NCBI RefSeq assembly: GCF_000008465.1
Contig: NC_006512.1
Location: forward strand, 480,001-512,000
Reading direction: 5' to 3'
DNA length: 32,000 nt
Source of the DNA: Idiomarina loihiensis L2TR
Lineage (GTDB): Bacteria > Pseudomonadota > Gammaproteobacteria > Enterobacterales > Alteromonadaceae
Part shown: positions 1-32,000 of the stretch, piece by piece
Layout: the number at the start of each line of letters is the position of its first letter
How positions within the stretch are numbered: position 1 is the stretch's first letter
Translations under genes and position numbers: made by a program
The notes under the pieces: generated by a model
The model's input: the letters and a program-made list of their open reading frames with translations, nothing else
Database searches by the model: none
What the model was told of the DNA's origin: nothing

Positions 1-1
1 T

Positions 2-730
2 GACTTAGTTGCTAACTACAAAGCTTACGCCGAGTTCAATTATCAGGAAGAAATTGCCAAAATTGGTGGTCCTGTTGATGAAGAAGACTGGGGTATGACT
101 CCGCAAACAGTCAACGCCTACTACAGCCCGGTACGTAACGAAATCGTTTTCCCGGCTGGCATTCTGCAGCCTCCATTCTTTGATATGGACGCTGAAATGG
201 CGGTGAACTATGGTGGTATCGGTGCGGTAATCGGCCACGAAATGGGACACGGTTTTGACGACCAGGGCGCCAAATATGATGGCGACGGTAACCTGCAAAG
301 CTGGTGGACTGATGCTGATAAAAAGGCGTTCGAGGAACGGACTCAGCAACTGTCTGAACAGTATAGCCAGTACGAGCCAATTGAAGGCCTTAATGTTAAT
401 GGTGACCTGACTCTGGGTGAAAACATCGGCGATTTAGCCGGCCTGACCATCGCGTACGAAGCCTACAAAATGTCATTAGAGGGCGAAGAAGCCCCAGTTC
501 TTGACGGCTTTACCGGTGAACAGCGCGTGTTCATTGGCTGGGCTCAGGTATGGCGCGGCAAGTATCGCGAAGACGCAATTCGTGAGCAGGTTATGAGTGA
601 CCCGCACTCGCCAGCGGAGTATCGAGTAAATGGTACTGTTGTTAACGTTCCGGCGTTCTACGAAGCCTTTGATGTTGAAGAAGGTGACGAATTGTACGTT
701 GCGCCTGAAAACCGCGTTACTATCTGGTAA
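2..730 (+). CDS. M13-family zinc metallopeptidase (PepO/neprilysin-like), C-terminal part; 5' end outside window
   Basis: Frame is open from nt 2. HExxH zinc motif (VIGHEMGHGFD). NAYYSPVRNEIVFPAGILQPPFF and GENIGDLAG blocks are typical of M13 peptidases. C-terminus ...NRVTIW. Confidence 0.85.
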   Translation, partial: DLVANYKAYAEFNYQEEIAKIGGPVDEEDWGMTPQTVNAYYSPVRNEIVFPAGILQPPFFDMDAEMAVNYGGIGAVIGHEMGHGFDDQGAKYDGDGNLQSWWTDADKKAFEERTQQLSEQYSQYEPIEGLNVNGDLTLGENIGDLAGLTIAYEAYKMSLEGEEAPVLDGFTGEQRVFIGWAQVWRGKYREDAIREQVMSDPHSPAEYRVNGTVVNVPAFYEAFDVEEGDELYVAPENRVTIW

Positions 731-741
731 TATAGCGGACT

Positions 742-1095
742 ATGAAAACATTAACGGTTGTCTGGATATTGGTTACAGCACTGCTGGTGGGGAGTTTCTC
801 CTCACCAGCAGTGCATGCTATGCCGATGTCAGACACCGTTAGTGCTTCGTCATCTCAGGATATGTCACAGCATGACTGTTGTGATGAGTCCGATATATCA
901 ATGGAGCAATCGAACTGCGACAGTGAAAGCTCCTTTTGCCAGCAGTGTGAACAACATTGTGCGGGTCAACTGGCGCTGTTGAACCCATTCAAACAACTTT
1001 CGCCAGCAGCATCCACGCACGCTGCCCATCCCCTTTATTCAAACCTTCCGGTTATTACTGAAACGCTGATACGTCCGCCGAAATACGCAGTTTAA
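742..1095 (+). CDS. Secreted Cys/Asp/Glu/Ser-rich small protein; possible periplasmic metal-binding accessory of the downstream Cus-like pump
   Basis: 117-aa ORF with a clear signal peptide (MKTLTVVWILVTALLVGSFSSPAVHA). Mature part has 7 Cys in DCCDES / NCDSESSFCQQCEQHC clusters. Lies 44 nt upstream of cusB on the same strand. No family recognised with certainty. Confidence 0.55.
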   Translation: MKTLTVVWILVTALLVGSFSSPAVHAMPMSDTVSASSSQDMSQHDCCDESDISMEQSNCDSESSFCQQCEQHCAGQLALLNPFKQLSPAASTHAAHPLYSNLPVITETLIRPPKYAV

Positions 1096-1138
1096 GCCCA
1101 GTTTTTACGTCTTAAACCTTTGTTTTCGAGGAAATACC

Positions 1139-2380
1139 ATGCGTTATTGGATAGCGATATTACTCCTGATCCCACTTCTATCTGTGGCTCAGGAACACAA
1201 CCACAATCATTCAGAAGATCAAAACCCGTTTGAGCAGAGCTCCGAGTACGTGTGCCCTATGCACAGTCAGGTGGTTCGGAACGAGCCGGGAACCTGCCCA
1301 ATTTGTGGGATGGATTTAGTCGAGAAAGAGCCTAAACAGGACCTTTCTGAGCATGAAGGAGAAAAAAGCTTCACCGTGCCGGAGTCCAGTCAGCAGGCTA
1401 TTCGGGTAACTACCGCAAAAGCGGTTCGCAAAGACCTGCAACCGCAGCTTATGGCACAGGCTCAGGTACGCTGGCAGGAGTCCGCTCAGCGGCATATCCA
1501 CAGCCGCGCCGAAGGCTGGGTAGAAGAATTACATGCTGACGTTGAAGGACAGTGGGTAGAGAAGGGTGACAAACTCTACAGCCTGTATGCACCAGACTTA
1601 GTTGTGGCTCAGGACGACTACCTGCAGTTACTTGATTCACTCTCAGATATCCGTAACGGTAACAGTCAGCAAAGTTTTAAACGCCGCGGCCAGCAGCGTC
1701 TGCGTTTGCTCGGTATGAGCGAAGCGCAGATTAAAGCTCTGGAACAAGGTGGCGAAACCGAATATGTGGTCGATTACTACGCACCTGAGTCGGGCTATAT
1801 TACCAGTCTGGATATTCAGGAAGGCATGTACGTGTCTCCGGGGCTTAAGTTGCTGACGCTGACGCAGGATAATCAACTGTGGTTCTTTGCCGATGTTCCG
1901 GCGCATTACAGCAAACAGTTAAAAATCGGGCAAATGGCCCATATTTCTTCTGAGCACTTCCCTGGCGGCCACTGGATGAACGCCATTGACTATATTTATC
2001 CACAAATTGACCCGGTAACCCAGACAATCAAAGTACGTATTCCGGTTAACGACTCTATTGATCGGCTGCGTGAAGGACTCTGGGCGACGGCTCATATTGA
2101 ACTGGAGGCAGTAAAAGATGCTGTGGTTGTGCCGGTTGCCAGCTTAATTGTCACCGGTGCCAATAACCGCGTGGTGGTAAAATCCGGAGCGCGCGAATTT
2201 GAAGTGCGCGAAGTGACGACCGGGCTGCGTGTGGGTAACCAAATTGCCATTGAAGAAGGCTTGCAGGAAGGTGAGTTAGTGGTCACTTCCGGGCAATTCC
2301 TTCTGGATTCAGAGGCCAGCTTGCAAGGTCTGGGTCTGGATAGCAGCGATGATGCCCCTGCGCCACAACATAACCACTAG
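1139..2380 (+). CDS. cusB: Heavy-metal (Cu/Ag type) RND efflux periplasmic adaptor, CusB-like
   Basis: Signal peptide. His-rich N-terminus (HNHNH) and C-terminus (PQHNH). YVCPMH...CPICGMDL heavy-metal-binding Cys motif. Membrane-fusion-protein body. Stop lies 8 nt before cusA, with a GGAGG SD. Confidence 0.85.
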   Translation: MRYWIAILLLIPLLSVAQEHNHNHSEDQNPFEQSSEYVCPMHSQVVRNEPGTCPICGMDLVEKEPKQDLSEHEGEKSFTVPESSQQAIRVTTAKAVRKDLQPQLMAQAQVRWQESAQRHIHSRAEGWVEELHADVEGQWVEKGDKLYSLYAPDLVVAQDDYLQLLDSLSDIRNGNSQQSFKRRGQQRLRLLGMSEAQIKALEQGGETEYVVDYYAPESGYITSLDIQEGMYVSPGLKLLTLTQDNQLWFFADVPAHYSKQLKIGQMAHISSEHFPGGHWMNAIDYIYPQIDPVTQTIKVRIPVNDSIDRLREGLWATAHIELEAVKDAVVVPVASLIVTGANNRVVVKSGAREFEVREVTTGLRVGNQIAIEEGLQEGELVVTSGQFLLDSEASLQGLGLDSSDDAPAPQHNH

Positions 2381-2388
2381 GAGGTTTT

Positions 2389-5300
2389 ATGTTAGCTCGT
2401 ATTATTGAAGCCTCCATACGTAACTCGTGGATGGTGTTGCTGCTGTTCTTAGGTCTTGCATTCTGGGCCTGGCAGTCGCTGCAGCAAACCAAACTGGACG
2501 CAATACCGGACTTATCGGAAGTTCAGGTTATCGTCAAAACCAATTACCCGGGGCAAGCGCCGGCGGTAGTGGAAGAGCAGGTGACGTACCCGCTTTCGAG
2601 CGTGATGCTGTCCGTACCTAAAGCCACCTCAGTGCGCGCTTTTTCGTTCTTTGGCGACTCGTACGTTTACGTTATTTTTGAAGACGGAACCGACCCTTAC
2701 TGGGCCCGAAGCCGGGTGAACGAGTATCTGGATCAGGCACAAAGCCAGCTTCCTGACCAAGTTCGGCCGGAGTTAGGCCCCGATGCGTCCGGTATTGGCT
2801 GGGTGTATCAATACGCATTGGTTGATGAAACCAATCAGCTCAATCTGGGTGAACTAACCCGCTTGCAGAACTGGTTTTTAAAACAGGAACTGCAAAGTGT
2901 GCAGGGGGTAGCAGAAATTGCCACAGTTGGCGGCATGGTTGAAACCTACCAGGTAGTGGTGCAGCCGGAAGCTTTACATCGTTATAACCTCACCCTGAAC
3001 CAAATTAAGCAAAGCATTCAGCAGGCCAATAACGAAGTGGGCGGTTCGGTGGTTGAAATGGGTGAAGCCGAATACATGGTACGTGGCCTGGGATATCTGA
3101 AAAGCATAGAAGACATTCGCAAAATTCCCTTGCCGCTCACATCAGAGCAGCAGGGTACGGTGCTGTTGGAAGAAGTGGCGGATATTCGCATTGGACCGCA
3201 GGTACGCCGTGGCATTACCGAGCTGAATGGCGACGGTGAAGTCGTGGGCGGTATTGTGGTTATGCGCCATGGCGAAAATGCTCTACAAACCATTGCCGCA
3301 GTAAAAGATAAACTAGAAGAGCTAAAACAGGGCCTGCCCGAGGGCGTTAAAGTGGTGCCGACCTATGACCGCTCAAACCTGATCCAGGCATCGACAGATA
3401 ACCTCACCACAAAGCTGATAGAAGAAATGTTCTTTGTTGCTGTGGTGTGCATTTTGTTTCTCTGGCATGCACGCTCGGCAGTGGTGGCCATTGTCAGTTT
3501 GCCGCTGTCGGTACTGTTCGCAGTGTGGATAATGAACATGCTGGGTATCAGCGCCAACATTATGAGTCTGGGGGGAATCGCCATTGCCATTGGCGCGCTG
3601 GTGGATGCCGCCATTGTCATGATAGAGAACACCCACAAGCACCTGCAGAATTATCAGGAGCGGCACAAAATCGTGGCTAAAGGCTCGGCGCGGCTTAAAG
3701 TTGTTAATGAAGCCTGTCGCGAAGTGGGGCCTTCGCTGTTCTTCTCGCTACTGGTCATTACCGTCAGCTTTGTTCCGGTGTTTGTGCTGCAAGGCCAGCA
3801 AGGGCGTCTGTTTGAGCCTTTAGCCTATACCAAAACTCTGGCCATGGCCGCTGCCGCAATTATTGCCGTGACACTTATTCCCGTGCTGATTGCGTTGCTG
3901 GTGCGCGGGAAAATACCCGCTGAAGAAAAGAACTGGCTGTCTCGCGGTTTAATTGCGCTTTACCGACCACTGCTGGCTTTCACACTTAAGTTCCCTAAAA
4001 CCATTATTGTACTGGCTCTTTTGATCACCGCATCTGCCTGGCACCCGTATAAGCAGCTTAATTACGAGCTGATGCCGCCGCTACATGAGGGGGACCTAAT
4101 GTACATGCCTACCACACTGCCGGGCATCAGTGTTGAAAGTGCCGGTAAGCTGTTACAGCAAACCGACAAGCTCATTGCTGCGCAGCCCGAGGTTGAGCGC
4201 GTATTCGGTAAAGTTGGTCGTGCTGACACCGCCACCGATCCTGCGCCAATGACCATGATAGAAACCAGCATTACGCTGAAGCCGGAAAGCGAATGGCGTG
4301 AAGGAATGACGGTAGATGACATTATTGCTGAGCTGGATGAGCGGGTGCAGATACCCGGCGTGACTAATGCCTGGGTACAGCCCATTCGTACCCGCATTGA
4401 AATGCTTGCCACTGGTGTTAAAACCCCGTTAGCCATTAAAGTGAGCGGTAGTGATTTTCGTGAAATAGAAAAACTGGCCACCCGTATTGAAGATACGCTT
4501 TCTGAGCAGGATGCAACGGGTTCGGTCATTGCAGAGCGTTCCGGCGGAGGTCGTTATATTGAGATAGAGCCGAAATTGCGACAAGCGGCTCGTTACGGCC
4601 TGACCCAGGCCGATATCCACGAGCATATTCAGTACGCCATTGGTGGAGCGAATATTGCGACATCGGTACAGGGCAATGAGCGTTTTCCTATTAACCTGCG
4701 TTATCCGCGAGAGCAGCGCGACCATATCGAGAAGCTGAAAACCCTGCCAGTTAAATCGGCTTCCGGGCAGTGGCTGACTCTGTCCGATGTCGCCGATATA
4801 AGGGTAACTCAGGGGCCGGCCATGCTGAAAAGCGAAGATGCCCGTTTAAGCAGCTGGGTCTTTATTGAGCCGGATAAAGGCGTCACGGTTGGTGACTATA
4901 TTACCCAGGTTAGTGGCGTTATGGATAAGTTGGAAATACCGGTAGGTTACAACTGGAGCTGGACCGGGCAATATAAAGCCATGCAACAGGTGGAAAGTGA
5001 CTTAAAAGAAATCATTCCTCTGACATTGCTGGTTATTTTGTTGTTACTGTACATGACCTTCCGTTCTCTACCGCAGGCGTTACTGGTGATAGGTACCTTA
5101 CCGCTGGCATTAACCGGTAGCTTATGGCTGATTTATTTGTTGGACTACAACCTGTCACTGGCGGTTATTGTCGGCATGATAGCTCTTGCCGGTGTCGCTG
5201 CGGAATTCGGAGTGGTTATGCTGTTGTACCTGAACAACGCATGGAAAGCCGTGGCATACGACAAAAATCAGCTAAAAGCAGCAGTAGAAGAAGGCGCGTT

Positions 5301-5490
5301 GCTGCGCGTCAGACCGAAAGCCATGACCGTGCTGACCATTATTGTCGGCCTACTACCGATAATGCTGGGCGGCGGTGTTGGTAACGAAGTCATGCAGCGC
5401 ATCGCCGCTCCTATGGTGGGTGGTATGGTACTGGCACCACTAATTTCCATGCTAGTGATCCCCGCCGTGTTTTATCTAGCGCGGAAATAA
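2389..5490 (+). CDS. cusA: Heavy-metal efflux RND permease, CusA type
   Basis: 1033 aa, collinear with E. coli CusA as I recall it. The three Cu/Ag-binding Met positions are conserved in context (MYMPT, APMTMIETS, RIEMLATG). C-terminal VRPKAMTV...AAPMVGGM block present. Confidence 0.9.
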   Translation: MLARIIEASIRNSWMVLLLFLGLAFWAWQSLQQTKLDAIPDLSEVQVIVKTNYPGQAPAVVEEQVTYPLSSVMLSVPKATSVRAFSFFGDSYVYVIFEDGTDPYWARSRVNEYLDQAQSQLPDQVRPELGPDASGIGWVYQYALVDETNQLNLGELTRLQNWFLKQELQSVQGVAEIATVGGMVETYQVVVQPEALHRYNLTLNQIKQSIQQANNEVGGSVVEMGEAEYMVRGLGYLKSIEDIRKIPLPLTSEQQGTVLLEEVADIRIGPQVRRGITELNGDGEVVGGIVVMRHGENALQTIAAVKDKLEELKQGLPEGVKVVPTYDRSNLIQASTDNLTTKLIEEMFFVAVVCILFLWHARSAVVAIVSLPLSVLFAVWIMNMLGISANIMSLGGIAIAIGALVDAAIVMIENTHKHLQNYQERHKIVAKGSARLKVVNEACREVGPSLFFSLLVITVSFVPVFVLQGQQGRLFEPLAYTKTLAMAAAAIIAVTLIPVLIALLVRGKIPAEEKNWLSRGLIALYRPLLAFTLKFPKTIIVLALLITASAWHPYKQLNYELMPPLHEGDLMYMPTTLPGISVESAGKLLQQTDKLIAAQPEVERVFGKVGRADTATDPAPMTMIETSITLKPESEWREGMTVDDIIAELDERVQIPGVTNAWVQPIRTRIEMLATGVKTPLAIKVSGSDFREIEKLATRIEDTLSEQDATGSVIAERSGGGRYIEIEPKLRQAARYGLTQADIHEHIQYAIGGANIATSVQGNERFPINLRYPREQRDHIEKLKTLPVKSASGQWLTLSDVADIRVTQGPAMLKSEDARLSSWVFIEPDKGVTVGDYITQVSGVMDKLEIPVGYNWSWTGQYKAMQQVESDLKEIIPLTLLVILLLLYMTFRSLPQALLVIGTLPLALTGSLWLIYLLDYNLSLAVIVGMIALAGVAAEFGVVMLLYLNNAWKAVAYDKNQLKAAVEEGALLRVRPKAMTVLTIIVGLLPIMLGGGVGNEVMQRIAAPMVGGMVLAPLISMLVIPAVFYLARK

Positions 5491-5496
5491 CGCGGA

Positions 5497-5523
5497 GTAG
5501 CCTGACATTTATGTCAGGTGAGG
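5497..5523 (+). repeat. REP unit (GTAG head + 18-nt hairpin), left half of an inverted REP doublet
   Basis: GTAGCCTGACATTTATGTCAGGTGAGG. Exact reverse complement lies at 5713-5738. Starts 7 nt after the cusA stop. Confidence 0.85.
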
Positions 5524-5673
5524 TGGAAGATAGCGAGCGCTGGAGGTTGCAGGAACCATTGAGGAGGACGCCCGTAAATACATCCCTGTAGGGCTTGGGC
5601 AGCGCCATCCATGGCGCCGCACACCTCCTCAATGGTTCGCCGCAACCGTCGGGCGCGCTCACTATCTGCCACC
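5522..5673 (-). repeat. Family-A structured repeat, copy A1 (nested between two REPs); strand given is the inferred core-sense strand
   Basis: Conserved core GACGCCCGTAAATACATCCCTGTAGGGCTTGGGCAGCGCCATCCATGGCGCCGCACAC. Flanked by self-complementary arms: GGTGGAAGATAGCGAGCGC...GAACCATTGAGGAGG pairs with CCTCCTCAATGGTTC...GCGCGCTCACTATCTGCCACC. Confidence 0.9.
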
Positions 5674-5712
5674 GCACCTGACGCAAACTGCACCGAGCTT
5701 TCCGCCCGGCAT

Positions 5713-5738
5713 CTCACCTGACATAAATGTCAGGCTAC
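5713..5738 (-). repeat. REP unit, right half of inverted REP doublet
   Basis: CTCACCTGACATAAATGTCAGGCTAC is the exact reverse complement of 5497-5522. A degenerate REP-like CACCTGACGCAAACTGCACC lies at about 5675-5695. Confidence 0.85.
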
Positions 5739-5779
5739 GTGCTGTGATCGTCACGCGCGCAATTCCCCCAAAATTAACG

Positions 5780-6658
5780 TCAGGCGAAACTTTCCCAAAT
5801 GGCATTAGCCGCCGGGCCTAACGTCCTGTTTGCGGAGCGCACTAGGTGAATTTCCAGACGCACTTGCTGGACGAATCCGGGAATGCTGATTTCTACCAGC
5901 TTGCCCTGCTCAAGGGCGTCCAGAGCAATGTGTTTAGGAATAATGCCCCAGCCAAAACCTGCCATTAGCAATTCAAACTGAGTGTTAACCTCATTTACCC
6001 TTATGCGCTGCTGGCTGGGCAGACGCAGTACTGCATCCAGATTAATGCCTATCTCCAGGTTTTGCGGCACCAGCATAGGCAGCTCTAATAAATCCTGGCG
6101 GCTTTGCGGCATACGACCAAACTCTTTCATTAGCGCAGTTGAAATCACAACCGTTAATTCAAACGGTGCTACCGGCAGGGTTTCAAAGTCGCCATATTGA
6201 CGAAATAAAGGCAGCCAGGGGCACAAAGCTAAGTCGGCACTGCCGTTATCTATACGCTTCAGCGCCCGCATTTGTGACTCGCCGTCTACGTGCAGTTCGG
6301 TAGTCGGGTATTGTTGTTGAATGTGCTGGATGCTGGGCACCCAAAGCTTACTGTCGCAGGTATGGTCATAGCATAGTGTCAGCAGGGGTTCGGCCCCATG
6401 TTTCAACTGTGTTGCCAGCGACTGGAGACGCTGTTGCTGACGCACCACTTCTTCTGCCTGGCGTAAAAAGTGTTGCCCCTGCTCGGTCAGTTCCAGTCGA
6501 TAGCCATCGCGGTTAAATAGAGCGAAACCCGCGTTCTCTTCCAGTTTTTTTAACGCCATGCTAACCGCGGACTGTGTGCGGTTGAGTTGCTCGGCTGTTT
6601 TTTGCAGACTACCGAGGTTAGCTACCGTGATCATCATTTTTAGGTGAGATAAATTCAT
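5780..6658 (-). CDS. LysR-family transcriptional regulator
   Basis: 292 aa. N-terminal wHTH (MITVANLGSLQKTAEQLNRTQSAVSMALKKLEE) followed by a LysR substrate-binding domain. Divergent from the RND adaptor/pump pair across an AT-rich 106-bp spacer. Confidence 0.85.
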   Translation of the reverse strand: MNLSHLKMMITVANLGSLQKTAEQLNRTQSAVSMALKKLEENAGFALFNRDGYRLELTEQGQHFLRQAEEVVRQQQRLQSLATQLKHGAEPLLTLCYDHTCDSKLWVPSIQHIQQQYPTTELHVDGESQMRALKRIDNGSADLALCPWLPLFRQYGDFETLPVAPFELTVVISTALMKEFGRMPQSRQDLLELPMLVPQNLEIGINLDAVLRLPSQQRIRVNEVNTQFELLMAGFGWGIIPKHIALDALEQGKLVEISIPGFVQQVRLEIHLVRSANRTLGPAANAIWESFA

Positions 6659-6764
6659 TAAATTTTTCTGATTATCTTTTTAATTTTAATTCAATATAAC
6701 TGTAACTATACTTACGGTAAACTTATTCCAATTAAATTTCCCTGAAAATATCGGAACCGAATTC

Positions 6765-7832
6765 ATGCGCTGGCTGAAACCTCTTTCTATCGCTCTGGCC
6801 GCTGTTGTTGTAGCGGCGTGCAGTGAACAAGCAGAAGTTAATGATACTCAACAGGCGCGCCCCGCGCGGCTTATGCAGGTGGCTGAAGCCGACGGGCCAC
6901 GGTTACGTGAATTCCCTGCTGTGGTAGAGGCGGCCAAAGTGGCTCAACTGACGTTCCGTGTCGCCGGAGAAATTACTGAGTTACCAGCCCGCCCGGGTAC
7001 CGAAGTCAAGCAGGGCGATCTCATCGCGCAGTTGGATCCAACCGACTACCAACTGGCTGCTGATCAGGCAAAAGCACAATATGAGCTGGCATCATCTCAA
7101 TACGACCGAAACAAAGTTTTGGTTAATGAAGGAGTCATGTCGGAAGGCCAGTTTGATCAGATAGAGTCAGAGCTTGCGGTGGCAAAATCAAACTACGAAA
7201 CCGCCAAAGCGAATTTAGGCTATACCAAGCTCACTGCGCCTTTCGACGGCGTTGTGGCGAACCTGGCCGTGGAAGCTTATGAAAATGTGCAGGCTAAGCA
7301 GCCTATTGTTACCTTACAAATCAGCAACGCGATTGATATCAGCATTAATGTACCGGAAAAACTTTTTGCCAAGGTCAAAAAACAAATCGATTACCAGCCT
7401 GAAGTGCGCTTTGATGCCGCGCCGGAATTCACTTATCCGGCTCACTTAAAAGAGTGGGATTCGCAATCGGACGGCGCGACGAATACCTACGAAGTCGTGT
7501 TCACACTACCTAAACCGCAAAATATCAATGTTCTGCCGGGTATGACGGCAACAGTTATTGTCGACATTAATGAAGTACTGCGTTCCTCTCAAATAGGCAT
7601 GGTGGTGCCGGCAAAAGCGGTGTTTAGTGACACAAATGACGCTTCCTATGTCTGGGTTGTTAACGACGATATGCGTGTGCAAAAACGTAAAGTGAATGTC
7701 GGACCAATGACCAACGATGGCCTTACGGTACTTGACGGGCTGCAAGAAGGTGAAACCATCGTCATAGCCGGGGTTCATCAGCTGAAAGAGAATCAGCAGG
7801 TGCGTGAATGGCAACGTGAACGGGGTCTGTAA
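6765..7832 (+). CDS. RND efflux periplasmic adaptor (membrane fusion) lipoprotein
   Basis: 355 aa. Lipobox (LAAVVVAAC). Typical MFP blocks (GDLIAQLDPTDYQLA, YTKLTAPFDGVV). The TAATG overlap couples it to the pump gene. Confidence 0.85.
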   Translation: MRWLKPLSIALAAVVVAACSEQAEVNDTQQARPARLMQVAEADGPRLREFPAVVEAAKVAQLTFRVAGEITELPARPGTEVKQGDLIAQLDPTDYQLAADQAKAQYELASSQYDRNKVLVNEGVMSEGQFDQIESELAVAKSNYETAKANLGYTKLTAPFDGVVANLAVEAYENVQAKQPIVTLQISNAIDISINVPEKLFAKVKKQIDYQPEVRFDAAPEFTYPAHLKEWDSQSDGATNTYEVVFTLPKPQNINVLPGMTATVIVDINEVLRSSQIGMVVPAKAVFSDTNDASYVWVVNDDMRVQKRKVNVGPMTNDGLTVLDGLQEGETIVIAGVHQLKENQQVREWQRERGL

Positions 7833-10800
7833 TGAATATAGCTCAATACAGCATGGAGCGAAAAACCACGAGCTGGATGTTATTTCTCATCCTGTTAATT
7901 GGTGGTCTGGTTGCCCTGACTCAACTCGGTCGCCTGGAAGACCCCAAGTTCACAATTAAGCAGGCCATGGTCATTACGCCATACCCGGGCGCATCGGCTC
8001 AGCAGGTAGAAGAAGAGGTAACCTATAAGCTGGAAAATGCGATTCAGGAGCTAAGTTACGTTGACCACGTTAAGTCTATTTCCAAGCCCGGGTTGTCGCA
8101 AATAACGGTTGAGATGAAAAGCATCTACCGCGAAGAGCACTTGCACCAAATATGGGACGAATTGCGGCGTAAAATTAACGACACCAAAGGTCAGCTTCCT
8201 CCGGGCACCAGCGAGCCTATTATTCGCGATGACTTTGCTGACGTGTATGGCGTTATGATGGCCATTACCGGGCCCGATTATTCCTATAAAGATATTGAGC
8301 ATTATGCTGACTTTTTGCGTCGTGAACTGGTTTTAGTTGATGGTGTAGGCAAAGTCACTCTTGCGGGAGAGCAACAAGAGCAGGTTGTGGTAGAAGTGTC
8401 GCGCTCACGCCTGGCAAATTTTGGGGTTCCCCCCAGCCGTATTGCTGGGCTGCTGCAAACTCAGAATGCCGTAGCAAACGCCGGACGGGTAACCGTTGAT
8501 CAGGAAGCATTGCGCATTGCAACCAGCGGTGAATTTGCCAATGTGGAAGATATGGCAAAGCTGGTTATTAGTAACCCCGGTGCTGAACAGCGTATCTACT
8601 TGCGTGATGTAGCGACCATTTATCGTGAAACCAAAGACATTCCGGATCATGTGGTGCGCTATAACGGAAAGGCTTCCTTGTGGCTGGCATTGTCGTTTGC
8701 GGATAACGTGAATGTTGTCGAAGTGGGCGAGCGTCTGCAAAAACGAATGGATGAGCTGGAGTATGCTAAGCCGATAGGGATGTCTGTCGACCGTATTTAC
8801 GATCAGCCGCATCAAGTTGAAAACTCAGTTAATGATTTTCTGCTGAACCTGGTAGAGGCGGTGGCCATCGTTATTATTGCATTACTGCTGACCATGGGCT
8901 TCCGTAGTGGCTTGCTTATTGGCACGGTACTGTTGTTGACGGTGCTGGGGACCTTCATTTTTATGCGCCTGGGAGATATTAACCTGCAACGAGTTTCCCT
9001 CGGTGCGTTGATTATTGCGCTGGGCATGCTGGTGGATAACGCGATAGTCATTGCCGACGGTATTATGGTCGGTATGCGACGGGGCATGAGTAAAGTGGAT
9101 GCCGCCGTTAGCGTGGTCAAGCAAAACCAGTGGCCGCTACTGGGAGCGACTGTTATCGGTATTATTGCCTTCGCGCCAATCGGTTTATCGTCAGACGCCA
9201 CTGGTGAATTTGCCGGGAGTTTATTCTGGGTGATGCTCATCTCCTTGCTGCTGAGTTGGGTGACTGCACTGACCCTCATTCCGTTTTTAGCCGACCGCTT
9301 ATACTCTGCGAAGGACATTGGTAATAGCGATGAGCAGGACGATGTCTTTTCTCATCCGGTTTATCGTGGCTATAAGAAAATGCTGGCTGTTTGTTTGCGT
9401 CACCGCATTATCAGTATGCTGGTAATGCTCGTGACGTTGGTGGCAGCGGTGGTTGGATTCGGACAGGCGAAACAAGCATTTTTCCCGCCATCGACAACGC
9501 CGTTATTTTATGTCGATCTCTGGTATCCACAGGGTACCGACATTCGTCATACCGAACAGGACTCTAAGCGCCTGGAAGACTACTTGCTGGAGAAAAGTGA
9601 AGTGACCTCCGTAGCCACGACCATAGGTCAGGGAGCCCCGCGGTTTACCTTAACTTATCTGGTGGAAAAAAGTTACGAAAGTTATGCGCAGCTACTGGTA
9701 CGGGTAGAAGACAAAGACGTTATGGACTCTTTAATGCGTGACATTCGTCAGCGAATTCGTGAAGAGCATCCGGACGTAGAGGACAAACTGATACGGGTTG
9801 AAATTGGTCCGGCTACTCCGGCAAAAATTGAAGCACGTTTTTCCGGCCCGGATATTGATACCCTGCGTGAGTTAAGTAAAAAGGCCCAGGCCATTCTTGC
9901 CGAAGACTCAGGCGCAGTAAACATTCGTTCAGACTGGCGTACGCCGACCAAATTGTTGCGGCCGGAATACGACGAAGCGGCAGGCCGGCGCGCCGGCATT
10001 ACGAAAGAAGACGTGAATAACCTGCTACTGGCTAATTTTGTTGGCCGACAAATTGGCATTTACCGCGATGGCACTGATTTATTACCGATAGTGCAGCGTG
10101 CGCCTGCAGCTGAGCGGGTCGACTTAGACAACTGGCAGGAACTGCAAATTTACAGTCCGGCGTTCGACCGTTTTGTACCTTTGGCTCAAGTTGCACGTTC
10201 AATTGATGTCGTTTGGGAAGACCCTTTAATACTCCGCCGTGACCGTAAGCGAACACTCACTGTTATGGCCGATCACGACTTACTGGGAGAGGAAACGGCC
10301 GCGCAAGTATTTGAGCGGGTCCGGCCTAAGCTTGAGGCTATCGACTTGCCGCTAGGCTACGAATTAACCTGGGGCGGCGAGCATGAAGCCGCTGGTAAAG
10401 CCGAAAAAGCGTTGTTTGGTGCCTTGCCCTTAGGTTTTCTGGTGATGTTTATTATCACCGTGCTGCTGTTTAACAGCATTCGTCAGGCCGCTGTGTTGTG
10501 GACGACCGTACCACTTTCCATTATTGGTGTGACTGTTGGGCTCCTGCTGTTGGATAAACCCTTTGGCTTTATGGCGTTACTCGGCTTCCTCAGCCTTTCC
10601 GGCATGCTGATTAAAAACGGTGTGGTGTTACTGGAACAAGTGAATGCTGAGCTTGACGCCGGTAAAGAAGCAACCCATGCGTTAAGCGATGCTGCGGTTA
10701 GCCGTGTTCGTCCGGTAGGCATGGCGGCAGCCACCACCATTTTGGGGATGATCCCGCTGCTGTTCGATGACTTCTTTGCCAGCATGGCAACGGTCATCAT

Positions 10801-10885
10801 GTTTGGTCTCGGTTTTGCCACTTTGCTGACCTTGTTTGTTGTGCCTGTCATGTACGCCATAGTGCAACGAGTACCGCGCCCGTAA
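7832..10885 (+). CDS. RND efflux permease, AcrB/MdtB-like (HAE1 type)
   Basis: 1017 aa. N-terminal TM followed by a large periplasmic loop (PKFTIKQAMVITPYPGASAQQVEEEVT). 12-TM AcrB-type layout. Start overlaps the adaptor stop by 1 nt. Confidence 0.85.
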   Translation: MNIAQYSMERKTTSWMLFLILLIGGLVALTQLGRLEDPKFTIKQAMVITPYPGASAQQVEEEVTYKLENAIQELSYVDHVKSISKPGLSQITVEMKSIYREEHLHQIWDELRRKINDTKGQLPPGTSEPIIRDDFADVYGVMMAITGPDYSYKDIEHYADFLRRELVLVDGVGKVTLAGEQQEQVVVEVSRSRLANFGVPPSRIAGLLQTQNAVANAGRVTVDQEALRIATSGEFANVEDMAKLVISNPGAEQRIYLRDVATIYRETKDIPDHVVRYNGKASLWLALSFADNVNVVEVGERLQKRMDELEYAKPIGMSVDRIYDQPHQVENSVNDFLLNLVEAVAIVIIALLLTMGFRSGLLIGTVLLLTVLGTFIFMRLGDINLQRVSLGALIIALGMLVDNAIVIADGIMVGMRRGMSKVDAAVSVVKQNQWPLLGATVIGIIAFAPIGLSSDATGEFAGSLFWVMLISLLLSWVTALTLIPFLADRLYSAKDIGNSDEQDDVFSHPVYRGYKKMLAVCLRHRIISMLVMLVTLVAAVVGFGQAKQAFFPPSTTPLFYVDLWYPQGTDIRHTEQDSKRLEDYLLEKSEVTSVATTIGQGAPRFTLTYLVEKSYESYAQLLVRVEDKDVMDSLMRDIRQRIREEHPDVEDKLIRVEIGPATPAKIEARFSGPDIDTLRELSKKAQAILAEDSGAVNIRSDWRTPTKLLRPEYDEAAGRRAGITKEDVNNLLLANFVGRQIGIYRDGTDLLPIVQRAPAAERVDLDNWQELQIYSPAFDRFVPLAQVARSIDVVWEDPLILRRDRKRTLTVMADHDLLGEETAAQVFERVRPKLEAIDLPLGYELTWGGEHEAAGKAEKALFGALPLGFLVMFIITVLLFNSIRQAAVLWTTVPLSIIGVTVGLLLLDKPFGFMALLGFLSLSGMLIKNGVVLLEQVNAELDAGKEATHALSDAAVSRVRPVGMAAATTILGMIPLLFDDFFASMATVIMFGLGFATLLTLFVVPVMYAIVQRVPRP

Positions 10886-11026
10886 CCCGGGCGCATTCAC
10901 CCCATTTATACCCTGAATTATCTGTTTTATAGCCCCGTGTCATGGGAATTTAACAGTAAAATCCGTATAATGCGCCGCACTAGTGAACCGTCTAGAATTC
11001 ATGCAAGCAAATGAGAGGTACTATAA

Positions 11027-13615
11027 GTGCTTAAAGAATATCGTCAGCACGTAGAAGAGCGCGCCGCAGAAGGCATCCCTCCGAAGCCATTAAATGCCGA
11101 GCAAGTAGCCGATTTAGTGGAATTACTGAAAAATCCCCCAGCAGGCGAGGAAGACTTCCTGGTTGAGCTGCTGGCCGAGCGTGTACCGCCGGGCGTGGAT
11201 GAAGCAGCCTATGTTAAAGCAGGCTTTTTAAGCGCCGTTGTTAAGGGCGAAATTGAAAGTCCGGTTGTGAGTAAAGAATACGCAGTGAAGCTGTTGGGCA
11301 ATATGCACGGCGGTTACAACATCGTCACTTTGGTGGAATTGCTGGACGACTCTCAGCTGGCTGAACTGGCGGCAAAAGAACTGAAAGAAACCATCTTAAT
11401 GTTCGACGCTTTCCACGACGTGGAAGAGAAAATGAAAGCCGGTAATGCGCTGGCGAAAGAAGTGGTTGAATCCTGGGCCAATGCTGAATGGTTTACCAAC
11501 AGCGACGAGCTGGCTAAGTCCATTAAAGCAACTGTCTTTAAAGTGACTGGCGAAACCAATACCGATGATCTGTCTCCGGCACCAGATGCATGGTCTCGTC
11601 CGGACATTCCTTTGCATGCTAAAGCGATGTACAAAATGCCACGCGAAGGCATTACCGATGCGGGCAAGCAGATTGAAGAATTAAAAGAAAAAGGTCACCC
11701 GGTTGCCTTCGTTGGCGACGTAGTGGGTACCGGTTCTTCACGGAAATCAGCGACCAACTCGGTATTGTGGAACATCGGCGAAGACATGCCGGGCACACCG
11801 AACAAACGTGCCGGCGGTATCTGCATCGGTTCTAAAGTTGCGCCTATTTTCTTCAATACCATGAAAGACGCAGGTGCGTTGGTGTTTGAAGCCGACGTTG
11901 AAAAAATGAACATGGGCGATGTCATCACTATCTACCCATACGAAGGCAAAATCGAGAACGAAGCCGGCGAAATTATCGCTGAATACGATTATGCGTCCCG
12001 CGTCATTCTGGATGAAGTCCGTGCCGGTGGCCGTATTAACCTGATCATTGGTCGTGGCCTGACAGAAAAAGCACGTGAATCTCTGGGCATGGGTCCATCA
12101 GACTTATTCCGTAAGCCAGAGCAACCGGCAGACAGCGGTAAAGGTTTCTCGCTGGCGCAGAAGTTGGTCGGTAAAGCTTGTGGTATGGAAGGTGTTCGTC
12201 CGGGCGCTTATTGCGAACCTAAGATGACCACTGTCGGCTCTCAGGACACTACCGGTCCTATGACTCGTGACGAACTAAAAGACCTGGCATGCCTTGGTTT
12301 TAACTCAGACTTAGTTATGCAGTCGTTCTGCCACACCGCCGCTTATCCTAAGCCCGTTGACGTTGAAACTCAGCACACCTTGCCTGACTTTATCATGAAC
12401 CGTGGCGGCGTAAGTTTGCGTCCTGGCGACGGTATCATCCACAGCTGGTTGAACCGTATGTTGTTGCCAGACACAGTTGGTACTGGTGGCGATTCGCACA
12501 CGCGTTTCCCGCTGGGCATTTCATTCCCGGCAGGCTCTGGTCTGGTCGCGTTCGCTGCAGCTACCGGTGTTATGCCGCTGGATATGCCTGAATCTGTATT
12601 GGTGCGCTTTAAAGGTGAAATGCAGCCGGGTATCACCCTGCGTGACTTAGTTCATGCCATTCCTGCATTCGCTATCAAAGAAGGTCACCTGACCGTTGAT
12701 AAGCGTGGCAAGAAGAACATTTTCTCAGGTCGTATCTTAGAAATTGAAGGTCTTGATCACTTAACCGTTGAGCAGGCATTTGAATTGTCTGATGCTTCTG
12801 CTGAGCGTTCTGCTGCCGGTTGTACCATCGATTTGTCTGAAGAGTCGGTTGCCGAGTACCTGCGTTCAAACATCACTATGCTGCGTTGGATGATCAACGA
12901 AGGCTACGGCGATGCGCGTACGTTGGAGCGTCGTGCCCGTAAGATGGAAGAATGGTTAGAGAACCCGCAGCTAACGCGTGCCGACAAAGATGCCGACTAT
13001 TCTACGGTTATCGAAATTGACCTGAACGACATTAAAGAGCCTATCGTTTGCTGCCCGAACGACCCGGACGACGCGAAGTTCCTGAGCGAAGTTTCAGGTA
13101 ATAACGTTGATGAAGTCTTCATTGGTTCGTGCATGACCAACATTGGTCACTTCCGTGCGGCGGGTAAATTGTTAGAGAAAAACTCTGACCCATTAAATAC
13201 CCGTTTGTGGATTGCACCACCAACGAAAATGGACAAAGCGCAGCTGGAAGTTGAAGGGTATTACGACATTTATGAGCGTAATGGCGTTCGTACCGAAATG
13301 CCGGGTTGTTCACTGTGTATGGGTAACCAGGCACGGGTAGAACCGGGCGCAACGGTGCTGTCTACCTCAACCCGTAACTTCCCGAACCGTTTGGGTGATG
13401 GCGCTAACGTTTACCTGACTTCTGCAGAGCTTGCCGCTGTCGGTGCAATTGTTGGTCGTCTGCCAACACCGGAAGAATACCTGGAGTACGCACAGGACAT
13501 CAACTCAATGGCTGGCGAAGTCTATAAATACCTGAACTTCGACCAGATGGATGCCTTCCGCGACGCAGAAAAAGCGGCCAAGGAAAACATCATCCCAACC
13601 ATCAACGTGGCTTAA
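11027..13615 (+). CDS. acnB: Aconitate hydratase B / 2-methylisocitrate dehydratase
   Basis: 862 aa with a GTG start. Collinear with E. coli AcnB from MLxEYRxH to the end. Conserved blocks [48 protein letters not shown] and [11 protein letters not shown]. Confidence 0.95.
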
Positions 13616-13744
13616 TGAGTGCTTAGGTTGCAAGGACTCTTTACGAGGACGCCCGCAAGTACTTCCCTGTAGGGCTTGGGCAGCGCCATCCATGGCGCTG
13701 CACACCTCGTTAAGAGTCCTCGCAACCGTTGATCGCACTCATTA
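13613..13744 (-). repeat. Family-A structured repeat, copy A2; its first bases are the acnB stop codon
   Basis: Same core as A1 (GACGCCCGCAAGTACTTCCCTGTAGGGCTTGGGCAGCGCCATCCATGGCGCTGCACAC). Different but self-complementary arms: TAATGAGTGC/GCACTCATTA and AGGACTCTTTACGAGG/CCTCGTTAAGAGTCCT. Confidence 0.9.
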
Positions 13745-13754
13745 GCAATTTATA

Positions 13755-13777
13755 AAACCGCTTCGGCGGTTTTTTTG
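13755..13777 (+). terminator. Rho-independent terminator downstream of acnB and A2
   Basis: AAAACCGC-TTCG-GCGGTTTT stem-loop followed by a T-run (13770-13776). Confidence 0.75.
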
Positions 13778-13790
13778 TGTCCGATATTCA

Positions 13791-13816
13791 GTAGCCTGAT
13801 GTTCACATCAGGTGGG
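13791..13816 (+). repeat. Solitary REP unit
   Basis: GTAGCCTGATGTTCACATCAGGTGGG: GTAG head plus an 18-nt hairpin (CCTGATG-TTCA-CATCAGG). Confidence 0.8.
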
Positions 13817-13865
13817 ATACTGTCTCTTAGTGAGGAAAAAGAAAGATTAGCGCGTGCGTAAGAAA

Positions 13866-14027
13866 GGGGCAGGTTCTTCACTTATGAGCGTTATGAGTGT
13901 TGAGTACTTCTGTGGCGGAGTGTCGAAGGCCATGGAAGGCCTTCGTCAAGCCCTCATGGATGAGCTCGTAGCGTCTCCGTCACAGAAGTACTCAATGCTC
14001 AAGCGAAATAAGTGAAGAACCTGCCCC
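13866..14027 (+). repeat. Family-C structured repeat, copy C1 (about 162-nt long hairpin with a conserved core)
   Basis: GGGGCAGGTTCTTCACTT...AAGTGAAGAACCTGCCCC outer 18-bp stem. Inner stem of about 26 bp (3 G-T). Core GGAG-TGT-CGAAGGCC-ATGGAA-GGCCTTCG-TCAAGCCCT-CATGGATGAGCTCGTA-GCGTCTCC. Confidence 0.9.
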
Positions 14028-14050
14028 TACCTGATAGCGGGGCTTTTGTT

Positions 14051-15793
14051 CTATTTCTGCTCGGCAATCCAGTCGTTGATGTGCTGCTCGAGTACTTTCA
14101 GTGGCACGCTGCCGTTTTCCAGTACCGCATCGTGGAATTCTCGAATATCGAACTTATCACCCAGCTGTTGCTCGGCTTCTGCACGCAAACGCTTAATGGT
14201 CAGTTCGCCCAACTTGTACGAAAGTGCCTGCGCAGGCCAGGTAATGTAACGGTCAATTTCGGTTTTCACATTATGCAGTGACAACGCGGTGTTATTGGCC
14301 ATAAAGTCCATTGCACGTTCACGACTCCAGCCTTTTGCATGCATACCGGTATCCACCACTAAGCGCGCCGCGCGCCACATTTCGTAGCTTAAACGACCAA
14401 AGTTGCTGTAAGGGTCTTCATAGAAACCGGCTTCCAGACCTAAGTACTCAGAGTACAGACCCCAACCTTCACCAAACGCAGAAATATAGGTTTGCTGGCG
14501 GTACTCTGGTAAATCTTCCAACTCGCCGGCAATAGCGTTTTGTAAATGATGACCCGGAACGGCTTCGTGCAATGTCAGCGCTTCCATCTGATATAACGGA
14601 CGGCGATCCAGTGCGTAGGTATTGACCCAGTAGAAACCGGCGCGGTCGTCGCGATTCGTTCCAGAATAGCGACCTGTGGTGTATTTCGGTGCTATTTCTT
14701 CAGGAACCGGGGCAATGCCGTATGGCTTCCGTGGTAGGGTCTTGAACAGCTTGGGTAATTCGCCATCCATCTTTTTTGCTATCCAGGCAGCGTAATGCAG
14801 CAATTCTTCTGCGGTTTCCGGATAGAACTGGTCGTCGGTACGTAAGAACTCGACGAACTCATCAAAGCTGCCATCAAACCCGCTTGCTTCAATAGCTTCC
14901 AGCATTTCACCACGAATACGCGCCACTTCCTGTAGACCAATTTGGTGAATTTCATCCGCAGTTAAATCTAACGTAGTGTAATGTTTAATACGGTTTTGAT
15001 AAAAAGCGTCGCCATTCGGCAGTTCGCTGGCACCAATGGTTTCACGTGCATTTGGAAGATACTCGGTGACCATAAAGTTGAAGTAGTCGTCATACGCCGG
15101 CATGACTTGCTGGTCAATGGCTGTTAAGGCATCTTCTTTTAGTTGCTTCCATTGCTCGTCATTAATAAAGCCCGGTTGTTCGGAAAACGGCGAGAAATAA
15201 ACGCTTTGATCAGCGTCCTGTACAATGTAGGCCAGTATACTCTCTTCAAAGCCCGCCATTGCGGCAGCTGGCTGGGTATAACCTTCTTCTATCGCCTTAC
15301 GCAACCAATGCGTTTGTTGTTCCATGTAACGAGGAATGGAACGCAGTTTCGCAATGTAATTCTGATAATCTTCAGCCGAAGAGAACGAGGTGTACGATGG
15401 CATAAAAGCAAGAGAACTATGGAAACTACCCTCTGCTGTCAATGGCATGTAGTGTGCTTTAAAACGATACTCATCTACTTTATTTTTTAACGTATAATGG
15501 ATCATCGCATGATTAATTTGGTCATCCCGGCTAAGCGCGTTAAGGTTAACGGCGTTAAGCTGTTCGAGCCACTTTGAGCGTTGTTGATAGCGTTTTTCTA
15601 ACGCCTCCGGTGACATATCGGTCAGCTCAGTATCGCTGGACTTATTCAGTTCTTCCCAGATAGTGTCAGCCAGCTGATGAAACTCGGCAGCAGGGCTCAG
15701 TTGCTGTGTGCTGCTACGCTGGGTTTGGTTATCAGCTGTGGTGGTGCAGGCAGTAACGCCCAGCAAACCAAAAATAAGTATCAGATTGCGCAT
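14051..15793 (-). CDS. DUF885-family lipoprotein (putative metallopeptidase-like)
   Basis: Long ORF containing a HEAVPGHH motif, which I associate with DUF885. I prefer the start at 15793 (MRNLILIFGLLGVTAC lipobox, AAGGA SD 7 nt upstream) over the ORF-track start at 15829. Confidence 0.75.
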   Translation of the reverse strand: MRNLILIFGLLGVTACTTTADNQTQRSSTQQLSPAAEFHQLADTIWEELNKSSDTELTDMSPEALEKRYQQRSKWLEQLNAVNLNALSRDDQINHAMIHYTLKNKVDEYRFKAHYMPLTAEGSFHSSLAFMPSYTSFSSAEDYQNYIAKLRSIPRYMEQQTHWLRKAIEEGYTQPAAAMAGFEESILAYIVQDADQSVYFSPFSEQPGFINDEQWKQLKEDALTAIDQQVMPAYDDYFNFMVTEYLPNARETIGASELPNGDAFYQNRIKHYTTLDLTADEIHQIGLQEVARIRGEMLEAIEASGFDGSFDEFVEFLRTDDQFYPETAEELLHYAAWIAKKMDGELPKLFKTLPRKPYGIAPVPEEIAPKYTTGRYSGTNRDDRAGFYWVNTYALDRRPLYQMEALTLHEAVPGHHLQNAIAGELEDLPEYRQQTYISAFGEGWGLYSEYLGLEAGFYEDPYSNFGRLSYEMWRAARLVVDTGMHAKGWSRERAMDFMANNTALSLHNVKTEIDRYITWPAQALSYKLGELTIKRLRAEAEQQLGDKFDIREFHDAVLENGSVPLKVLEQHINDWIAEQK

Positions 15794-15909
15794 GATTTTT
15801 CCTTGCGGTGTCATAACGAATACAGGCATTCTATAATGCCTCTTACGCTAATTAATGTAAAAGCGAATAGAACGAACCCACAAAAATAACAGTTAAATGG
15901 GAGAATAGG

Positions 15910-16875
15910 GTGGATAAAGCTCAGTCAGGAGTCTACGCGGAACCTAATCTGCATGGTCTGACGTTGTTTTGTCATGTCATGAGCGACGACGTTGAAAGTT
16001 TACGTCGCAAGTTAGCTCGTTTTCCAGCAATTTTACGCGATCTTGACGCCCGTTTCTCTGAAGGCATGTTAACAGGCTTTGTTGGCATAGGGGCGGACTA
16101 CTGGGATATTCTTTATCCGCATAAGCGACCGCTTCACTTGCAGGCTTTTCCCGAGCTCAGCGATGGCGACCGTGAAGCGCCAAGACACCCCTATGATCTT
16201 GTTATACAGATTCGTTGTGATCGTTTTGACGCTAACTACTTGGCGGGACGCACGTTAATGGAATGGTTTGGCTACGACATTGAAGTGGCTGAGCAAATCC
16301 GTTCCTTTCGTTATCTGGACGGCCGCGACTTAACCGGCTTTATCGATGCGCCGGATAACCCGCGGGGTATGCGCAAGCGTAATGTCGCTTTAGTTGAGGC
16401 GCAGGACGATGCGGACTTTGTCGACGGCAGCTACTTATTCGTACAGAAGTTTCGGCATGACTTGCGTCGTTGGGACTACTTAGGCCCTGAAAAGCAGGAG
16501 CTGCTAATGGGACGCGAGAAAGTATCTGGTGAACGTTTATCAGAAGCCAAAATCGAAGGTGTCACTCACGCTGCGAAAAGTCGCTTAATTGATAGTAGCG
16601 AACAGCCTATTCCACTATTGCGGCAGAATATGCCCTGGGGCGACTTGCGCGAACAGGGGCTTCTGGCAATGTATTTTAGCCATTCGCCTAAAATGGTTGT
16701 TCAGTGGCTAAAGAACCGTTATTACGCCGACGAACAGGGAGCTTACGACCCTTTACTAGATTACTCACAAGCCGTGTCCAGCTCAGGTTTTTTTGTTCCT
16801 TCAATGCGCTTTATGGAAGCGAACAAAGAAGTTGCCGACGACATAGCTGACTATGAAGAGGGCAGTACCGCCTGA
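15910..16875 (+). CDS. Dye-decolorizing (Dyp-type) peroxidase, YfeX-like
   Basis: 321 aa with a GTG start preceded by GGGAGA. Collinear with E. coli YfeX as I recall it (QSG..., [34 protein letters not shown]). Confidence 0.8.
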
Positions 16876-17324
16876 TTCGCAAACAGCTCGCGTACTTTTC
16901 GCAGAGTGAATTCAATATCAGCAACTTTAAGCGGTGCAATAAAAATCGTGTCGTCACCAGCAATAGTACCAAGTACGCCTTCCTTTTTACCGACCGAATC
17001 CAGCAACCGCGCAATTAACTGGGCGGCGCCCGGGCTTGTGCGAATAATGACCATCACATCATTATGCTGAATATCCAGTACAAGCTGGCTTAATGGTGCC
17101 CGGGTGGAAGGCACGGCTAAATCAGGCGGTAAACAGTAGACCATTTCCTGTTTCGCATTGCGGGTACGAACCGCTCCTTGCTTACTCAGCATGCGCGACA
17201 CTTTAGACTGGCTAATGTTATCAAAGCCCTCGGCTTTTAAGGCGTTAACAATTTCTCCCTGAGAGCCGTAACGCTCTTCGCGGAGCAAAGTTTTAAAAGC
17301 TTCGAGTAACGTGTCCTGCACCAT
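16851..17324 (-). CDS. argR: Arginine repressor
   Basis: 157 aa. Strong identity to E. coli ArgR ([49 protein letters not shown]). Divergent from mdh, as in E. coli. Confidence 0.95.
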
Positions 17325-17511
17325 GTGAGTGTCAAATTCCTATGCTGTTTACGTGCTATAATAATAGACAGTGTACTGCATAAAGATGCGCTATTCGAGT
17401 GCTGAATGTGTATCGCGCAAAGTTGTATTTTTATTGATATAGGAGTACAGTTTTGCCCCAAATCCTGCATTTTTAAGCAGTTTAAATTGACCAACAAAAA
17501 CGGAGTCTGAG

Positions 17512-18444
17512 ATGAAAGTAGCCGTATTAGGTGCGGCCGGTGGTATCGGCCAGGCATTGTCATTACTTCTGAAAACCCAATTACCAGCAGGTTCAGAATT
17601 ATCGTTGTATGACGTTGCGCCAGTAGTTCCAGGTGTGGCGGTTGACTTAAGTCATATCCCTACCGACGTAAAAGTAACAGGCTTCGGTAAAGACGACTTA
17701 GCATCAGCATTAGTTGGCAGCGACATCGTATTGATTCCTGCCGGCGTACCACGTAAGCCGGGTATGGATCGCTCTGACCTGTTCAACATGAACGCCGGCA
17801 TCGTTAAAAACCTAGTGCAAGGCGTTGCAGACAACTGCCCTAACGCCTGTGTTGGCATCATTACTAACCCAGTAAACACCACGGTTCCAATCGCTGCCGA
17901 AGTCCTGAAAAAAGCAGGCTGCTACGATAAGCGTAAACTGTTCGGTGTTACTACGCTGGACGTTATCCGTTCAGAAGCCTTTGTTGGTGAGTTGCGTGGT
18001 CTGAACCCGGAAAACGTTAATGTACCAGTTATCGGTGGGCATAGCGGCACAACCATTTTGCCATTGCTGTCTCAGGTTGAAGGCGTTGAGTTTACAGAGC
18101 AAGAAATCAAAGACTTAACTCACCGTATCCAGAATGCCGGTACTGAAGTTGTCGAAGCCAAAGCTGGCGGCGGTTCAGCAACCCTTTCTATGGGTCAGGC
18201 AGCAGCACGCTTTGCCTTGTCACTGCTGAAAGGCCTGCAAGGTCAGGACACTATCGAGTGCACCTACGTAGAAGGCCCGGGCGACAATGCTAAGTTCTTC
18301 GCGCAGCCAGTACGCTTAGGCAAAAACGGCGCCGAAGAAATCCTGTCTTACGGCAAGCTAAGTGCATTCGAACAAAAATGCATGGACGAAATGCTAGACG
18401 GCCTGAAAGGCGACATCCAAACTGGCATCGACTTCGCCAGCTAA
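17512..18444 (+). CDS. mdh: Malate dehydrogenase
   Basis: 310 aa. [16 protein letters not shown] Rossmann motif, [24 protein letters not shown]. Collinear with E. coli Mdh. Confidence 0.95.
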
Positions 18445-18650
18445 GCTTTCAGCAATCCGCTCTTGAAAATATTGGGGCGGGCCAGCATTGGCTGGCCATT
18501 GCAGGTTATCTTCCGAAAGACGCCTGCAAGTACGTCCCTGTAAGGCTTGGGCAGCGCCATCCTTGGCGCTGCACACTTTCTCCAGATAACCCACAATGGC
18601 GTATCGCCAATACTGACCACCCCCAATACTTCCACGCTATTTGCTGAAAG
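18445..18650 (-). repeat. Family-A structured repeat, copy A3 (divergent, longer arms); begins at the base after the mdh stop
   Basis: Core GACGCCTGCAAGTACGTCCCTGTAAGGCTTGGGCAGCGCCATCCTTGGCGCTGCACAC. Arms are unrelated in sequence to A1/A2/A4 but self-complementary: CTTTCAGCAA/TTGCTGAAAG, ATTGGGG/CCCCAAT, GGTTATCT/AGATAACC. Confidence 0.85.
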
Positions 18651-18654
18651 TTAT

Positions 18655-18663
18655 GTAGCCTGA
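18655..18663 (+). repeat. Left fragment of a REP unit split by the IS
   Basis: GTAGCCTGA. It continues at 20046 (CGTTCACGTCAGG), reconstituting GTAG plus an 18-nt hairpin. Confidence 0.8.
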
Positions 18664-18748
18664 TGAGATGGTCCCCTCCCTCCTAAGCGGCATCGCAATG
18701 TGCCAATATAGAGGTTCAAGCTTCTATAGAACAGAGTGGAGAGGACCA

Positions 18749-19780
18749 ATGGCTATTGTAAACAGAATTGCCCTGGATTTGGCAAAGGATTTTATTCAGG
18801 TTTTGGCGCTGGATGAAAATGAGCAGGAAGTTTTTAATAAAAAACTGCGCAGCAATAAAGTGTTAGCGAAGCTGGCGACGCTGAGCCGTACGGATGACTG
18901 TGAAGTAGCGGTTGAGTCCTGCGGCATGAGTCATTACTGGCGCCGCGAATGTGAAAAGCTGGGTTATAAAACGGTGGCGTTGCCACCGCGTTTCGTCAAA
19001 GCGTACCTGCAGGGTGAGAAGAACGATGCGAATGACGCCCGGGCAATAGCCGAGGCGGCATCACGACCCAACCGTCAGACGGTCAGGCTGAAAAGCATTG
19101 AGCAGCAGGACTTAGCATTGATGGTCAATCAGCGGGAAGGCTTCGTGCAGACGAGAACGCAGTTCTCGAATAGGTTGCGGGGGCAACTGGCCGAATACGG
19201 CATTCTTTTACCGAAGCGAGTCGGTACGATATTACAGAGAGTACCGGAGGTACTGGAAGACGACAGCAATGCGCTGACGCTTCAGTCACGGGACCTCATC
19301 AACCGGCTCTATCAGATGCTGCGAGCGGTGGATGAAGAAGTTAAAGCGCTGGATAAGCACTTAGCGACACAGGCCGAAAGGAATGAAGACAGTCAGCGGC
19401 TGATGACCCTGCCGGGTATCGGACCGATAACAGCGACCTCGCTGCTGGCACTGATAGGTGATGTGAGTGAATTTAAACGCGGCCGCAACCTGTCGGAATA
19501 CCTGGGACTGGTACCACGGCAAAACAGCAGTGGCGGTAAAGACCGTTTAGGCGGTATTACCAAAAAAGGGAACACCAAACTCAGGACACTGCTGGTGCAT
19601 GGCGCCCGCTCGGCACTGCGGGTGGCACAACAGCGCCACGACAGGCTGAGCCTCTGGGCACAGGATGTCGCTAAACGCAGAGGCAACAACGTTGCAGCGG
19701 TGGCACTGGCTAACAAGCACGCCCGGATAATCTGGGCGATGTTAAAGAATAAAGAAGATTACCGGATGACTGCTGCTTAA
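18749..19780 (+). CDS. IS110-family (DEDD/RuvC-like + Tnp domain) transposase/recombinase
   Basis: Start at MAIVNRIALDLAKDF, with a GGAGAGG SD 5 nt upstream. The ORF-track start at 18668 reads through the terminal IR and is unlikely. Motifs: ALDLAK, VESCGMSHYW, KNDANDARAIAEA, LPGIGPITATSLLALIGD, VPRQNSSGGKDRLGGITKKGN. Confidence 0.9.
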   Translation: MAIVNRIALDLAKDFIQVLALDENEQEVFNKKLRSNKVLAKLATLSRTDDCEVAVESCGMSHYWRRECEKLGYKTVALPPRFVKAYLQGEKNDANDARAIAEAASRPNRQTVRLKSIEQQDLALMVNQREGFVQTRTQFSNRLRGQLAEYGILLPKRVGTILQRVPEVLEDDSNALTLQSRDLINRLYQMLRAVDEEVKALDKHLATQAERNEDSQRLMTLPGIGPITATSLLALIGDVSEFKRGRNLSEYLGLVPRQNSSGGKDRLGGITKKGNTKLRTLLVHGARSALRVAQQRHDRLSLWAQDVAKRRGNNVAAVALANKHARIIWAMLKNKEDYRMTAA

Positions 19781-20045
19781 CAGCATTCAGTAAAAGAGCA
19801 CAGCGAAGGTTCATTCCTTCCGGGAGTTGCAAACGTCAACAGGATGGTAAAATAGGGTAAACCGACGACAACTGAGACTGTTGAACGTCCGTACATAAAG
19901 TACGTTAGCCTGATAAGCCAGTTGTCGTGCGGAGTTCATCCAGGCCAGGTGCGCAAAGCGCGCACCATAAACAGGCCGTATATATGCGAGCGCCCCGACA
20001 TTTACCACGAGTTGCCGTTGCAAAACGGGAGGGGACCATATATGA
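19781..20045 (+). ncRNA. Candidate bridge/seek guide RNA region in the IS 3' non-coding end (target-binding module at 19862-19932)
   Basis: Stem 19862-19874/19919-19932 encloses an internal loop and hairpin 19890-19904. Loop side 1, TGAACGTC (19882-19889), is the reverse complement of the right flank GACGTTCA (20044-20051). Loop side 2, TAGCCTGAT (19906-19914), is identical to the left flank (18656-18664). Transcript ends and the donor-binding module are not resolved. Confidence 0.5.
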
Positions 20046-20046
20046 C
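20018..20046 (+). promoter_or_regulatory. Outward-facing sigma70-like promoter at the IS right end; improved if the IS ends are joined
   Basis: TTGCAA (20018-20023), 17-nt spacer, TATGAC (20041-20046). Joining the right end to the first IS base (T at 18664) would give TATGAT. Confidence 0.3.
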
Positions 20047-20100
20047 GTTCACGTCAGGAGTTATCTTTGGACTTTCCACCTGATGTGAATATCAGGCTAC
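20046..20100. repeat. Right fragment of the split REP plus its intact inverted partner REP (REP doublet)
   Basis: CGTTCACGTCAGG (20046-20058) ... CACCTGATGTGAATATCAGGCTAC (20077-20100), which is the reverse complement of GTAGCCTGATATTCACATCAGGTG. Confidence 0.8.
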
Positions 20101-20111
20101 GAAAATGGTTG

Positions 20112-20275
20112 GAGGGCAGGTTGCTCACTTGTGAGCGTTACGAGTGTTGATAGCTTCTGTAGCGGAGTGTCGAAGGCCAGGGATGGCCTTCGTCAAGCCC
20201 TCATGGATGAGCTCGTAGCGTCTCCGCTACAGAAGCTATCAATGCTCAAGCGAAACAAGTGAGCAATCTGCCCTC
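20112..20275 (+). repeat. Family-C structured repeat, copy C2
   Basis: Same architecture as C1, with compensatory arm changes: GGTTGCTCACTT/AAGTGAGCAATC and GATAGCTTCTGTAGCGGAG/CTCCGCTACAGAAGCTATC. Hairpin loop is AGGGAT. Confidence 0.9.
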
Positions 20276-20276
20276 T

Positions 20277-20337
20277 CCCAAGCCCTACAGGGAAGTACTT
20301 GGGGGCGTCCTCCGAAACAGAACCCGCTCCCCCAAGG
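20277..20337 (+). repeat. Partial family-A copy (core 3' half + one arm), opposite orientation to A1-A5, fused to the end of C2
   Basis: CCCAAGCCCTACAGGGAAGTACTTGGGGGCGTCCTCC... equals the reverse complement of the A core from GGGCTTGGG leftwards. Ends 7 nt before the ispB stop. Confidence 0.8.
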
Positions 20338-20343
20338 CATTTC

Positions 20344-21318
20344 TTACGCCACCCGGTCGACTGCAAGGTGGGTTAGGGTGAGCAGGGCTTGTTTGTAGTC
20401 GGAGTCGGGGAGTTCACTTAGGGATTCACGCGCTTGTTCGGCGGCTTCTAAGGCTTTGTCGCGGGTGTACTGCAAGGCTCCTGTCCGCTCCATAGCGGTT
20501 AGCACGGTTTGTAAGTGCTCACGTCCGTCGCCTTGCTCAATGGCTTCGCGAATCAGCTTTTGCTCTATTTCGTTGCCGTGCCACATGGCGTATAGCAAGG
20601 GTAGTGTAGGCTTACCTTCCGCTAGGTCATCACCGGCGTTCTTACCCATAGATTCGCTATCCGCGGTGTAATCCATTAAATCATCTACCAGCTGAAAAGC
20701 AGTGCCCAGGTAACGACCGTAGTCGGCCAGTTGCTGGGTTACTTTTTCGTCTTGTGCGGTTAAGACACCGGCTAACTCTGTAGCTGCTTCAAACAACTTG
20801 GCGGTTTTGCCGTAAATAACATTAAAGTAGCTGGCTTCTGAGGTATCTGGGTCGTTACAGTTCATTAACTGCAGTACTTCACCTTCAGAAATGATGTTGG
20901 TGGCATCCGCTAAAATCCGCAGAATCCGCAGTGAGTCTAAATCGACCATTAACTGAAAAGCGCGGGTATAAAGGAAGTCACCAACGAGTACGCTGGCTTC
21001 ATTACCGAACACTGCGTTGGCGGTTTTGCGTCCGCGGCGCAGTTCCGATTCATCAACGACATCATCGTGAAGCAGAGTCGCGGTATGAATAAACTCGATA
21101 ATCGTAGCAAGTTTGCGGTGATCGTTACCTTCATAACCCAGAGCCCGACAAGCTAATATGGCGAGCAGCGGCCGTAAGCGTTTACCGCCACTGTTGACAA
21201 TATAAAGGCCTAATTGGTTAATTAAGGCAACATCCGATTGAAGTTGTTCACCTATTAATGCATTAACACCAAGCATGTCGTCTTTGGCTAATGCGTTAAT
21301 GGACTGCATATCCATCAT
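20344..21318 (-). CDS. ispB: Octaprenyl-diphosphate synthase
   Basis: 324 aa. Collinear with E. coli IspB. First and second Asp-rich motifs present (LLHDDVVDES, DDLMDY). Divergent from rplU, as in E. coli. Confidence 0.92.
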   Translation of the reverse strand: MMDMQSINALAKDDMLGVNALIGEQLQSDVALINQLGLYIVNSGGKRLRPLLAILACRALGYEGNDHRKLATIIEFIHTATLLHDDVVDESELRRGRKTANAVFGNEASVLVGDFLYTRAFQLMVDLDSLRILRILADATNIISEGEVLQLMNCNDPDTSEASYFNVIYGKTAKLFEAATELAGVLTAQDEKVTQQLADYGRYLGTAFQLVDDLMDYTADSESMGKNAGDDLAEGKPTLPLLYAMWHGNEIEQKLIREAIEQGDGREHLQTVLTAMERTGALQYTRDKALEAAEQARESLSELPDSDYKQALLTLTHLAVDRVA

Positions 21319-21507
21319 AGATATCTGTTTATTTACAAAATTTAACGGAAAACAGATGGTACACTATTTATAGCAGAGCGGAAACTCAATCCGCGGTAAG
21401 CGGTGCCGCTTTTAAGTTCAAATTAAGGGTTGCGATCGCTGACTGGATTACGTACAATTCGCGCCCTGATTTGAATTTGGATGCCCAATAGGGTTGTGGA
21501 GAATAAT

Positions 21508-21819
21508 ATGTACGCAGTATTCCAAAGTGGCGGTAAGCAGCACCGTGTGTCTGAAGGCCAAATCGTCCGCCTGGAAAAACTGGAAGCAGCTACCGGTGAT
21601 GTAGTTGAATTCGACCAGGTTTTGATGGTTTCTGACGGCAACGATGTAAACATCGGTGCTCCGTTCGTGTCCGGTGGTAAAGTGAAAGCGGAAGTGATTG
21701 ATCACGGTCGTGGCGATAAAATTAAAATCGTTAAGTTCCGTCGTCGTAAGCATTCTCGCCGTCAACAAGGCCATCGTCAGTGGTTCACGGAAGTGAAAAT
21801 CACTGGTATCAACAGCTAA
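21508..21819 (+). CDS. rplU: 50S ribosomal protein L21
   Basis: Start at [14 protein letters not shown], the canonical L21 N-terminus, with a GGAGAA SD upstream. The 9-codon upstream extension in the ORF track is unlikely. Confidence 0.95.
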
Positions 21820-21834
21820 TTAAGGAGTAACGAC

Positions 21835-22092
21835 ATGGCACATAAAAAGGCTGGTGGTTCTACTAAAAACGGTCGCGACTCAGAGAGTAAACGTCTCGGT
21901 GTTAAGCGCTTCGGTGGTGAGTCTGTGTTAGCAGGCAACATCCTGGTTCGTCAACGTGGTACTAAGTTCCACGCTGGTGCGAACGTTGGTATTGGTAAAG
22001 ACCACACATTGTTTGCAACCTCAGAAGGCAAAGTGTCTTTTGATGTGAAGGGCAGCAAAAACCGTAAATTTGTGAGCGTTATTACTGACTAA
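21835..22092 (+). CDS. rpmA: 50S ribosomal protein L27
   Basis: [24 protein letters not shown]..., the canonical L27. AAGGAG SD. Confidence 0.97.
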
Positions 22093-22126
22093 TAATGTGA
22101 ACATAAACTGAAAAGTTTCGGTTCTG

Positions 22127-22155
22127 AAAGCCCTGCCTTACGGCGGGGCTTTTTC
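22127..22155 (+). terminator. Rho-independent terminator after rpmA
   Basis: GCCCTGCC-TTAC-GGCGGGGC stem (one G-T pair) followed by TTTTT (22150-22154). Confidence 0.75.
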
Positions 22156-22199
22156 ATATGTGCTAGAATTTTGCACAGTATTCTATAAGTGATAAGTAG

Positions 22200-23415
<1,216 letters not shown>

Positions 23416-23434
23416 GCATTAAGGATATCGCCGA

Positions 23435-23935
23435 ATGAAAATATCACTCGTGGTTGCTATGGCCGATAATCGGGTTATTGGAAAAGATAACAAAATGCCA
23501 TGGCACCTGCCGGACGAGTTGCAATATTTCAAAAAAATTACCTTAGGTAAGCCAATTGTTATGGGGCGCCGGACTTTTGAGTCAATTGGTCGTCCTTTGC
23601 CCGGCCGCAAGAATATCGTTCTAAGCCGTCGAACGGATCGTTCGGAAAATCAGGACAGTCAGGTGGTTTGGGTGTCTGGGGTGCAACAGGCAATAGCCGC
23701 TGCAGGTCCGGTTGAGGAACTCATGATTATCGGCGGTGGAAAAATTTATGAGAAATTTTTACCCCTCGCAGACCGACTATATGTTACTAAAATAGAACTA
23801 AATGTTGAGGGTGATACTTACTTTCCCGATTATCATCAAGTCGCCGACTGGCAAGAGATAGAGCGGCAAAACTTTGCCGCTGATGAGCGCAACTCCCATA
23901 ACTTTAGTACTCTTATTTTCGACAGAGTAAGTTAA
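23435..23935 (+). CDS. folA: Dihydrofolate reductase
   Basis: 166 aa. Collinear with E. coli FolA (VIGxxNxMPWxLPxxLxxFKxxTLxKPxxMGRxTxESIGRPLPGRxNIxLS, GGGxxYExFLP, THFPDY-like YFPDY). Confidence 0.93.
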   Translation: MKISLVVAMADNRVIGKDNKMPWHLPDELQYFKKITLGKPIVMGRRTFESIGRPLPGRKNIVLSRRTDRSENQDSQVVWVSGVQQAIAAAGPVEELMIIGGGKIYEKFLPLADRLYVTKIELNVEGDTYFPDYHQVADWQEIERQNFAADERNSHNFSTLIFDRVS

Positions 23936-24045
23936 TAAGAAGTTATAAATTCAGTAACTTACATGTATTTTAAGCCATTGCAGCAGGCTTGAGTTCGTAG
24001 TATCATCTTGATGAATTTTTGAACAATCTTGTGATGGGGTTTTAG

Positions 24046-24420
24046 ATGAAAGCAATTGTATTAGGCACCATGATGGCTGCCGTTGCGGCAACTGGCGTAA
24101 CGTTTTCAAAGAGCGCAGAGGCAAATGAATTAGCCTTAAGCTTATGCACATACGTACAGGGTGATGACACCATGCGTATGCGTAAAAAATTACGTGATGC
24201 TCGTGTCCGCGTACGCGATATTTACAGTGGTATTCAGTGTAATGGTCAGAGCTTATTGCAATTTGCCATGTCAAATGGCTCACAAGACATTGGTGAGTTC
24301 ATTGTTGGTCGCTTGTCAGTAGATGAACTGAAAGCTTCTGGCGACTACGAATGGGCGCAATCTAACGGTCATGGCAGCAGTGCAATTGCAGTAGCAATTA
24401 AAGATCGCGCTGGCCTGTAA
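24046..24420 (+). CDS. Small secreted protein of unknown function (possibly DUF3718-like)
   Basis: 124 aa with a signal peptide (MKAIVLGTMMAAVAATGVTFSKSAEA). Followed by a good terminator. The family name is from memory only. Confidence 0.6.
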   Translation: MKAIVLGTMMAAVAATGVTFSKSAEANELALSLCTYVQGDDTMRMRKKLRDARVRVRDIYSGIQCNGQSLLQFAMSNGSQDIGEFIVGRLSVDELKASGDYEWAQSNGHGSSAIAVAIKDRAGL

Positions 24421-24446
24421 GTTAGGCACTAATAAAATTATTTTCT

Positions 24447-24476
24447 AAAAGCCTGCAATTTTTGCGGGCTTTTTTA
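24447..24476 (+). terminator. Rho-independent terminator
   Basis: AGCCTGCAA-TTT-TTGCGGGCT stem followed by TTTTTT (24470-24475). Confidence 0.75.
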
Positions 24477-24567
24477 CATCTTCTAACAAATCAATCAGTG
24501 ACTTACCTTGTAATTCTCCCCTGTTCTCTACGACAATAGATCCGTTGCATATATAAACGGAACCGCT

Positions 24568-26013
24568 ATGAAACAATGGATGGCATTATCGCTACTGTTA
24601 CTGGGACTGATACCGCATAGCGGTCAGGCACAGACAAAAATAAATGAAGCTTCGGGCTGTTATTTACCCGGCGTGCAAGAGAAACTGCACTGTGGCACAG
24701 TTTCAGTTCCTGAAAATTACGAACAACCCGACGGCAAGCATATTGGTATTTACTACGCGATTCTTCCCGCTATTCAGGAAGGAGCGCAAGCCGATCCTAT
24801 GCTCATTCTGGCCGGAGGGCCGGGACAGGCCGCTACCGAATTAACTCCAATGATAGCGCGTATGTTCGAAGCGGTGCGTCAAAAGCGCGATATCCTTCTA
24901 ATTGATCAGCGTGGCACAGGTAAAAGTCACCCGCTTGAATGTGGTATTGAACGCCCTGATGAATTGATACGAGCTGACGATGAGCAGGACCTTAGAGCCT
25001 TGAGTCGTGAATGTCAGGAACAGTACCCTGATACAGACACAACGCAATATCATACGGTTAACGCAGTTAAAGACTTTGAGCGAGTACGTGAACATTTAGG
25101 TATAGAGCAACTGAACCTTTATGGCGGCTCTTATGGAACGCGCGTTGGACTAACTTATTTACGTGAAGCACCGAGCTCAGTTCGTACGGCTACCCTCGAT
25201 GCCGTAGCTCCGCCTCAGGTGATCATCGGGCCTTTTGGTCAACACGGAGCCAATGCATTTGACGAAATGCTCAAAGACTGTTCCGAACAAAGCCCGTGTC
25301 ATGAGAAGTTCCCTAACCTAGAGCAAGAATACTATGAGGTGATGAGTGAGCTTGAAGCTGAGAATATATTGCTGGAAACGCGTGACCCCCTCTCTTTTGA
25401 GCCGCTGGAAATAAAACTGACTCCCGGGCGTTTTAGCTCAATTATTCGTGTTGCTTTATATCACCCCAGTACTCGTCAGTTATTGCCTTACGCGATTCAC
25501 TCAGCAGCTGAAGGAAACTACCATGCAATACTGGGGCTGATGGGCGGTACTATGTCACAAAACAGTATTTACCTGGGGCTTATGCTCTCGGTTGTGTGTG
25601 GCGAAGACTTGCCAAGGGCGACTCCTGAGCTTTTCGCTCAGGACGGCAACAATGAGTTTATTGGCAGCCGCACCGGTGATGCCTTTGTCGACATGTGTGC
25701 GGGTTGGCAATCATCGAGTGTTCCATCTTATTGGTCCGATCCGGTTGTTAGTGATAAGCCGGTTTTGTTGTTATCGGGAGAGCTGGACCCGGTGACGCCT
25801 CCGGAATGGGGCGAAATTGCCCACAGAACCTTACCTAACAGTAAACATCTGATTGCACCTAACGCCGGGCATACCATAGCCAGCCATACCTGCGCTAATA
25901 AGCTCATTGCAGATTTTATCGAGCAAGGTTCTATCGAAAATATTGATGGCAGCTGCTTAAAAGAACAAAGGCTGAAGCCATTTGTGCTGAACCAGAATGC
26001 AGCGGGGCTATAA
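24568..26013 (+). CDS. Secreted alpha/beta hydrolase, S33 / TAP-like (prolyl or tripeptidyl aminopeptidase family)
   Basis: 481 aa with a signal peptide. LAGGPGQAA, DQRGTGKS and the nucleophile elbow GGSYG. C-terminal TAP-like block (PVLLLSGELDPVTPPEWG...NAGH). Confidence 0.75.
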   Translation: MKQWMALSLLLLGLIPHSGQAQTKINEASGCYLPGVQEKLHCGTVSVPENYEQPDGKHIGIYYAILPAIQEGAQADPMLILAGGPGQAATELTPMIARMFEAVRQKRDILLIDQRGTGKSHPLECGIERPDELIRADDEQDLRALSRECQEQYPDTDTTQYHTVNAVKDFERVREHLGIEQLNLYGGSYGTRVGLTYLREAPSSVRTATLDAVAPPQVIIGPFGQHGANAFDEMLKDCSEQSPCHEKFPNLEQEYYEVMSELEAENILLETRDPLSFEPLEIKLTPGRFSSIIRVALYHPSTRQLLPYAIHSAAEGNYHAILGLMGGTMSQNSIYLGLMLSVVCGEDLPRATPELFAQDGNNEFIGSRTGDAFVDMCAGWQSSSVPSYWSDPVVSDKPVLLLSGELDPVTPPEWGEIAHRTLPNSKHLIAPNAGHTIASHTCANKLIADFIEQGSIENIDGSCLKEQRLKPFVLNQNAAGL

Positions 26014-26016
26014 ATA

Positions 26017-26751
26017 ATGATAAACGTAGATGCACTGACAAAAACATTCAAAAATGTGCAAGCGCTGGACTCTCTTTCATTTCAGGCAAAAGATGGCGAA
26101 ATTACCGGGCTTCTTGGGCCTAACGGAGCCGGGAAAACGACTTGTCTGCGTATTATTTACGGGTTGTTGCAGGCAGATACCGGCAAAGCAGAGATTGAAG
26201 GTGTTGATGCCAACCAGAACCCGATTGATGCACGCCGTAACCTCGGTATATTCCCTGATAAATTCGGTTTATACGAACGCTTGACCGTACGCGAGCAAGT
26301 AGCTTATTTCGCCGGGCTGCACGGGCTAAAAGGCACGGAGCAAAAGCAGGCGGTTGAGAAGGTGATAGAGAAACTGGATATTAAAGAACTTGCAGACCGT
26401 CGTACTGCCGGGTTTTCACAAGGTCAGCGGATGAAAGTAGCGTTGGCTCAGGCTTTAGTACACAGCCCGAAACACTTGATTCTGGATGAACCCAGCCGCG
26501 GTCTGGACGTGATGAGTACCCGAATTTTAAGAGATGTGTTGCGCGAACAACGCGCTCAAGGCACCTGTATCTTGTTTTCCAGTCACGTTATGCAGGAAGT
26601 TGCCGCTCTATGTGACCGAGTGGTGGTGATGGCAAAAGGCAAAGTGGCAGCTGAAGGAACACCGCAGGAGCTGTGCGATATGACCGGCGAGCAACAGCTG
26701 GAAGACGCCTTCGTTAAAATTATCGGTACCGACGAGGGGATAGCAGCCTAA
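26017..26751 (+). CDS. ABC transporter ATP-binding protein (NatA-like, ABC-2 type)
   Basis: Walker A GPNGAGKTT, signature FSQGQRMKV, Walker B LILDEPSRGLD. Starts 3 nt after the hydrolase stop. Confidence 0.9.
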   Translation: MINVDALTKTFKNVQALDSLSFQAKDGEITGLLGPNGAGKTTCLRIIYGLLQADTGKAEIEGVDANQNPIDARRNLGIFPDKFGLYERLTVREQVAYFAGLHGLKGTEQKQAVEKVIEKLDIKELADRRTAGFSQGQRMKVALAQALVHSPKHLILDEPSRGLDVMSTRILRDVLREQRAQGTCILFSSHVMQEVAALCDRVVVMAKGKVAAEGTPQELCDMTGEQQLEDAFVKIIGTDEGIAA

Positions 26752-27896
26752 TGAGTGCATTAACTTCCGTATGGAAAAAAGAGTTCCGGGACGCTATTCG
26801 TGATAAACGTTCTGTTTTAGCGGCAATGTCCTATGCGTTTTTTGGCCCTTTATTAATGGCCGTAGCCTTCTTTTTCTTAATAACCCAACTGACCGACCCA
26901 GCAGACGTTGAAATTACCATTGAAGGCAAAGAAAATGCCCCTCAACTCGTTGAATTTTTGAACGAACGTGGTGTTGTTGCTAAAGAAGGGGAGTGGGCGA
27001 AAACCGAAACGCCAATAATATTGACCTTACCGCAAAACTGGCAGGAAAGTGTGAGTAAAGCCGAACCGGTGGAGGTAACATTACGCGCCGACTGGTCCGC
27101 ACAAAAACAGCAGACCGAAATTAAGCGTGTAGAGCAGGCCGTTCAGGCATACTCCAGTCAAATAGCGGCTTACCGTCTGACTTTACGGGGTGTGGATCCG
27201 CGTGTCGTGCAACCAATACAGTTACAAAAGCAAGACTTAGCAACCCGGGGCTCAAAAGCGGCCTTGATTATGGGCAGTGTGCTGGTATTTATTATCTTGT
27301 CTGTATTCTGGTCTGGTATGAATGTGGCTATTGATATCAGTGCTGGTGAGCGTGAACGTAACTCGCTGGAATTTTTGCTGAGTCAGCCGTTAAGCACCTG
27401 GGACATTGTTACCGGTAAAGCACTGACCGCAACGACCTTTTCATTGTTCGGGGCAATACTGTCACTGGTACTCATACCCATTATATTTGCCTACGTTCCA
27501 TTACACGAAATTGGTATGAACGTGAACTTTAGTGTGGGTATGATGCTACTAATGTTTGTTTTGCTGGTACCGCTAGCTTTGTTCGCGACCGCCCTGCAAT
27601 TGTTTGTGTCCTTTCGCGCGAAAAACTTCAAAGAAGCACAAACCTACATCAGCTTCTTATTGATCATTCCCATGGCAGCGTCATTCGGTGTCGAATTTGC
27701 ACGGCTTAAAAATCCAATTCTCTACTATCTCCCGCTAACCGGTCAGCATCAGGCTTTTCTGTCACTGATACGCGGTGAGAACGTGAATGTCATGGGAACG
27801 GTCATCAGCGCAATTGCCACCCTGGCAGCCGCTCTGCTGCTCATGAAATACATAGCCCGAATGCTCAAAAGCGAAAAAATCGTCTTCGGCCTGTAG
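26751..27896 (+). CDS. ABC-2 type transporter permease (NatB-like)
   Basis: 381 aa. N-terminal TM, a large extracytoplasmic loop, then 5 C-terminal TMs. Start overlaps the ATPase stop (TAATG). Confidence 0.8.
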   Translation: MSALTSVWKKEFRDAIRDKRSVLAAMSYAFFGPLLMAVAFFFLITQLTDPADVEITIEGKENAPQLVEFLNERGVVAKEGEWAKTETPIILTLPQNWQESVSKAEPVEVTLRADWSAQKQQTEIKRVEQAVQAYSSQIAAYRLTLRGVDPRVVQPIQLQKQDLATRGSKAALIMGSVLVFIILSVFWSGMNVAIDISAGERERNSLEFLLSQPLSTWDIVTGKALTATTFSLFGAILSLVLIPIIFAYVPLHEIGMNVNFSVGMMLLMFVLLVPLALFATALQLFVSFRAKNFKEAQTYISFLLIIPMAASFGVEFARLKNPILYYLPLTGQHQAFLSLIRGENVNVMGTVISAIATLAAALLLMKYIARMLKSEKIVFGL

Positions 27897-27903
27897 CGGG
27901 GCT

Positions 27904-28040
27904 GAATAGCGAGCGCTGAGGTTACAAGGGCCATTGTGGAGGACGCCCGTAAATACATCCCTGTAGGGCTTGGGCAGCGCCATCCATGGCGCTGCACACC
28001 TCCACAATAGCCCTGTGTAACCGTCGGCGCGCTCACTATC
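27904..28040 (-). repeat. Family-A structured repeat, copy A4
   Basis: Core identical to A1 except at 1 position. Arms GAATAGCGAGCGC...GGGCCATTGTGGAGG / CCTCCACAATAGCCC...GCGCGCTCACTATC. Starts 8 nt after the permease stop. Confidence 0.9.
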
Positions 28041-28089
28041 TTCCGCTTTAGTTAAGAAGCCACTTAAGCCGTGATGAGAGAGATTAGAA

Positions 28090-28250
28090 GGGCAGGCTGT
28101 TCACTTGTGAGCGTTACGAGTGTTGAAAGCCTCTGTGGCGGAGTGTCGAAGGCCATGGATGGCCTTCGTCAAGCTCTCATGGATGAGCTCGTCGCGTCTC
28201 CGTCATAGAGGCTTTCAATGCTCAAGCGAAGCAAGTGAGCAGCCTGCCCC
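28090..28250 (+). repeat. Family-C structured repeat, copy C3
   Basis: GGGCAGGCTGTTCACTT...AAGTGAGCAGCCTGCCCC. Inner arms GAAAGCCTCTGTGGCGGAG/CTCCGTCATAGAGGCTTTC. Ends 9 nt before the stop of the minus-strand oxidoreductase gene. Confidence 0.9.
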
Positions 28251-28259
28251 TGTCCCCCC

Positions 28260-29579
28260 TCAGTCGCGTAGGCGGCCGTAGTGGTAGTAGAGCCATTGGC
28301 CGAGGCGGCGGAAGCGTGGTAATGGAAAGGGCTTTAGTTTTGACTGGTAGTACGGTAGCTCGGGCAGGTTTTTTTCCATGGCGGCTTCTGCCAGTCTTTG
28401 ACCGGCCAGGGCGGTAAAGCCAACACCGGCGCCGCAGTAACCCATGCTGGCGTAGATATTATCTTTCACTTTGCCTACTCGCGGGTAATCGTCCAGTGAC
28501 ACACTGACCCAGCCACTCCAGAAATACTCCCACTTGTTCACTTCTCGCAGTTGCGGGAAAGTCTGGTGTAATGCCTGCAGTAAGCGTTTAGCATATATCG
28601 GCTTCTCTGCGCTTTTCCCTTGAATGGCACCACGACCACCAAACAATAAGCGGTTATCGGGCAGTAAGCGGAAGTAATACTTCAGGATGCGTGTATCCAT
28701 TATGGCGTATTGAGGTGAAAGCTTAATACTCTCAACCTGTTCGTTACTCAGAGGTGGGGTGGTAATAATGCTTGAGAGTACCGGTAGCGAGCGGCTGGCA
28801 AGCTCCGGCAACAGTTTCCCTGAGGTATAGCCATTAGAACAAACCAACAGCTTACGGGCGCGTACAGAGCCTTTGGCGGTTTGCAGATACACTCCTTTGC
28901 CGCCAAGTGACACGGCCTGAGTTACCGGGCAGTGTTCAACTAATTGCGCACCAGCGGCAGTTGCCCTTCGCGCGGTAGCTGCTGCTAACAAAATGGGGTT
29001 AAGGGTAAAACAATCAGTAAAGCGTAATGCGGCATGGGCCTGTGGGCTTGAAATAAGCCCCGAGAGTTGATTTTGGGTGAGCCATTCAACGGGTTGATTA
29101 AACTTTTTAAGCTGCTCATATTGTTGTTTCAATGGTGCCACGGCGCTGTTGCGGTGCGCTATTTTCAGGTAGCCACCGTTTTGGCGCTGGCACTGCGAAG
29201 GGCAATAACGCAAAGTTTCTTCAACCAGTTGCAGTGCCTTTTGATGTTCATCGGCAATGTCTTGCGCAATGTCAGCACCAAGGCGTTCAGCCCAGGCCGA
29301 CAAGCCCAGTCGGCCGGTACTTTTCATCACAAACCCGGCATTACGCGACGAACAACCCCAGGCCAGTTGGTTGGCTTCAAAAACTGCAACAGAATGCCCA
29401 TTTTCGGCCAGAACCCGAGCCGCATTTAACCCCGTATAACCCGCACCAATAACAGCAAATTCGACTTCCTCCGGCGCATCCACACACTCCGGAAACTCGG
29501 CCTGCGTATGCTGCTGCCAATAACTAGGCTCAGGAGCATCATGAGGCCCCGGAGGCGCATTAACCAAAGGATCATACAT
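28260..29579 (-). CDS. FAD-dependent oxidoreductase (PuuB/OrdL-like, DAO family)
   Basis: Start at MYDPLVNAPP, with an AGGTGG SD upstream. The 44 further N-terminal codons in the ORF track are a read-through of repeat A5. Dinucleotide-binding motif FAVIGAGYTGLNAARVLAENG. Overall layout resembles E. coli PuuB. Confidence 0.8.
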   Translation of the reverse strand: MYDPLVNAPPGPHDAPEPSYWQQHTQAEFPECVDAPEEVEFAVIGAGYTGLNAARVLAENGHSVAVFEANQLAWGCSSRNAGFVMKSTGRLGLSAWAERLGADIAQDIADEHQKALQLVEETLRYCPSQCQRQNGGYLKIAHRNSAVAPLKQQYEQLKKFNQPVEWLTQNQLSGLISSPQAHAALRFTDCFTLNPILLAAATARRATAAGAQLVEHCPVTQAVSLGGKGVYLQTAKGSVRARKLLVCSNGYTSGKLLPELASRSLPVLSSIITTPPLSNEQVESIKLSPQYAIMDTRILKYYFRLLPDNRLLFGGRGAIQGKSAEKPIYAKRLLQALHQTFPQLREVNKWEYFWSGWVSVSLDDYPRVGKVKDNIYASMGYCGAGVGFTALAGQRLAEAAMEKNLPELPYYQSKLKPFPLPRFRRLGQWLYYHYGRLRD

Positions 29580-29608
29580 AAACACCCACCTATAAAACGG
29601 AGAGGGAA

Positions 29609-29744
29609 GACAGCGAGCGCTGAGGTTACAAGGGCTATTGTGGAGGACGCCCGTGAATACATCCGTGTAGGGCTTGGGCAGCGCCATCCATGGCGCTGCA
29701 CACCTCCACAATAGCCCTATGTAACCGTTGGCGCGCTCACTATC
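29609..29744 (-). repeat. Family-A structured repeat, copy A5 (in the leader of the oxidoreductase gene)
   Basis: Core GACGCCCGTGAATACATCCGTGTAGGGCTTGGGCAGCGCCATCCATGGCGCTGCACAC. Arms GACAGCGAGCGC...GGGCTATTGTGGAGG / CCTCCACAATAGCCC...GCGCGCTCACTATC. Confidence 0.9.
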
Positions 29745-29749
29745 TCCCG

Positions 29750-29825
29750 CCTCATGGATGAGCTCGTCGCGTCTCCGCCACAGAGGCCTTCAATGCTCAA
29801 GCGAAACAAGTGAGCAGTCTGCCCC
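29750..29825 (+). repeat. Family-C half copy C4 (3' part of core + right arms only)
   Basis: CTCATGGATGAGCTCGTCGCGTCTCCGCCACAGAGGCCTTCAATGCTCAAGCGAAACAAGTGAGCAGTCTGCCCC aligns with the right half of C1-C3. Confidence 0.85.
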
Positions 29826-29856
29826 AAGCCCATGCAACCTCAGCGCTCGCTATTCG
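29822..29856 (+). repeat. Internally deleted partial family-A copy, opposite orientation to A1-A5, fused to C4
   Basis: CCCCAAGCCC-ATGCAACCTCAGCGCTCGCTATTC. This is the CAAGCCC core motif joined directly to the reverse complement of the A outer arm (GAATAGCGAGCGCTGAGGTTGCAT). Confidence 0.75.
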
Positions 29857-29861
29857 GAGCC

Positions 29862-30431
29862 TTACGTATCGAATTTCAGCAGCATTTCGCCGGCGTTGCA
29901 GTAGCAGGTGCCGTCGCATACTGGGCAATAGTAACCGTCTTCTACTGAGGCTTTGTACCAGCGCTTTTCATGTTGCTTAATCATTTCACCGCCGCAGCGG
30001 GTGAAATATTCATAGGCGCTGTTATTGGGGCTTTGCATCCAAATGTGCGCTAAACCACCACGGCAGCCCAGTTCTTTGGCGGTTTCAATACTACGGAACA
30101 ACAGTTCTTTGCCTATGCCCAGACCGCGTGCCTTTTCTGACACCGCCGCGCATTTAAAGTAGCACAGCTTCTCGGCTGGAATTGGCCAGGCGTCTGGGGT
30201 GCAAAAATCATCGATTGGCCATTGTCCGGGCGCCAGGGTAATGCGCACGCCCAACGGGGTCTCGCCGCGCAAAGCTATCCAGTTCAACTGCACGTTACCC
30301 GCGGTTCCGCCAGCCAGATACTGCTGGAAACTGTCTTCGTTCAGGTAGTTGTCGCCATGAACTTCGTTGGCCAGATCAATAACGGCCGCCATATCGGCAG
30401 CCGTTATTTCACGATAAATAATATCGCTCAT
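29862..30431 (-). CDS. GNAT-family N-acetyltransferase with a C-terminal Cys cluster
   Basis: 189 aa. Acetyl-CoA binding-type block (VSEKARGLGIGKELL). C-terminal YYCPVCDGTCYC. The start ATG overlaps the ahcY stop (TAATG). Confidence 0.75.
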   Translation of the reverse strand: MSDIIYREITAADMAAVIDLANEVHGDNYLNEDSFQQYLAGGTAGNVQLNWIALRGETPLGVRITLAPGQWPIDDFCTPDAWPIPAEKLCYFKCAAVSEKARGLGIGKELLFRSIETAKELGCRGGLAHIWMQSPNNSAYEYFTRCGGEMIKQHEKRWYKASVEDGYYCPVCDGTCYCNAGEMLLKFDT

Positions 30432-31810
30432 TAGTAGCGGTACTCGTCTGTCTTAAACGGACCTTCCACATCAACGTGAATGTAGTTAGCCTGATCCGCG
30501 GTTAGCTTAGTGATAACACCGCCGAAGCCCTGCACCATATAACGCGCGACTTCTTCGTCCAGTTGCTTAGGCAGAACTTCTACACGCAGATACTCTTCCT
30601 GCTGTTTAATTTCCATGTCGGCAAATTTCTGTTCGAACAAGTGAATTTGAGCAAGTACCTGGTTAGCAAATGAACCATCCATAATACGGCTGGGGTGACC
30701 GGTTGCGTTACCCAAGTTAACCAGACGGCCTTCGGCCAGCAGTATCAGGTAGTCGTTGTCGTCGTCTGAACGGTAAATTTTATGAACCTGCGGCTTAATT
30801 TCTTCCCAGCGCCAGTTTTTACGCATAAAGGCTGTATCAATCTCGTTATCGAAGTGGCCAATGTTGCAAACCAGAGCGGTAGGCTTAAGTGCCGCCAGCA
30901 TGTAGCGGTCACACACGTCCATATTACCGGTTGTGGTGACAATCAGGTCGGTATTGCTCAGTAAGTCTTTGTTGATGTTGTCGCCGGTACCGTTGTTTTT
31001 GCCTTCAAGGTAAGGAGAAACCACTTCAAAGCCGTCCATGCAGGCCTGCATGGCACAAATTGGGTCAATTTCGCTGATTTTAACAATCATGCCTTCCTGA
31101 CGCAGGCTAGCGGCAGAACCTTTACCCACATCACCGTAACCAACTACCAGAGCTTTCTTACCTGACAATAAGTGGTCAGTGGAACGCTTAATGGCATCGT
31201 TTAGTGAATGACGGCAGCCGTACTTGTTGTCATTTTTTGACTTAGTTACGGCATCGTTCACGTTAATGGCCGGTACTTTCAGAGTGCCTTTTTCCAGCAT
31301 ATCGAGCAAACGGTGAACACCGGTAGTGGTTTCTTCAGTAATGCCGTGAACTTTCTCCAGCATCTGCGGGAATTCGTCGTGGATCATCAGGGTTAAATCA
31401 CCGCCGTCGTCCAGAATCATGTTGGCATCCCACAATTCGCCGTCTTTGTGACAAGTCTGCTTTAAGCACCAGTCGTATTCTTCTTCGGTTTCACCTTTCC
31501 AGGCAAATACCGGCACACCGGCAGCAGCCATAGCGGCAGCAGCGTGGTCCTGAGTAGAGAAAATGTTGCACGACGACCAACGCACTTCGGCACCCAGTTC
31601 AAGCAAAGTTTCAATCAACACGGCGGTTTGAATGGTCATGTGAATACAGCCAATAATACGAGCACCTGCCAGTGGTTTGCTGTCAGCGTATTTACGGCGG
31701 ATAGTCATCAACGCCGGCATTTCAGATTCAGCAATCGCAATTTCCTTGCGGCCCCATTCGGCTAAGCTAATATCTGCTACTTTGTAGTCTTGTGAATTTT
31801 CTGCACTCAT
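30431..31810 (-). CDS. ahcY: S-adenosyl-L-homocysteine hydrolase (adenosylhomocysteinase)
   Basis: 459 aa. [17 protein letters not shown]-terminus, NAD-binding [17 protein letters not shown], and C-terminal ...[10 protein letters not shown]. Classic AhcY. Confidence 0.95.
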
Positions 31811-31857
31811 AGTGACTCTCTTTTTCAGTGATTTCTGTCAGTGAATTTTAAGTAAAT

Positions 31858-32000
31858 TCAAGCAGTTTGGGCGCTCATAACGCGCTCAATTAATTGTTGC
31901 TGTCGGTCTTTATTCAGTCGGGGACCAAATTCAGTGACCAGCTCCGCCGCCGCATGGCTGGCTAAACGACCAGCGTCTTCCAGCGACATATTACGCGTTA
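31858..32000 (-). CDS. PfkB-family sugar/nucleoside kinase (possibly adenosine kinase), C-terminal 46 codons; 5' part outside window
   Basis: My own translation of the minus strand: TRNMSLEDAGRLASHAAAELVTEFGPRLNKDRQQQLIERVMSAQTA-stop. The A..A..V....G.R pattern is typical of PfkB C-termini. Lies 47 nt upstream of ahcY on the same strand. Confidence 0.5.
   Translation of the reverse strand, partial: TRNMSLEDAGRLASHAAAELVTEFGPRLNKDRQQQLIERVMSAQTA

Follow-up and report, generated by a model that had tools for sequence, protein, structure and literature searches.

The palindromic sequence of Yersinia known as YPAL was reportedly described by De Gregorio et al. in 2006. The repeat, also termed RU-2 and given as approximately 167 bp long (Delihas 2007), is a MITE-like element with internal inverted repeats that is present in about 60 copies in Y. 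pestis and has been recently mobile, with variable target duplications of 3-26 bp, filled and empty sites, and insertion at or beside dyad symmetries (Delihas reviews). The same reviews describe YPAL as co-transcribed with upstream genes (the wording of the review being 'co-translated') and state that it 'might' affect the stability of upstream transcripts. Among other intergenic repeats, ERIC sequences are co-transcribed with neighbouring genes and their RNA stem-loops affect mRNA stability, and the RNA stem-loops of NEMIS/Correia have been proposed to regulate adjacent mRNAs via RNase III. Rfam holds YPAL/RU-2 as RF02770, Ysr224, on the opposite strand, and places the motif TwoAYGGAY (RF01731) in clan CL00106, that of the Csr/Rsm RNAs. 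The taxa given for TwoAYGGAY by Weinberg et al. 2010 include gamma-proteobacteria, and the motif is predicted to bind CsrA (Gardner and Eldai 2015, PMC4333381), a view shared by a 2021 bioRxiv survey; an experimental test of TwoAYGGAY-CsrA binding was not found in the literature. Word counts for a preprint of September 2026 (bioRxiv 10.64898/2026.09.22.753630) returned TwoAYGGAY 52 times and CsrA, Yersinia and MITE not at all, and no link between YPAL/RU-2, Ysr224 and TwoAYGGAY was found in the literature examined.

In a 32-kb stretch of Idiomarina loihiensis L2TR DNA (the window), the original prediction had proposed 3.5 copies of a hairpin of about 162 nt, here termed family C. A repeat search of the window confirmed this count, as the family consists of three full copies, which are mutually 88-100% identical, and one right half, all on the + strand (Table 1). 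The search itself delimited C1 as 13866-14026, C2 as 20113-20273 and C3 as 28089-28249. RNA folding gave z values of -13.5 to -14.5 for C1, C2 and C3, with dinucleotide shuffles at -49 to -58 kcal/mol and none of 200 shuffles folding as stably as any of the three, and the helices lie between -102 and -114 kcal/mol whichever strand is folded. C1 ends on its 3' side 24 nt from the stop of a DUF885 gene and C3 lies 10 nt from the stop of an FAD-oxidase gene, both genes being on the - strand, while C4 is a truncation, the orthologous site holding a full copy in four of the compared Idiomarina loci (L015, L018, L023 and L025). In the species collection, a 26-nt pattern of the C core was confined to Idiomarina genomes, with 23 occurrences at 20 loci and 1-4 per genome. 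The four C copies, although real, are not as isolated as they had looked, since each is adjoined by a member of a second family, D, which has five full copies and one half in the window and carries a C-type core in the opposite orientation. A uniform orientation of all copies therefore holds for family C and fails for the core, which the five D copies bear on the other strand.

Table 1. Copies of families C and D and adjacent elements in the window. R1, score against the core covariance model.
Feature	Position	Strand	Core	Fold (kcal/mol)	R1 (bits)	Description
REP	5498-5518	+				one member of the REP pair around D
D	5522-5671	-	5564-5627		79.0	within inverted REP pair
REP	5717-5737	-				other member of the REP pair
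D	13614-13752	-	13645-13708		76.2	starts at acnB stop codon
Terminator	13754-13780					intrinsic; just after the preceding D copy
C1	13866-14027	+	13917-13978	-110.5	80.8	full long hairpin
D-type	18446-18650	-	18516-18579		74.5	very long stem, 205-nt hairpin; begins 2 nt past mdh stop codon
C2	20112-20275	+	20164-20225	-114.4	84.3	full long hairpin
D'	20277-20336	+			17.4 (partial)	right half of D-type, between C2 and ispB stop; starts at the core's CCAAGCCCT linker
D	27908-28046	-	27939-28002		82.0	head-to-head partner of C3; shorter stem, 136-nt hairpin
C3	28089-28250	+	28140-28201	-111.5	81.8	full long hairpin
D	29612-29750	-	29643-29706		83.0	abuts the C4 half directly
C4	29751-29825	+			17.4 (partial)	right half of C; start within core just past CAAGC linker

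The anatomy of family C and its pairing were established from 20 distinct Idiomarina copies drawn from about a dozen genomes. Each copy is laid out as an outer stem of 19 pairs, a partly paired internal loop, an inner stem of 26 pairs and a multiloop core, so that the proposed inner stem and core are upheld, the outer stem is one pair longer than the 18 first counted, and the internal loop, which had been drawn simply as asymmetric, contains four pairs (CGUU/AGCG) between a 3x2 and a 2x1 loop. When the strand carrying GGA in the loops (the GGA strand) is read, standard pairs fill 98.9% of 1260 pair cells, and shifting the partner by 1-3 columns lowers pairing to only 37-45%. Two-sided changes occur at 17 pairs as compared to 6.9 +/- 1.6 in shuffles, of which 0 of 500 reached 17. 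These counts bear out the earlier claim that differences between copies are compensated on the partner arm, and the stem examples then quoted (GGTTCTTCACTT/AAGTGAAGAACC and others) are found in the sequence as described. The repeats of family C are thus genuine, form a structure and are constrained. Some of the 'compensatory' differences may have arisen by gene conversion of whole hairpins between copies instead of by stepwise change.

The distribution of conservation along the hairpin was uneven. Mean pairwise identity is 97.7% in the 62-nt core, where 6 of the 62 columns are variable, and 95.9% in the internal-loop module, falling to 83.6% in the outer stem and to 72.9% in the variable part of the inner stem. 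The conserved and shared module is the core, and the stems are a fast-evolving scaffold; the original prediction was right about the long hairpin but put its weight on the stem, with the multiloop core as a side matter, which is the reverse of what the data show. The tip is made up of a GGAG/CUCC closing helix, a first hairpin of 8-9 bp with the loop A-N-G-G-A-U, a linker YCAAGCCCU, a second short hairpin with a like loop, and a tail ending in GCGUC. The C core also occurs, identical letter for letter, on wholly different arms at another Idiomarina locus that is conserved in six genomes, where five copies are full (L007, L012, L014, L017 and L019) and that of L021 is cut by the end of the locus. 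Across 41 distinct cores, and hence 82 loops, GGA is retained in 80 loops and the first loop position is A in all; the second position may be U, G, C or A, being Y in 59 of the 82 and G or A in the remainder, and the last is U in 78, C in three and A in one (Y in 81 of 82). With their closing pairs included, the loops read CA-NGGA-UG, and the two GGA triplets of a core are spaced by about 24 nt. Since it is the palindrome that drifts and the two-loop tip that persists, the question shifts from that of a 'selfish hairpin' to what reads the tip.

Family D shares this tip. Its hairpins are 136-205 nt in length, and its core has a closing helix GGAG(G)/(C)CUCC, a first hairpin with the loop AUGGAU and a second loop A-N-GGA-U. 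Between the C and D cores, two-sided changes are found at four pairs of hairpin 1 and three pairs of the closing helix, with 96.6% of cells paired. A covariance model, R1, built from 20 Idiomarina cores only, returned eight full cores and two halves from the window. The D copies on either side of the FAD-oxidase gene share 96% identity, indicative of a duplication or of conversion. Including the C variant with unrelated arms, Idiomarina thus harbours at least three subfamilies of a single palindromic repeat superfamily, namely main C, this variant and D.

Outside Idiomarina, R1 matched a YPAL on a Y. similis plasmid (58.5 bits, E 5e-13), with the closing helix compensated in the alignment, a relative on enterobacterial plasmids, represented by an E. 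coli plasmid element (44.5 bits, E 2e-9), and copies on three viral contigs. When the D-C3 pair (27900-28260) was itself searched for on plasmids no match was obtained, only the Yersinia-type YPAL being present on plasmids and on the three viral contigs. The published RU-2 sequence contains the core, as CCGCGCC AAGGAT GGCGCGG CTCGAGCC TAC ATGGAT GTA TTTACGGCGTC. The Y. similis plasmid YPAL scores 133.9 bits against Ysr224 on the strand antisense to the GGA loops, and at permissive Rfam thresholds the D partner of C3 scores 26.3 bits on the + strand, which is the expected one, and C scores weakly at 14.1-19.1 bits, neither reaching the Ysr224 gathering score of 70 bits; searches of the window and of 18 Idiomarina loci at curated thresholds yielded no Rfam family. 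Families C and D are very probably repeats of the YPAL/TwoAYGGAY type, and family C is best described as the Idiomarina branch of the YPAL/RU-2 palindromic repeats in the broad sense, not as a new kind of element. The possibility that the repeat would turn out to match a known MITE was thus realized in part, given its homology to the MITE-like YPAL/RU-2, a family without a known parent IS. A classical MITE of a known IS was rejected, as the sole IS in the window, of the IS110 family, has ends that differ from those of C and targets REP, and an IS110-family bridge or seek RNA was rejected because relatives devoid of the IS have C2 at the same place.

Head-to-head C-D pairs about 200 nt apart occur at 12 or more loci, C3 having its D partner 42 nt upstream, and C and D cluster with each other and with a true REP family (GTAG followed by CCTGAYRTTYAYRTCAGG). 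In one of the compared loci (L010) C1 lies between a REP(+) and a REP(-), and C2 adjoins a REP doublet. The ispB site carries a full C2 together with the right half D' in the window and its closest relatives; in L003, L010 and L011, a set that includes I. abyssalis, it carries a full D' together with only the left half of C2. All three truncations are broken within the core, at or just past hairpin 1, and at two intergenic sites the D-C pair is oppositely oriented in different species. No direct repeats or target-site duplication flank C1-C3, and no clean empty site for C or D was found among the Idiomarina loci compared. C3 is flanked by ABC-permease and FAD-oxidase genes. The genes flanking the copies further encode DUF885, GNAT and LysR proteins or are acnB, mdh and ispB; as ordinary genes they were rejected as sources of partner proteins.

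The best-supported working model is that of an RNA hairpin presenting two CsrA-type loops, with a single-stranded DNA transposition signal as its serious rival. The consensus bound by CsrA/RsmE is (A/U)CANGGANG(U/A), and the SELEX consensus is RUACARGGAUGU, of which hairpin 2 of D (CUACAGGGAUGUA) matches 11 of 12 positions. The CA-NGGA-UG loops of the tip correspond to the CsrA/RsmE consensus, and the spacing of the two triplets falls in the range for two-site binding by one CsrA dimer. At permissive thresholds the D partner of C3 matches TwoAYGGAY along the full model on the - strand (28.5 bits, E 0.02), below the gathering score of 43, while C gave no match at E up to 5 and the Y. similis plasmid copy of YPAL none at E up to 0.1; the C and D cores show the two-loop TwoAYGGAY architecture with its enclosing long stem, position 2 being Y in only 59 of 82 loops. 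Each copy has a long stem of some 30-75 bp that drifts in sequence with its pairing maintained, and copies lodge beside other dyad symmetries (REP pairs, terminators and each other), 0-100 nt from stop codons. On the proposed model, transcription from the flanking convergent genes would run through the element, which would then act as RNA, and the long helix would serve as a highly stable structure for 3'-end formation or processing. On the AUGGAU strand the tip would display its two stem-loops in the two-site geometry of a single CsrA dimer, by which copies may tether or titrate CsrA. As a whole, the statement that these are YPAL-type repeats presenting two CsrA-type loops as RNA appears to us evenly poised between right and wrong. 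Taken separately, action as RNA on the GGA strand, judged from sequence, falls just short of an even prospect, and CsrA can be named only tentatively as a possible ligand of the tip.

Pairing is not equally good on the two strands, as the same C helices read on the reverse complement have 91.1% of cells paired as compared to the 98.9% obtained on the GGA strand. In a 17-copy subset of C, variants of the G-U kind occur in 15 columns and those of the A-C kind in 3, and D displays the same preference (11 against 4). Because the two families share this bias on opposite strands of the DNA, a mutation bias of the replication strand cannot explain both and was rejected as the cause of the G-U excess, and by our reasoning the opposite bias would be expected if the non-transcribed strand of the adjacent gene were subject to deamination. 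It is the GGA strand in its single-stranded form whose pairing is kept, and this form could be RNA or DNA. The orientation with respect to genes is strict: in the GGA orientation, the element has the stop codon of a convergent gene next to its 3' side in 42 of 47 scorable instances and at 10 of 11 distinct loci, the distance from element to stop being 0-104 nt and typically 4-47. A position 0-100 nt past stop codons is compatible with co-transcription with an upstream gene. As the 3' side meets a convergent stop, the nearest gene transcribes the element antisense, with AUCCAU loops, and GGA-strand RNA would then arise only by read-through from the far gene past the partner hairpin; at the acnB locus a terminator is placed between D and C1. 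The Yersinia entry Ysr224, too, is at odds with the GGA strand, being annotated on the antisense one. Consensus scans beside C1, C2 and C3 detected neither a sigma-70-type promoter nor a terminator of their own. This situation constitutes the main weakness of the RNA/CsrA reading and the main support for a DNA-level one with oriented insertion.

Under that DNA-level alternative, the core would be a recognition and cleavage module for transposition machinery supplied in trans that handles a one-strand hairpin, in the style of the IS200/IS605 TnpA or the REP-associated RAYT; the long stem and its G-T tolerance would reflect a single-stranded DNA intermediate, and the fixed orientation an oriented insertion into terminators or REP dyads. 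The strand asymmetry fits such an intermediate as well as it fits RNA, and the multi-copy elements nested in or beside REP pairs and each other, the D-C pair flipped between species at the same intergenic space, the half copies that break within the core and the negative promoter search are all in keeping with it, as are the duplications, dyad-symmetry insertion and filled and empty sites reported for YPAL. Against this, no candidate transposase is encoded in the window save for the IS110-family gene, which targets REP, and a target-site duplication is not visible at C1-C3. Copies occupy orthologous sites across several Idiomarina species with their pairing kept, for which selection in place or repeated conversion is needed, and the match of both loops to an independently derived CsrA consensus, together with the recurrence of such a tip in Clostridiales (TwoAYGGAY), would have to be a coincidence. 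We consider the DNA-level alternative unlikely, if a serious one.

The suggestion of an RNase III-type or 3'-end hairpin, or of a cruciform-prone palindrome, was a reasonable one. A purely structural RNA element of 3' UTRs would matter only through its very stable helix, which could block 3' exonucleases, halt convergent transcription from both sides or serve as an RNase III substrate, and its GGA loops would bind a ligand other than CsrA or merely stabilize the tip. Such a role would suit helices that are stable on either strand and copies that sit between convergent genes near stops, in many cases without a further terminator in the same spacer. It also has precedents in the reported effect of ERIC on upstream mRNA stability, in the RNase III substrates proposed for NEMIS/Correia and in the influence that YPAL 'might' have on upstream transcripts, and it would accommodate Ysr224, an sRNA annotated in Yersinia on the antisense strand that corresponds to part of an antisense-oriented YPAL. 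A purely structural hairpin is nevertheless rather improbable in our view, as it leaves unexplained why conservation is so much higher in the 62-nt tip than in the helix, why the tip is retained across Idiomarina, Yersinia and enterobacterial plasmids, why GGA is fixed beside a free neighbour base and why pairing is better on one strand. Stand-alone CsrB/RsmZ-type sRNA genes, each with its own promoter and terminator and serving as a CsrA sponge, are very improbable: GGA loops on one strand and the clan to which TwoAYGGAY belongs (CL00106, that of Csr/Rsm) would agree with them, but the promoter and terminator scans returned nothing of the kind that marks CsrB/RsmZ, two GGA sites per copy are few for a sponge, C1-C3 share no conserved upstream sequence beyond the hairpin, and the D partner lies just 42 nt upstream of C3. 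A small protein gene, with the coding frame for a peptide of 19-27 residues (MDGLRQALMDELVASPPQRPSMLKRNK) running through the core and right arm, is scarcely credible and was rejected, for despite an open frame with GGAG upstream in C1 and C3 and the frames proposed by Delihas in RU-2 (a 56-aa frame being reported), the first ATG is gone in C2 and several more copies (CCAGGGATGG, CCAAGGATGG), substitutions in the right arm have counterparts in the untranslated left arm and so follow pairing and not codons, and the variant subfamily would have an unrelated tail.

A broader view, which we regard as speculative and improbable, is that YPAL, families C and D and the TwoAYGGAY of Clostridiales are mobile repeats that spread a ready-made two-site CsrA-binding module through intergenic regions. 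If true, the repeats would together determine how much CsrA is free, or would subject to CsrA any transcripts that extend into them, and their strict placement antisense to the nearest gene would be the trace of selection for the transcripts allowed to bear the decoy. On the ordinary reading alone, families C and D are one more lineage-specific intergenic repeat. The Idiomarina copies are tractable for distinguishing RNA from single-stranded DNA, being few in number, located at orthologous sites and endowed with a strand preference and a strict orientation.

Comparison with known systems places the Idiomarina repeats closest to YPAL. REP/REPIN elements, which are mobilized by RAYT, resemble C and D as intergenic palindromes that form hairpins and inverted pairs; however, conservation in REPINs resides in the arms, with a free loop, and in C and D it resides in the tip, with free arms, and C is without the GTAG head of REP. 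Integron attC sites and REPINs were both rejected as identities, their conserved parts being wrongly placed. Correia/NEMIS and ERIC are likewise repeats of 100-170 bp, but their TA termini and TA duplication are absent from C and D, with which they have no sequence in common, and they possess no conserved two-loop tip. With TwoAYGGAY the alignment displays a long outer stem, two AYGGAY-type loops, a CAAG that separates the hairpins and a CGUC that follows them, the second hairpin of the Idiomarina cores being much shorter than in the Rfam consensus. Like YPAL, C (162 nt) and D (136-205 nt hairpins) are intergenic, multi-copy, long hairpins that are not A+T-rich, carry the same two-hairpin core with a compensated closing helix, and are located at or beside dyad symmetries (REP pairs and each other). 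Unlike YPAL, the Idiomarina repeats have arms of unrelated sequence, and C differs in its tail, has a shortened second hairpin (CUC-AUGGAU-GAG) and possesses its own invariant internal-loop module; the exact 26-nt C-core pattern is present 1-4 times per Idiomarina genome versus the approximately 60 copies that the review gives for Y. pestis, and the Idiomarina copies are found at orthologous sites across species, often as head-to-head C-D pairs. The Yersinia 'MITE' YPAL/RU-2, the RNA-seq entry Ysr224 and the orphan motif TwoAYGGAY appear to be one thing.

The internal-loop module of main family C, the long-hairpin repeats, is near-invariant within that family (95.9% identity), reads UGAGCGUUAYGAGUGUUGA / UCAAUGCUCAAGCGAA and contains three conserved G-U pairs. 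It is not present in D, the repeat family carrying the same two-hairpin core on the minus strand, nor in the variant subfamily, in which the C core lies on unrelated arms, nor in YPAL, the homologous palindromic repeat of Yersinia, and it may constitute a second recognition site.

C and D elements are neighboured by copies of a classical REP family, whose palindrome CCTGAYRTTYAYRTCAGG carries a GTAG head, frequently forms inverted doublets and was matched six times in the window as against zero expected. REP is in addition the target of the IS110-family element: this IS110/IS1111-type insertion sequence interrupts a further copy at tagcctga^cgttcacgtcagg, with GA at either side. At this site the insertion sequence is missing in the metagenome relatives L001 and L002 and is found in L003. 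The segment TAGCCTGAT at 19906-19914, within its 3' non-coding part, exactly matches the left target flank at 18656-18664, a match of the kind that the guide of a bridge RNA or seek RNA would show.

Downstream of acnB, between its D element and C1, stands an intrinsic terminator made up of AAAACCGCTTCGGCGGTTTT and a subsequent T run; owing to its A/T flanks at both sides it may act bidirectionally. Two D-C pairs of equal orientation (27908-28250 and 29612-29825) flank the FAD-dependent oxidase gene on both sides, and the 96% identity of their D parts suggests that these spacers are related by local duplication or gene conversion.

Coordinates of features in the window and of comparison features
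Feature	Position	Strand	Remarks
Internal-loop module	columns 25-42 and 131-146		alignment A2 of C copies
Internal-loop module, in C1	13886-13907 and 13992-14007		example
REP	5498-5518	+	
REP	5717-5737	-	
REP	13792-13812	+	
REP	20079-20099	-	
REP	23361-23381	+	
REP	23394-23414	-	
REP, additional	18656/20044		divided by IS
IS110/IS1111-type element	18664-20043		~1.38 kb
Transposase gene of this element	18668-19780		
Intrinsic terminator	13754-13780		
FAD-dependent oxidase gene	28260-29711	-	
ryfA RNA	1191-1474		locus L027, Y. similis plasmid NZ_CP007231.1; Rfam, 179.5 bits

On the Y. similis plasmid NZ_CP007231.1 a YPAL copy (1501-1668) directly adjoins a ryfA RNA, in an interval bounded by a hypothetical gene on one side and a gene for a GNAT acetyltransferase on the other. 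A YPAL relative with 75% identity occurs at 1501-1664 of plasmid locus L028 and in 16 further plasmid records (15 of the 19 matching records were typed as conjugative). These plasmids belong to Klebsiella, Citrobacter and E. coli, so that plasmid carriage of the YPAL family extends beyond Yersinia.

Follow-up and report, generated by a model that had tools for sequence, protein, structure and literature searches.

The ~207-nt imperfect palindrome adjoining mdh in Idiomarina loihiensis L2TR, here called A3, belongs to an Idiomarina-wide, multi-copy family of intergenic hairpin repeats, and the mismatches in the stems of these repeats support selection on the fold of one strand rather than a mutation bias. 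The best explanation, to which a probability of roughly 0.55 is assigned, is that the repeats are TwoAYGGAY-class structured RNAs, a MITE-like family with many copies that probably presents CsrA/RsmA sites. RNA is favored over single-stranded DNA (ssDNA) as the selected molecule, and we infer this because the favored strand matches a structured-RNA model and bears two CsrA-type loops. The window is the whole stretch of DNA that was analyzed, 32,000 nucleotides in length (contig NC_006512.1, positions 480,001 to 512,000), and coordinates are given as positions within it.

The repeat in the window and across the genus

The conserved center of A3 is common to four other family A copies, with cores at 5593, 13674, 27968, and 29672, and is shared in reverse complement by family C, which has three copies with cores at 13920, 20167, and 28143. 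A relaxed core pattern occurs eight times in the window, compared with no occurrence in 100 shuffles. The core-sense strand is defined as the strand that reads GUGU-hairpin-CAAG-hairpin-GCGUC, which is the minus strand for family A and the plus strand for family C. The copies, their parts, and their neighbors are as follows.

A3, 18445..18651, minus strand: full hairpin element, an imperfect palindrome of ~207 nt; the favored (core-sense) strand is minus, and the start abuts the mdh stop codon (TAA, 18442-18444; Mdh by Pfam).
A3 hairpin 1, 18551..18572, minus strand: stem GCAGCGCC/GGCGCUGC, with the minus-strand loop AAGGAU (CAAGGAUG).
A3 hairpin 2, 18522..18546, minus strand: reads GCCUUACAGGGACGUACUUGCAGGC on the minus strand, with ACAGGGA in the loop.
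A1, 5528..5667, minus strand: full family A copy between two inverted REP hairpins (5497-5525 and 5710-5738).
A2, 13613..13744, minus strand: full family A copy with the stop codon of aconitase B (gene by Pfam) inside its arm.
Downstream neighbor of A2, 13754-13776: terminator.
C1, 13866..14027, plus strand: full family C copy adjoining the 3' end of a DUF885 gene (minus strand; Pfam).
C2, 20111..20276, plus strand: full family C copy.
Partial copy, 20277..20336, plus strand: family A variant of which the 3' half remains, spanning CCAAGCCC through the right arm, with the left arm and hairpin 1 missing.
A4, 27906..28039, minus strand: full family A copy that, with a spacer, forms a doublet with C3, of which it is the left half.
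Spacer between A4 and C3, 28040..28089, no strand assigned: related spacers link A and C copies at another locus in other genomes.
C3, 28090..28250, plus strand: full family C copy; the favored strand is plus.
A5, 29604..29748, minus strand: full family A copy.
Partial copy, 29751..29825, plus strand: family C copy reduced to its 3' half, hairpin 2 and everything after it; L077 and L055 have the complete copy at this locus.
Remnant, 29826..29855, plus strand: older family A right arm; L016, L005, and L053 have the complete copy at this locus.

The partial copy at 20277..20336 is likewise full length at the same locus in L017, L039, and L075. A separate, true REP family is also present in the window, for example at 5497-5525.

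An nhmmer search retrieved 164 cores in ~0.7 Mb, comprising the window and further loci, and 135 copies were anchorable. When one genome per species was searched with the exact core pattern, matches were confined to Idiomarina and closely related metagenome-assembled genomes, and a homolog was absent from the complete Escherichia coli genomes searched. The copies share a P1 stem of 35 to 90 bp, the sequence of which is highly variable yet paired, a conserved apex of ~56 nt that carries two small hairpins, and the short conserved linkers GUGU, CAAG, and GCGUC.

Pairing was quantified in a MAFFT alignment with anchored arms of 116 distinct cores and their 22-nt arms. In this alignment, 96.3% of the cells are paired, compared with 66.3% in shuffles, and 25 of the 31 pairs show compensatory changes; in P1, such changes are found in 20 of 21 pairs of the core-proximal 22 nt. 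The covariation score is 0.768, compared with 0.208 for shuffles and at most 0.164 for slid partners. The stem of hairpin 1 covaries among families (GCAGCGCC, CGAAGGCC, GUAGCGCC, and CUGGCGCC), and the closing stem of hairpin 2, which reads CUACAGGGAUGU in family A, covaries as UACA/UGUA, CUCA/UGAG, UUCA/UGAA, and CACA/GUG. At the mdh locus, a pair that is U·G in the window is U-A in L039, placing a G·U state beside a compensated one, and the CA of CAUUGCAGG pairs perfectly in L070 and L017, where the window has UG.

Wobble asymmetry and its origin

The sequence-only reading had claimed that every transition mismatch in the A and C stems is a G·T (G·U) pair on the same, core-sense strand. The left and right arms of each copy were therefore compared in a core-anchored alignment in which G·T and A·C were scored equally, which makes the scoring strand neutral. 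All five A3 sites described as C-A or A-C on the plus strand were recovered, two in CCAGCATTGG/TCAGTATTGG, two in CCATTGCAGG/CCATTGTGGG, and one in AATATTG/AGTATTG, and all are G·U on the minus strand. The same alignment reproduced the mismatches reported in TAGCGAG/CTCACTA of A1, A4, and A5, together with the extra A5 site, in GGCCATT/AATAGCC of A4, in GGTTGCA/CGCAACC of A1 and A2, and in the core hairpin of A1, as well as the family C sites, which include the tandem U·G/G·U of GAGTGTTGA/TCAATGCTC. When only isolated mismatches with at least two Watson-Crick pairs on either side were counted, the window contained 17 G·T, 0 A·C, and 4 transversion mismatches on the core-sense strand (two-sided binomial, ~1.5e-5), and the claim that none occurs in the opposite sense thus holds within the helices of the window. 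The A·C cells of the window copies are confined to a conserved internal loop or lie outside the element.

Across the genus, the asymmetry is strong and not absolute, with A·C accounting for about one in seven. Among the 135 copies from the window and 84 Idiomarina loci, counting distinct contexts with flanks of at least three pairs gave G·U:A·C ratios of 34:8 for family A, 36:3 for family C, and 70:11 in total. The 116 distinct cores with 22-nt arms contain 137 G·U and 17 A·C cells, and all 17 pair columns with any asymmetry lean to G·U, over 45 sequence clusters. Several sites are shared by descent, as the earlier caveat states; the asymmetry survives the collapse to distinct contexts (70:11) and is also found within orthologous copies.

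The background substitution pattern runs in the opposite direction. Pair-breaking changes from the consensus of ten clusters comprise 75 toward G·U and 36 toward A·C, and compensatory double changes also number 75. At unpaired columns of the same alignments, changes of the G·U type (C>T and A>G) number 31, compared with 50 opposite transitions (Fisher p = 7e-5 for stems versus unpaired columns). The difference persists when only copies at the same orthologous locus are considered (39:23 in stems versus 21:47 at unpaired columns; p = 4e-4). Left to itself, the bias at unpaired sites would yield A·C, and the background therefore runs against the pattern observed in the stems; such a background would be expected from C>T changes on the non-transcribed, gene-sense strand. 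The data thus support the earlier inference of selection, or mutation, confined to a single strand, and the contrast between stems and unpaired sites points to selection.

A purely mutational origin, in which strand-biased deamination or mismatch repair acts through replication or adjacent transcription without selection for folding, is very improbable and already largely refuted. The polarity tracks the direction of the adjacent gene in ~80% of the copies, which makes a transcription-linked bias conceivable, and a strand bias does exist at unpaired sites, where core-sense G>A and T>C changes exceed C>T and A>G. However, this bias would give A·C rather than G·U on the core-sense strand, and the asymmetry follows the element and not the gene: the G·U:A·C ratios by gene context are 103:18, 64:8, and 47:7, the last being for copies with both neighboring genes on the core-sense strand. 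Transcription-coupled deamination or mismatch repair is ruled out by these two observations. Families A and C have opposite polarities side by side within one uniformly positive GC-skew region, which excludes a replication-strand cause and likewise selection against hairpins on the lagging-strand template. The REP hairpins in the same DNA, which served as a control, are symmetric (5:5), and an explanation by some property general to palindromes is thereby ruled out. Of the two observations that the sequence-only reading had named as contradicting it, equal counts on both strands were not found over many copies and many genomes, and a general replication-strand bias in palindromes is at odds with the REP control and with the opposite polarities of A and C.

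Selection on the fold is in line with the predicted energies. The core-sense strand folds better in all eight window copies, by a margin of 6 to 24 kcal/mol. For A3, the RNA fold has a predicted energy of -120.5 kcal/mol on the minus strand (z = -11.5) and -96.1 kcal/mol on the plus strand (z = -9), whereas the DNA fold has -59.7 kcal/mol on the minus strand and -53.4 kcal/mol on the plus strand, so the gap between strands is 24.4 kcal/mol with RNA parameters and 6.3 kcal/mol with DNA parameters. We attribute the stem asymmetry to purifying selection on how one strand folds, the core-sense strand, with G·U being tolerated and A·C and transversion mismatches being purged.

Loops, RNA relatives, and the transcribed strand

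Two CANGGANG motifs, 24 to 25 nt apart, are present on the core-sense strand of 113 of the 116 distinct cores and on the other strand of none, and the loops are the most conserved part of the element. The CsrA SELEX consensus is RUACARGGAUGU, in which ACA and GGA are invariant and GGA lies in a hairpin loop (PMC4347634), and the literature records CsrA genes and GacS/GacA in Idiomarina; a search for csrA in the Idiomarina loci, which represent small fractions of their genomes, gave no match. The feature of RNAs bound by CsrA/RsmA, GGA loops of which at least two lie within the reach of one dimer, is present on the core-sense strand only. On the strength of these motifs, CsrA/RsmA is the best candidate ligand of the favored strand. 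The asymmetric apex gives the element its polarity, both core-sense apical loops reading CANGGANG, and in the selected RNA the two GGA loops, 24 to 25 nt apart on a rigid stalk, would have the geometry bound by a CsrA/RsmA dimer.

The search of the window against Rfam at gathering thresholds returned no matches. With permissive thresholds, the TwoAYGGAY model (RF01731) matched the minus strand of A5, A2, and A4 with 31.7, 28.9, and 28.5 bits, respectively (cutoff, 43). There was no gathering-level TwoAYGGAY match in 15 Idiomarina-clade loci and the Marinobacter copy, and family C gave no TwoAYGGAY match at E values up to 5. TwoAYGGAY RNAs have two terminal AYGGAY loops closed by a P1 stem that is often very long, and multi-copy members are found in Psychromonas (Weinberg 2010, PMC2864571); the class has been proposed to bind CsrA on the basis of its motifs (PMC4333381). 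In the repeats, family C has AUGGAU in both loops, and family A has AUGGAU in loop 1 and mostly AGGGAU in loop 2. Rfam clan CL00106 unites TwoAYGGAY with rsmX. The sequence-only reading had left the choice between an RNA and ssDNA hairpins used strand specifically; the TwoAYGGAY match, the CsrA-type loops, and the RNA energetics make the first the more probable, and the second stands as a rival.

A second Rfam family, Ysr224 (RF02770), matched the plus strand of the A copies with 21.8 to 28 bits (cutoff, 70). This family is among the most frequently annotated small RNAs (PMC9029176). The apex is 82 to 86% identical over ~50 nt to sequences of Yersinia plasmids, a Yersinia phage, and a Marinobacter plasmid, with the copy on a Yersinia similis plasmid showing ~86% identity over the 50-nt apex. 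The Yersinia homolog L085 is a true Ysr224 match (133.9 bits) on the strand opposite to core-sense, and the Yersinia copy is flanked by a duplicated terminator hairpin. The apex identity and the L085 match indicate that the Idiomarina repeats are a divergent branch of a family that is spread across the gammaproteobacteria.

The orientation of the repeats with respect to genes is regular. In 108 of 135 copies (80%), the gene closest to the element is located 3' of it with respect to the core-sense strand and is encoded on the opposite strand, and an arm of the element abuts or contains the stop codon of this gene. The rule is seen in 68 of 83 single copies, only 1 of the 135 copies lies between divergent genes, and a co-oriented gene is located on the 5' side of 88 copies. 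The elements that follow the rule are antisense to the nearest gene, and the mRNA of that gene would therefore carry the unfavored strand. Scans of the whole window for promoters and terminators found no sigma-70 consensus promoter adjoining any copy and, with both strands tested, no U-tract after the hairpin, indicating that the elements are not intrinsic terminators.

This orientation raises the alternative that the functional RNA is the other strand, acting as a 3'-untranslated region (3'-UTR) stabilizer or processing site like ERIC, REP, or Ysr224, with the G·U pairs inherited from founders. Such a role would agree with the presence of that strand in the transcript of the nearest gene, with the Yersinia RNA family Ysr224 corresponding to that strand (L085, 133.9 bits), with the plus strand of A3 still being very stable (z = -9), and with many of the counted sites being shared by descent. 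The asymmetry nevertheless survives the collapse to distinct contexts, is found in changes that arose within clusters and in orthologous copies, and extends to 17 of 17 variable pair columns over 45 sequence clusters; a gene-sense stabilizer would moreover select G·U on the gene-sense strand, the reverse of what is observed. We consider this alternative distinctly unlikely.

The weak point of the reading as a core-sense RNA is expression, as the mRNA of the nearest gene and Ysr224, the sole expression-derived relative, both correspond to the other strand. The spectrum of changes at unpaired sites, which fits gene-sense transcription, also speaks against it. One possible route of transcription would be read-through of the doublets (<-A spacer C->) between convergent genes, in which case a transcript of either doublet strand would have the order 5'-antisense copy-spacer-sense copy-3'; the 88 copies with a co-oriented gene 5' of them would also allow read-through.

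Mobility and comparison with known systems

The repeats are distributed as 45 sequence clusters over ~42 orthologous loci, and one orthologous gene end may carry different variants in different genomes, with older right-arm remnants beside the gene. A divergent arrangement (<-X Y->) is seen in 25 of 26 doublets, and A-C doublets at two different loci have similar spacers, indicating that the ~345-bp composite behaves as a unit. Doublets at the same locus are not simple inversions of one another, as their spacers are unrelated. An origin of the arms by inverted duplication of the target flank was ruled out for L058, where an apparent match to the end of the gene stems from a shared arm subfamily together with a truncated right arm; in L025/L048, a remnant of an old right arm, now providing the last codons of the gene, accounts for the match equally well. 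Features of MITEs are present, namely, multiple copies, terminal inverted repeats, and turnover at orthologous sites. No consistent flanking direct repeat was found at the Idiomarina copies, and no MITE parent element was found.

The apex is a recurrent site of breakage and insertion. Truncation has occurred independently at least six times with an endpoint within the hairpin 1 loop or immediately beyond it (GCCATGGATG|), the apex of several other copies is occupied by REPINs and an IS110-family element, and one copy has lost only its center. The truncations and insertions suggest that the DNA hairpin also forms in vivo, with a tip that is fragile or targeted.

These observations bear on the alternative that the selected molecule is a ssDNA hairpin, recognized strand specifically by an enzyme (transposase, recombinase, or nuclease) responsible for moving or processing the element. 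G·T would be tolerated as the mismatch least destabilizing to a DNA hairpin, and this property of G·T in ssDNA counts against the RNA reading. Strand-specific recognition of ssDNA hairpins is known for the bottom strands of integron attC sites, the ends of IS200/IS605 elements, and REP/RAYT systems, and attC bottom strands, like the folded strand here, run antisense to the gene upstream. The mobile behavior of the repeats agrees with such a role, including their multiple copies, variant turnover at orthologous gene ends, and nested remnants, as do the truncations at the hairpin 1 loop, the REPINs and IS110-family element in the apex, and the negative promoter and terminator scans at the elements. 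On the other hand, IS200/IS605-type transposition onto the lagging-strand template would bias orientation by replication, and this bias is absent, as A and C have opposite polarities side by side. Furthermore, no candidate transposase was noted among the window ORFs beyond the IS110-family gene (six ORFs were taken through Pfam), the strand gap of A3 is small with DNA parameters (6.3 kcal/mol), the loops fit the consensus of an RNA-binding protein and an Rfam RNA model, and neither a GTAG box nor attC R/L boxes are present. A strand-specific ssDNA hairpin as the selected molecule is therefore regarded as rather unlikely, and the core-sense RNA is preferred.

The elements could be a mobile CsrA-site module that colonizes the 3' ends of genes as the ~345-bp doublet (<-A spacer C->) or as single halves, a tentative proposal that we hold to be possible but improbable. 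Transcripts entering a gene from downstream, including convergent read-through, would then gain a stalk-mounted pair of high-affinity CsrA/RsmA sites, and the dozens of copies might serve as a distributed CsrA sponge or as a CsrA-dependent barrier to antisense read-through. If the proposal is true, the Csr/Rsm system would be wired through repeats rather than dedicated small RNA genes, and a function would be provided for the orphan families TwoAYGGAY and Ysr224. Wobble asymmetry provides a function-free test of which strand of a palindromic repeat is selected, and here the selected strand is that of TwoAYGGAY and not the strand modeled by Ysr224, both being orphan Rfam families. With the near-consensus CsrA sites, the TwoAYGGAY-CsrA proposal of 2015 can be tested directly in a genus that is cultivable and offers many natural variants. 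The orientation rule, the divergent doublets, and the clustering of breakpoints and insertions at the apex are absent from the literature consulted, and models of spread or action must explain them.

Among DNA elements, REP/REPIN sequences are defined by a GTAG box and a hairpin of ~7 bp, and this combination is absent from the A and C copies. The ends of IS200/IS605 elements have an orientation tied to replication, whereas copies of A (minus) and C (plus) alternate in positive GC skew and 25 of 26 doublets are divergent. Integron attC sites are similar in being imperfect palindromes located directly after a stop codon, in keeping structure over stem sequence, and in having a folded strand antisense to the upstream gene. 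They differ in that R/L boxes (GTTRRRY) are lacking at the ends of the Idiomarina elements, the neighbors of the latter are housekeeping genes (mdh, aconitase B, and RND pumps; Pfam) and not cassettes, and their apex sequence is highly conserved. ERIC/IRU, the Correia elements of Neisseria, and bcr1 of Bacillus are intergenic MITE-like hairpin repeats that are transcribed with their neighbors. Like the Idiomarina repeats, they are multi-copy imperfect palindromes of 130 to 210 bp at gene ends, for which orientation matters. There is no sequence similarity between them and the Idiomarina repeats, for which neither a target-site duplication nor a parent transposase was identified and whose apex is a conserved, asymmetric two-hairpin module.

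Among RNAs, CsrB/CsrC and RsmX/Y/Z also have GGA motifs in hairpin loops; the loops of the repeats fit CANGGANG and the SELEX consensus, and an Rfam clan is common to rsmX and TwoAYGGAY. These small RNAs differ from the repeats in the number of sites, with two per Idiomarina unit and many in the sponges, in the number and arrangement of copies, with dozens of dispersed repeats as opposed to a single dedicated gene or a few of them, and in that no promoter or intrinsic terminator was detected for the repeats. Ysr224 is a homologous element that is also multi-copy, but its Rfam model lies on the strand opposite to the one favored in Idiomarina, and the Idiomarina copies are below its threshold.

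The closest counterpart is TwoAYGGAY. The differences are that all of the Idiomarina copies tested score under the gathering cutoff (28.5 to 31.7 versus 43 bits), that family A has AGGGAU instead of AYGGAY in its second loop, and that doublets, sites at gene 3' ends, and antisense orientation are absent from the published TwoAYGGAY description. However, the repeats have two adjacent hairpins with AYGGAY-type loops and a long closing P1, the stem closing both hairpins being 35 to 90 bp in Idiomarina, and they share the order of parts, a CAAG-like linker, and the GCGU closure with a class that is also gammaproteobacterial and whose model matches the strand favored by the wobble pairs. Judged by these shared parts, the element appears to be a sub-threshold variant of the known, uncharacterized TwoAYGGAY class.

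Truncation, insertion and replacement at the repeat apex

The long hairpin repeats of families A and C are built of a closing stem, P1, and a conserved apex with hairpins 1 and 2. The loop of hairpin 1, or the position just past it, is a recurrent end point of truncated copies, which break off after GCCATGGATG at the following sites in loci from other genomes (L-numbers):

L064:1896-1918
L025:323-346 and 5229-5251
L048:4659-4685
L039:1096-1119
L031:6958-6981
L075:4489-4522

Such recurrence hints that the DNA hairpin is broken, or receives insertions, at its tip. The loop of hairpin 2 holds an IS110-like element, whose end is TGGGATGGACACCTCGCTTTACACGGCGTCGCAATGCGCCATTAT, in two different family A copies (L083:7313-7361 and L062:350-378). 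Its insertion point, directly after ACAGGGATGA, is identical in both, and the element appears to target this loop in family A.

In L011, L005 and L014, family C copies orthologous to window 27896-28260 and 29560-29862 have kept their outer arms while the apex has been swapped for REP doublets (REPINs), and in L071 a family A copy retains its arms and lacks the centre. At the A3 locus, comparison of the P1 ends (window 18445-18470 and 18625-18651) with the orthologue L075:4185-4420 revealed that the outermost ~17 nt of P1 are absent from both arms in the latter, a symmetric indel that preserves the palindrome.

REP hairpins and a different IS110-family element beside A3

The REP hairpins form a family distinct from the A and C repeats, with a GTAG box and a 7-bp stem, GTAGCCTGAYRTNNNNAYRTCAGG. 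The window copies are as follows:

5497-5525 and 5710-5738, inverted pair flanking A1
13791-13815
20076-20100
23360-23385
23394-23416

Among 80 REP hairpins across the examined loci, G·T and A·C stem mismatches were equally frequent (5:5), without asymmetry. The following element lies just after A3 and interrupts a REP hairpin, between GTAGCCTGATGA and ATGACGTTCACGTCAGG:

18667-20040, IS110-family insertion sequence with a long 3' non-coding end (~260 nt)
18749-19780, +, its ORF (Pfam DEDD_Tnp_IS110 and Transposase_20)

The same insertion sequence also lies within a REP in L012.

Neighboring gene remnant and candidate leader

L023, L039, L062, L064 and other loci carry a two-gene cassette, by eye resembling a toxin-antitoxin pair, in the interval that separates the terminator of A2 from the site of C1. 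The cassette is mostly deleted in the window, where 13815-13865 is the leftover 3' end of a small gene. Farther downstream, two features precede the ORF at 22209-23363:

22084-22172, +, weak Rfam matches to BSnc120 (27 bits) and Phe_leader (25 bits), both far under the cutoff
22135-22149, terminator-like hairpin with a T-run, shortly upstream of the ORF

The region 22084-22172, just 5' of the ORF, may be a leader or attenuator.

The Yersinia homologue

At the Ysr224 locus of a Yersinia similis plasmid (L085), a terminator-like hairpin, AAACCGCCTTTATGGCGGTTT, occurs as a direct repeat on the two sides of the homologue (L085:1411-1437 and 1590-1616). This repeat could be a long target duplication, and a match to ryfA RNA adjoins the homologue.

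What the first reader, a model, noticed from the sequence alone, without database searches (positions are those of the whole stretch)
19862..19932. Candidate bridge/seek guide RNA: two loop segments match the two halves of the interrupted REP target
Seen in the sequence: in the 266-nt non-coding 3' end of the IS, CCGACGACAACTG (19862-19874) pairs with CAGTTGTCGTGCGG (19919-19932). That is 10 contiguous bp, a 1-nt bulge, then 3 bp. This stem encloses an internal loop with a distal hairpin CGTAC-ATAAA-GTACG (19890-19904).

Immediately 5' of that hairpin lies TGAACGTC (19882-19889), the exact reverse complement of GACGTTCA (20044-20051, the right junction). One nt 3' of the hairpin lies TAGCCTGAT (19906-19914), identical to the left flank at 18656-18664. 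The two segments could therefore pair with opposite strands of the two target halves. Both cover the GA found at both junctions, so the inferred 14-nt target is TAGCCT-GA-CGTTCA.

Established knowledge: IS110-family recombinases use an element-encoded bispecific RNA (the IS621 bridge RNA; the seekRNA of IS1111/IS110 types). Its target loop carries two guides that both include the core. In the IS1111 subgroup the RNA lies downstream of the recombinase gene.

Inference: this is that RNA's target-binding module, programmed for this organism's REP.

I could not locate a convincing donor-binding module. The only hit is a 7-nt ATATATG (19980-19986) matching the right IS tip (20038-20044). A near-cognate site (13/14) exists at the REP at 23394-23415, read on the minus strand: TAGCCTGACGTTTA.
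Basis: partly seen in the sequence, partly recalled or inferred. Interest (0 to 1): 0.85.

Follow-up and report, generated by a model that had tools for sequence, protein, structure and literature searches.

The report
Guide RNA of a REP-targeting insertion sequence
The non-coding tail of this 1.38-kb IS1111-type insertion sequence encodes a bridge/seek guide RNA whose loops spell out both its REP insertion site and the element's own ends; this is a real but ordinary new example of a mechanism described in 2024.

Summary
Window 18661-20042 is an IS1111-type element: a DEDD transposase gene at 18749-19780, 13-bp subterminal inverted repeats, and a long 3' non-coding region. It sits in a REP at GTAGCC^TGACGTTCA.

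The stem 19862-74/19919-32 encloses two guides. TGAACGTC (19882-89) is the reverse complement of the right flank. TAGCCTGAT (19906-14) is identical to the left flank plus core.

About 25 further insertions of the same or 78-92% nt-identical elements (Idiomarina genomes, metagenomes) all lie in REP-type sites. Their guides co-vary with their flanks, for example TAGCTTG, TAACTTG and TAGGTCG on the left, and CGTTTA, CATTCA and GCGCCTT on the right. [quoted passage not shown] Cognate guide/flank matching beat all 5000 permutations.

Two corrections. The shared core is TG, not GA. A donor-binding module does exist: TTCATC (19935-40) pairs with the left end, and ATATATG (19980-86) matches the right end plus core. 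Both flank a second hairpin and co-vary with the ends.

This is a new member of a known kind. No expression or activity data exist.

The parts
18655..18662 (+). Left half of the interrupted REP target: GTAGCC plus core TG (18661-62).
   Evidence: All left junctions of the near relatives read GTAGCC-TG, or GTAGCT-TG, GTAACT-TG, GTAGGT-CG in variants. Intact REPs in the window read GTAGCCTGACGTT...
18661..20042 (+). IS1111-type insertion sequence, 1382 bp, counting the core once at the left as in the Partridge-Hall/Siddiquee convention.
   Evidence: blastn finds full-length copies at 78-92% identity in Idiomarina genomes and metagenomes. Joining the flanks restores a REP with no duplication.
18663..18680 (+). 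Left end: 5-nt extension ATGAG (18663-67) plus left subterminal inverted repeat ATGGTCCCCTCCC (18668-80).
   Evidence: A 13/13 inverted repeat with 20027-39. The same layout is present in most of the distant relatives whose two ends could be located.
18749..19780 (+). DEDD transposase/recombinase gene (343 aa).
   Evidence: PF01548 (E 8e-20) and PF02371 (E 1.8e-26). NF033542 'IS110 family RNA-guided transposase', 327 bits. D10, E56, D93, D96 and the GL.P....SG motif are invariant in the alignment.
19842..20008 (+). Conserved core of the guide RNA ('long' form, 167 nt): closing stems 19845-51/20001-07 and 19855-57/19994-96 enclose a multi-branch loop.
   Evidence: Model R1 hits the window once, here, at 207 bits. 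R1 finds the RNA downstream of tnp in 65 of 81 distant loci, plus one hit upstream in L028. 30 of 36 pairs show compensatory changes.
19862..19932 (+). Target-binding arm: stem 19862-74/19919-32 enclosing an internal loop with the distal hairpin 19890-19904.
   Evidence: 4 stem pairs and 3 hairpin pairs show compensatory changes in near relatives; 98.9% of cells are paired against about 35% when partners are slid.
19882..19889 (+). 5' target guide TGAACGTC. It pairs with the top strand of G(core)+ACGTTCA (20044-51).
   Evidence: It co-varies with the right flank: TAAACGTC/ACGTTTA (L001), GAATGTC/ACATTCA (L009), GGAACGTC/ACGTTCC (L025), AAGGCGC/GCGCCTT (L015-24). Permutation test 0/5000.
19906..19914 (+). 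3' target guide TAGCC-TG-AT. It has the same sense as left flank + core, so it pairs with the bottom strand. The final AT matches the first bases of the left end.
   Evidence: It co-varies with the left flank: TAGCTTG, TAACTTG, TAGGTCG. Permutation test 0/5000.
19935..19940 (+). 5' donor guide TTCATC. It pairs with the top strand of G(core)+ATGAG of the left end (one U-G wobble).
   Evidence: Across relatives the position opposite the 4th base of the left extension is always complementary: G-C 56, A-T 18, no exception. ATGGT/ACCAT and ATGGA/TCCAT cases also occur.
19943..19977 (+). Second hairpin (GGCC-A-GGTGCGC...GCGCACC-ATAAACA-GGCC) that separates the two donor guides.
   Evidence: The helices are conserved, with compensatory changes in 7 of 9 pairs in distant relatives.
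19980..19986 (+). 3' donor guide ATATA-TG. It has the same sense as the right-end extension + core.
   Evidence: It changes to ATATACG together with the right tip, the left-flank core and the 3' target guide in L015/18/24. The first core base is identical in both guides and both junctions: CCCC 43, TTTT 17, and G in the one element that carries it.
20018..20023 (+). -35 hexamer TTGCAA of a promoter completed only when the ends are joined (TTGCAA-17-TATGAT across the circle junction).
   Evidence: My scan of the joined ends finds it. No promoter-like site is found in the integrated element. It is conserved in 46 of 54 distant relatives and absent (0 of 54) at their integrated right junctions.
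20027..20042 (+). Right subterminal inverted repeat GGGAGGGGACCAT (20027-39) plus 3-nt extension ATA (20040-42).
20043..20058 (+). Right half of the interrupted REP: core TG (20043-44) plus ACGTTCACGTCAGG.

Best explanation
**What it is.** Window 19842-20008, possibly extended by an outer stem to about 19826-20026, encodes the bispecific guide RNA of an IS1111-type insertion sequence. This RNA is called a bridge RNA or, in its long form, a seekRNA. It is transcribed on the same strand as, and downstream of, the DEDD recombinase gene.

**Target arm (19862-19932).** It presents two guides in an internal loop. TGAACGTC pairs with the top strand of the right target half (G-ACGTTCA). TAGCCTG pairs with the bottom strand of the left half plus the core TG. 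Together they specify the REP site GTAGCC-TG-ACGTTCA.

**Donor guides.** Two further single-stranded segments sit in the multi-branch loop on either side of a second hairpin. TTCATC (19935-40) recognises the left end, and ATATATG (19980-86) recognises the right end plus the same core.

**Reaction (inferred).** The recombinase bound to this RNA would synapse the circularised element with a REP and exchange strands at the TG core. It would insert without duplication and in one orientation. The same four guides would recognise the two junctions for excision. Joining the ends builds a promoter (TTGCAA-17-TATGAT) that would drive recombinase and RNA synthesis from the circle.

**Shown versus inferred.** Shown here: the sequence matches, structure covariation, guide-target and guide-end covariation, and site-specific insertion of many copies. 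Inferred from published IS1111/IS110 work: that the RNA is made, binds the protein and directs recombination.
For: **Element identity.**
- DEDD and PF02371 domains; NF033542 'RNA-guided transposase'.
- 13-bp subterminal repeats with 7-nt left and 3-nt right extensions.
- The long non-coding region is downstream of tnp.

**Site specificity.**
- About 25 further insertions of the same or 78-92% nt-identical elements lie in different genomic contexts, all at the same position of REP-type sequences.
- Joining the window's flanks restores a REP identical in form to intact copies in the window.

**Guide-target covariation.**
- Near relatives match 6-7 of 7 positions on the left and 6-8 of 8 on the right, each to its own flank.
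- Mean longest common substring between guide and flank: 3' guide 5.37 cognate vs 2.97 shuffled; 5' guide 5.67 cognate vs 3.36 shuffled. Both 0/5000, and this holds in the near and distant sets separately.

**Guide-donor covariation.**
- The first core base is identical in both guides and both junctions (CCCC 43, TTTT 17).
- Left-end guide against left extension: G-C 56, A-T 18, no exceptions.

**Structure.**
- z = -3.9.
- 8 of 36 pairs are compensatory among near relatives and 30 of 36 among distant ones.
- The model finds the RNA downstream of tnp in 65 of 81 distant loci, plus one hit upstream in L028.

**Junction promoter.**

**Published precedent.**
- IS1111 seekRNAs lie in the 3' non-coding region, with the top-strand match 5' of the bottom-strand match. 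They occur as an 82-96-nt short form and a 148-172-nt long form. ISPa11 targets a REP (PMC11187229; PMC13604230).
- IS1111 bridge RNAs often carry the donor-binding bases in a multi-loop (PMC11208160).
Against: - There are no expression, binding or transposition data for this element.
- Rfam 15 has no family that matches, so no independent model confirms the assignment.
- The left-end guide pairs over only 6 nt, one of them a wobble. It is invariant among near relatives, so its support comes from distant relatives aligned with a model fitted to my structure.
- For ISEc11 the short seekRNA (target arm only) sufficed for transposition (PMC11187229), so the need for the donor segments is not established in IS1111-type elements.
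- Some copies have 1-2 mismatches between guide and flank (L002, L003, L016-19, L024). L004 has TG at the left junction and CG at the right.
Confidence: 0.9

Rival explanations
1. Only the target arm is an RNA guide (a short seekRNA). The element's ends would be recognised by the protein through the subterminal inverted repeats. The similarity of 19935-40 and 19980-86 to the ends would then be a by-product, for example conserved protein-binding or processing sequence.
For: - For ISEc11 the 82-nt short seekRNA supported transposition better than the long form (42% vs 15%; PMC11187229).
- The donor segments are short (6-7 nt) and invariant among the near relatives.
Against: - The right-end segment changes T to C exactly when the right tip and the core change (L015/18/24).
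- The first core base agrees between both guides and both junctions in 60 of the 68 elements where all four could be read.
- The left-end segment is complementary to the variable 4th base of the left extension in 74 of 74 cases.
- Durrant et al. describe donor-binding bases in a multi-loop for many IS1111 elements.
Confidence: 0.07
2. The stem-loops are only a structured 3' UTR or terminator of the transposase gene. The matches to the flanks would be REP-derived sequence picked up by the element.
For: - The region is highly structured.
- REPs are palindromic and abundant in this genome.
Against: - No U-tract terminator is found here.
- The two segments are the two target halves in permuted order and on opposite strands, not a REP copy.
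- They co-vary with the flanks in elements that use unrelated targets.
- The joint match is about 1 in 5000 by chance.
Confidence: 0.02

Closest known systems
ISPa11 and its seekRNA (IS1111 family, Pseudomonas aeruginosa; Siddiquee et al. 2024, PMC11187229)
   Same: - Both are IS1111-type elements with subterminal inverted repeats and a 3' non-coding RNA.
- Both target a REP, with the top-strand match 5' of the bottom-strand match.
- ISPa11 has a short (96 nt) and a long (172 nt) form, comparable with the 71-nt arm and 167-nt core here.
- The ISPa11 target GTAGGG*CG.. is the target of several distant loci that my model detects (L031, L032, L045, L095). That places ISPa11-like elements in the same RNA family.
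   Different: - The recombinase is only about 45-50% identical to that group.
- The REP differs (GTAGCC-TG-ACGTTCA, Idiomarina) and the core is TG rather than CG.
- The left extension is ATGAG rather than ATGGG.
- The RNA of this element has not been observed experimentally.
IS621 bridge RNA (IS110 group; Durrant et al. 2024, PMC11208160; Hiraizumi et al. 2024, PMC11208158)
   Same: - One RNA carries four guides that read both strands of target and donor around a shared 2-nt core.
- The recombinase is a DEDD/RuvC plus Tnp-domain enzyme.
- The target is a REP.
- A promoter is reconstituted at the circle junction.
   Different: - In IS621 the RNA lies upstream of the gene and the order of the guides is reversed. 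Its donor guides sit in a simple internal loop, and it has 2-3-bp rather than 13-bp subterminal repeats.
- Here the donor guides lie in a multi-branch loop, as Durrant et al. noted for many IS1111 elements.
ISEc11 / ISXne4 natural reprogramming (PMC11187229)
   Same: Close relatives keep the RNA stems but change the loop bases and insert at correspondingly different sequences.
   Different: - Here the series is finer. There are at least six 5'-guide variants and four 3'-guide variants within 78-97% identical elements.
- These variants track micro-variants of REPs in Idiomarina.

Membership tests
IS1111 subgroup of the IS110 family (element) | DEDD (RuvC-like) N-terminal domain plus a PF02371 C-terminal domain with the GL-P----S/TG motif | tested here: met
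   - PF01548 and PF02371; NF033542 at 327 bits against a cut-off of 140.
- D10, E56, D93, D96 and G253-L-x-P256-x4-S261-G262 are invariant.
IS1111 subgroup of the IS110 family (element) | Subterminal inverted repeats of 7-17 bp, set in from the ends (7 nt at the left, 3 nt at the right) | tested here: met
   ATGGTCCCCTCCC (18668-80) pairs with GGGAGGGGACCAT (20027-39), 13 of 13. The left extension is TGATGAG and the right extension is ATA.
IS1111 subgroup of the IS110 family (element) | The longer non-coding region lies downstream of the transposase gene | tested here: met
   262 nt downstream (19781-20042) against 88 nt upstream (18661-18748).
IS1111 subgroup of the IS110 family (element) | Site- and orientation-specific insertion without target duplication | tested here: met
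   All copies lie at the same REP position and in the same orientation. The joined flanks equal an intact REP.
IS1111 subgroup of the IS110 family (element) | A circular intermediate with a promoter formed at the junction | tested here: inconclusive
   At sequence level only. TTGCAA-17-TATGAT exists only in the joined ends and is conserved in 46 of 54 relatives. No circle was observed.
Bridge RNA / seekRNA | A structured non-coding RNA in the long non-coding end, on the sense strand of the recombinase gene | tested here: met
   Fold z = -3.9. Compensatory changes in 8 of 36 pairs (near relatives) and 30 of 36 (distant). 65 of the 66 model hits lie on the + strand downstream of tnp; the L028 hit lies upstream.
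Bridge RNA / seekRNA | A loop with two guides complementary to opposite strands of the two target halves, overlapping at the core. [quoted passage not shown] | tested here: met
   19882-89 is the reverse complement of 20044-51. 19906-12 equals 18656-62. The order is as published.
Bridge RNA / seekRNA | Guides co-vary with the target among relatives | tested here: met
   0/5000 permutations for each guide, in the near and distant sets. Explicit variant table.
Bridge RNA / seekRNA | A second pair of guides matches the element's own ends (donor) and shares the core | tested here: met
   Core covariation across both guides and both junctions. Left-end guide complementary in 74 of 74 cases. ATATATG changes to ATATACG together with the right tip.
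Bridge RNA / seekRNA | The RNA is expressed, binds the recombinase and is required for transposition; it can be reprogrammed | not testable with these tools
Bridge RNA / seekRNA | Match to a published covariance model | not testable with these tools
   Rfam 15 gave no relevant hit even at E <= 10. The models of Durrant et al. are not in the library.

The most novel reading that the evidence does not exclude
**Observation in the distant (ISPa11-like) relatives.** The second core position is A at nearly every left junction (CA-ATGGG). At the right junction it is usually G (a few A, one T), and the right-end guide carries G (T in L092), while the 3' target guide carries G or A.

**Proposed reading.**
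- Donor and target cores would differ (YA vs YG). Recognition would tolerate this through G-U/G-T wobble.
- The A appears to be kept because it completes the -10 hexamer TACAAT of the junction promoter.
- IS1111-type recombination would then not require identical 2-nt cores. Strand exchange may rely on a single shared base, a mechanistic departure from IS621.
- The AT tail of the 3' target guide would act as a built-in handshake with the left end.
Probability: 0.3. Interest if true: 0.5.

Novelty: new member of a known kind. Interest (0 to 1): 0.3.

Why it matters
- It adds a cleanly annotated IS1111-type bridge/seek RNA, with all four guides, the core, the ends and the junction promoter placed to the base.
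- It adds a natural reprogramming series in one genus. Small guide changes track REP micro-variants, which gives ready-made, evolution-tested guide/target pairs for an IS1111-type system.
- It supplies comparative evidence that the long form of IS1111 RNAs carries donor-binding guides in a multi-branch loop. The seekRNA study left this point open.
- It does not reveal a new kind of system.

Tried and rejected
- **Rfam 15 at E <= 10 over 18400-20300.** Only chance hits outside the RNA (SorY/Ysr224-like matches on the mdh terminator and REP region). There is no bridge-RNA family in the library.
- **GUUC/GAGC stem.** RNAalifold on the full non-coding region proposed this stem (19934-37/19988-91) and a small hairpin inside the ATATATG segment. 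I did not adopt them. They are invariant among near relatives, and they would bury segments that co-vary with the ends.
- **GAAGG/CCTTC hairpin.** I considered pairing of the right inverted repeat with 19808-20 (minimum-free-energy fold). The local hairpin GAAGG/CCTTC (19805-09/19816-20), whose loop varies, explains that region at least as well. Left open.
Rejected, because the L016-type junctions share TG only.
- **Internal promoter for the RNA in the integrated copy.** None was found.
- **First scripts.** My first inverted-repeat script timed out and my first regular-expression parsers returned nothing. They were rewritten.
- **Orthologous empty site.** Intact REPs in the window served instead.

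Full report
**1. The observation**

Every string and coordinate in the finding is exact.
- The stem halves lie at 19862-74 and 19919-32, and the hairpin at 19890-904.
- TGAACGTC (19882-89) is the reverse complement of 20044-51.
- TAGCCTGAT (19906-14) is identical to 18656-64.

The 265-nt region after the stop codon folds better than any of 200 shuffles (z = -3.9). The minimum-free-energy fold contains the proposed stem.

I shuffled the non-coding region 5000 times. A 9-nt match to the left junction arose 25 times, an 8-nt reverse-complement match to the right junction arose 203 times, and both arose together once.

**2. The element**

- The ORF is a 343-aa DEDD recombinase starting at 18749. 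The 370-aa ORF from 18668 merely starts inside the inverted repeat.
- It carries PF01548 and PF02371 and scores 327 bits on NF033542, 'IS110 family RNA-guided transposase'.
- The catalytic D10, E56, D93 and D96 and the GL.P....SG motif are invariant among homologues.
- ATGGTCCCCTCCC (18668-80) and GGGAGGGGACCAT (20027-39) form a perfect 13-bp subterminal inverted repeat.
- The long non-coding region is downstream of the gene.

These are the defining features of the IS1111 subgroup (PMC11187229; PMC11208160).

**3. Other copies**

- A scan of reference genomes found 13 loci with the same element (about 90% nt identity) in Idiomarina abyssalis, I. zobellii and I. piscisalsi.
- Look-ups of the 81-88% identical proteins gave 13 more loci, from Idiomarina sp. 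CP080268 and from metagenomes.
- Every copy whose junction could be read lies at the same position and in the same orientation in a REP-type palindrome, and each has different genes around it.
- Joining the window's flanks gives GTAGCCTGACGTTCACGTCAGG. This has the same form as intact REPs elsewhere in the window, for example at 23414 (minus strand), 5498 and 23361.

Insertion is therefore site-specific and makes no duplication.

**4. The target guides co-vary with the flanks**

Within these near relatives the 3' guide and the left flank change together:

| Loci | 3' guide and left flank |
|---|---|
| window | TAGCCTG |
| L016 | TAGCTTG |
| L017, L019, L021, L023 | TAACTTG |
| L015, L018, L024 | TAGGTCG |

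The 5' guide tracks the right flank:

| Locus | 5' guide | Right flank |
|---|---|---|
| window | TGAACGTC | G-ACGTTCA |
| L001 | TAAACGTC | ACGTTTA |
| L009 | GAATGTC | ACATTCA |
| L025 | GGAACGTC | ACGTTCC |
| L004 | ATAGCCTC | ATGCTAT (7/8) |
| L015-24 | AAGGCGC | GCGCCTT |

A few copies carry one or two mismatches (L002, L003, L014, L020, L022). That fits tolerance for near-cognate REPs.

**5. A wider family**

A metagenome scan returned 80 loci whose recombinases are 42-50% identical.

I built a covariance model on 13 distinct near-relative RNAs (window 19842-20008; 36 base pairs, 8 with compensatory changes, 98.9% of cells paired against about 35% when partners are slid). Results:
- It hit 66 of 81 loci, all on the + strand. 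In 65 the hit lies just downstream of the recombinase gene; in L028 it lies upstream.
- It hit the window exactly once, at 207 bits.
- On that alignment 30 of 36 pairs show compensatory changes. The caveat is that the alignment is fitted to the model.

I located ends by their inverted repeats and tabulated the junctions. Cognate guide/flank pairs share much longer common substrings than shuffled pairs:
- 3' guide against left flank: 5.37 vs 2.97.
- 5' guide against right flank: 5.67 vs 3.36.
- Both gave 0/5000 permutations, and the same holds for the near and distant sets separately.

Several of these loci (L031, L032, L045, L095) use GTAGGG*CG. That is the published ISPa11 target, so the experimentally validated ISPa11 seekRNA very likely belongs to this RNA family.

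**6. The core**

In the window the bases TGA are shared by both junctions, which left the core ambiguous.
- L016-type copies read GCT-TG-ATGAG on the left and ATATA-TG-CGCC on the right. Only TG is shared.
- In L015, L018 and L024 it is CG.

So the core is TG (18661-62 and 20043-44). The A at 18663 belongs to the left end, and the A at 20045 belongs to the target.

The 3' guide is therefore TAGCC + TG + AT. Its last two bases match the left end rather than the target. That is reminiscent of the handshake guides of IS621 (PMC11208158), but this is an inference.

**7. The donor module**

Comparative data place it on either side of the second hairpin (19943-77), in the multi-branch loop closed by 19855-57/19994-96 and 19845-51/20001-07.

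(a) *Right-end guide.* ATATATG (19980-86) has the same sense as the right extension plus core.
- It becomes ATATACG in exactly those elements whose right tip, left-flank core and 3' target guide also carry C.
- Among elements where both guides and both junctions could be read, the first core base is C in all four in 43 and T in all four in 17, with eight exceptions. It is G in the right-end guide and the left junction of the one element that uses G (L050).

(b) *Left-end guide.* TTCATC (19935-40) can pair with G-ATGAG (core G plus left extension) with one U-G wobble.
- Distant relatives have CCCAT[T/C] opposite ATGGG.
- L079 has CTCATC opposite ATGAG.
- ACCAT occurs opposite ATGGT, and TCCAT opposite ATGGA.
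- The base opposite the variable 4th position is complementary in 74 of 74 cases.

This arrangement matches the remark of Durrant et al. that many IS1111 bridge RNAs hold donor-binding bases in a multi-loop.

**8. Expression**

- No sigma-70-like promoter is found in the integrated element.
- Joining the ends creates TTGCAA-17-TATGAT, with the -35 hexamer at 20018-23 and the -10 hexamer spanning the junction.
- The equivalent site (mostly TTGCAA-17-TACAAT) is present in 46 of 54 distant relatives and in none of their integrated right junctions.

This is the junction-promoter logic described for ISEc11, IS621 and ISPpu10. The RNA would be processed from the long transcript that also encodes the recombinase. 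That step is inferred from the literature.

**9. Comparison and verdict**

- The thing works like, and passes every sequence-level membership test for, an IS1111-type bridge/seek RNA. Expression, protein binding and activity could not be tested.
- The closest characterised relative is ISPa11, which is also REP-targeting.
- It differs from IS621 in RNA position, guide order, long subterminal repeats and the multi-branch donor site. All of these differences are already described for the IS1111 group.
- It is therefore a new member of a known kind.
- Interest is modest. The fine-grained natural reprogramming series and the comparative evidence for RNA-encoded donor recognition in an IS1111 clade are useful, but not surprising to a specialist.

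Noticed in passing
L029-L107 (distant relatives), junction table: In the 42-50% identical relatives the second core position is A at nearly every left junction (e.g. AAG-CA-ATGGG). At the right junction it is mostly G, and the right-end guide reads G (T in L092). The A completes the -10 hexamer TACAAT of the junction promoter. How unequal cores are reconciled during strand exchange is unexplained.
   Followed up: partly
L004 (Idiomarina piscisalsi), junctions: This copy has TG at the left junction but CG at the right (..CCATATACGATGCTAT), while its RNA carries TG in both guides. It may be a core mismatch fixed after insertion into a CG-core REP, or a later mutation.
   Followed up: no
L028:798-962: The best distant RNA hit (54 bits) and a right end lie about 240 nt upstream of the recombinase match (1201-2178), whose own 3' region is cut off by the contig end. 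This is probably two adjacent copies, but an upstream-RNA variant is not excluded.
   Followed up: no
L050, L060, L061, L095 (alignment): These relatives carry a much longer insertion in place of the short distal hairpin of the target loop. L050 uses a G as first core base (CACAG-GA-ATGGA; right-end guide ATATAGG).
   Followed up: no
window 20076-20101 (minus strand) and 18655-62 + 20043-58: The interrupted REP forms an inverted pair with a second REP about 20 nt downstream (GTAGCCTGATATTCACATCAGG on the minus strand), a REPIN/BIME-like doublet. The second REP is itself a 12/14 match to the target. Other 13/14 sites lie at 13792 (+), 23361 (+) and 23401-14 (-).
   Followed up: partly
window 18485-18581: Weak Rfam hits (SorY 24 bits, Ysr224 19 bits, both far below their gathering scores) fall on two hairpins after mdh (17512-18444). 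They are most likely the mdh terminator region, not these sRNAs.
   Followed up: no
window 19805-19820: A small hairpin, GAAGG-loop-CCTTC, sits just after the recombinase stop codon. It is conserved in all near relatives while its loop varies. In the minimum-free-energy fold the same bases instead pair with the right inverted repeat. Its role (processing site? 5' boundary of the long RNA?) is unknown.
   Followed up: no
window 18749-19780 (protein): The recombinase gives a sub-threshold NCBIfam hit to the TIGR-Tas RNA-guided endonuclease model (NF052498, 39 bits against a cut-off of 100).
   Followed up: no

What the first reader, a model, noticed from the sequence alone, without database searches (positions are those of the whole stretch)
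27904..28040. Family A: 135-205-nt repeat with an invariant core and arms that change sequence but keep pairing
Seen: there are five full copies, at 5522-5673, 13613-13744, 18445-18650, 27904-28040 and 29609-29744. They share a 57-nt core: GACGCC(C/T)G(T/C)(A/G)A(A/G)TAC(A/T/G)TCC(C/G)TGTA(G/A)GGCTTGGGCAGCGCCATCC(A/T)TGGCGC(T/C)GCACAC.

The flanking arms differ between copies yet remain self-complementary within each copy.
- Inner arm A1: GAACCATTGAGGAGG/CCTCCTCAATGGTTC
- Inner arm A2: AGGACTCTTTACGAGG/CCTCGTTAAGAGTCCT
- Inner arm A4: GGGCCATTGTGGAGG/CCTCCACAATAGCCC
- Inner arm A3: GGTTATCT/AGATAACC
- Outer arm A1/A4/A5: ATAGCGAGCGC/GCGCGCTCACTAT
- Outer arm A2: TAATGAGTGC/GCACTCATTA
- Outer arm A3: CTTTCAGCAA/TTGCTGAAAG

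This is the reverse of a typical MITE, which has conserved termini and a variable middle. It is the covariation pattern expected of a selected secondary structure, in RNA or single-stranded DNA. I do not recognise the core as any named repeat or Rfam family, but I cannot search.
Basis: seen in the sequence. Interest (0 to 1): 0.8.

Follow-up and report, generated by a model that had tools for sequence, protein, structure and literature searches.

The report
Idiomarina relative of YPAL hairpin repeats
This is a real, repeated 135-210-bp DNA element that sits just after the stop codons of ordinary genes in Idiomarina and folds into a long hairpin with a conserved two-loop tip; it is a new branch of an already described family (YPAL/RU-2 repeats of Yersinia, Rfam Ysr224 and TwoAYGGAY) whose function is still unsettled.

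Summary
There are five full copies, all on the + strand, plus a sixth truncated copy at 20278-20343(-). They share a 58-nt core, and each folds into one long hairpin (z -8 to -10).

Across 65 distinct copies from about 12 Idiomarina genomes, all 22 arm pairs covary. Compensation also occurs in place at orthologous sites.

The element is not a new kind. Its forked tip is homologous to the core of Yersinia YPAL/RU-2 repeats. That core is Rfam Ysr224 on the same strand and has the architecture of Rfam TwoAYGGAY on the opposite strand. A Marinobacter plasmid carries the same tip on unrelated arms. Family A scores below both Rfam thresholds.

Like YPAL, it lies 0-30 nt after a stop codon, in sense orientation, at about 17 of 18 sites. 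At acnB it lies upstream of the terminator.

Best reading: a YPAL-type insertion element kept as a structured 3'-UTR module.

One puzzle remains. Mismatch spectra, folding energies and CsrA-like GGA loops all favour the antisense strand.

Novelty: new member of a known kind. Interest is moderate.

The parts
5522..5673 (+). Family A copy A1 (core 5567-5624). It lies 32 nt after the stop of an AcrB-type RND pump gene (2389-5490) and is bracketed by an inverted pair of REP-like palindromes.
13612..13745 (+). Family A copy A2 (core 13648-13705). The acnB stop codon (13613-13615) lies inside the outer arm. An intrinsic terminator follows at 13754-13776.
18444..18652 (+). Family A copy A3, the long-armed subfamily (core 18519-18576). 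It starts directly after the stop of malate dehydrogenase (17512-18444).
27904..28040 (+). Family A copy A4, the copy in the finding (core 27942-27999). It starts 8 nt after the stop of an ABC-2 permease gene (26751-27896).
29608..29745 (+). Family A copy A5 (core 29646-29703). It is the only copy antisense to its flanking genes, and it lies in a rearranged cluster.
20278..20343 (-). Truncated sixth Family A copy: left arm plus core up to GGGCTTGG. It lies directly after the stop of a polyprenyl synthetase gene (20344-21318, - strand). Orthologous copies in other species are full length.
29833..29855 (-). Family A left-arm fragment (GAATAGCGAGCGCTGAGGTTGCA) after the stop of a GNAT gene. Three other genomes (BLK54, I. 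abyssalis, HP20-50) have a complete sense copy at this site.
13866..14027 (-). Sister family A' copy. It has the same forked tip, but both tip hairpin stems are changed with compensation. It lies sense after the stop of a DUF885 gene (14051-15829, - strand). Other species carry a Family A copy at this site.
20112..20275 (-). Sister family A' copy, abutting the truncated Family A copy.
28090..28250 (-). Sister family A' copy. It lies sense after the stop of an FAD oxidoreductase gene (stop at 28260, - strand) and is tail-to-tail with A4.
29750..29825 (-). Left half of an A' copy, ending after its small tip hairpin. It is joined to the end of A5 by a deletion at a CTCAT/CTTCAT microhomology.

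Best explanation
**What it is.** Family A is the Idiomarina branch of a superfamily of miniature, hairpin-forming insertion elements. The superfamily includes YPAL/RU-2 of Yersinia (catalogued in Rfam as the multi-copy 'sRNA' Ysr224) and, read on the other strand, the TwoAYGGAY motif.

**How it is arranged.** The element was inserted between the stop codon and the terminator of unrelated housekeeping genes. It lies almost always in one orientation, so it is transcribed as part of the upstream gene's 3' UTR. This is inferred from position only.

**How it folds.** It forms a stem of about 40-60 bp capped by a three-way junction with two small hairpins. The loops of those hairpins keep an invariant UCC (GGA on the other strand).

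**What it most likely does.** The long stem only has to pair, and it stays paired through compensatory change. It most likely acts as a 3'-end structure that protects or tunes the upstream mRNA, as reported for YPAL. The tip is the most constrained part. It is most likely the recognition site for a trans-acting factor, either an RNA-binding protein or the unknown enzyme that mobilised the element.

**Shown:** existence, folding, covariation, position and orientation, homology of the tip, and conservation in place.

**Inferred:** transcription, the effect on mRNA, and the identity of the factor.
For: **Copies and folding.** Five exact-core copies, against 0.01 expected. Hairpin z-scores are -8.3 to -10.

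**Family size.** 71 copies in about 12 Idiomarina genomes at about 18 sites, most of them shared between species.

**Covariation.** All 22 arm pairs covary. In-place compensation is seen in 20 of 23 both-varying pairs, against 0-3 in controls.

**Position.** The upstream gene is on the same strand in about 60 of 65 copies, with 0-30 nt from stop to element.
- At acnB the element lies between the stop and a + strand terminator. Outgroup acnB 3' ends have stop plus terminator and no element.
- Host genes are unrelated in function.

**Homology of the tip.**
- Direct alignment with the published Y. pestis RU-2 sequence.
- BLAST hits, restricted to the core, in Yersinia plasmids and in a Yersinia phage record whose match lies next to host glyS.
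- The Family A tip model scores YPAL at 54 bits (E 2e-12) and a Marinobacter element at 67 bits.
- Rfam Ysr224 hits 4 of 5 copies on the + strand. TwoAYGGAY hits three copies (A2, A4, A5) on the - strand across the two scans.
- The Y. similis YPAL also sits in sense orientation after a gene and duplicates a terminator.

**Conservation at orthologous sites.** Core 2.4% divergence (4.6% and 1.1% outside the 19-mer used for retrieval), arms 9-12%, adjacent coding DNA 14.7%, flanking intergenic DNA 41%.

**Literature.** YPAL is co-transcribed with upstream genes and may affect their stability. Multi-copy Ysr224 transcripts are detected in Y. ruckeri.
Against: - There are no expression data for Idiomarina. 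The mRNA-stabilising effect is extrapolated from Yersinia. The primary paper (De Gregorio 2006) was not held.
- Three sequence-level signals favour the strand antisense to the host gene:
  - Derived stem mismatches are mostly A.C on the sense strand, which is G.U on the antisense strand. Counts are 18 against 8 column-states in A and 23 against 8 in A'.
  - The antisense RNA folds more stably in 53 of 65 A copies and 28 of 28 A' copies.
  - Only the antisense loops match a known protein-binding consensus, CsrA (my knowledge).
- Several copies are truncated, deleted or chimeric. Not every copy is maintained.
- Core conservation is partly inflated, because loci were retrieved through an exact core 19-mer.
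Confidence: 0.55

Rival explanations
1. The functional molecule is the antisense transcript, i.e. the TwoAYGGAY orientation. Its tip presents two hairpin loops of the form CA-N-GGA-N-G about 24 nt apart. That is a bidentate site for one CsrA/RsmA dimer. The elements would then be dispersed CsrA-binding modules, acting as decoys or as regulators of convergent or antisense transcripts.
For: - Antisense loops read CAUGGAUG and UACAGGGAUGUA. The second matches the CsrA SELEX consensus RUACARGGAUGU (my knowledge).
- GGA is nearly invariant, while the bases on either side of it vary.
- The same GGA-loop pattern holds in A', YPAL, Marinobacter and Psychromonas TwoAYGGAY.
- TwoAYGGAY was proposed as a CsrA binder and shares Rfam clan CL00106 with rsmX.
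- The mismatch spectrum and MFE both favour the antisense strand.
- 47 of 65 copies lie between convergent genes.
Against: - The tight link is to the stop codon of the same-strand gene, not to the convergent gene.
- At acnB a hairpin terminator lies between the convergent gene and A2. By my own reading it could also stop minus-strand transcripts. The scan itself called it on the + strand only.
- No promoter-like site was found near the copies scanned.
- The RNA detected in Yersinia (Ysr224) is the sense strand.
- CsrA binding and antisense expression are untested. No csrA gene lies in the held sequence.
Confidence: 0.2
2. The element is purely selfish palindromic DNA with no host function. Arm complementarity would be kept by DNA-level processes: templated correction of quasi-palindromes during replication, or regeneration at each transposition. 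The conserved tip would merely be what the mobilising enzyme recognises.
For: - Stems are almost purely Watson-Crick, with very few G.U on the mRNA strand (15 of 2598 cells).
- Many copies are broken at or near the tip hairpins, have their centres deleted, are inverted or are chimeric.
- Host genes have no common theme.
- YPAL shows target duplications and filled/empty site polymorphism.
- One copy shows a clustered four-base change in the core that looks like gene conversion (L041).
Against: - Copies are old and fixed at orthologous sites across species. Even so, the core diverges several-fold more slowly than adjacent coding DNA.
- Site-specific core variants, such as the A3 type, stay distinct and unchanged across five genomes (0.7% divergence). 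This argues against simple homogenisation.
- The strong orientation bias is not expected for neutral palindromes, whose centre could flip by recombination between the arms.
Confidence: 0.17
3. The element is a single-stranded-DNA recombination or transposition site. A folded strand would be recognised by structure, as in integron attC sites or the hairpin ends of IS200/IS605 and REP/RAYT systems.
For: - Structure is conserved while arm sequence is free.
- There is strand asymmetry in the mismatches.
- The core contains GTAG next to a G+C-rich hairpin, which is REP-like.
- Breakpoints of truncated copies fall at or near the tip hairpins.
Against: - Orientation follows the adjacent gene, not the replication strand. 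The truncated copy and all A' copies are on the - strand, sense to - strand genes.
- There is no integrase, cassette array, RAYT or IS200-type gene in view.
- The favoured strand is the transcription template strand, which is not the strand normally exposed as single-stranded DNA (inference from the positive GC skew of the + strand).
- Sites are stable across species.
Confidence: 0.05

Closest known systems
YPAL / RU-2 (Yersinia palindromic sequences; De Gregorio et al. 2006, Delihas 2007)
   Same: - It is an intergenic hairpin element of about 130-170 bp.
- It lies close downstream of stop codons and is co-transcribed.
- The central forked tip is about 85% identical: GACGCC(C)GTAAATACATCC.TGTAGG(G)CT.G..C.GCGCCATCC.TGGCGC.
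- It sits in sense orientation after the upstream gene.
   Different: - The arms share no detectable similarity; BLAST aligns only query positions 39-89.
- The host is in a different order (Alteromonadales, not Enterobacterales).
- No target-site duplication could be shown for Family A. The Y. similis YPAL is flanked by a 19-bp duplicated terminator.
Rfam RF02770 Ysr224 (Yersinia sRNA 224)
   Same: It is on the same strand. It hits 4 of 5 window copies and aligns along the whole tip. It is multi-copy in Yersinia genomes.
   Different: Scores are 21.8-28 bits against a gathering score of 70, so Family A is not a member by Rfam's criterion. The parts of the model outside the tip do not match.
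Rfam RF01731 TwoAYGGAY (Weinberg et al. 2010)
   Same: Read on the antisense strand, the architecture is identical. There is a large variable P1 stem, a hairpin with an AUGGAU loop, a short linker, and a second stem enclosing a UACAGGGAYGUA hairpin.
   Different: - Scores are 28.5-31.7 bits against a gathering score of 43.
- The second loop is AGGGAU rather than AYGGAY.
- In the held part of the file, the gamma-proteobacterial members of the published alignment are from Psychromonas, not Idiomarina or Yersinia.
- The published strand is opposite to the strand that lies in the adjacent gene's mRNA.
ERIC/IRU and Correia/NEMIS elements
   Same: They are miniature intergenic repeats transcribed into mRNAs as long hairpins that alter mRNA stability or processing.
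   Different: - There is no sequence similarity.
- Those families have conserved terminal inverted repeats and TA duplications, and they occur in both orientations.
- Family A has its conserved part in the middle and a near-fixed orientation.
CsrB/RsmZ-type CsrA-sequestering RNAs
   Same: They carry GGA motifs in hairpin loops at a spacing suitable for a CsrA dimer. For Family A this holds on the antisense strand only.
   Different: - Those are dedicated sRNA genes with their own promoter and terminator and many GGA sites.
- Here there are two sites per element and no promoter.
- The GGA strand is antisense to the host gene.
Integron attC sites
   Same: They are recognised as a folded structure. 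Sequence is free and pairing is kept.
   Different: - attC sites have conserved ends (R and L boxes) and a variable centre.
- They lie in cassette arrays next to intI.
- None of this is seen here.

Membership tests
YPAL/RU-2 | Intergenic repeat of about 130-170 bp that folds into one long stable hairpin | tested here: met
   (z -8.3 to -10); unit about 135-210 bp
YPAL/RU-2 | Sequence homology to the YPAL consensus | tested here: inconclusive
   The central ~55 nt are homologous (model score 54 bits, E 2e-12). The arms, which make up about two thirds of the element, show no similarity.
YPAL/RU-2 | Insertion close downstream of stop codons, within the transcription unit of the upstream gene | tested here: met
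   0-30 nt from the stop, same strand, at about 17 of 18 sites; terminator downstream of A2
YPAL/RU-2 | Target-site duplications of 3-26 bp; targets at or next to dyad symmetries or terminators | tested here: inconclusive
   No clean empty site was found. Outgroup acnB 3' ends lack the element but are too diverged to define a duplication. A1 lies between inverted REPs. The duplication is seen for a Yersinia copy.
YPAL/RU-2 | Raises the level of the upstream transcript | not testable with these tools
   This needs RNA measurements. The primary paper was not held.
Rfam Ysr224 (RF02770) | Score at or above the gathering threshold (70 bits) | tested here: not met
   21.8-28 bits
Rfam TwoAYGGAY (RF01731) | Score at or above the gathering threshold (43 bits) | tested here: not met
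   28.5-31.7 bits on the - strand
Rfam TwoAYGGAY (RF01731) | Two terminal loops containing AYGGAY, closed by a P1 stem that is often very large | tested here: inconclusive
   Loop 1 is AUGGAU or AAGGAU. Loop 2 is AGGGAU (R, not Y), as in some Psychromonas members. The large P1 stem is present.
CsrA-binding RNA | GGA in hairpin loops on the transcribed strand, and binding by CsrA | not testable with these tools
   The motif is present only on the strand antisense to the host gene. Expression and binding are unknown.
Classical MITE | Conserved terminal inverted repeats, a fixed-length target duplication, and a related transposase-encoding IS | tested here: not met
   The termini are the least conserved part. 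No duplication was found, and no related IS is in view.
Integron attC | R/L boxes at the ends, a cassette array, and an adjacent intI | tested here: not met
   Copies lie singly after unrelated housekeeping genes.

The most novel reading that the evidence does not exclude
YPAL repeats, the 'sRNA' Ysr224 and the TwoAYGGAY motif may be one superfamily of mobile modules, spread across several gamma-proteobacterial orders and possibly gut Clostridia. Their selected structure may be on the strand antisense to the host gene. That strand carries a ready-made two-site CsrA/RsmA-binding tip on a stem that is free to change sequence. In that reading, a mobile element distributes binding sites for a global post-transcriptional regulator next to gene ends. 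The published sense-strand annotation (Ysr224, '3'-UTR stabiliser') would then miss the active strand.
Probability: 0.2. Interest if true: 0.7.

Novelty: new member of a known kind. Interest (0 to 1): 0.42.

Why it matters
**Unifying three descriptions.** Three separate lines appear to describe the same object:
- the YPAL/RU-2 repeat literature;
- an Rfam 'sRNA' (Ysr224);
- an orphan Rfam motif on the opposite strand (TwoAYGGAY).

No paper in the searchable library links them.

**What the Idiomarina copies add.** They give a clean natural experiment. The same insertions have been inherited by several species. This shows three things:
- the stem co-evolves in place;
- the tip is more conserved than neighbouring coding DNA;
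- the orientation rule is nearly absolute.

**If the strand paradox is real.** It would decide whether these abundant elements are 3'-UTR stabilisers, CsrA-related regulators, or both.

**If it is not.** The finding is an ordinary new lineage of a known repeat. Its practical value would be for annotation, because these copies currently escape the Rfam thresholds.

Tried and rejected
1. **Protein coding.** One frame of the core is open. I inspected the variable core positions by eye on the alignments; no script was run. They fall on all three codon positions (first 6, second 4, third 3). The arms covary as pairs. Coding was rejected.

2. **Own promoter or own terminator.** Consensus scans found no promoter near A1, A2, A4 or A5. 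The only terminator found is the one downstream of A2. No T-run follows the elements.

3. **Replication-strand bias as the reason all five copies are on the + strand.** Rejected. The truncated copy and all sister-family copies are on the - strand. Each is sense to its own gene.

   - Mostly rejected. Most copies share recognisable arm sequence (GAGCGCTGAGGTTRCA.. / ..YAACCGTYGGGCGCGCTC).
   - The A3-type arms recur at a second site.
   - It is not excluded for a minimal copy in I. aminovorans, whose arms look like a terminator hairpin.

5. **Target-site duplication.** No clean empty site was found among the held loci. Outgroup acnB 3' ends are too diverged to define one.

6. **csrA in the held sequence.** None was found, which is uninformative.

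7. **The YPAL primary paper.** It is not held. I relied on reviews and on the published RU-2 sequence.

8. **A gene name corrected.** I first took the 862-aa gene upstream of A2 for ClpB. It is AcnB.

Full report

Yes.
- The 19-mer GGCTTGGGCAGCGCCATCC occurs exactly five times, at 5592, 13673, 18544, 27967 and 29671. All five are on the + strand, where 0.01 matches are expected by chance.
- Each copy folds into a single long hairpin with a forked tip. MFE is -74 to -97 kcal/mol and z is -8.3 to -10.0 against dinucleotide-preserving shuffles.
- A structure-and-sequence model of the tip later found a sixth, truncated copy at 20278-20343 on the - strand.
- In several copies pairing continues outward (GGTGAGGTGG.AGATAG...). 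The unit is therefore nearer 165 bp than 135 bp.

**2. Where else is it?**

- An exact scan of one genome per species returned 79 loci.
- About 50 come from Idiomarina: abyssalis, zobellii, aminovorans, ramblicola, piscisalsi, rhizosphaerae, strain HP20-50, and several metagenome-assembled genomes.
- The rest match only 19-21 nt and are chance hits.
- This gave 71 copies, 65 of them distinct. They lie at roughly 18 chromosomal sites, most of them shared by several species. The insertions are therefore old and inherited.
- The window is an Idiomarina-type chromosome. Its host genes are ordinary and unrelated: an AcrB-type pump, AcnB, malate dehydrogenase, an ABC-2 permease, polyprenyl synthetase and others.

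**3. Do the arms really covary?**

Yes.
- The test used 65 distinct copies and the RNAalifold structure, which has 40 pairs.
- 95.7% of cells are paired, against 84.3% in shuffles (0 of 500 shuffles reached this).
- 24 pairs have changes on both sides, against 15.8 in shuffles (0 of 500) and 8-11 when partners are slid by 1-3 columns.
- All 22 arm pairs show changes on both sides.
- The two tip hairpins are almost invariant, with one compensated pair each.
- Compensation also happens in place. Within groups of orthologous copies, 23 arm pairs vary on both sides and 20 of these keep a standard pair. Slid controls give 0-3.
- Single-sided mismatches are also common, with 60 states. Decay and repair of the stem both occur.

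**4. Position and orientation.**

- That gene's stop codon lies 0-30 nt from, or inside, the basal stem.
- The downstream gene is convergent in 47 copies.
- At acnB the order is stop codon, element, intrinsic terminator.
- Outgroup acnB genes (Pseudidiomarina and others) have a stop codon, a short spacer and a terminator, with no element. The element is therefore an insertion into a 3' UTR.
- The one antisense copy in the window (A5) lies in a rearranged cluster. Other species have a complete sense copy after the neighbouring GNAT gene. The window retains only its left-arm fragment there.

**5. What is it related to?**

*Rfam.*
- Rfam at its gathering thresholds finds nothing.
- With permissive thresholds the copies consistently hit two families.
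  - Ysr224 is hit on the + strand at 21.8-28 bits, against a gathering score of 70.
  - TwoAYGGAY is hit on the - strand at 28.5-31.7 bits, against a gathering score of 43.

*Ysr224 and YPAL.*
- Ysr224 is one of the most multi-copy Rfam 'sRNAs'. In Y. ruckeri its copies are 80-91% identical and have different expression profiles.
- The published 168-nt RU-2/YPAL sequence of Y. pestis, reverse-complemented, contains GACGCCGTAAATACATCCATGTAGGCTCGAGCCGCGCCATCCTTGGCGCGGACGC.
- Family A has GACGCCCGTAAATACATCCCTGTAGGGCTTGGGCAGCGCCATCCATGGCGCTGCACAC. So Ysr224 is YPAL, and the Family A tip is homologous to it.

*Independent checks.*
- BLAST of copy A4 against plasmids and phages hits only with its core. 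The hits are Yersinia plasmids, a Yersinia Mu-like phage record in which the match lies next to host glyS, and a Marinobacter adhaerens plasmid.
- A covariance model built only from Idiomarina tips gave these scores:

| Target | Bits | E-value |
|---|---|---|
| Marinobacter element | 67 | 5e-16 |
| Yersinia YPAL copies | 54 | 2e-12 |

- The Marinobacter copy has perfect 28-bp arms unrelated to any other arms.
- The Y. similis YPAL is flanked by a duplicated 19-bp terminator hairpin and lies in sense orientation after a gene.

*TwoAYGGAY.*
- Weinberg et al. describe TwoAYGGAY as two AYGGAY loops closed by a P1 stem that is 'often very large' but sometimes very small.
- The Psychromonas members have the same architecture as the Family A antisense strand.
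- Yersinia and Idiomarina are not in the held part of that alignment.
- No paper in the library mentions YPAL together with TwoAYGGAY or Ysr224.

*Conclusion.* The pattern of a conserved centre and free arms is a property of a whole superfamily. Family A is a new lineage of it.

**6. Is it under constraint?**

Divergence within orthologous groups:

| Region | Divergence |
|---|---|
| Core, whole | 2.4% |
| Core positions 1-25 | 4.6% |
| Core positions 45-58 | 1.1% |
| Arms | 9-12% |
| Last ~110 nt of the upstream gene | 14.7% |
| Downstream intergenic DNA | 41% |

- Core positions 1-25 and 45-58 lie outside the 19-mer used for retrieval. They are given separately because exact-match retrieval biases the estimate downward.
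- Site-specific core variants stay distinct. The A3-type core is the same in five genomes and differs from the other copies in those genomes. Homogenisation between copies is therefore not the main cause.
- One copy (acnB site, I. aminovorans) shows a clustered four-base switch that looks like gene conversion.

**7. Which strand matters?**

This is unresolved, and it is the most interesting point.

*Evidence for the sense strand.*
- Position after the stop codon.
- The terminator downstream of A2.
- The sense orientation of Ysr224.
- On this strand the loops read AUCCAU and AUCCCU.

*Evidence for the antisense strand.*
- Derived stem mismatches are mostly A.C on the sense strand, which is G.U on the antisense strand.
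  - Column-states: 18 against 8 in Family A, and 23 against 8 in the sister family.
  - Within orthologous groups: 28 against 8.
  - Sense-strand substitutions: G>A 24 against C>T 13, and T>C 16 against A>G 3.
  - This is opposite to what the positive GC skew of this strand would predict (inference).
- The antisense RNA folds more stably in 53 of 65 Family A copies and 28 of 28 sister-family copies.
- The antisense loops read CA-N-GGA-N-G twice. One of them is UACAGGGAUGUA, which matches the CsrA SELEX consensus RUACARGGAUGU (my knowledge). TwoAYGGAY has been proposed as a CsrA binder.

*Caveats.*
- The copies are related, so these counts are not independent events.
- No promoter-like site was found that could make an antisense RNA.

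**8. How it most likely works.**

*Best supported (about 0.55).*
- It is a YPAL-type insertion element.
- It is carried in the 3' UTR of the upstream gene as a long hairpin that protects or tunes that mRNA.
- The stem only needs to pair.
- The tip is a recognition module for an unidentified factor.

*Rivals.*

| Rival | Confidence |
|---|---|
| Antisense TwoAYGGAY/CsrA module | about 0.2 |
| Selfish palindrome kept paired by DNA-level templated correction, with no host function | about 0.17 |
| Single-stranded-DNA recombination site | about 0.05 |

- The selfish-palindrome reading is favoured by the near absence of G.U pairs and by the many broken copies.
- It is disfavoured by conservation in place and by the orientation rule.

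**9. Surroundings.**

- The window also holds a sister family, A', of about 165-190 bp. Copies lie at 13866-14027, 20112-20275 and 28090-28250, with a partial copy at 29750-29825. All are on the - strand.
- A' has the same tip architecture. Both tip stems are changed with compensation and the loops are kept.
- The three complete A' copies each lie in sense orientation after the stop codon of a - strand gene. The partial copy follows the Family A left-arm fragment downstream of the GNAT gene's stop.
- A and A' often sit tail-to-tail between convergent genes.
- The same site can hold A in one species and A' in another.
- The clusters show a block inversion, centre deletions, half elements broken at or near the tip hairpins, and REP insertions.

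**10. Verdict.**

- The interpretation of a selected structure is partly supported.
- The element is not a new kind. It is a new lineage of the YPAL/Ysr224/TwoAYGGAY superfamily that current Rfam thresholds miss.
- Interest is moderate. The value lies in unifying three separate descriptions and in exposing the strand paradox, which is directly testable.

Noticed in passing
window 13866-14027(-), 20112-20275(-), 28090-28250(-), partial 29750-29825(-): A second repeat family (A', about 165-190 bp) has the same forked-tip architecture as Family A. Its core is ACGCTACGAGCTCATCCATGAGGGCTTGACGAAGGCCATCCATGGCCTTCGACAC. Both tip stems differ from Family A with compensation, and the loops are kept. The three complete copies each lie sense after the stop of a - strand gene. 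The Family A tip model scores them at 51-58 bits.
   Followed up: partly
window 5497-5522(+), 5713-5738 (inverted), 13791, 18655, 20090-20100(-), 23360/23405 pair: REP-like palindromes tagged with GTAG (GTAGCCTGAYR...YRTCAGGTGAG). There are 10 matches against 1.6 expected. They often occur in inverted pairs and often lie next to Family A or A' copies. One pair brackets A1. No RAYT-type gene was looked for.
   Followed up: partly
Family A alignment A2 and the A' copies (window and loci): Strand paradox. The elements lie in the sense orientation of the upstream gene. Yet stem mismatches are mainly A.C on that strand (G.U on the other), and the antisense RNA is predicted to be more stable in 53 of 65 A copies and 28 of 28 A' copies.
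   Followed up: partly
L053 500-1020(-) versus L026 60-640: At one site the block [Family A - spacer - A'] is inverted between two genomes. Either A or A' therefore ends up sense-adjacent to the same stop codon.
   Followed up: no
window 29740-29860; L066 3950-4440; L011 5060-5680: The A5 cluster is rearranged in several ways. The window has a deletion at a CTCAT/CTTCAT microhomology that removes half of an A' copy. I. aminovorans has a precise deletion of the centre of the A5 palindrome. I. ramblicola has a chimera of an A' left arm, two REPs and the right half of a Family A copy.
   Followed up: partly
L041 4661-4790(-): A minimal element in I. aminovorans. It has an A3-like core with only 14-17-bp arms (GCCCCGCTATCAGG.../...CCTGATAGCGGGGC) followed by a T-rich run, so it looks like a terminator hairpin with the core in its loop. 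The window keeps only the left arm of this hairpin at the same site.
   Followed up: no
L041 3670-3743: The acnB-site copy of I. aminovorans differs from its seven orthologues by four clustered core changes (CGCAAGTACTTCC to CGTAAATACATCC). These match other copies, which suggests gene conversion between copies.
   Followed up: no
L085 (Marinobacter adhaerens plasmid pHP-187, NC_017507.1 about 91285-91339): The same forked tip sits on perfect 28-bp arms unrelated to any Idiomarina or Yersinia arms. This is a further genus, and the copy is plasmid-borne.
   Followed up: partly
L086 (Yersinia similis plasmid NZ_CP007231.1 about 26050-26260): A YPAL copy is flanked on both sides by the same terminator hairpin (ACCGCCATAAAGGCGGTTT). 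The left copy has lost most of its T-run, so transcription would read through into the element.
   Followed up: no
window 22084-22172(+): Weak sub-threshold Rfam hits (BSnc120 at 27 bits, Phe leader at 25 bits) upstream of the gene at 22209-23363. This may be a leader or attenuator.
   Followed up: no

Follow-up and report, generated by a model that had tools for sequence, protein, structure and literature searches.

Hairpin elements between convergent genes

Positions 27904-28250 of the window (the whole 32,000-nucleotide stretch of Idiomarina loihiensis L2TR DNA analysed here) lie between two convergent genes, one encoding an ABC-2 permease and ending at 27896, the other encoding an FAD oxidoreductase on the minus strand and ending at 28260. 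Two long hairpin elements, A4 (27908-28046) and C3 (28089-28249), occupy this intergenic region and are separated by a spacer of 42 nt. No promoter-like or terminator-like site was found around the pair in 27700-28450. Families A and C recur in the window as five full A copies, three full C copies, two partial A copies and one partial C copy, all of them intergenic; this is roughly one copy in every 4 kb. The elements are non-coding hairpin palindromes of 140-165 bp (109-161 bp as repeat-family lengths) located between genes, and stretches of 146-176 nt around them gave RNAfold energies of -81 to -115 kcal/mol. The window is syntenic with many Idiomarina contigs at 82-96% identity. No dif site was found at ≤8 mismatches near the GC-skew switch of the window. 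The features are listed below; the strand given is the core-sense (GGA) strand, and the stems P1 to P3 and the covariance models R1 to R3 are described in the following sections.

27908-28046, minus: A4, family A, long imperfect hairpin; repeat family D1; RNAfold -92.7 kcal/mol for 27895-28055
27931-28008, minus: core of A4 with 10 bp of P1; R2 105.6 bits, R1 59.1 bits, R3 94.1 bits, sub-threshold TwoAYGGAY 28.5 bits
27974-27995 and 27954-27965, minus: A4 hairpins P2 (loop AUGGAU, 27982-27987) and P3 (loop GGGA, 27958-27961), respectively
28047-28088, no strand: spacer between the head-to-head partners A4 and C3; not conserved (identity at 4 orthologous loci 70%, A core 99%)
28089-28249, plus: C3, family C, long imperfect hairpin; repeat family D3; RNAfold -111.5 kcal/mol for 28083-28258
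28134-28209, plus: core of C3 with 10 bp of P1; R1 101 bits, R2 55.9 bits, R3 77.2 bits
28144-28198, plus: C3 parts, namely UGU 28144-28146, P2 28147-28168 (loop AUGGAU, 28155-28160), P3 28176-28187 (loop UGGA, 28180-28183) and GCGUC 28194-28198
5533-5671, minus: A1, family A, core 5556-5633; within a REP doublet (5497-5519 and 5717-5738)
13614-13752, minus: A2, family A, core 13637-13714; between the stop codon of an acnB-like gene (13615) and a terminator-like hairpin with A and T runs (13752-13780)
13866-14026, plus: C1, family C, core 13911-13986; head-to-head partner of A2
18499-18607, minus: A3, family A with variant loop AAGGAU, core 18508-18585; downstream of an mdh-like gene
20113-20273, plus: C2, family C, core 20158-20233
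20277-20336, plus: partial A-like 3' half beginning CCCAAGCCCU; partial nhmmer match, model positions 32-75
29612-29750, minus: A5, family A, 96% identical to A4, core 29635-29712; found with the R1 and R2 models
29751-29857, plus: partial C, 3' half (29751-29825), then a 3' tail of A type (29826-29857)

Architecture of the conserved core

Each element is a long imperfect hairpin, with an outer stem P1 of 12 to ~55 bp, built around a conserved three-way junction. The core runs from the closing stem P1 through YGU, an 8-bp P2 hairpin with the loop AUGGAU, NCAAGC, a P3 hairpin of the form ACA-NGGA-YGU and GCGU back to P1. Expressed as a junction the order is P1, YGU, P2 (8 bp, top pairs GCC-GGC, loop AUGGAU), NCAA, a GC-closed arm with P3, GU and P1. 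The core of A4, the reverse complement of 27938-28004, reads GGAGGTGT-GCAGCGCC-ATGGAT-GGCGCTGC-CCAAGCCCT-ACAGGGATGTATTTACGG-GCGTCCTCC and that of C3, on the plus strand at 28140-28203, reads GGAG-TGT-CGAAGGCC-ATGGAT-GGCCTTCG-TCAAGCTCT-CATGGATGAGCTCGTC-GCGTCTCC. The core strings quoted for both families in the initial annotation of this segment are correct base for base in the window. That annotation did not include P3, a second homologous hairpin with an NGGA loop, which lies 3' of CAAGCCCT. Following CAAGCCCU, P3 reads UACA-GGGA-UGUA in A and CUCA-UGGA-UGAG in C, so that the loop region A-N-GGA-Y is AGGGAU in A and AUGGAU in C. The hairpin is nested inside a GC/GC or GCCC/GGGC helix, giving a GC-clamped arm.

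A and C are related by descent

The proposal that A and C share a core in opposite sense and form a superfamily was examined with covariance models. R1 was built from 29 C-type cores taken only from other genomes, R2 from 46 A-type cores, and R3 is a general model. A repeat search gave the shared core as inverted repeat I6 (27965-27999 against 28143-28177). R1 matched all five full A copies over its full length on the minus strand with 46.1-59.4 bits (E ~3e-10 to 8e-14) and R2 matched all three C copies on the opposite, plus strand with 55.9-57.9 bits. On its own family R1 scored the three C copies of the window at 101-104 bits, and its best unrelated match, with the elements and partial copies set aside, was 13.6 bits. 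A single model was also sufficient for both families, R3 retrieving all eight full copies at 77-94 bits. The pattern GCCATGGATGGC-N6-CAAGCYCT with ≤2 mismatches found exactly the eight full copies in the window where 0.00 were expected from 100 shuffles. The outer stems of A and C have the segments GTGAGCG...TTAC and TCA(A)GCG in common. Intermediate forms, which the superfamily proposal had suggested looking for, are present in related genomes, where variants of P3 and J3 grade from A-type to C-type.

The notion that the likeness is due to chance or to convergence of unrelated GC-rich palindromes is, in our judgement, virtually untenable: both families do contain GC-rich hairpins, and short motifs like ATGGAT may recur by chance, but the reading is refuted by cross-family scores of 46-59 bits over a background of ≤14 and by a shared 20-position pattern with eight matches for 0.00 expected, and it also has against it the graded intermediate subfamilies and a homology that reaches P3, the GC clamp and parts of the outer stems. 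The results thus place A and C as two subfamilies that diverged within a single family of intergenic repeats, all of them small, palindromic and non-coding.

The family in other genomes

One genome per species was scanned for the exact pattern, which gave at least 120 loci. The hosts of the loci listed are Idiomarina, Marinobacter, Pseudohongiellaceae and gammaproteobacterial MAGs, and five of the loci listed are chance matches in which the pattern is present and the remaining core is absent. A search with nhmmer using an HMM of the core gave 215 matches, 198 of them full (120 loci among the matches listed, plus the window), and nearly all are intergenic. A scan of viral contigs for the core pattern gave no match.

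The initial annotation had described conserved loops combined with swapped stems that still pair, and this description holds well beyond the window. At least 15 distinct P2 stem sequences occur in these loci and every one is paired. An alignment was made of 102 distinct copies among the matches listed, drawn from Idiomarina, Marinobacter and their relatives. In it 92.7% of cells pair, both sides have changed in 18 of the 26 pairs while loops and junctions are fixed, and the covariation score is 0.598 compared with ≤0.124 for controls with the partners shifted 1-3 columns. Only 0-3% of the pairs in P1 and P2 are G-U. The invariant positions in the same 102 copies are G12-U13, GCC-A(U)GGAU-GGC, CAAGC, CA-N-GGA-Y-G, U57 and GCGU; 88% of copies among the matches listed have AUGGAU as their P2 loop. 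Within P2, internal loops of tandem G-A or of GGA/GGA occur in certain subfamilies; their complement would be pyrimidine mismatches.

Relationship to YPAL and other known elements

The core HMM, built from Idiomarina and Marinobacter copies only, was compared with the 168-nt Y. pestis RU-2/YPAL sequence printed by Delihas in Table 1b (PMC2759123), and gave a score of 45.7 bits. The published sequence contains GU-CCGCGCC-AAGGAU-GGCGCGG-CUCGAGCC-UACAUGGAUGUA-UUUACGGCGUC. R3 matched YPAL copies on Yersinia plasmids over the full length with 56.3 bits. On an E. coli plasmid a copy of 75% identity gave 45.7 bits with R3, and Klebsiella and Citrobacter plasmids gave identical matches. The cores of A, C and YPAL are therefore homologous. 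The Rfam model Ysr224 (RF02770) matched the same Yersinia plasmid copies on the opposite strand with 133.9 bits (cut-off 70), from which it follows that Ysr224 is the complementary strand of YPAL.

The resemblance to YPAL, the Yersinia palindromic sequences, goes beyond the core. Both are non-coding, intergenic elements of ~130-170 bp forming one long stem-loop, both lie near the 3' ends of genes and show filled and empty sites, and the order of the core and most of its sequence are the same, YPAL having GU, CCGCGCC-AAGGAU-GGCGCGG, CUCGAGCC, UACA-UGGA-UGUA and UUUACGGCGUC. They differ in their hosts (Yersinia and Pectobacterium for YPAL; Idiomarina, Marinobacter and Pseudohongiellaceae here), in their outer stems, which have no sequence relation, and in the many co-existing subfamilies of A/C with wholly swapped P1 and P2 stems. 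The rule of head-to-head pairing described below and the CsrA-type loops are features of A/C that are not mentioned in those parts of the YPAL literature that were available. In one report YPAL is described as making target duplications of 3-26 bp, inserting at or beside dyad symmetry and being co-transcribed (the word used is 'co-translated') with upstream genes (PMC2229807); no target duplications are readable for A/C. The main reading of these data, to which we would give a probability of about 0.8, is that the A/C family is the Idiomarina and Marinobacter counterpart of the Yersinia YPAL (RU-2) miniature insertion elements, with a YPAL-type lifestyle as non-autonomous mobile hairpins that would land close to gene 3' ends and probably be co-transcribed as 3'-UTR hairpins. 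Two observations weigh against plain membership of YPAL, namely the lack of a clean target-site duplication in the filled and empty pairs examined and the failure of every element to reach the Rfam cut-off of TwoAYGGAY or Ysr224.

At curated thresholds Rfam matched nothing in the window, nor in 18 other loci. With relaxed thresholds TwoAYGGAY (RF01731) matched A4 and A5 on the minus strand over the full length with 28.5 and 31.7 bits, respectively (gathering threshold 43), and no C copy was matched at E≤10. Ysr224 matched the plus strand of A copies with 24.6-28 bits, below its cut-off of 70, whereas true copies of YPAL reach 72-134 bits. The Ysr224 model represents the UCC strand and covers only ~107 nt of the element. 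TwoAYGGAY was described as having two terminal AYGGAY loops and a P1 that is 'often very large', 'e.g., 24 base pairs' (Weinberg et al. 2010; PMC2864571 supplement). Its alignment opens with several copies from Psychromonas ingrahamii, and it belongs to the same Rfam clan as rsmX, CL00106. TwoAYGGAY resembles the A/C architecture in having two hairpins with AYGGAY-type loops within a long P1, AAG after the first hairpin, GCGU before P1 and multiple copies per genome (in Psychromonas ingrahamii), though the match is below threshold, its second hairpin arm is far longer and alignment to A/C at sequence level is confined to the P3 hairpin. No paper linking YPAL to CsrA, TwoAYGGAY or Ysr224 was found in the literature searched.

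REPs are single hairpins of 20-40 bp tagged by GTAG or CGTC. The A/C elements share with REP, BIME and REPIN sequences a location as intergenic palindromes at gene 3' ends and compensated stems, and with BIMEs the formation of inverted pairs of two different subtypes (compare the Y and Z REPs). Identity with REP or BIME was rejected as A/C elements are far longer and have a three-way junction; the genuine REPs of the window are a separate family, GTAGCCTGAY-N6-RTCAGG.

Orientation and the folded strand

In the window every full A copy has its core on the minus strand, and plus-strand cores are found in every C copy and in the two partial A pieces, as the initial annotation stated. The opposite orientation of A and C holds for the window but is not a trait of the families, since the arrangement C(-)A(+) occurs at other loci, and also at the orthologous locus in other species. 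Orientation is thus a matter of geometry and not of family identity. Adjacent copies are head-to-head, with their sense 5' ends facing, in 39 of 40 pairs among the matches listed, and in all 12 sites among these matches once orthologues are collapsed, in tandem and convergent intergenic regions alike. The partners are nearly always of different subfamilies, and the spacers between them are 0-50 nt long and unconserved. A central dyad target between partners was considered and finds no support: the spacers vary by locus and are not rich in hairpins (mean z -0.36). Unpaired copies among the matches listed turn their 3' end toward the stop codon of the nearest gene in 70 cases against 19, but by site cluster the numbers are 13 and 6, so this preference is only a trend. 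The head-to-head and 3'-end-to-stop geometry accounts for all A being minus and all C being plus in the window.

The GGA strand is antisense to the nearest gene transcribing toward the element in 123 cases against 44 among the matches listed, and in 13 against 6 for unpaired copies with orthologous sites collapsed. At 13614-14026 both elements lie in antisense orientation between a stop codon and the terminator-like hairpin 13752-13780. Among the matches listed, the GGA strand is predicted to fold more stably in 147 of 182 copies, and the outer stems read on this strand contain 452 G-U wobbles against 247 A-C mismatches. These results, together with the tandem G-A and GGA/GGA loops of P2 noted above, favour the GGA strand as the folded one. 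The catalogued Yersinia RNA Ysr224, however, is the UCC strand. Decay of the GGA loops in copies sharing the orientation of the upstream gene was looked for and rejected, the loops being intact in 98-100% of both orientation classes relative to the upstream gene in a sample that is ascertainment-biased.

Placement, turnover and mobility

Almost all elements occupy intergenic stretches onto which the 3' ends of genes face. Among the matches listed, unpaired copies are found in convergent (39), tandem (50) and divergent (7) intergenic regions, and the median distance from an element to the gene beyond its 3' end is 80 nt. One copy lies inside a GGGGCGG/CCGCCCC dyad and another inside a REP doublet; a scan of the flanks gave no general enrichment of terminator-like sites beside copies. 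Elements and REP doublets are nested in both directions.

Orthologous sites in Idiomarina and in Marinobacter can be filled or empty. One site is filled in L037 and L043 and empty in L054 and L107, and another, filled in 10 Marinobacter loci, is empty in L010, L022, L069 and L110. No clean target-site duplication could be read from such filled and empty pairs, the genomes compared being only 75-90% identical. Comparison of orthologous sites shows that certain species carry the complete element (IG1) or the complete A-C module (IG5) in inverted orientation, and in one C copy the core has been exchanged for a REP doublet with the outer stem retained. The partial C copy at 29751 has a deletion of ~125 bp relative to L094 and L101, which carry a full C, and where the window has the partial A-like copy at 20277, the orthologous loci L042, L058, L056, L061, L030 and L067 have a full-length element. 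The elements thus invert, decay and are replaced in situ. That the partial copies mark cleavage at CAAGCCCU was rejected, as the orthologues show ordinary deletions with varied end points.

Over four orthologous copies the A core is 99.3% identical, compared with 70-78% for flanking third codon positions and 70% for the spacer. This conservation may be due either to purifying selection or to frequent gene conversion. A composite unit consisting of A, spacer and C was rejected, since homology of the spacer is limited to orthologous loci and the partly deleted pair at 29612-29857 and the spacer evolves at a neutral rate.

No transposase gene associated with the elements was found. The sole transposase of the window, of the IS110 family (18668-19780), lies between A3 and C2 and was rejected as the mobiliser; it belongs to a separate IS inserted in a REP and its non-coding end has no match to the core. 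Judging from the YPAL literature and from their position, the elements may spread by transposition into or beside dyad-symmetric, terminator-like targets shortly after stop codons. Co-transcription with the upstream gene would then produce a stable hairpin in the 3'-UTR that could alter mRNA decay. A2 and C1, lying between stop codons and the terminator-like hairpin 13752-13780, give support of a positional kind for co-transcription.

Possible roles of the core

In 98 of the 102 distinct copies among the matches listed, two CANGGANG motifs 23-25 nt apart are present, both in predicted loops, and the stricter form [AU]CANGGANG[UA] fits 91 of the 102 copies among these matches. Given that the SELEX consensus for CsrA is RUACARGGAUGU (PMC4347634) and that TwoAYGGAY has been proposed as a CsrA binder or sponge (PMC4333381), it is possible that the core is kept because one strand, as RNA, offers two CsrA-type sites (CA-NGGA-NG, 23-25 nt apart). 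This is put forward tentatively from the motifs, at rather less than even odds. Transcription of the GGA strand would give a two-loop RNA that could capture one CsrA dimer. The orientation data fit poorly, as most GGA strands run antisense to the closest gene transcribing toward the element, A2/C1 (13614-14026) included, and the catalogued RNA Ysr224 is the other, UCC strand. The A4/C3 pair has no flanking promoter-like or terminator-like site. Binding of CsrA also leaves the invariant junction bases (GU, CAAGC and GCGU) unexplained, and the rarity of G-U pairs in P1 and P2 fits pairing in DNA or on two strands equally well.

The main alternative to CsrA is that the single-stranded fold is a cis-acting site for a putative mobilising enzyme. 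A transposase or recombinase (such as an HUH enzyme of RAYT or IS200 type, or some other reader of hairpins) would act on the single-stranded DNA fold; the likeness to CsrA sites would be incidental and any effects on RNA would be by-products of a big 3'-UTR hairpin. The MITE-like dispersal with filled and empty sites, the nesting with REP doublets both ways and the GGA strand usually not being the mRNA strand are all consistent with a function confined to DNA, as are the near absence of G-U pairs despite many pairs changed on both sides and the invariance of junction bases that CsrA does not need. That adjacent copies are so strictly head-to-head (39 of 40 pairs and all 12 site clusters among the matches listed) likewise suggests a polar insertion mechanism rather than selection on transcripts. 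On the other hand, no associated transposase gene was found, the IS110-family transposase of the window being part of a separate element, and none is known for YPAL. A signal that serves transposition passively would not call for 99% conservation of the A core at orthologous sites across species, barring frequent gene conversion, and it is hard to dismiss that both loops fit the CsrA consensus in 98 of the 102 copies among the matches listed. On balance we regard a role purely in DNA as only slightly less likely than the CsrA reading.

Free-standing sRNA genes of the CsrB/Rsm type, with their own promoter and acting as a CsrA sponge, are a third and very improbable explanation. It draws on the membership of TwoAYGGAY in the clan of rsmX and its proposed sponge role (PMC4333381), and on the presence of two high-quality GGA hairpins in each element; CsrB, CsrC and RsmX/Y/Z also have GGA in hairpin loops fitting the CsrA/RsmE consensus. 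However, A/C elements differ from these RNAs in having two sites, no promoter or terminator of their own, a high copy number and the behaviour of mobile elements. The A4/C3 pair has neither a promoter-like nor a terminator-like site around it, the head-to-head spacers are unconserved and of just 0-50 nt, and the sense 3' ends have no U-tracts. The 32 kb hold eight full copies, each with just two GGA sites where known sponges have many, and copies are freely lost, inverted and truncated between species. The absence of promoters and terminators and the presence of only two sites per copy make sponge genes unlikely.

Significance

As A and C are related to YPAL/RU-2 and Ysr224 and resemble TwoAYGGAY, they are not new in kind; they are new subfamilies, invisible to Rfam, of a known type of element. 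The Rfam thresholds miss all copies, so the elements will be left unlabelled in annotations or their transcripts will be called novel sRNAs. Three separate database entries meet in this family, YPAL/RU-2 and Ysr224 as the two strands of one element and TwoAYGGAY through a shared architecture, and the YPAL type of element is extended to the marine genera Idiomarina and Marinobacter. With their abundant and fully compensated stem swaps, the elements form a natural covariation data set of unusual richness for a three-way junction. The CsrA-type loops on what is usually not the mRNA strand and the head-to-head rule are puzzles for explanations of the spread of the repeats and of a core that is 99% conserved.

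A wider and decidedly speculative proposal, which we consider improbable, is that YPAL, Ysr224, TwoAYGGAY, A and C make up one widespread class of mobile hairpins carrying a high-affinity two-site CsrA trap. The trap would stay silent in mRNA from the neighbouring gene and become accessible only where transcription came into the 3' end of a gene the wrong way. If this were true, head-to-head pairs would be two-way CsrA-dependent insulators against read-through and antisense transcription and, should the density of the window hold genome-wide, several hundred copies per genome would tie pervasive antisense transcription to the pool of free CsrA.

Pairing, orientation and direct repeats of the elements

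Across all loci, adjacent elements were found head-to-head (-,+), that is with the 5' ends of their sense strands facing, the spacers separating them were 0-50 nt long and the partners nearly always came from two different subfamilies. None of the mechanisms tested explained this head-to-head, mixed-subfamily pairing across the loci. Comparison of window 5490-5780 with L114 and L089, loci from other Idiomarina species, showed an element at the same intergenic site with its orientation reversed. The whole A-C pair at 27896-28260 was likewise reversed at the same intergenic site in other Idiomarina species (L094, L081 and L101). These reversals reflect either in situ inversion or re-insertion.

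27908-28250 and 29612-29857: a pair of almost identical A-C modules, arranged as direct repeats
13752-13780: hairpin AAAACCGCTTCGGCGGTTTTTTT, terminator-like on inspection of the sequence, between elements A2 and C1

The two modules flank a single oxidoreductase gene (28260-29711). Their A copies are 96% identical and the C copy of the second module is partial, owing to a deletion of ∼125 bp. The hairpin at 13752-13780 is flanked by a run of A residues and, on the opposite side, by a run of T residues. With this hairpin between them, A2 and C1 would each lie in the 3' UTR of the gene closest to it, in the UCC orientation. The segment 13657-13776 gives a weak rsmX-like match, at 25.8 bits where the cut-off is 56.

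Cumulative GC skew peaks at window ∼28000, where gene orientation also changes, from mostly plus to minus. This could be a replication terminus; a search near the skew switch found no dif-like site at ≤8 mismatches.

Among loci L121-L123 and plasmid matches H3-H17, YPAL copies were observed on Yersinia plasmids, and conjugative plasmids from E. coli, Klebsiella, Citrobacter and Shigella carry a 75%-identical copy. In L121 the YPAL copy is directly adjoined by a ryfA RNA gene (179.5 bits).

REP sequences, an insertion sequence and the modular structure of the C-type element

5497-5519, 5717-5738, 13791-13812, 20079-20100, 23360-23382 and 23394-23415: REP family separate from A and C, GTAGCCTGAY-N6-RTCAGG
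18666-20040: complete IS110-family insertion sequence (ORF 18668-19780; Pfam DEDD_Tnp_IS110 and Transposase_20)

The REP family forms inverted doublets at two sites in the window, and one such doublet brackets element A1. The insertion sequence, with ends AGATGGTCCCCTCCC...GGGAGGGGACCATAT, interrupts a REP, which reads GTAGCCTGATG before it and ATGACGTTCACGTCAGG after it; L030, L056, L061 and L067 lack the insertion sequence at the orthologous position. Its right end comprises ∼260 nt of non-coding DNA, a layout which we take to resemble that of the IS1111 subgroup.

Downstream of mdh, a short C-type copy in L004 (reverse complement of 660-960) lacks exactly its P2 hairpin when compared with L042 4860-5000; the deletion is clean and hairpin-sized, joining CGCTCGA directly to CGCTCC. 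In L016, the orthologue of window 28089-28249, the whole core has been exchanged for an inverted REP doublet while the C-type outer stem remains intact. Therefore the outer stem and the core of the C-type element are separable modules.
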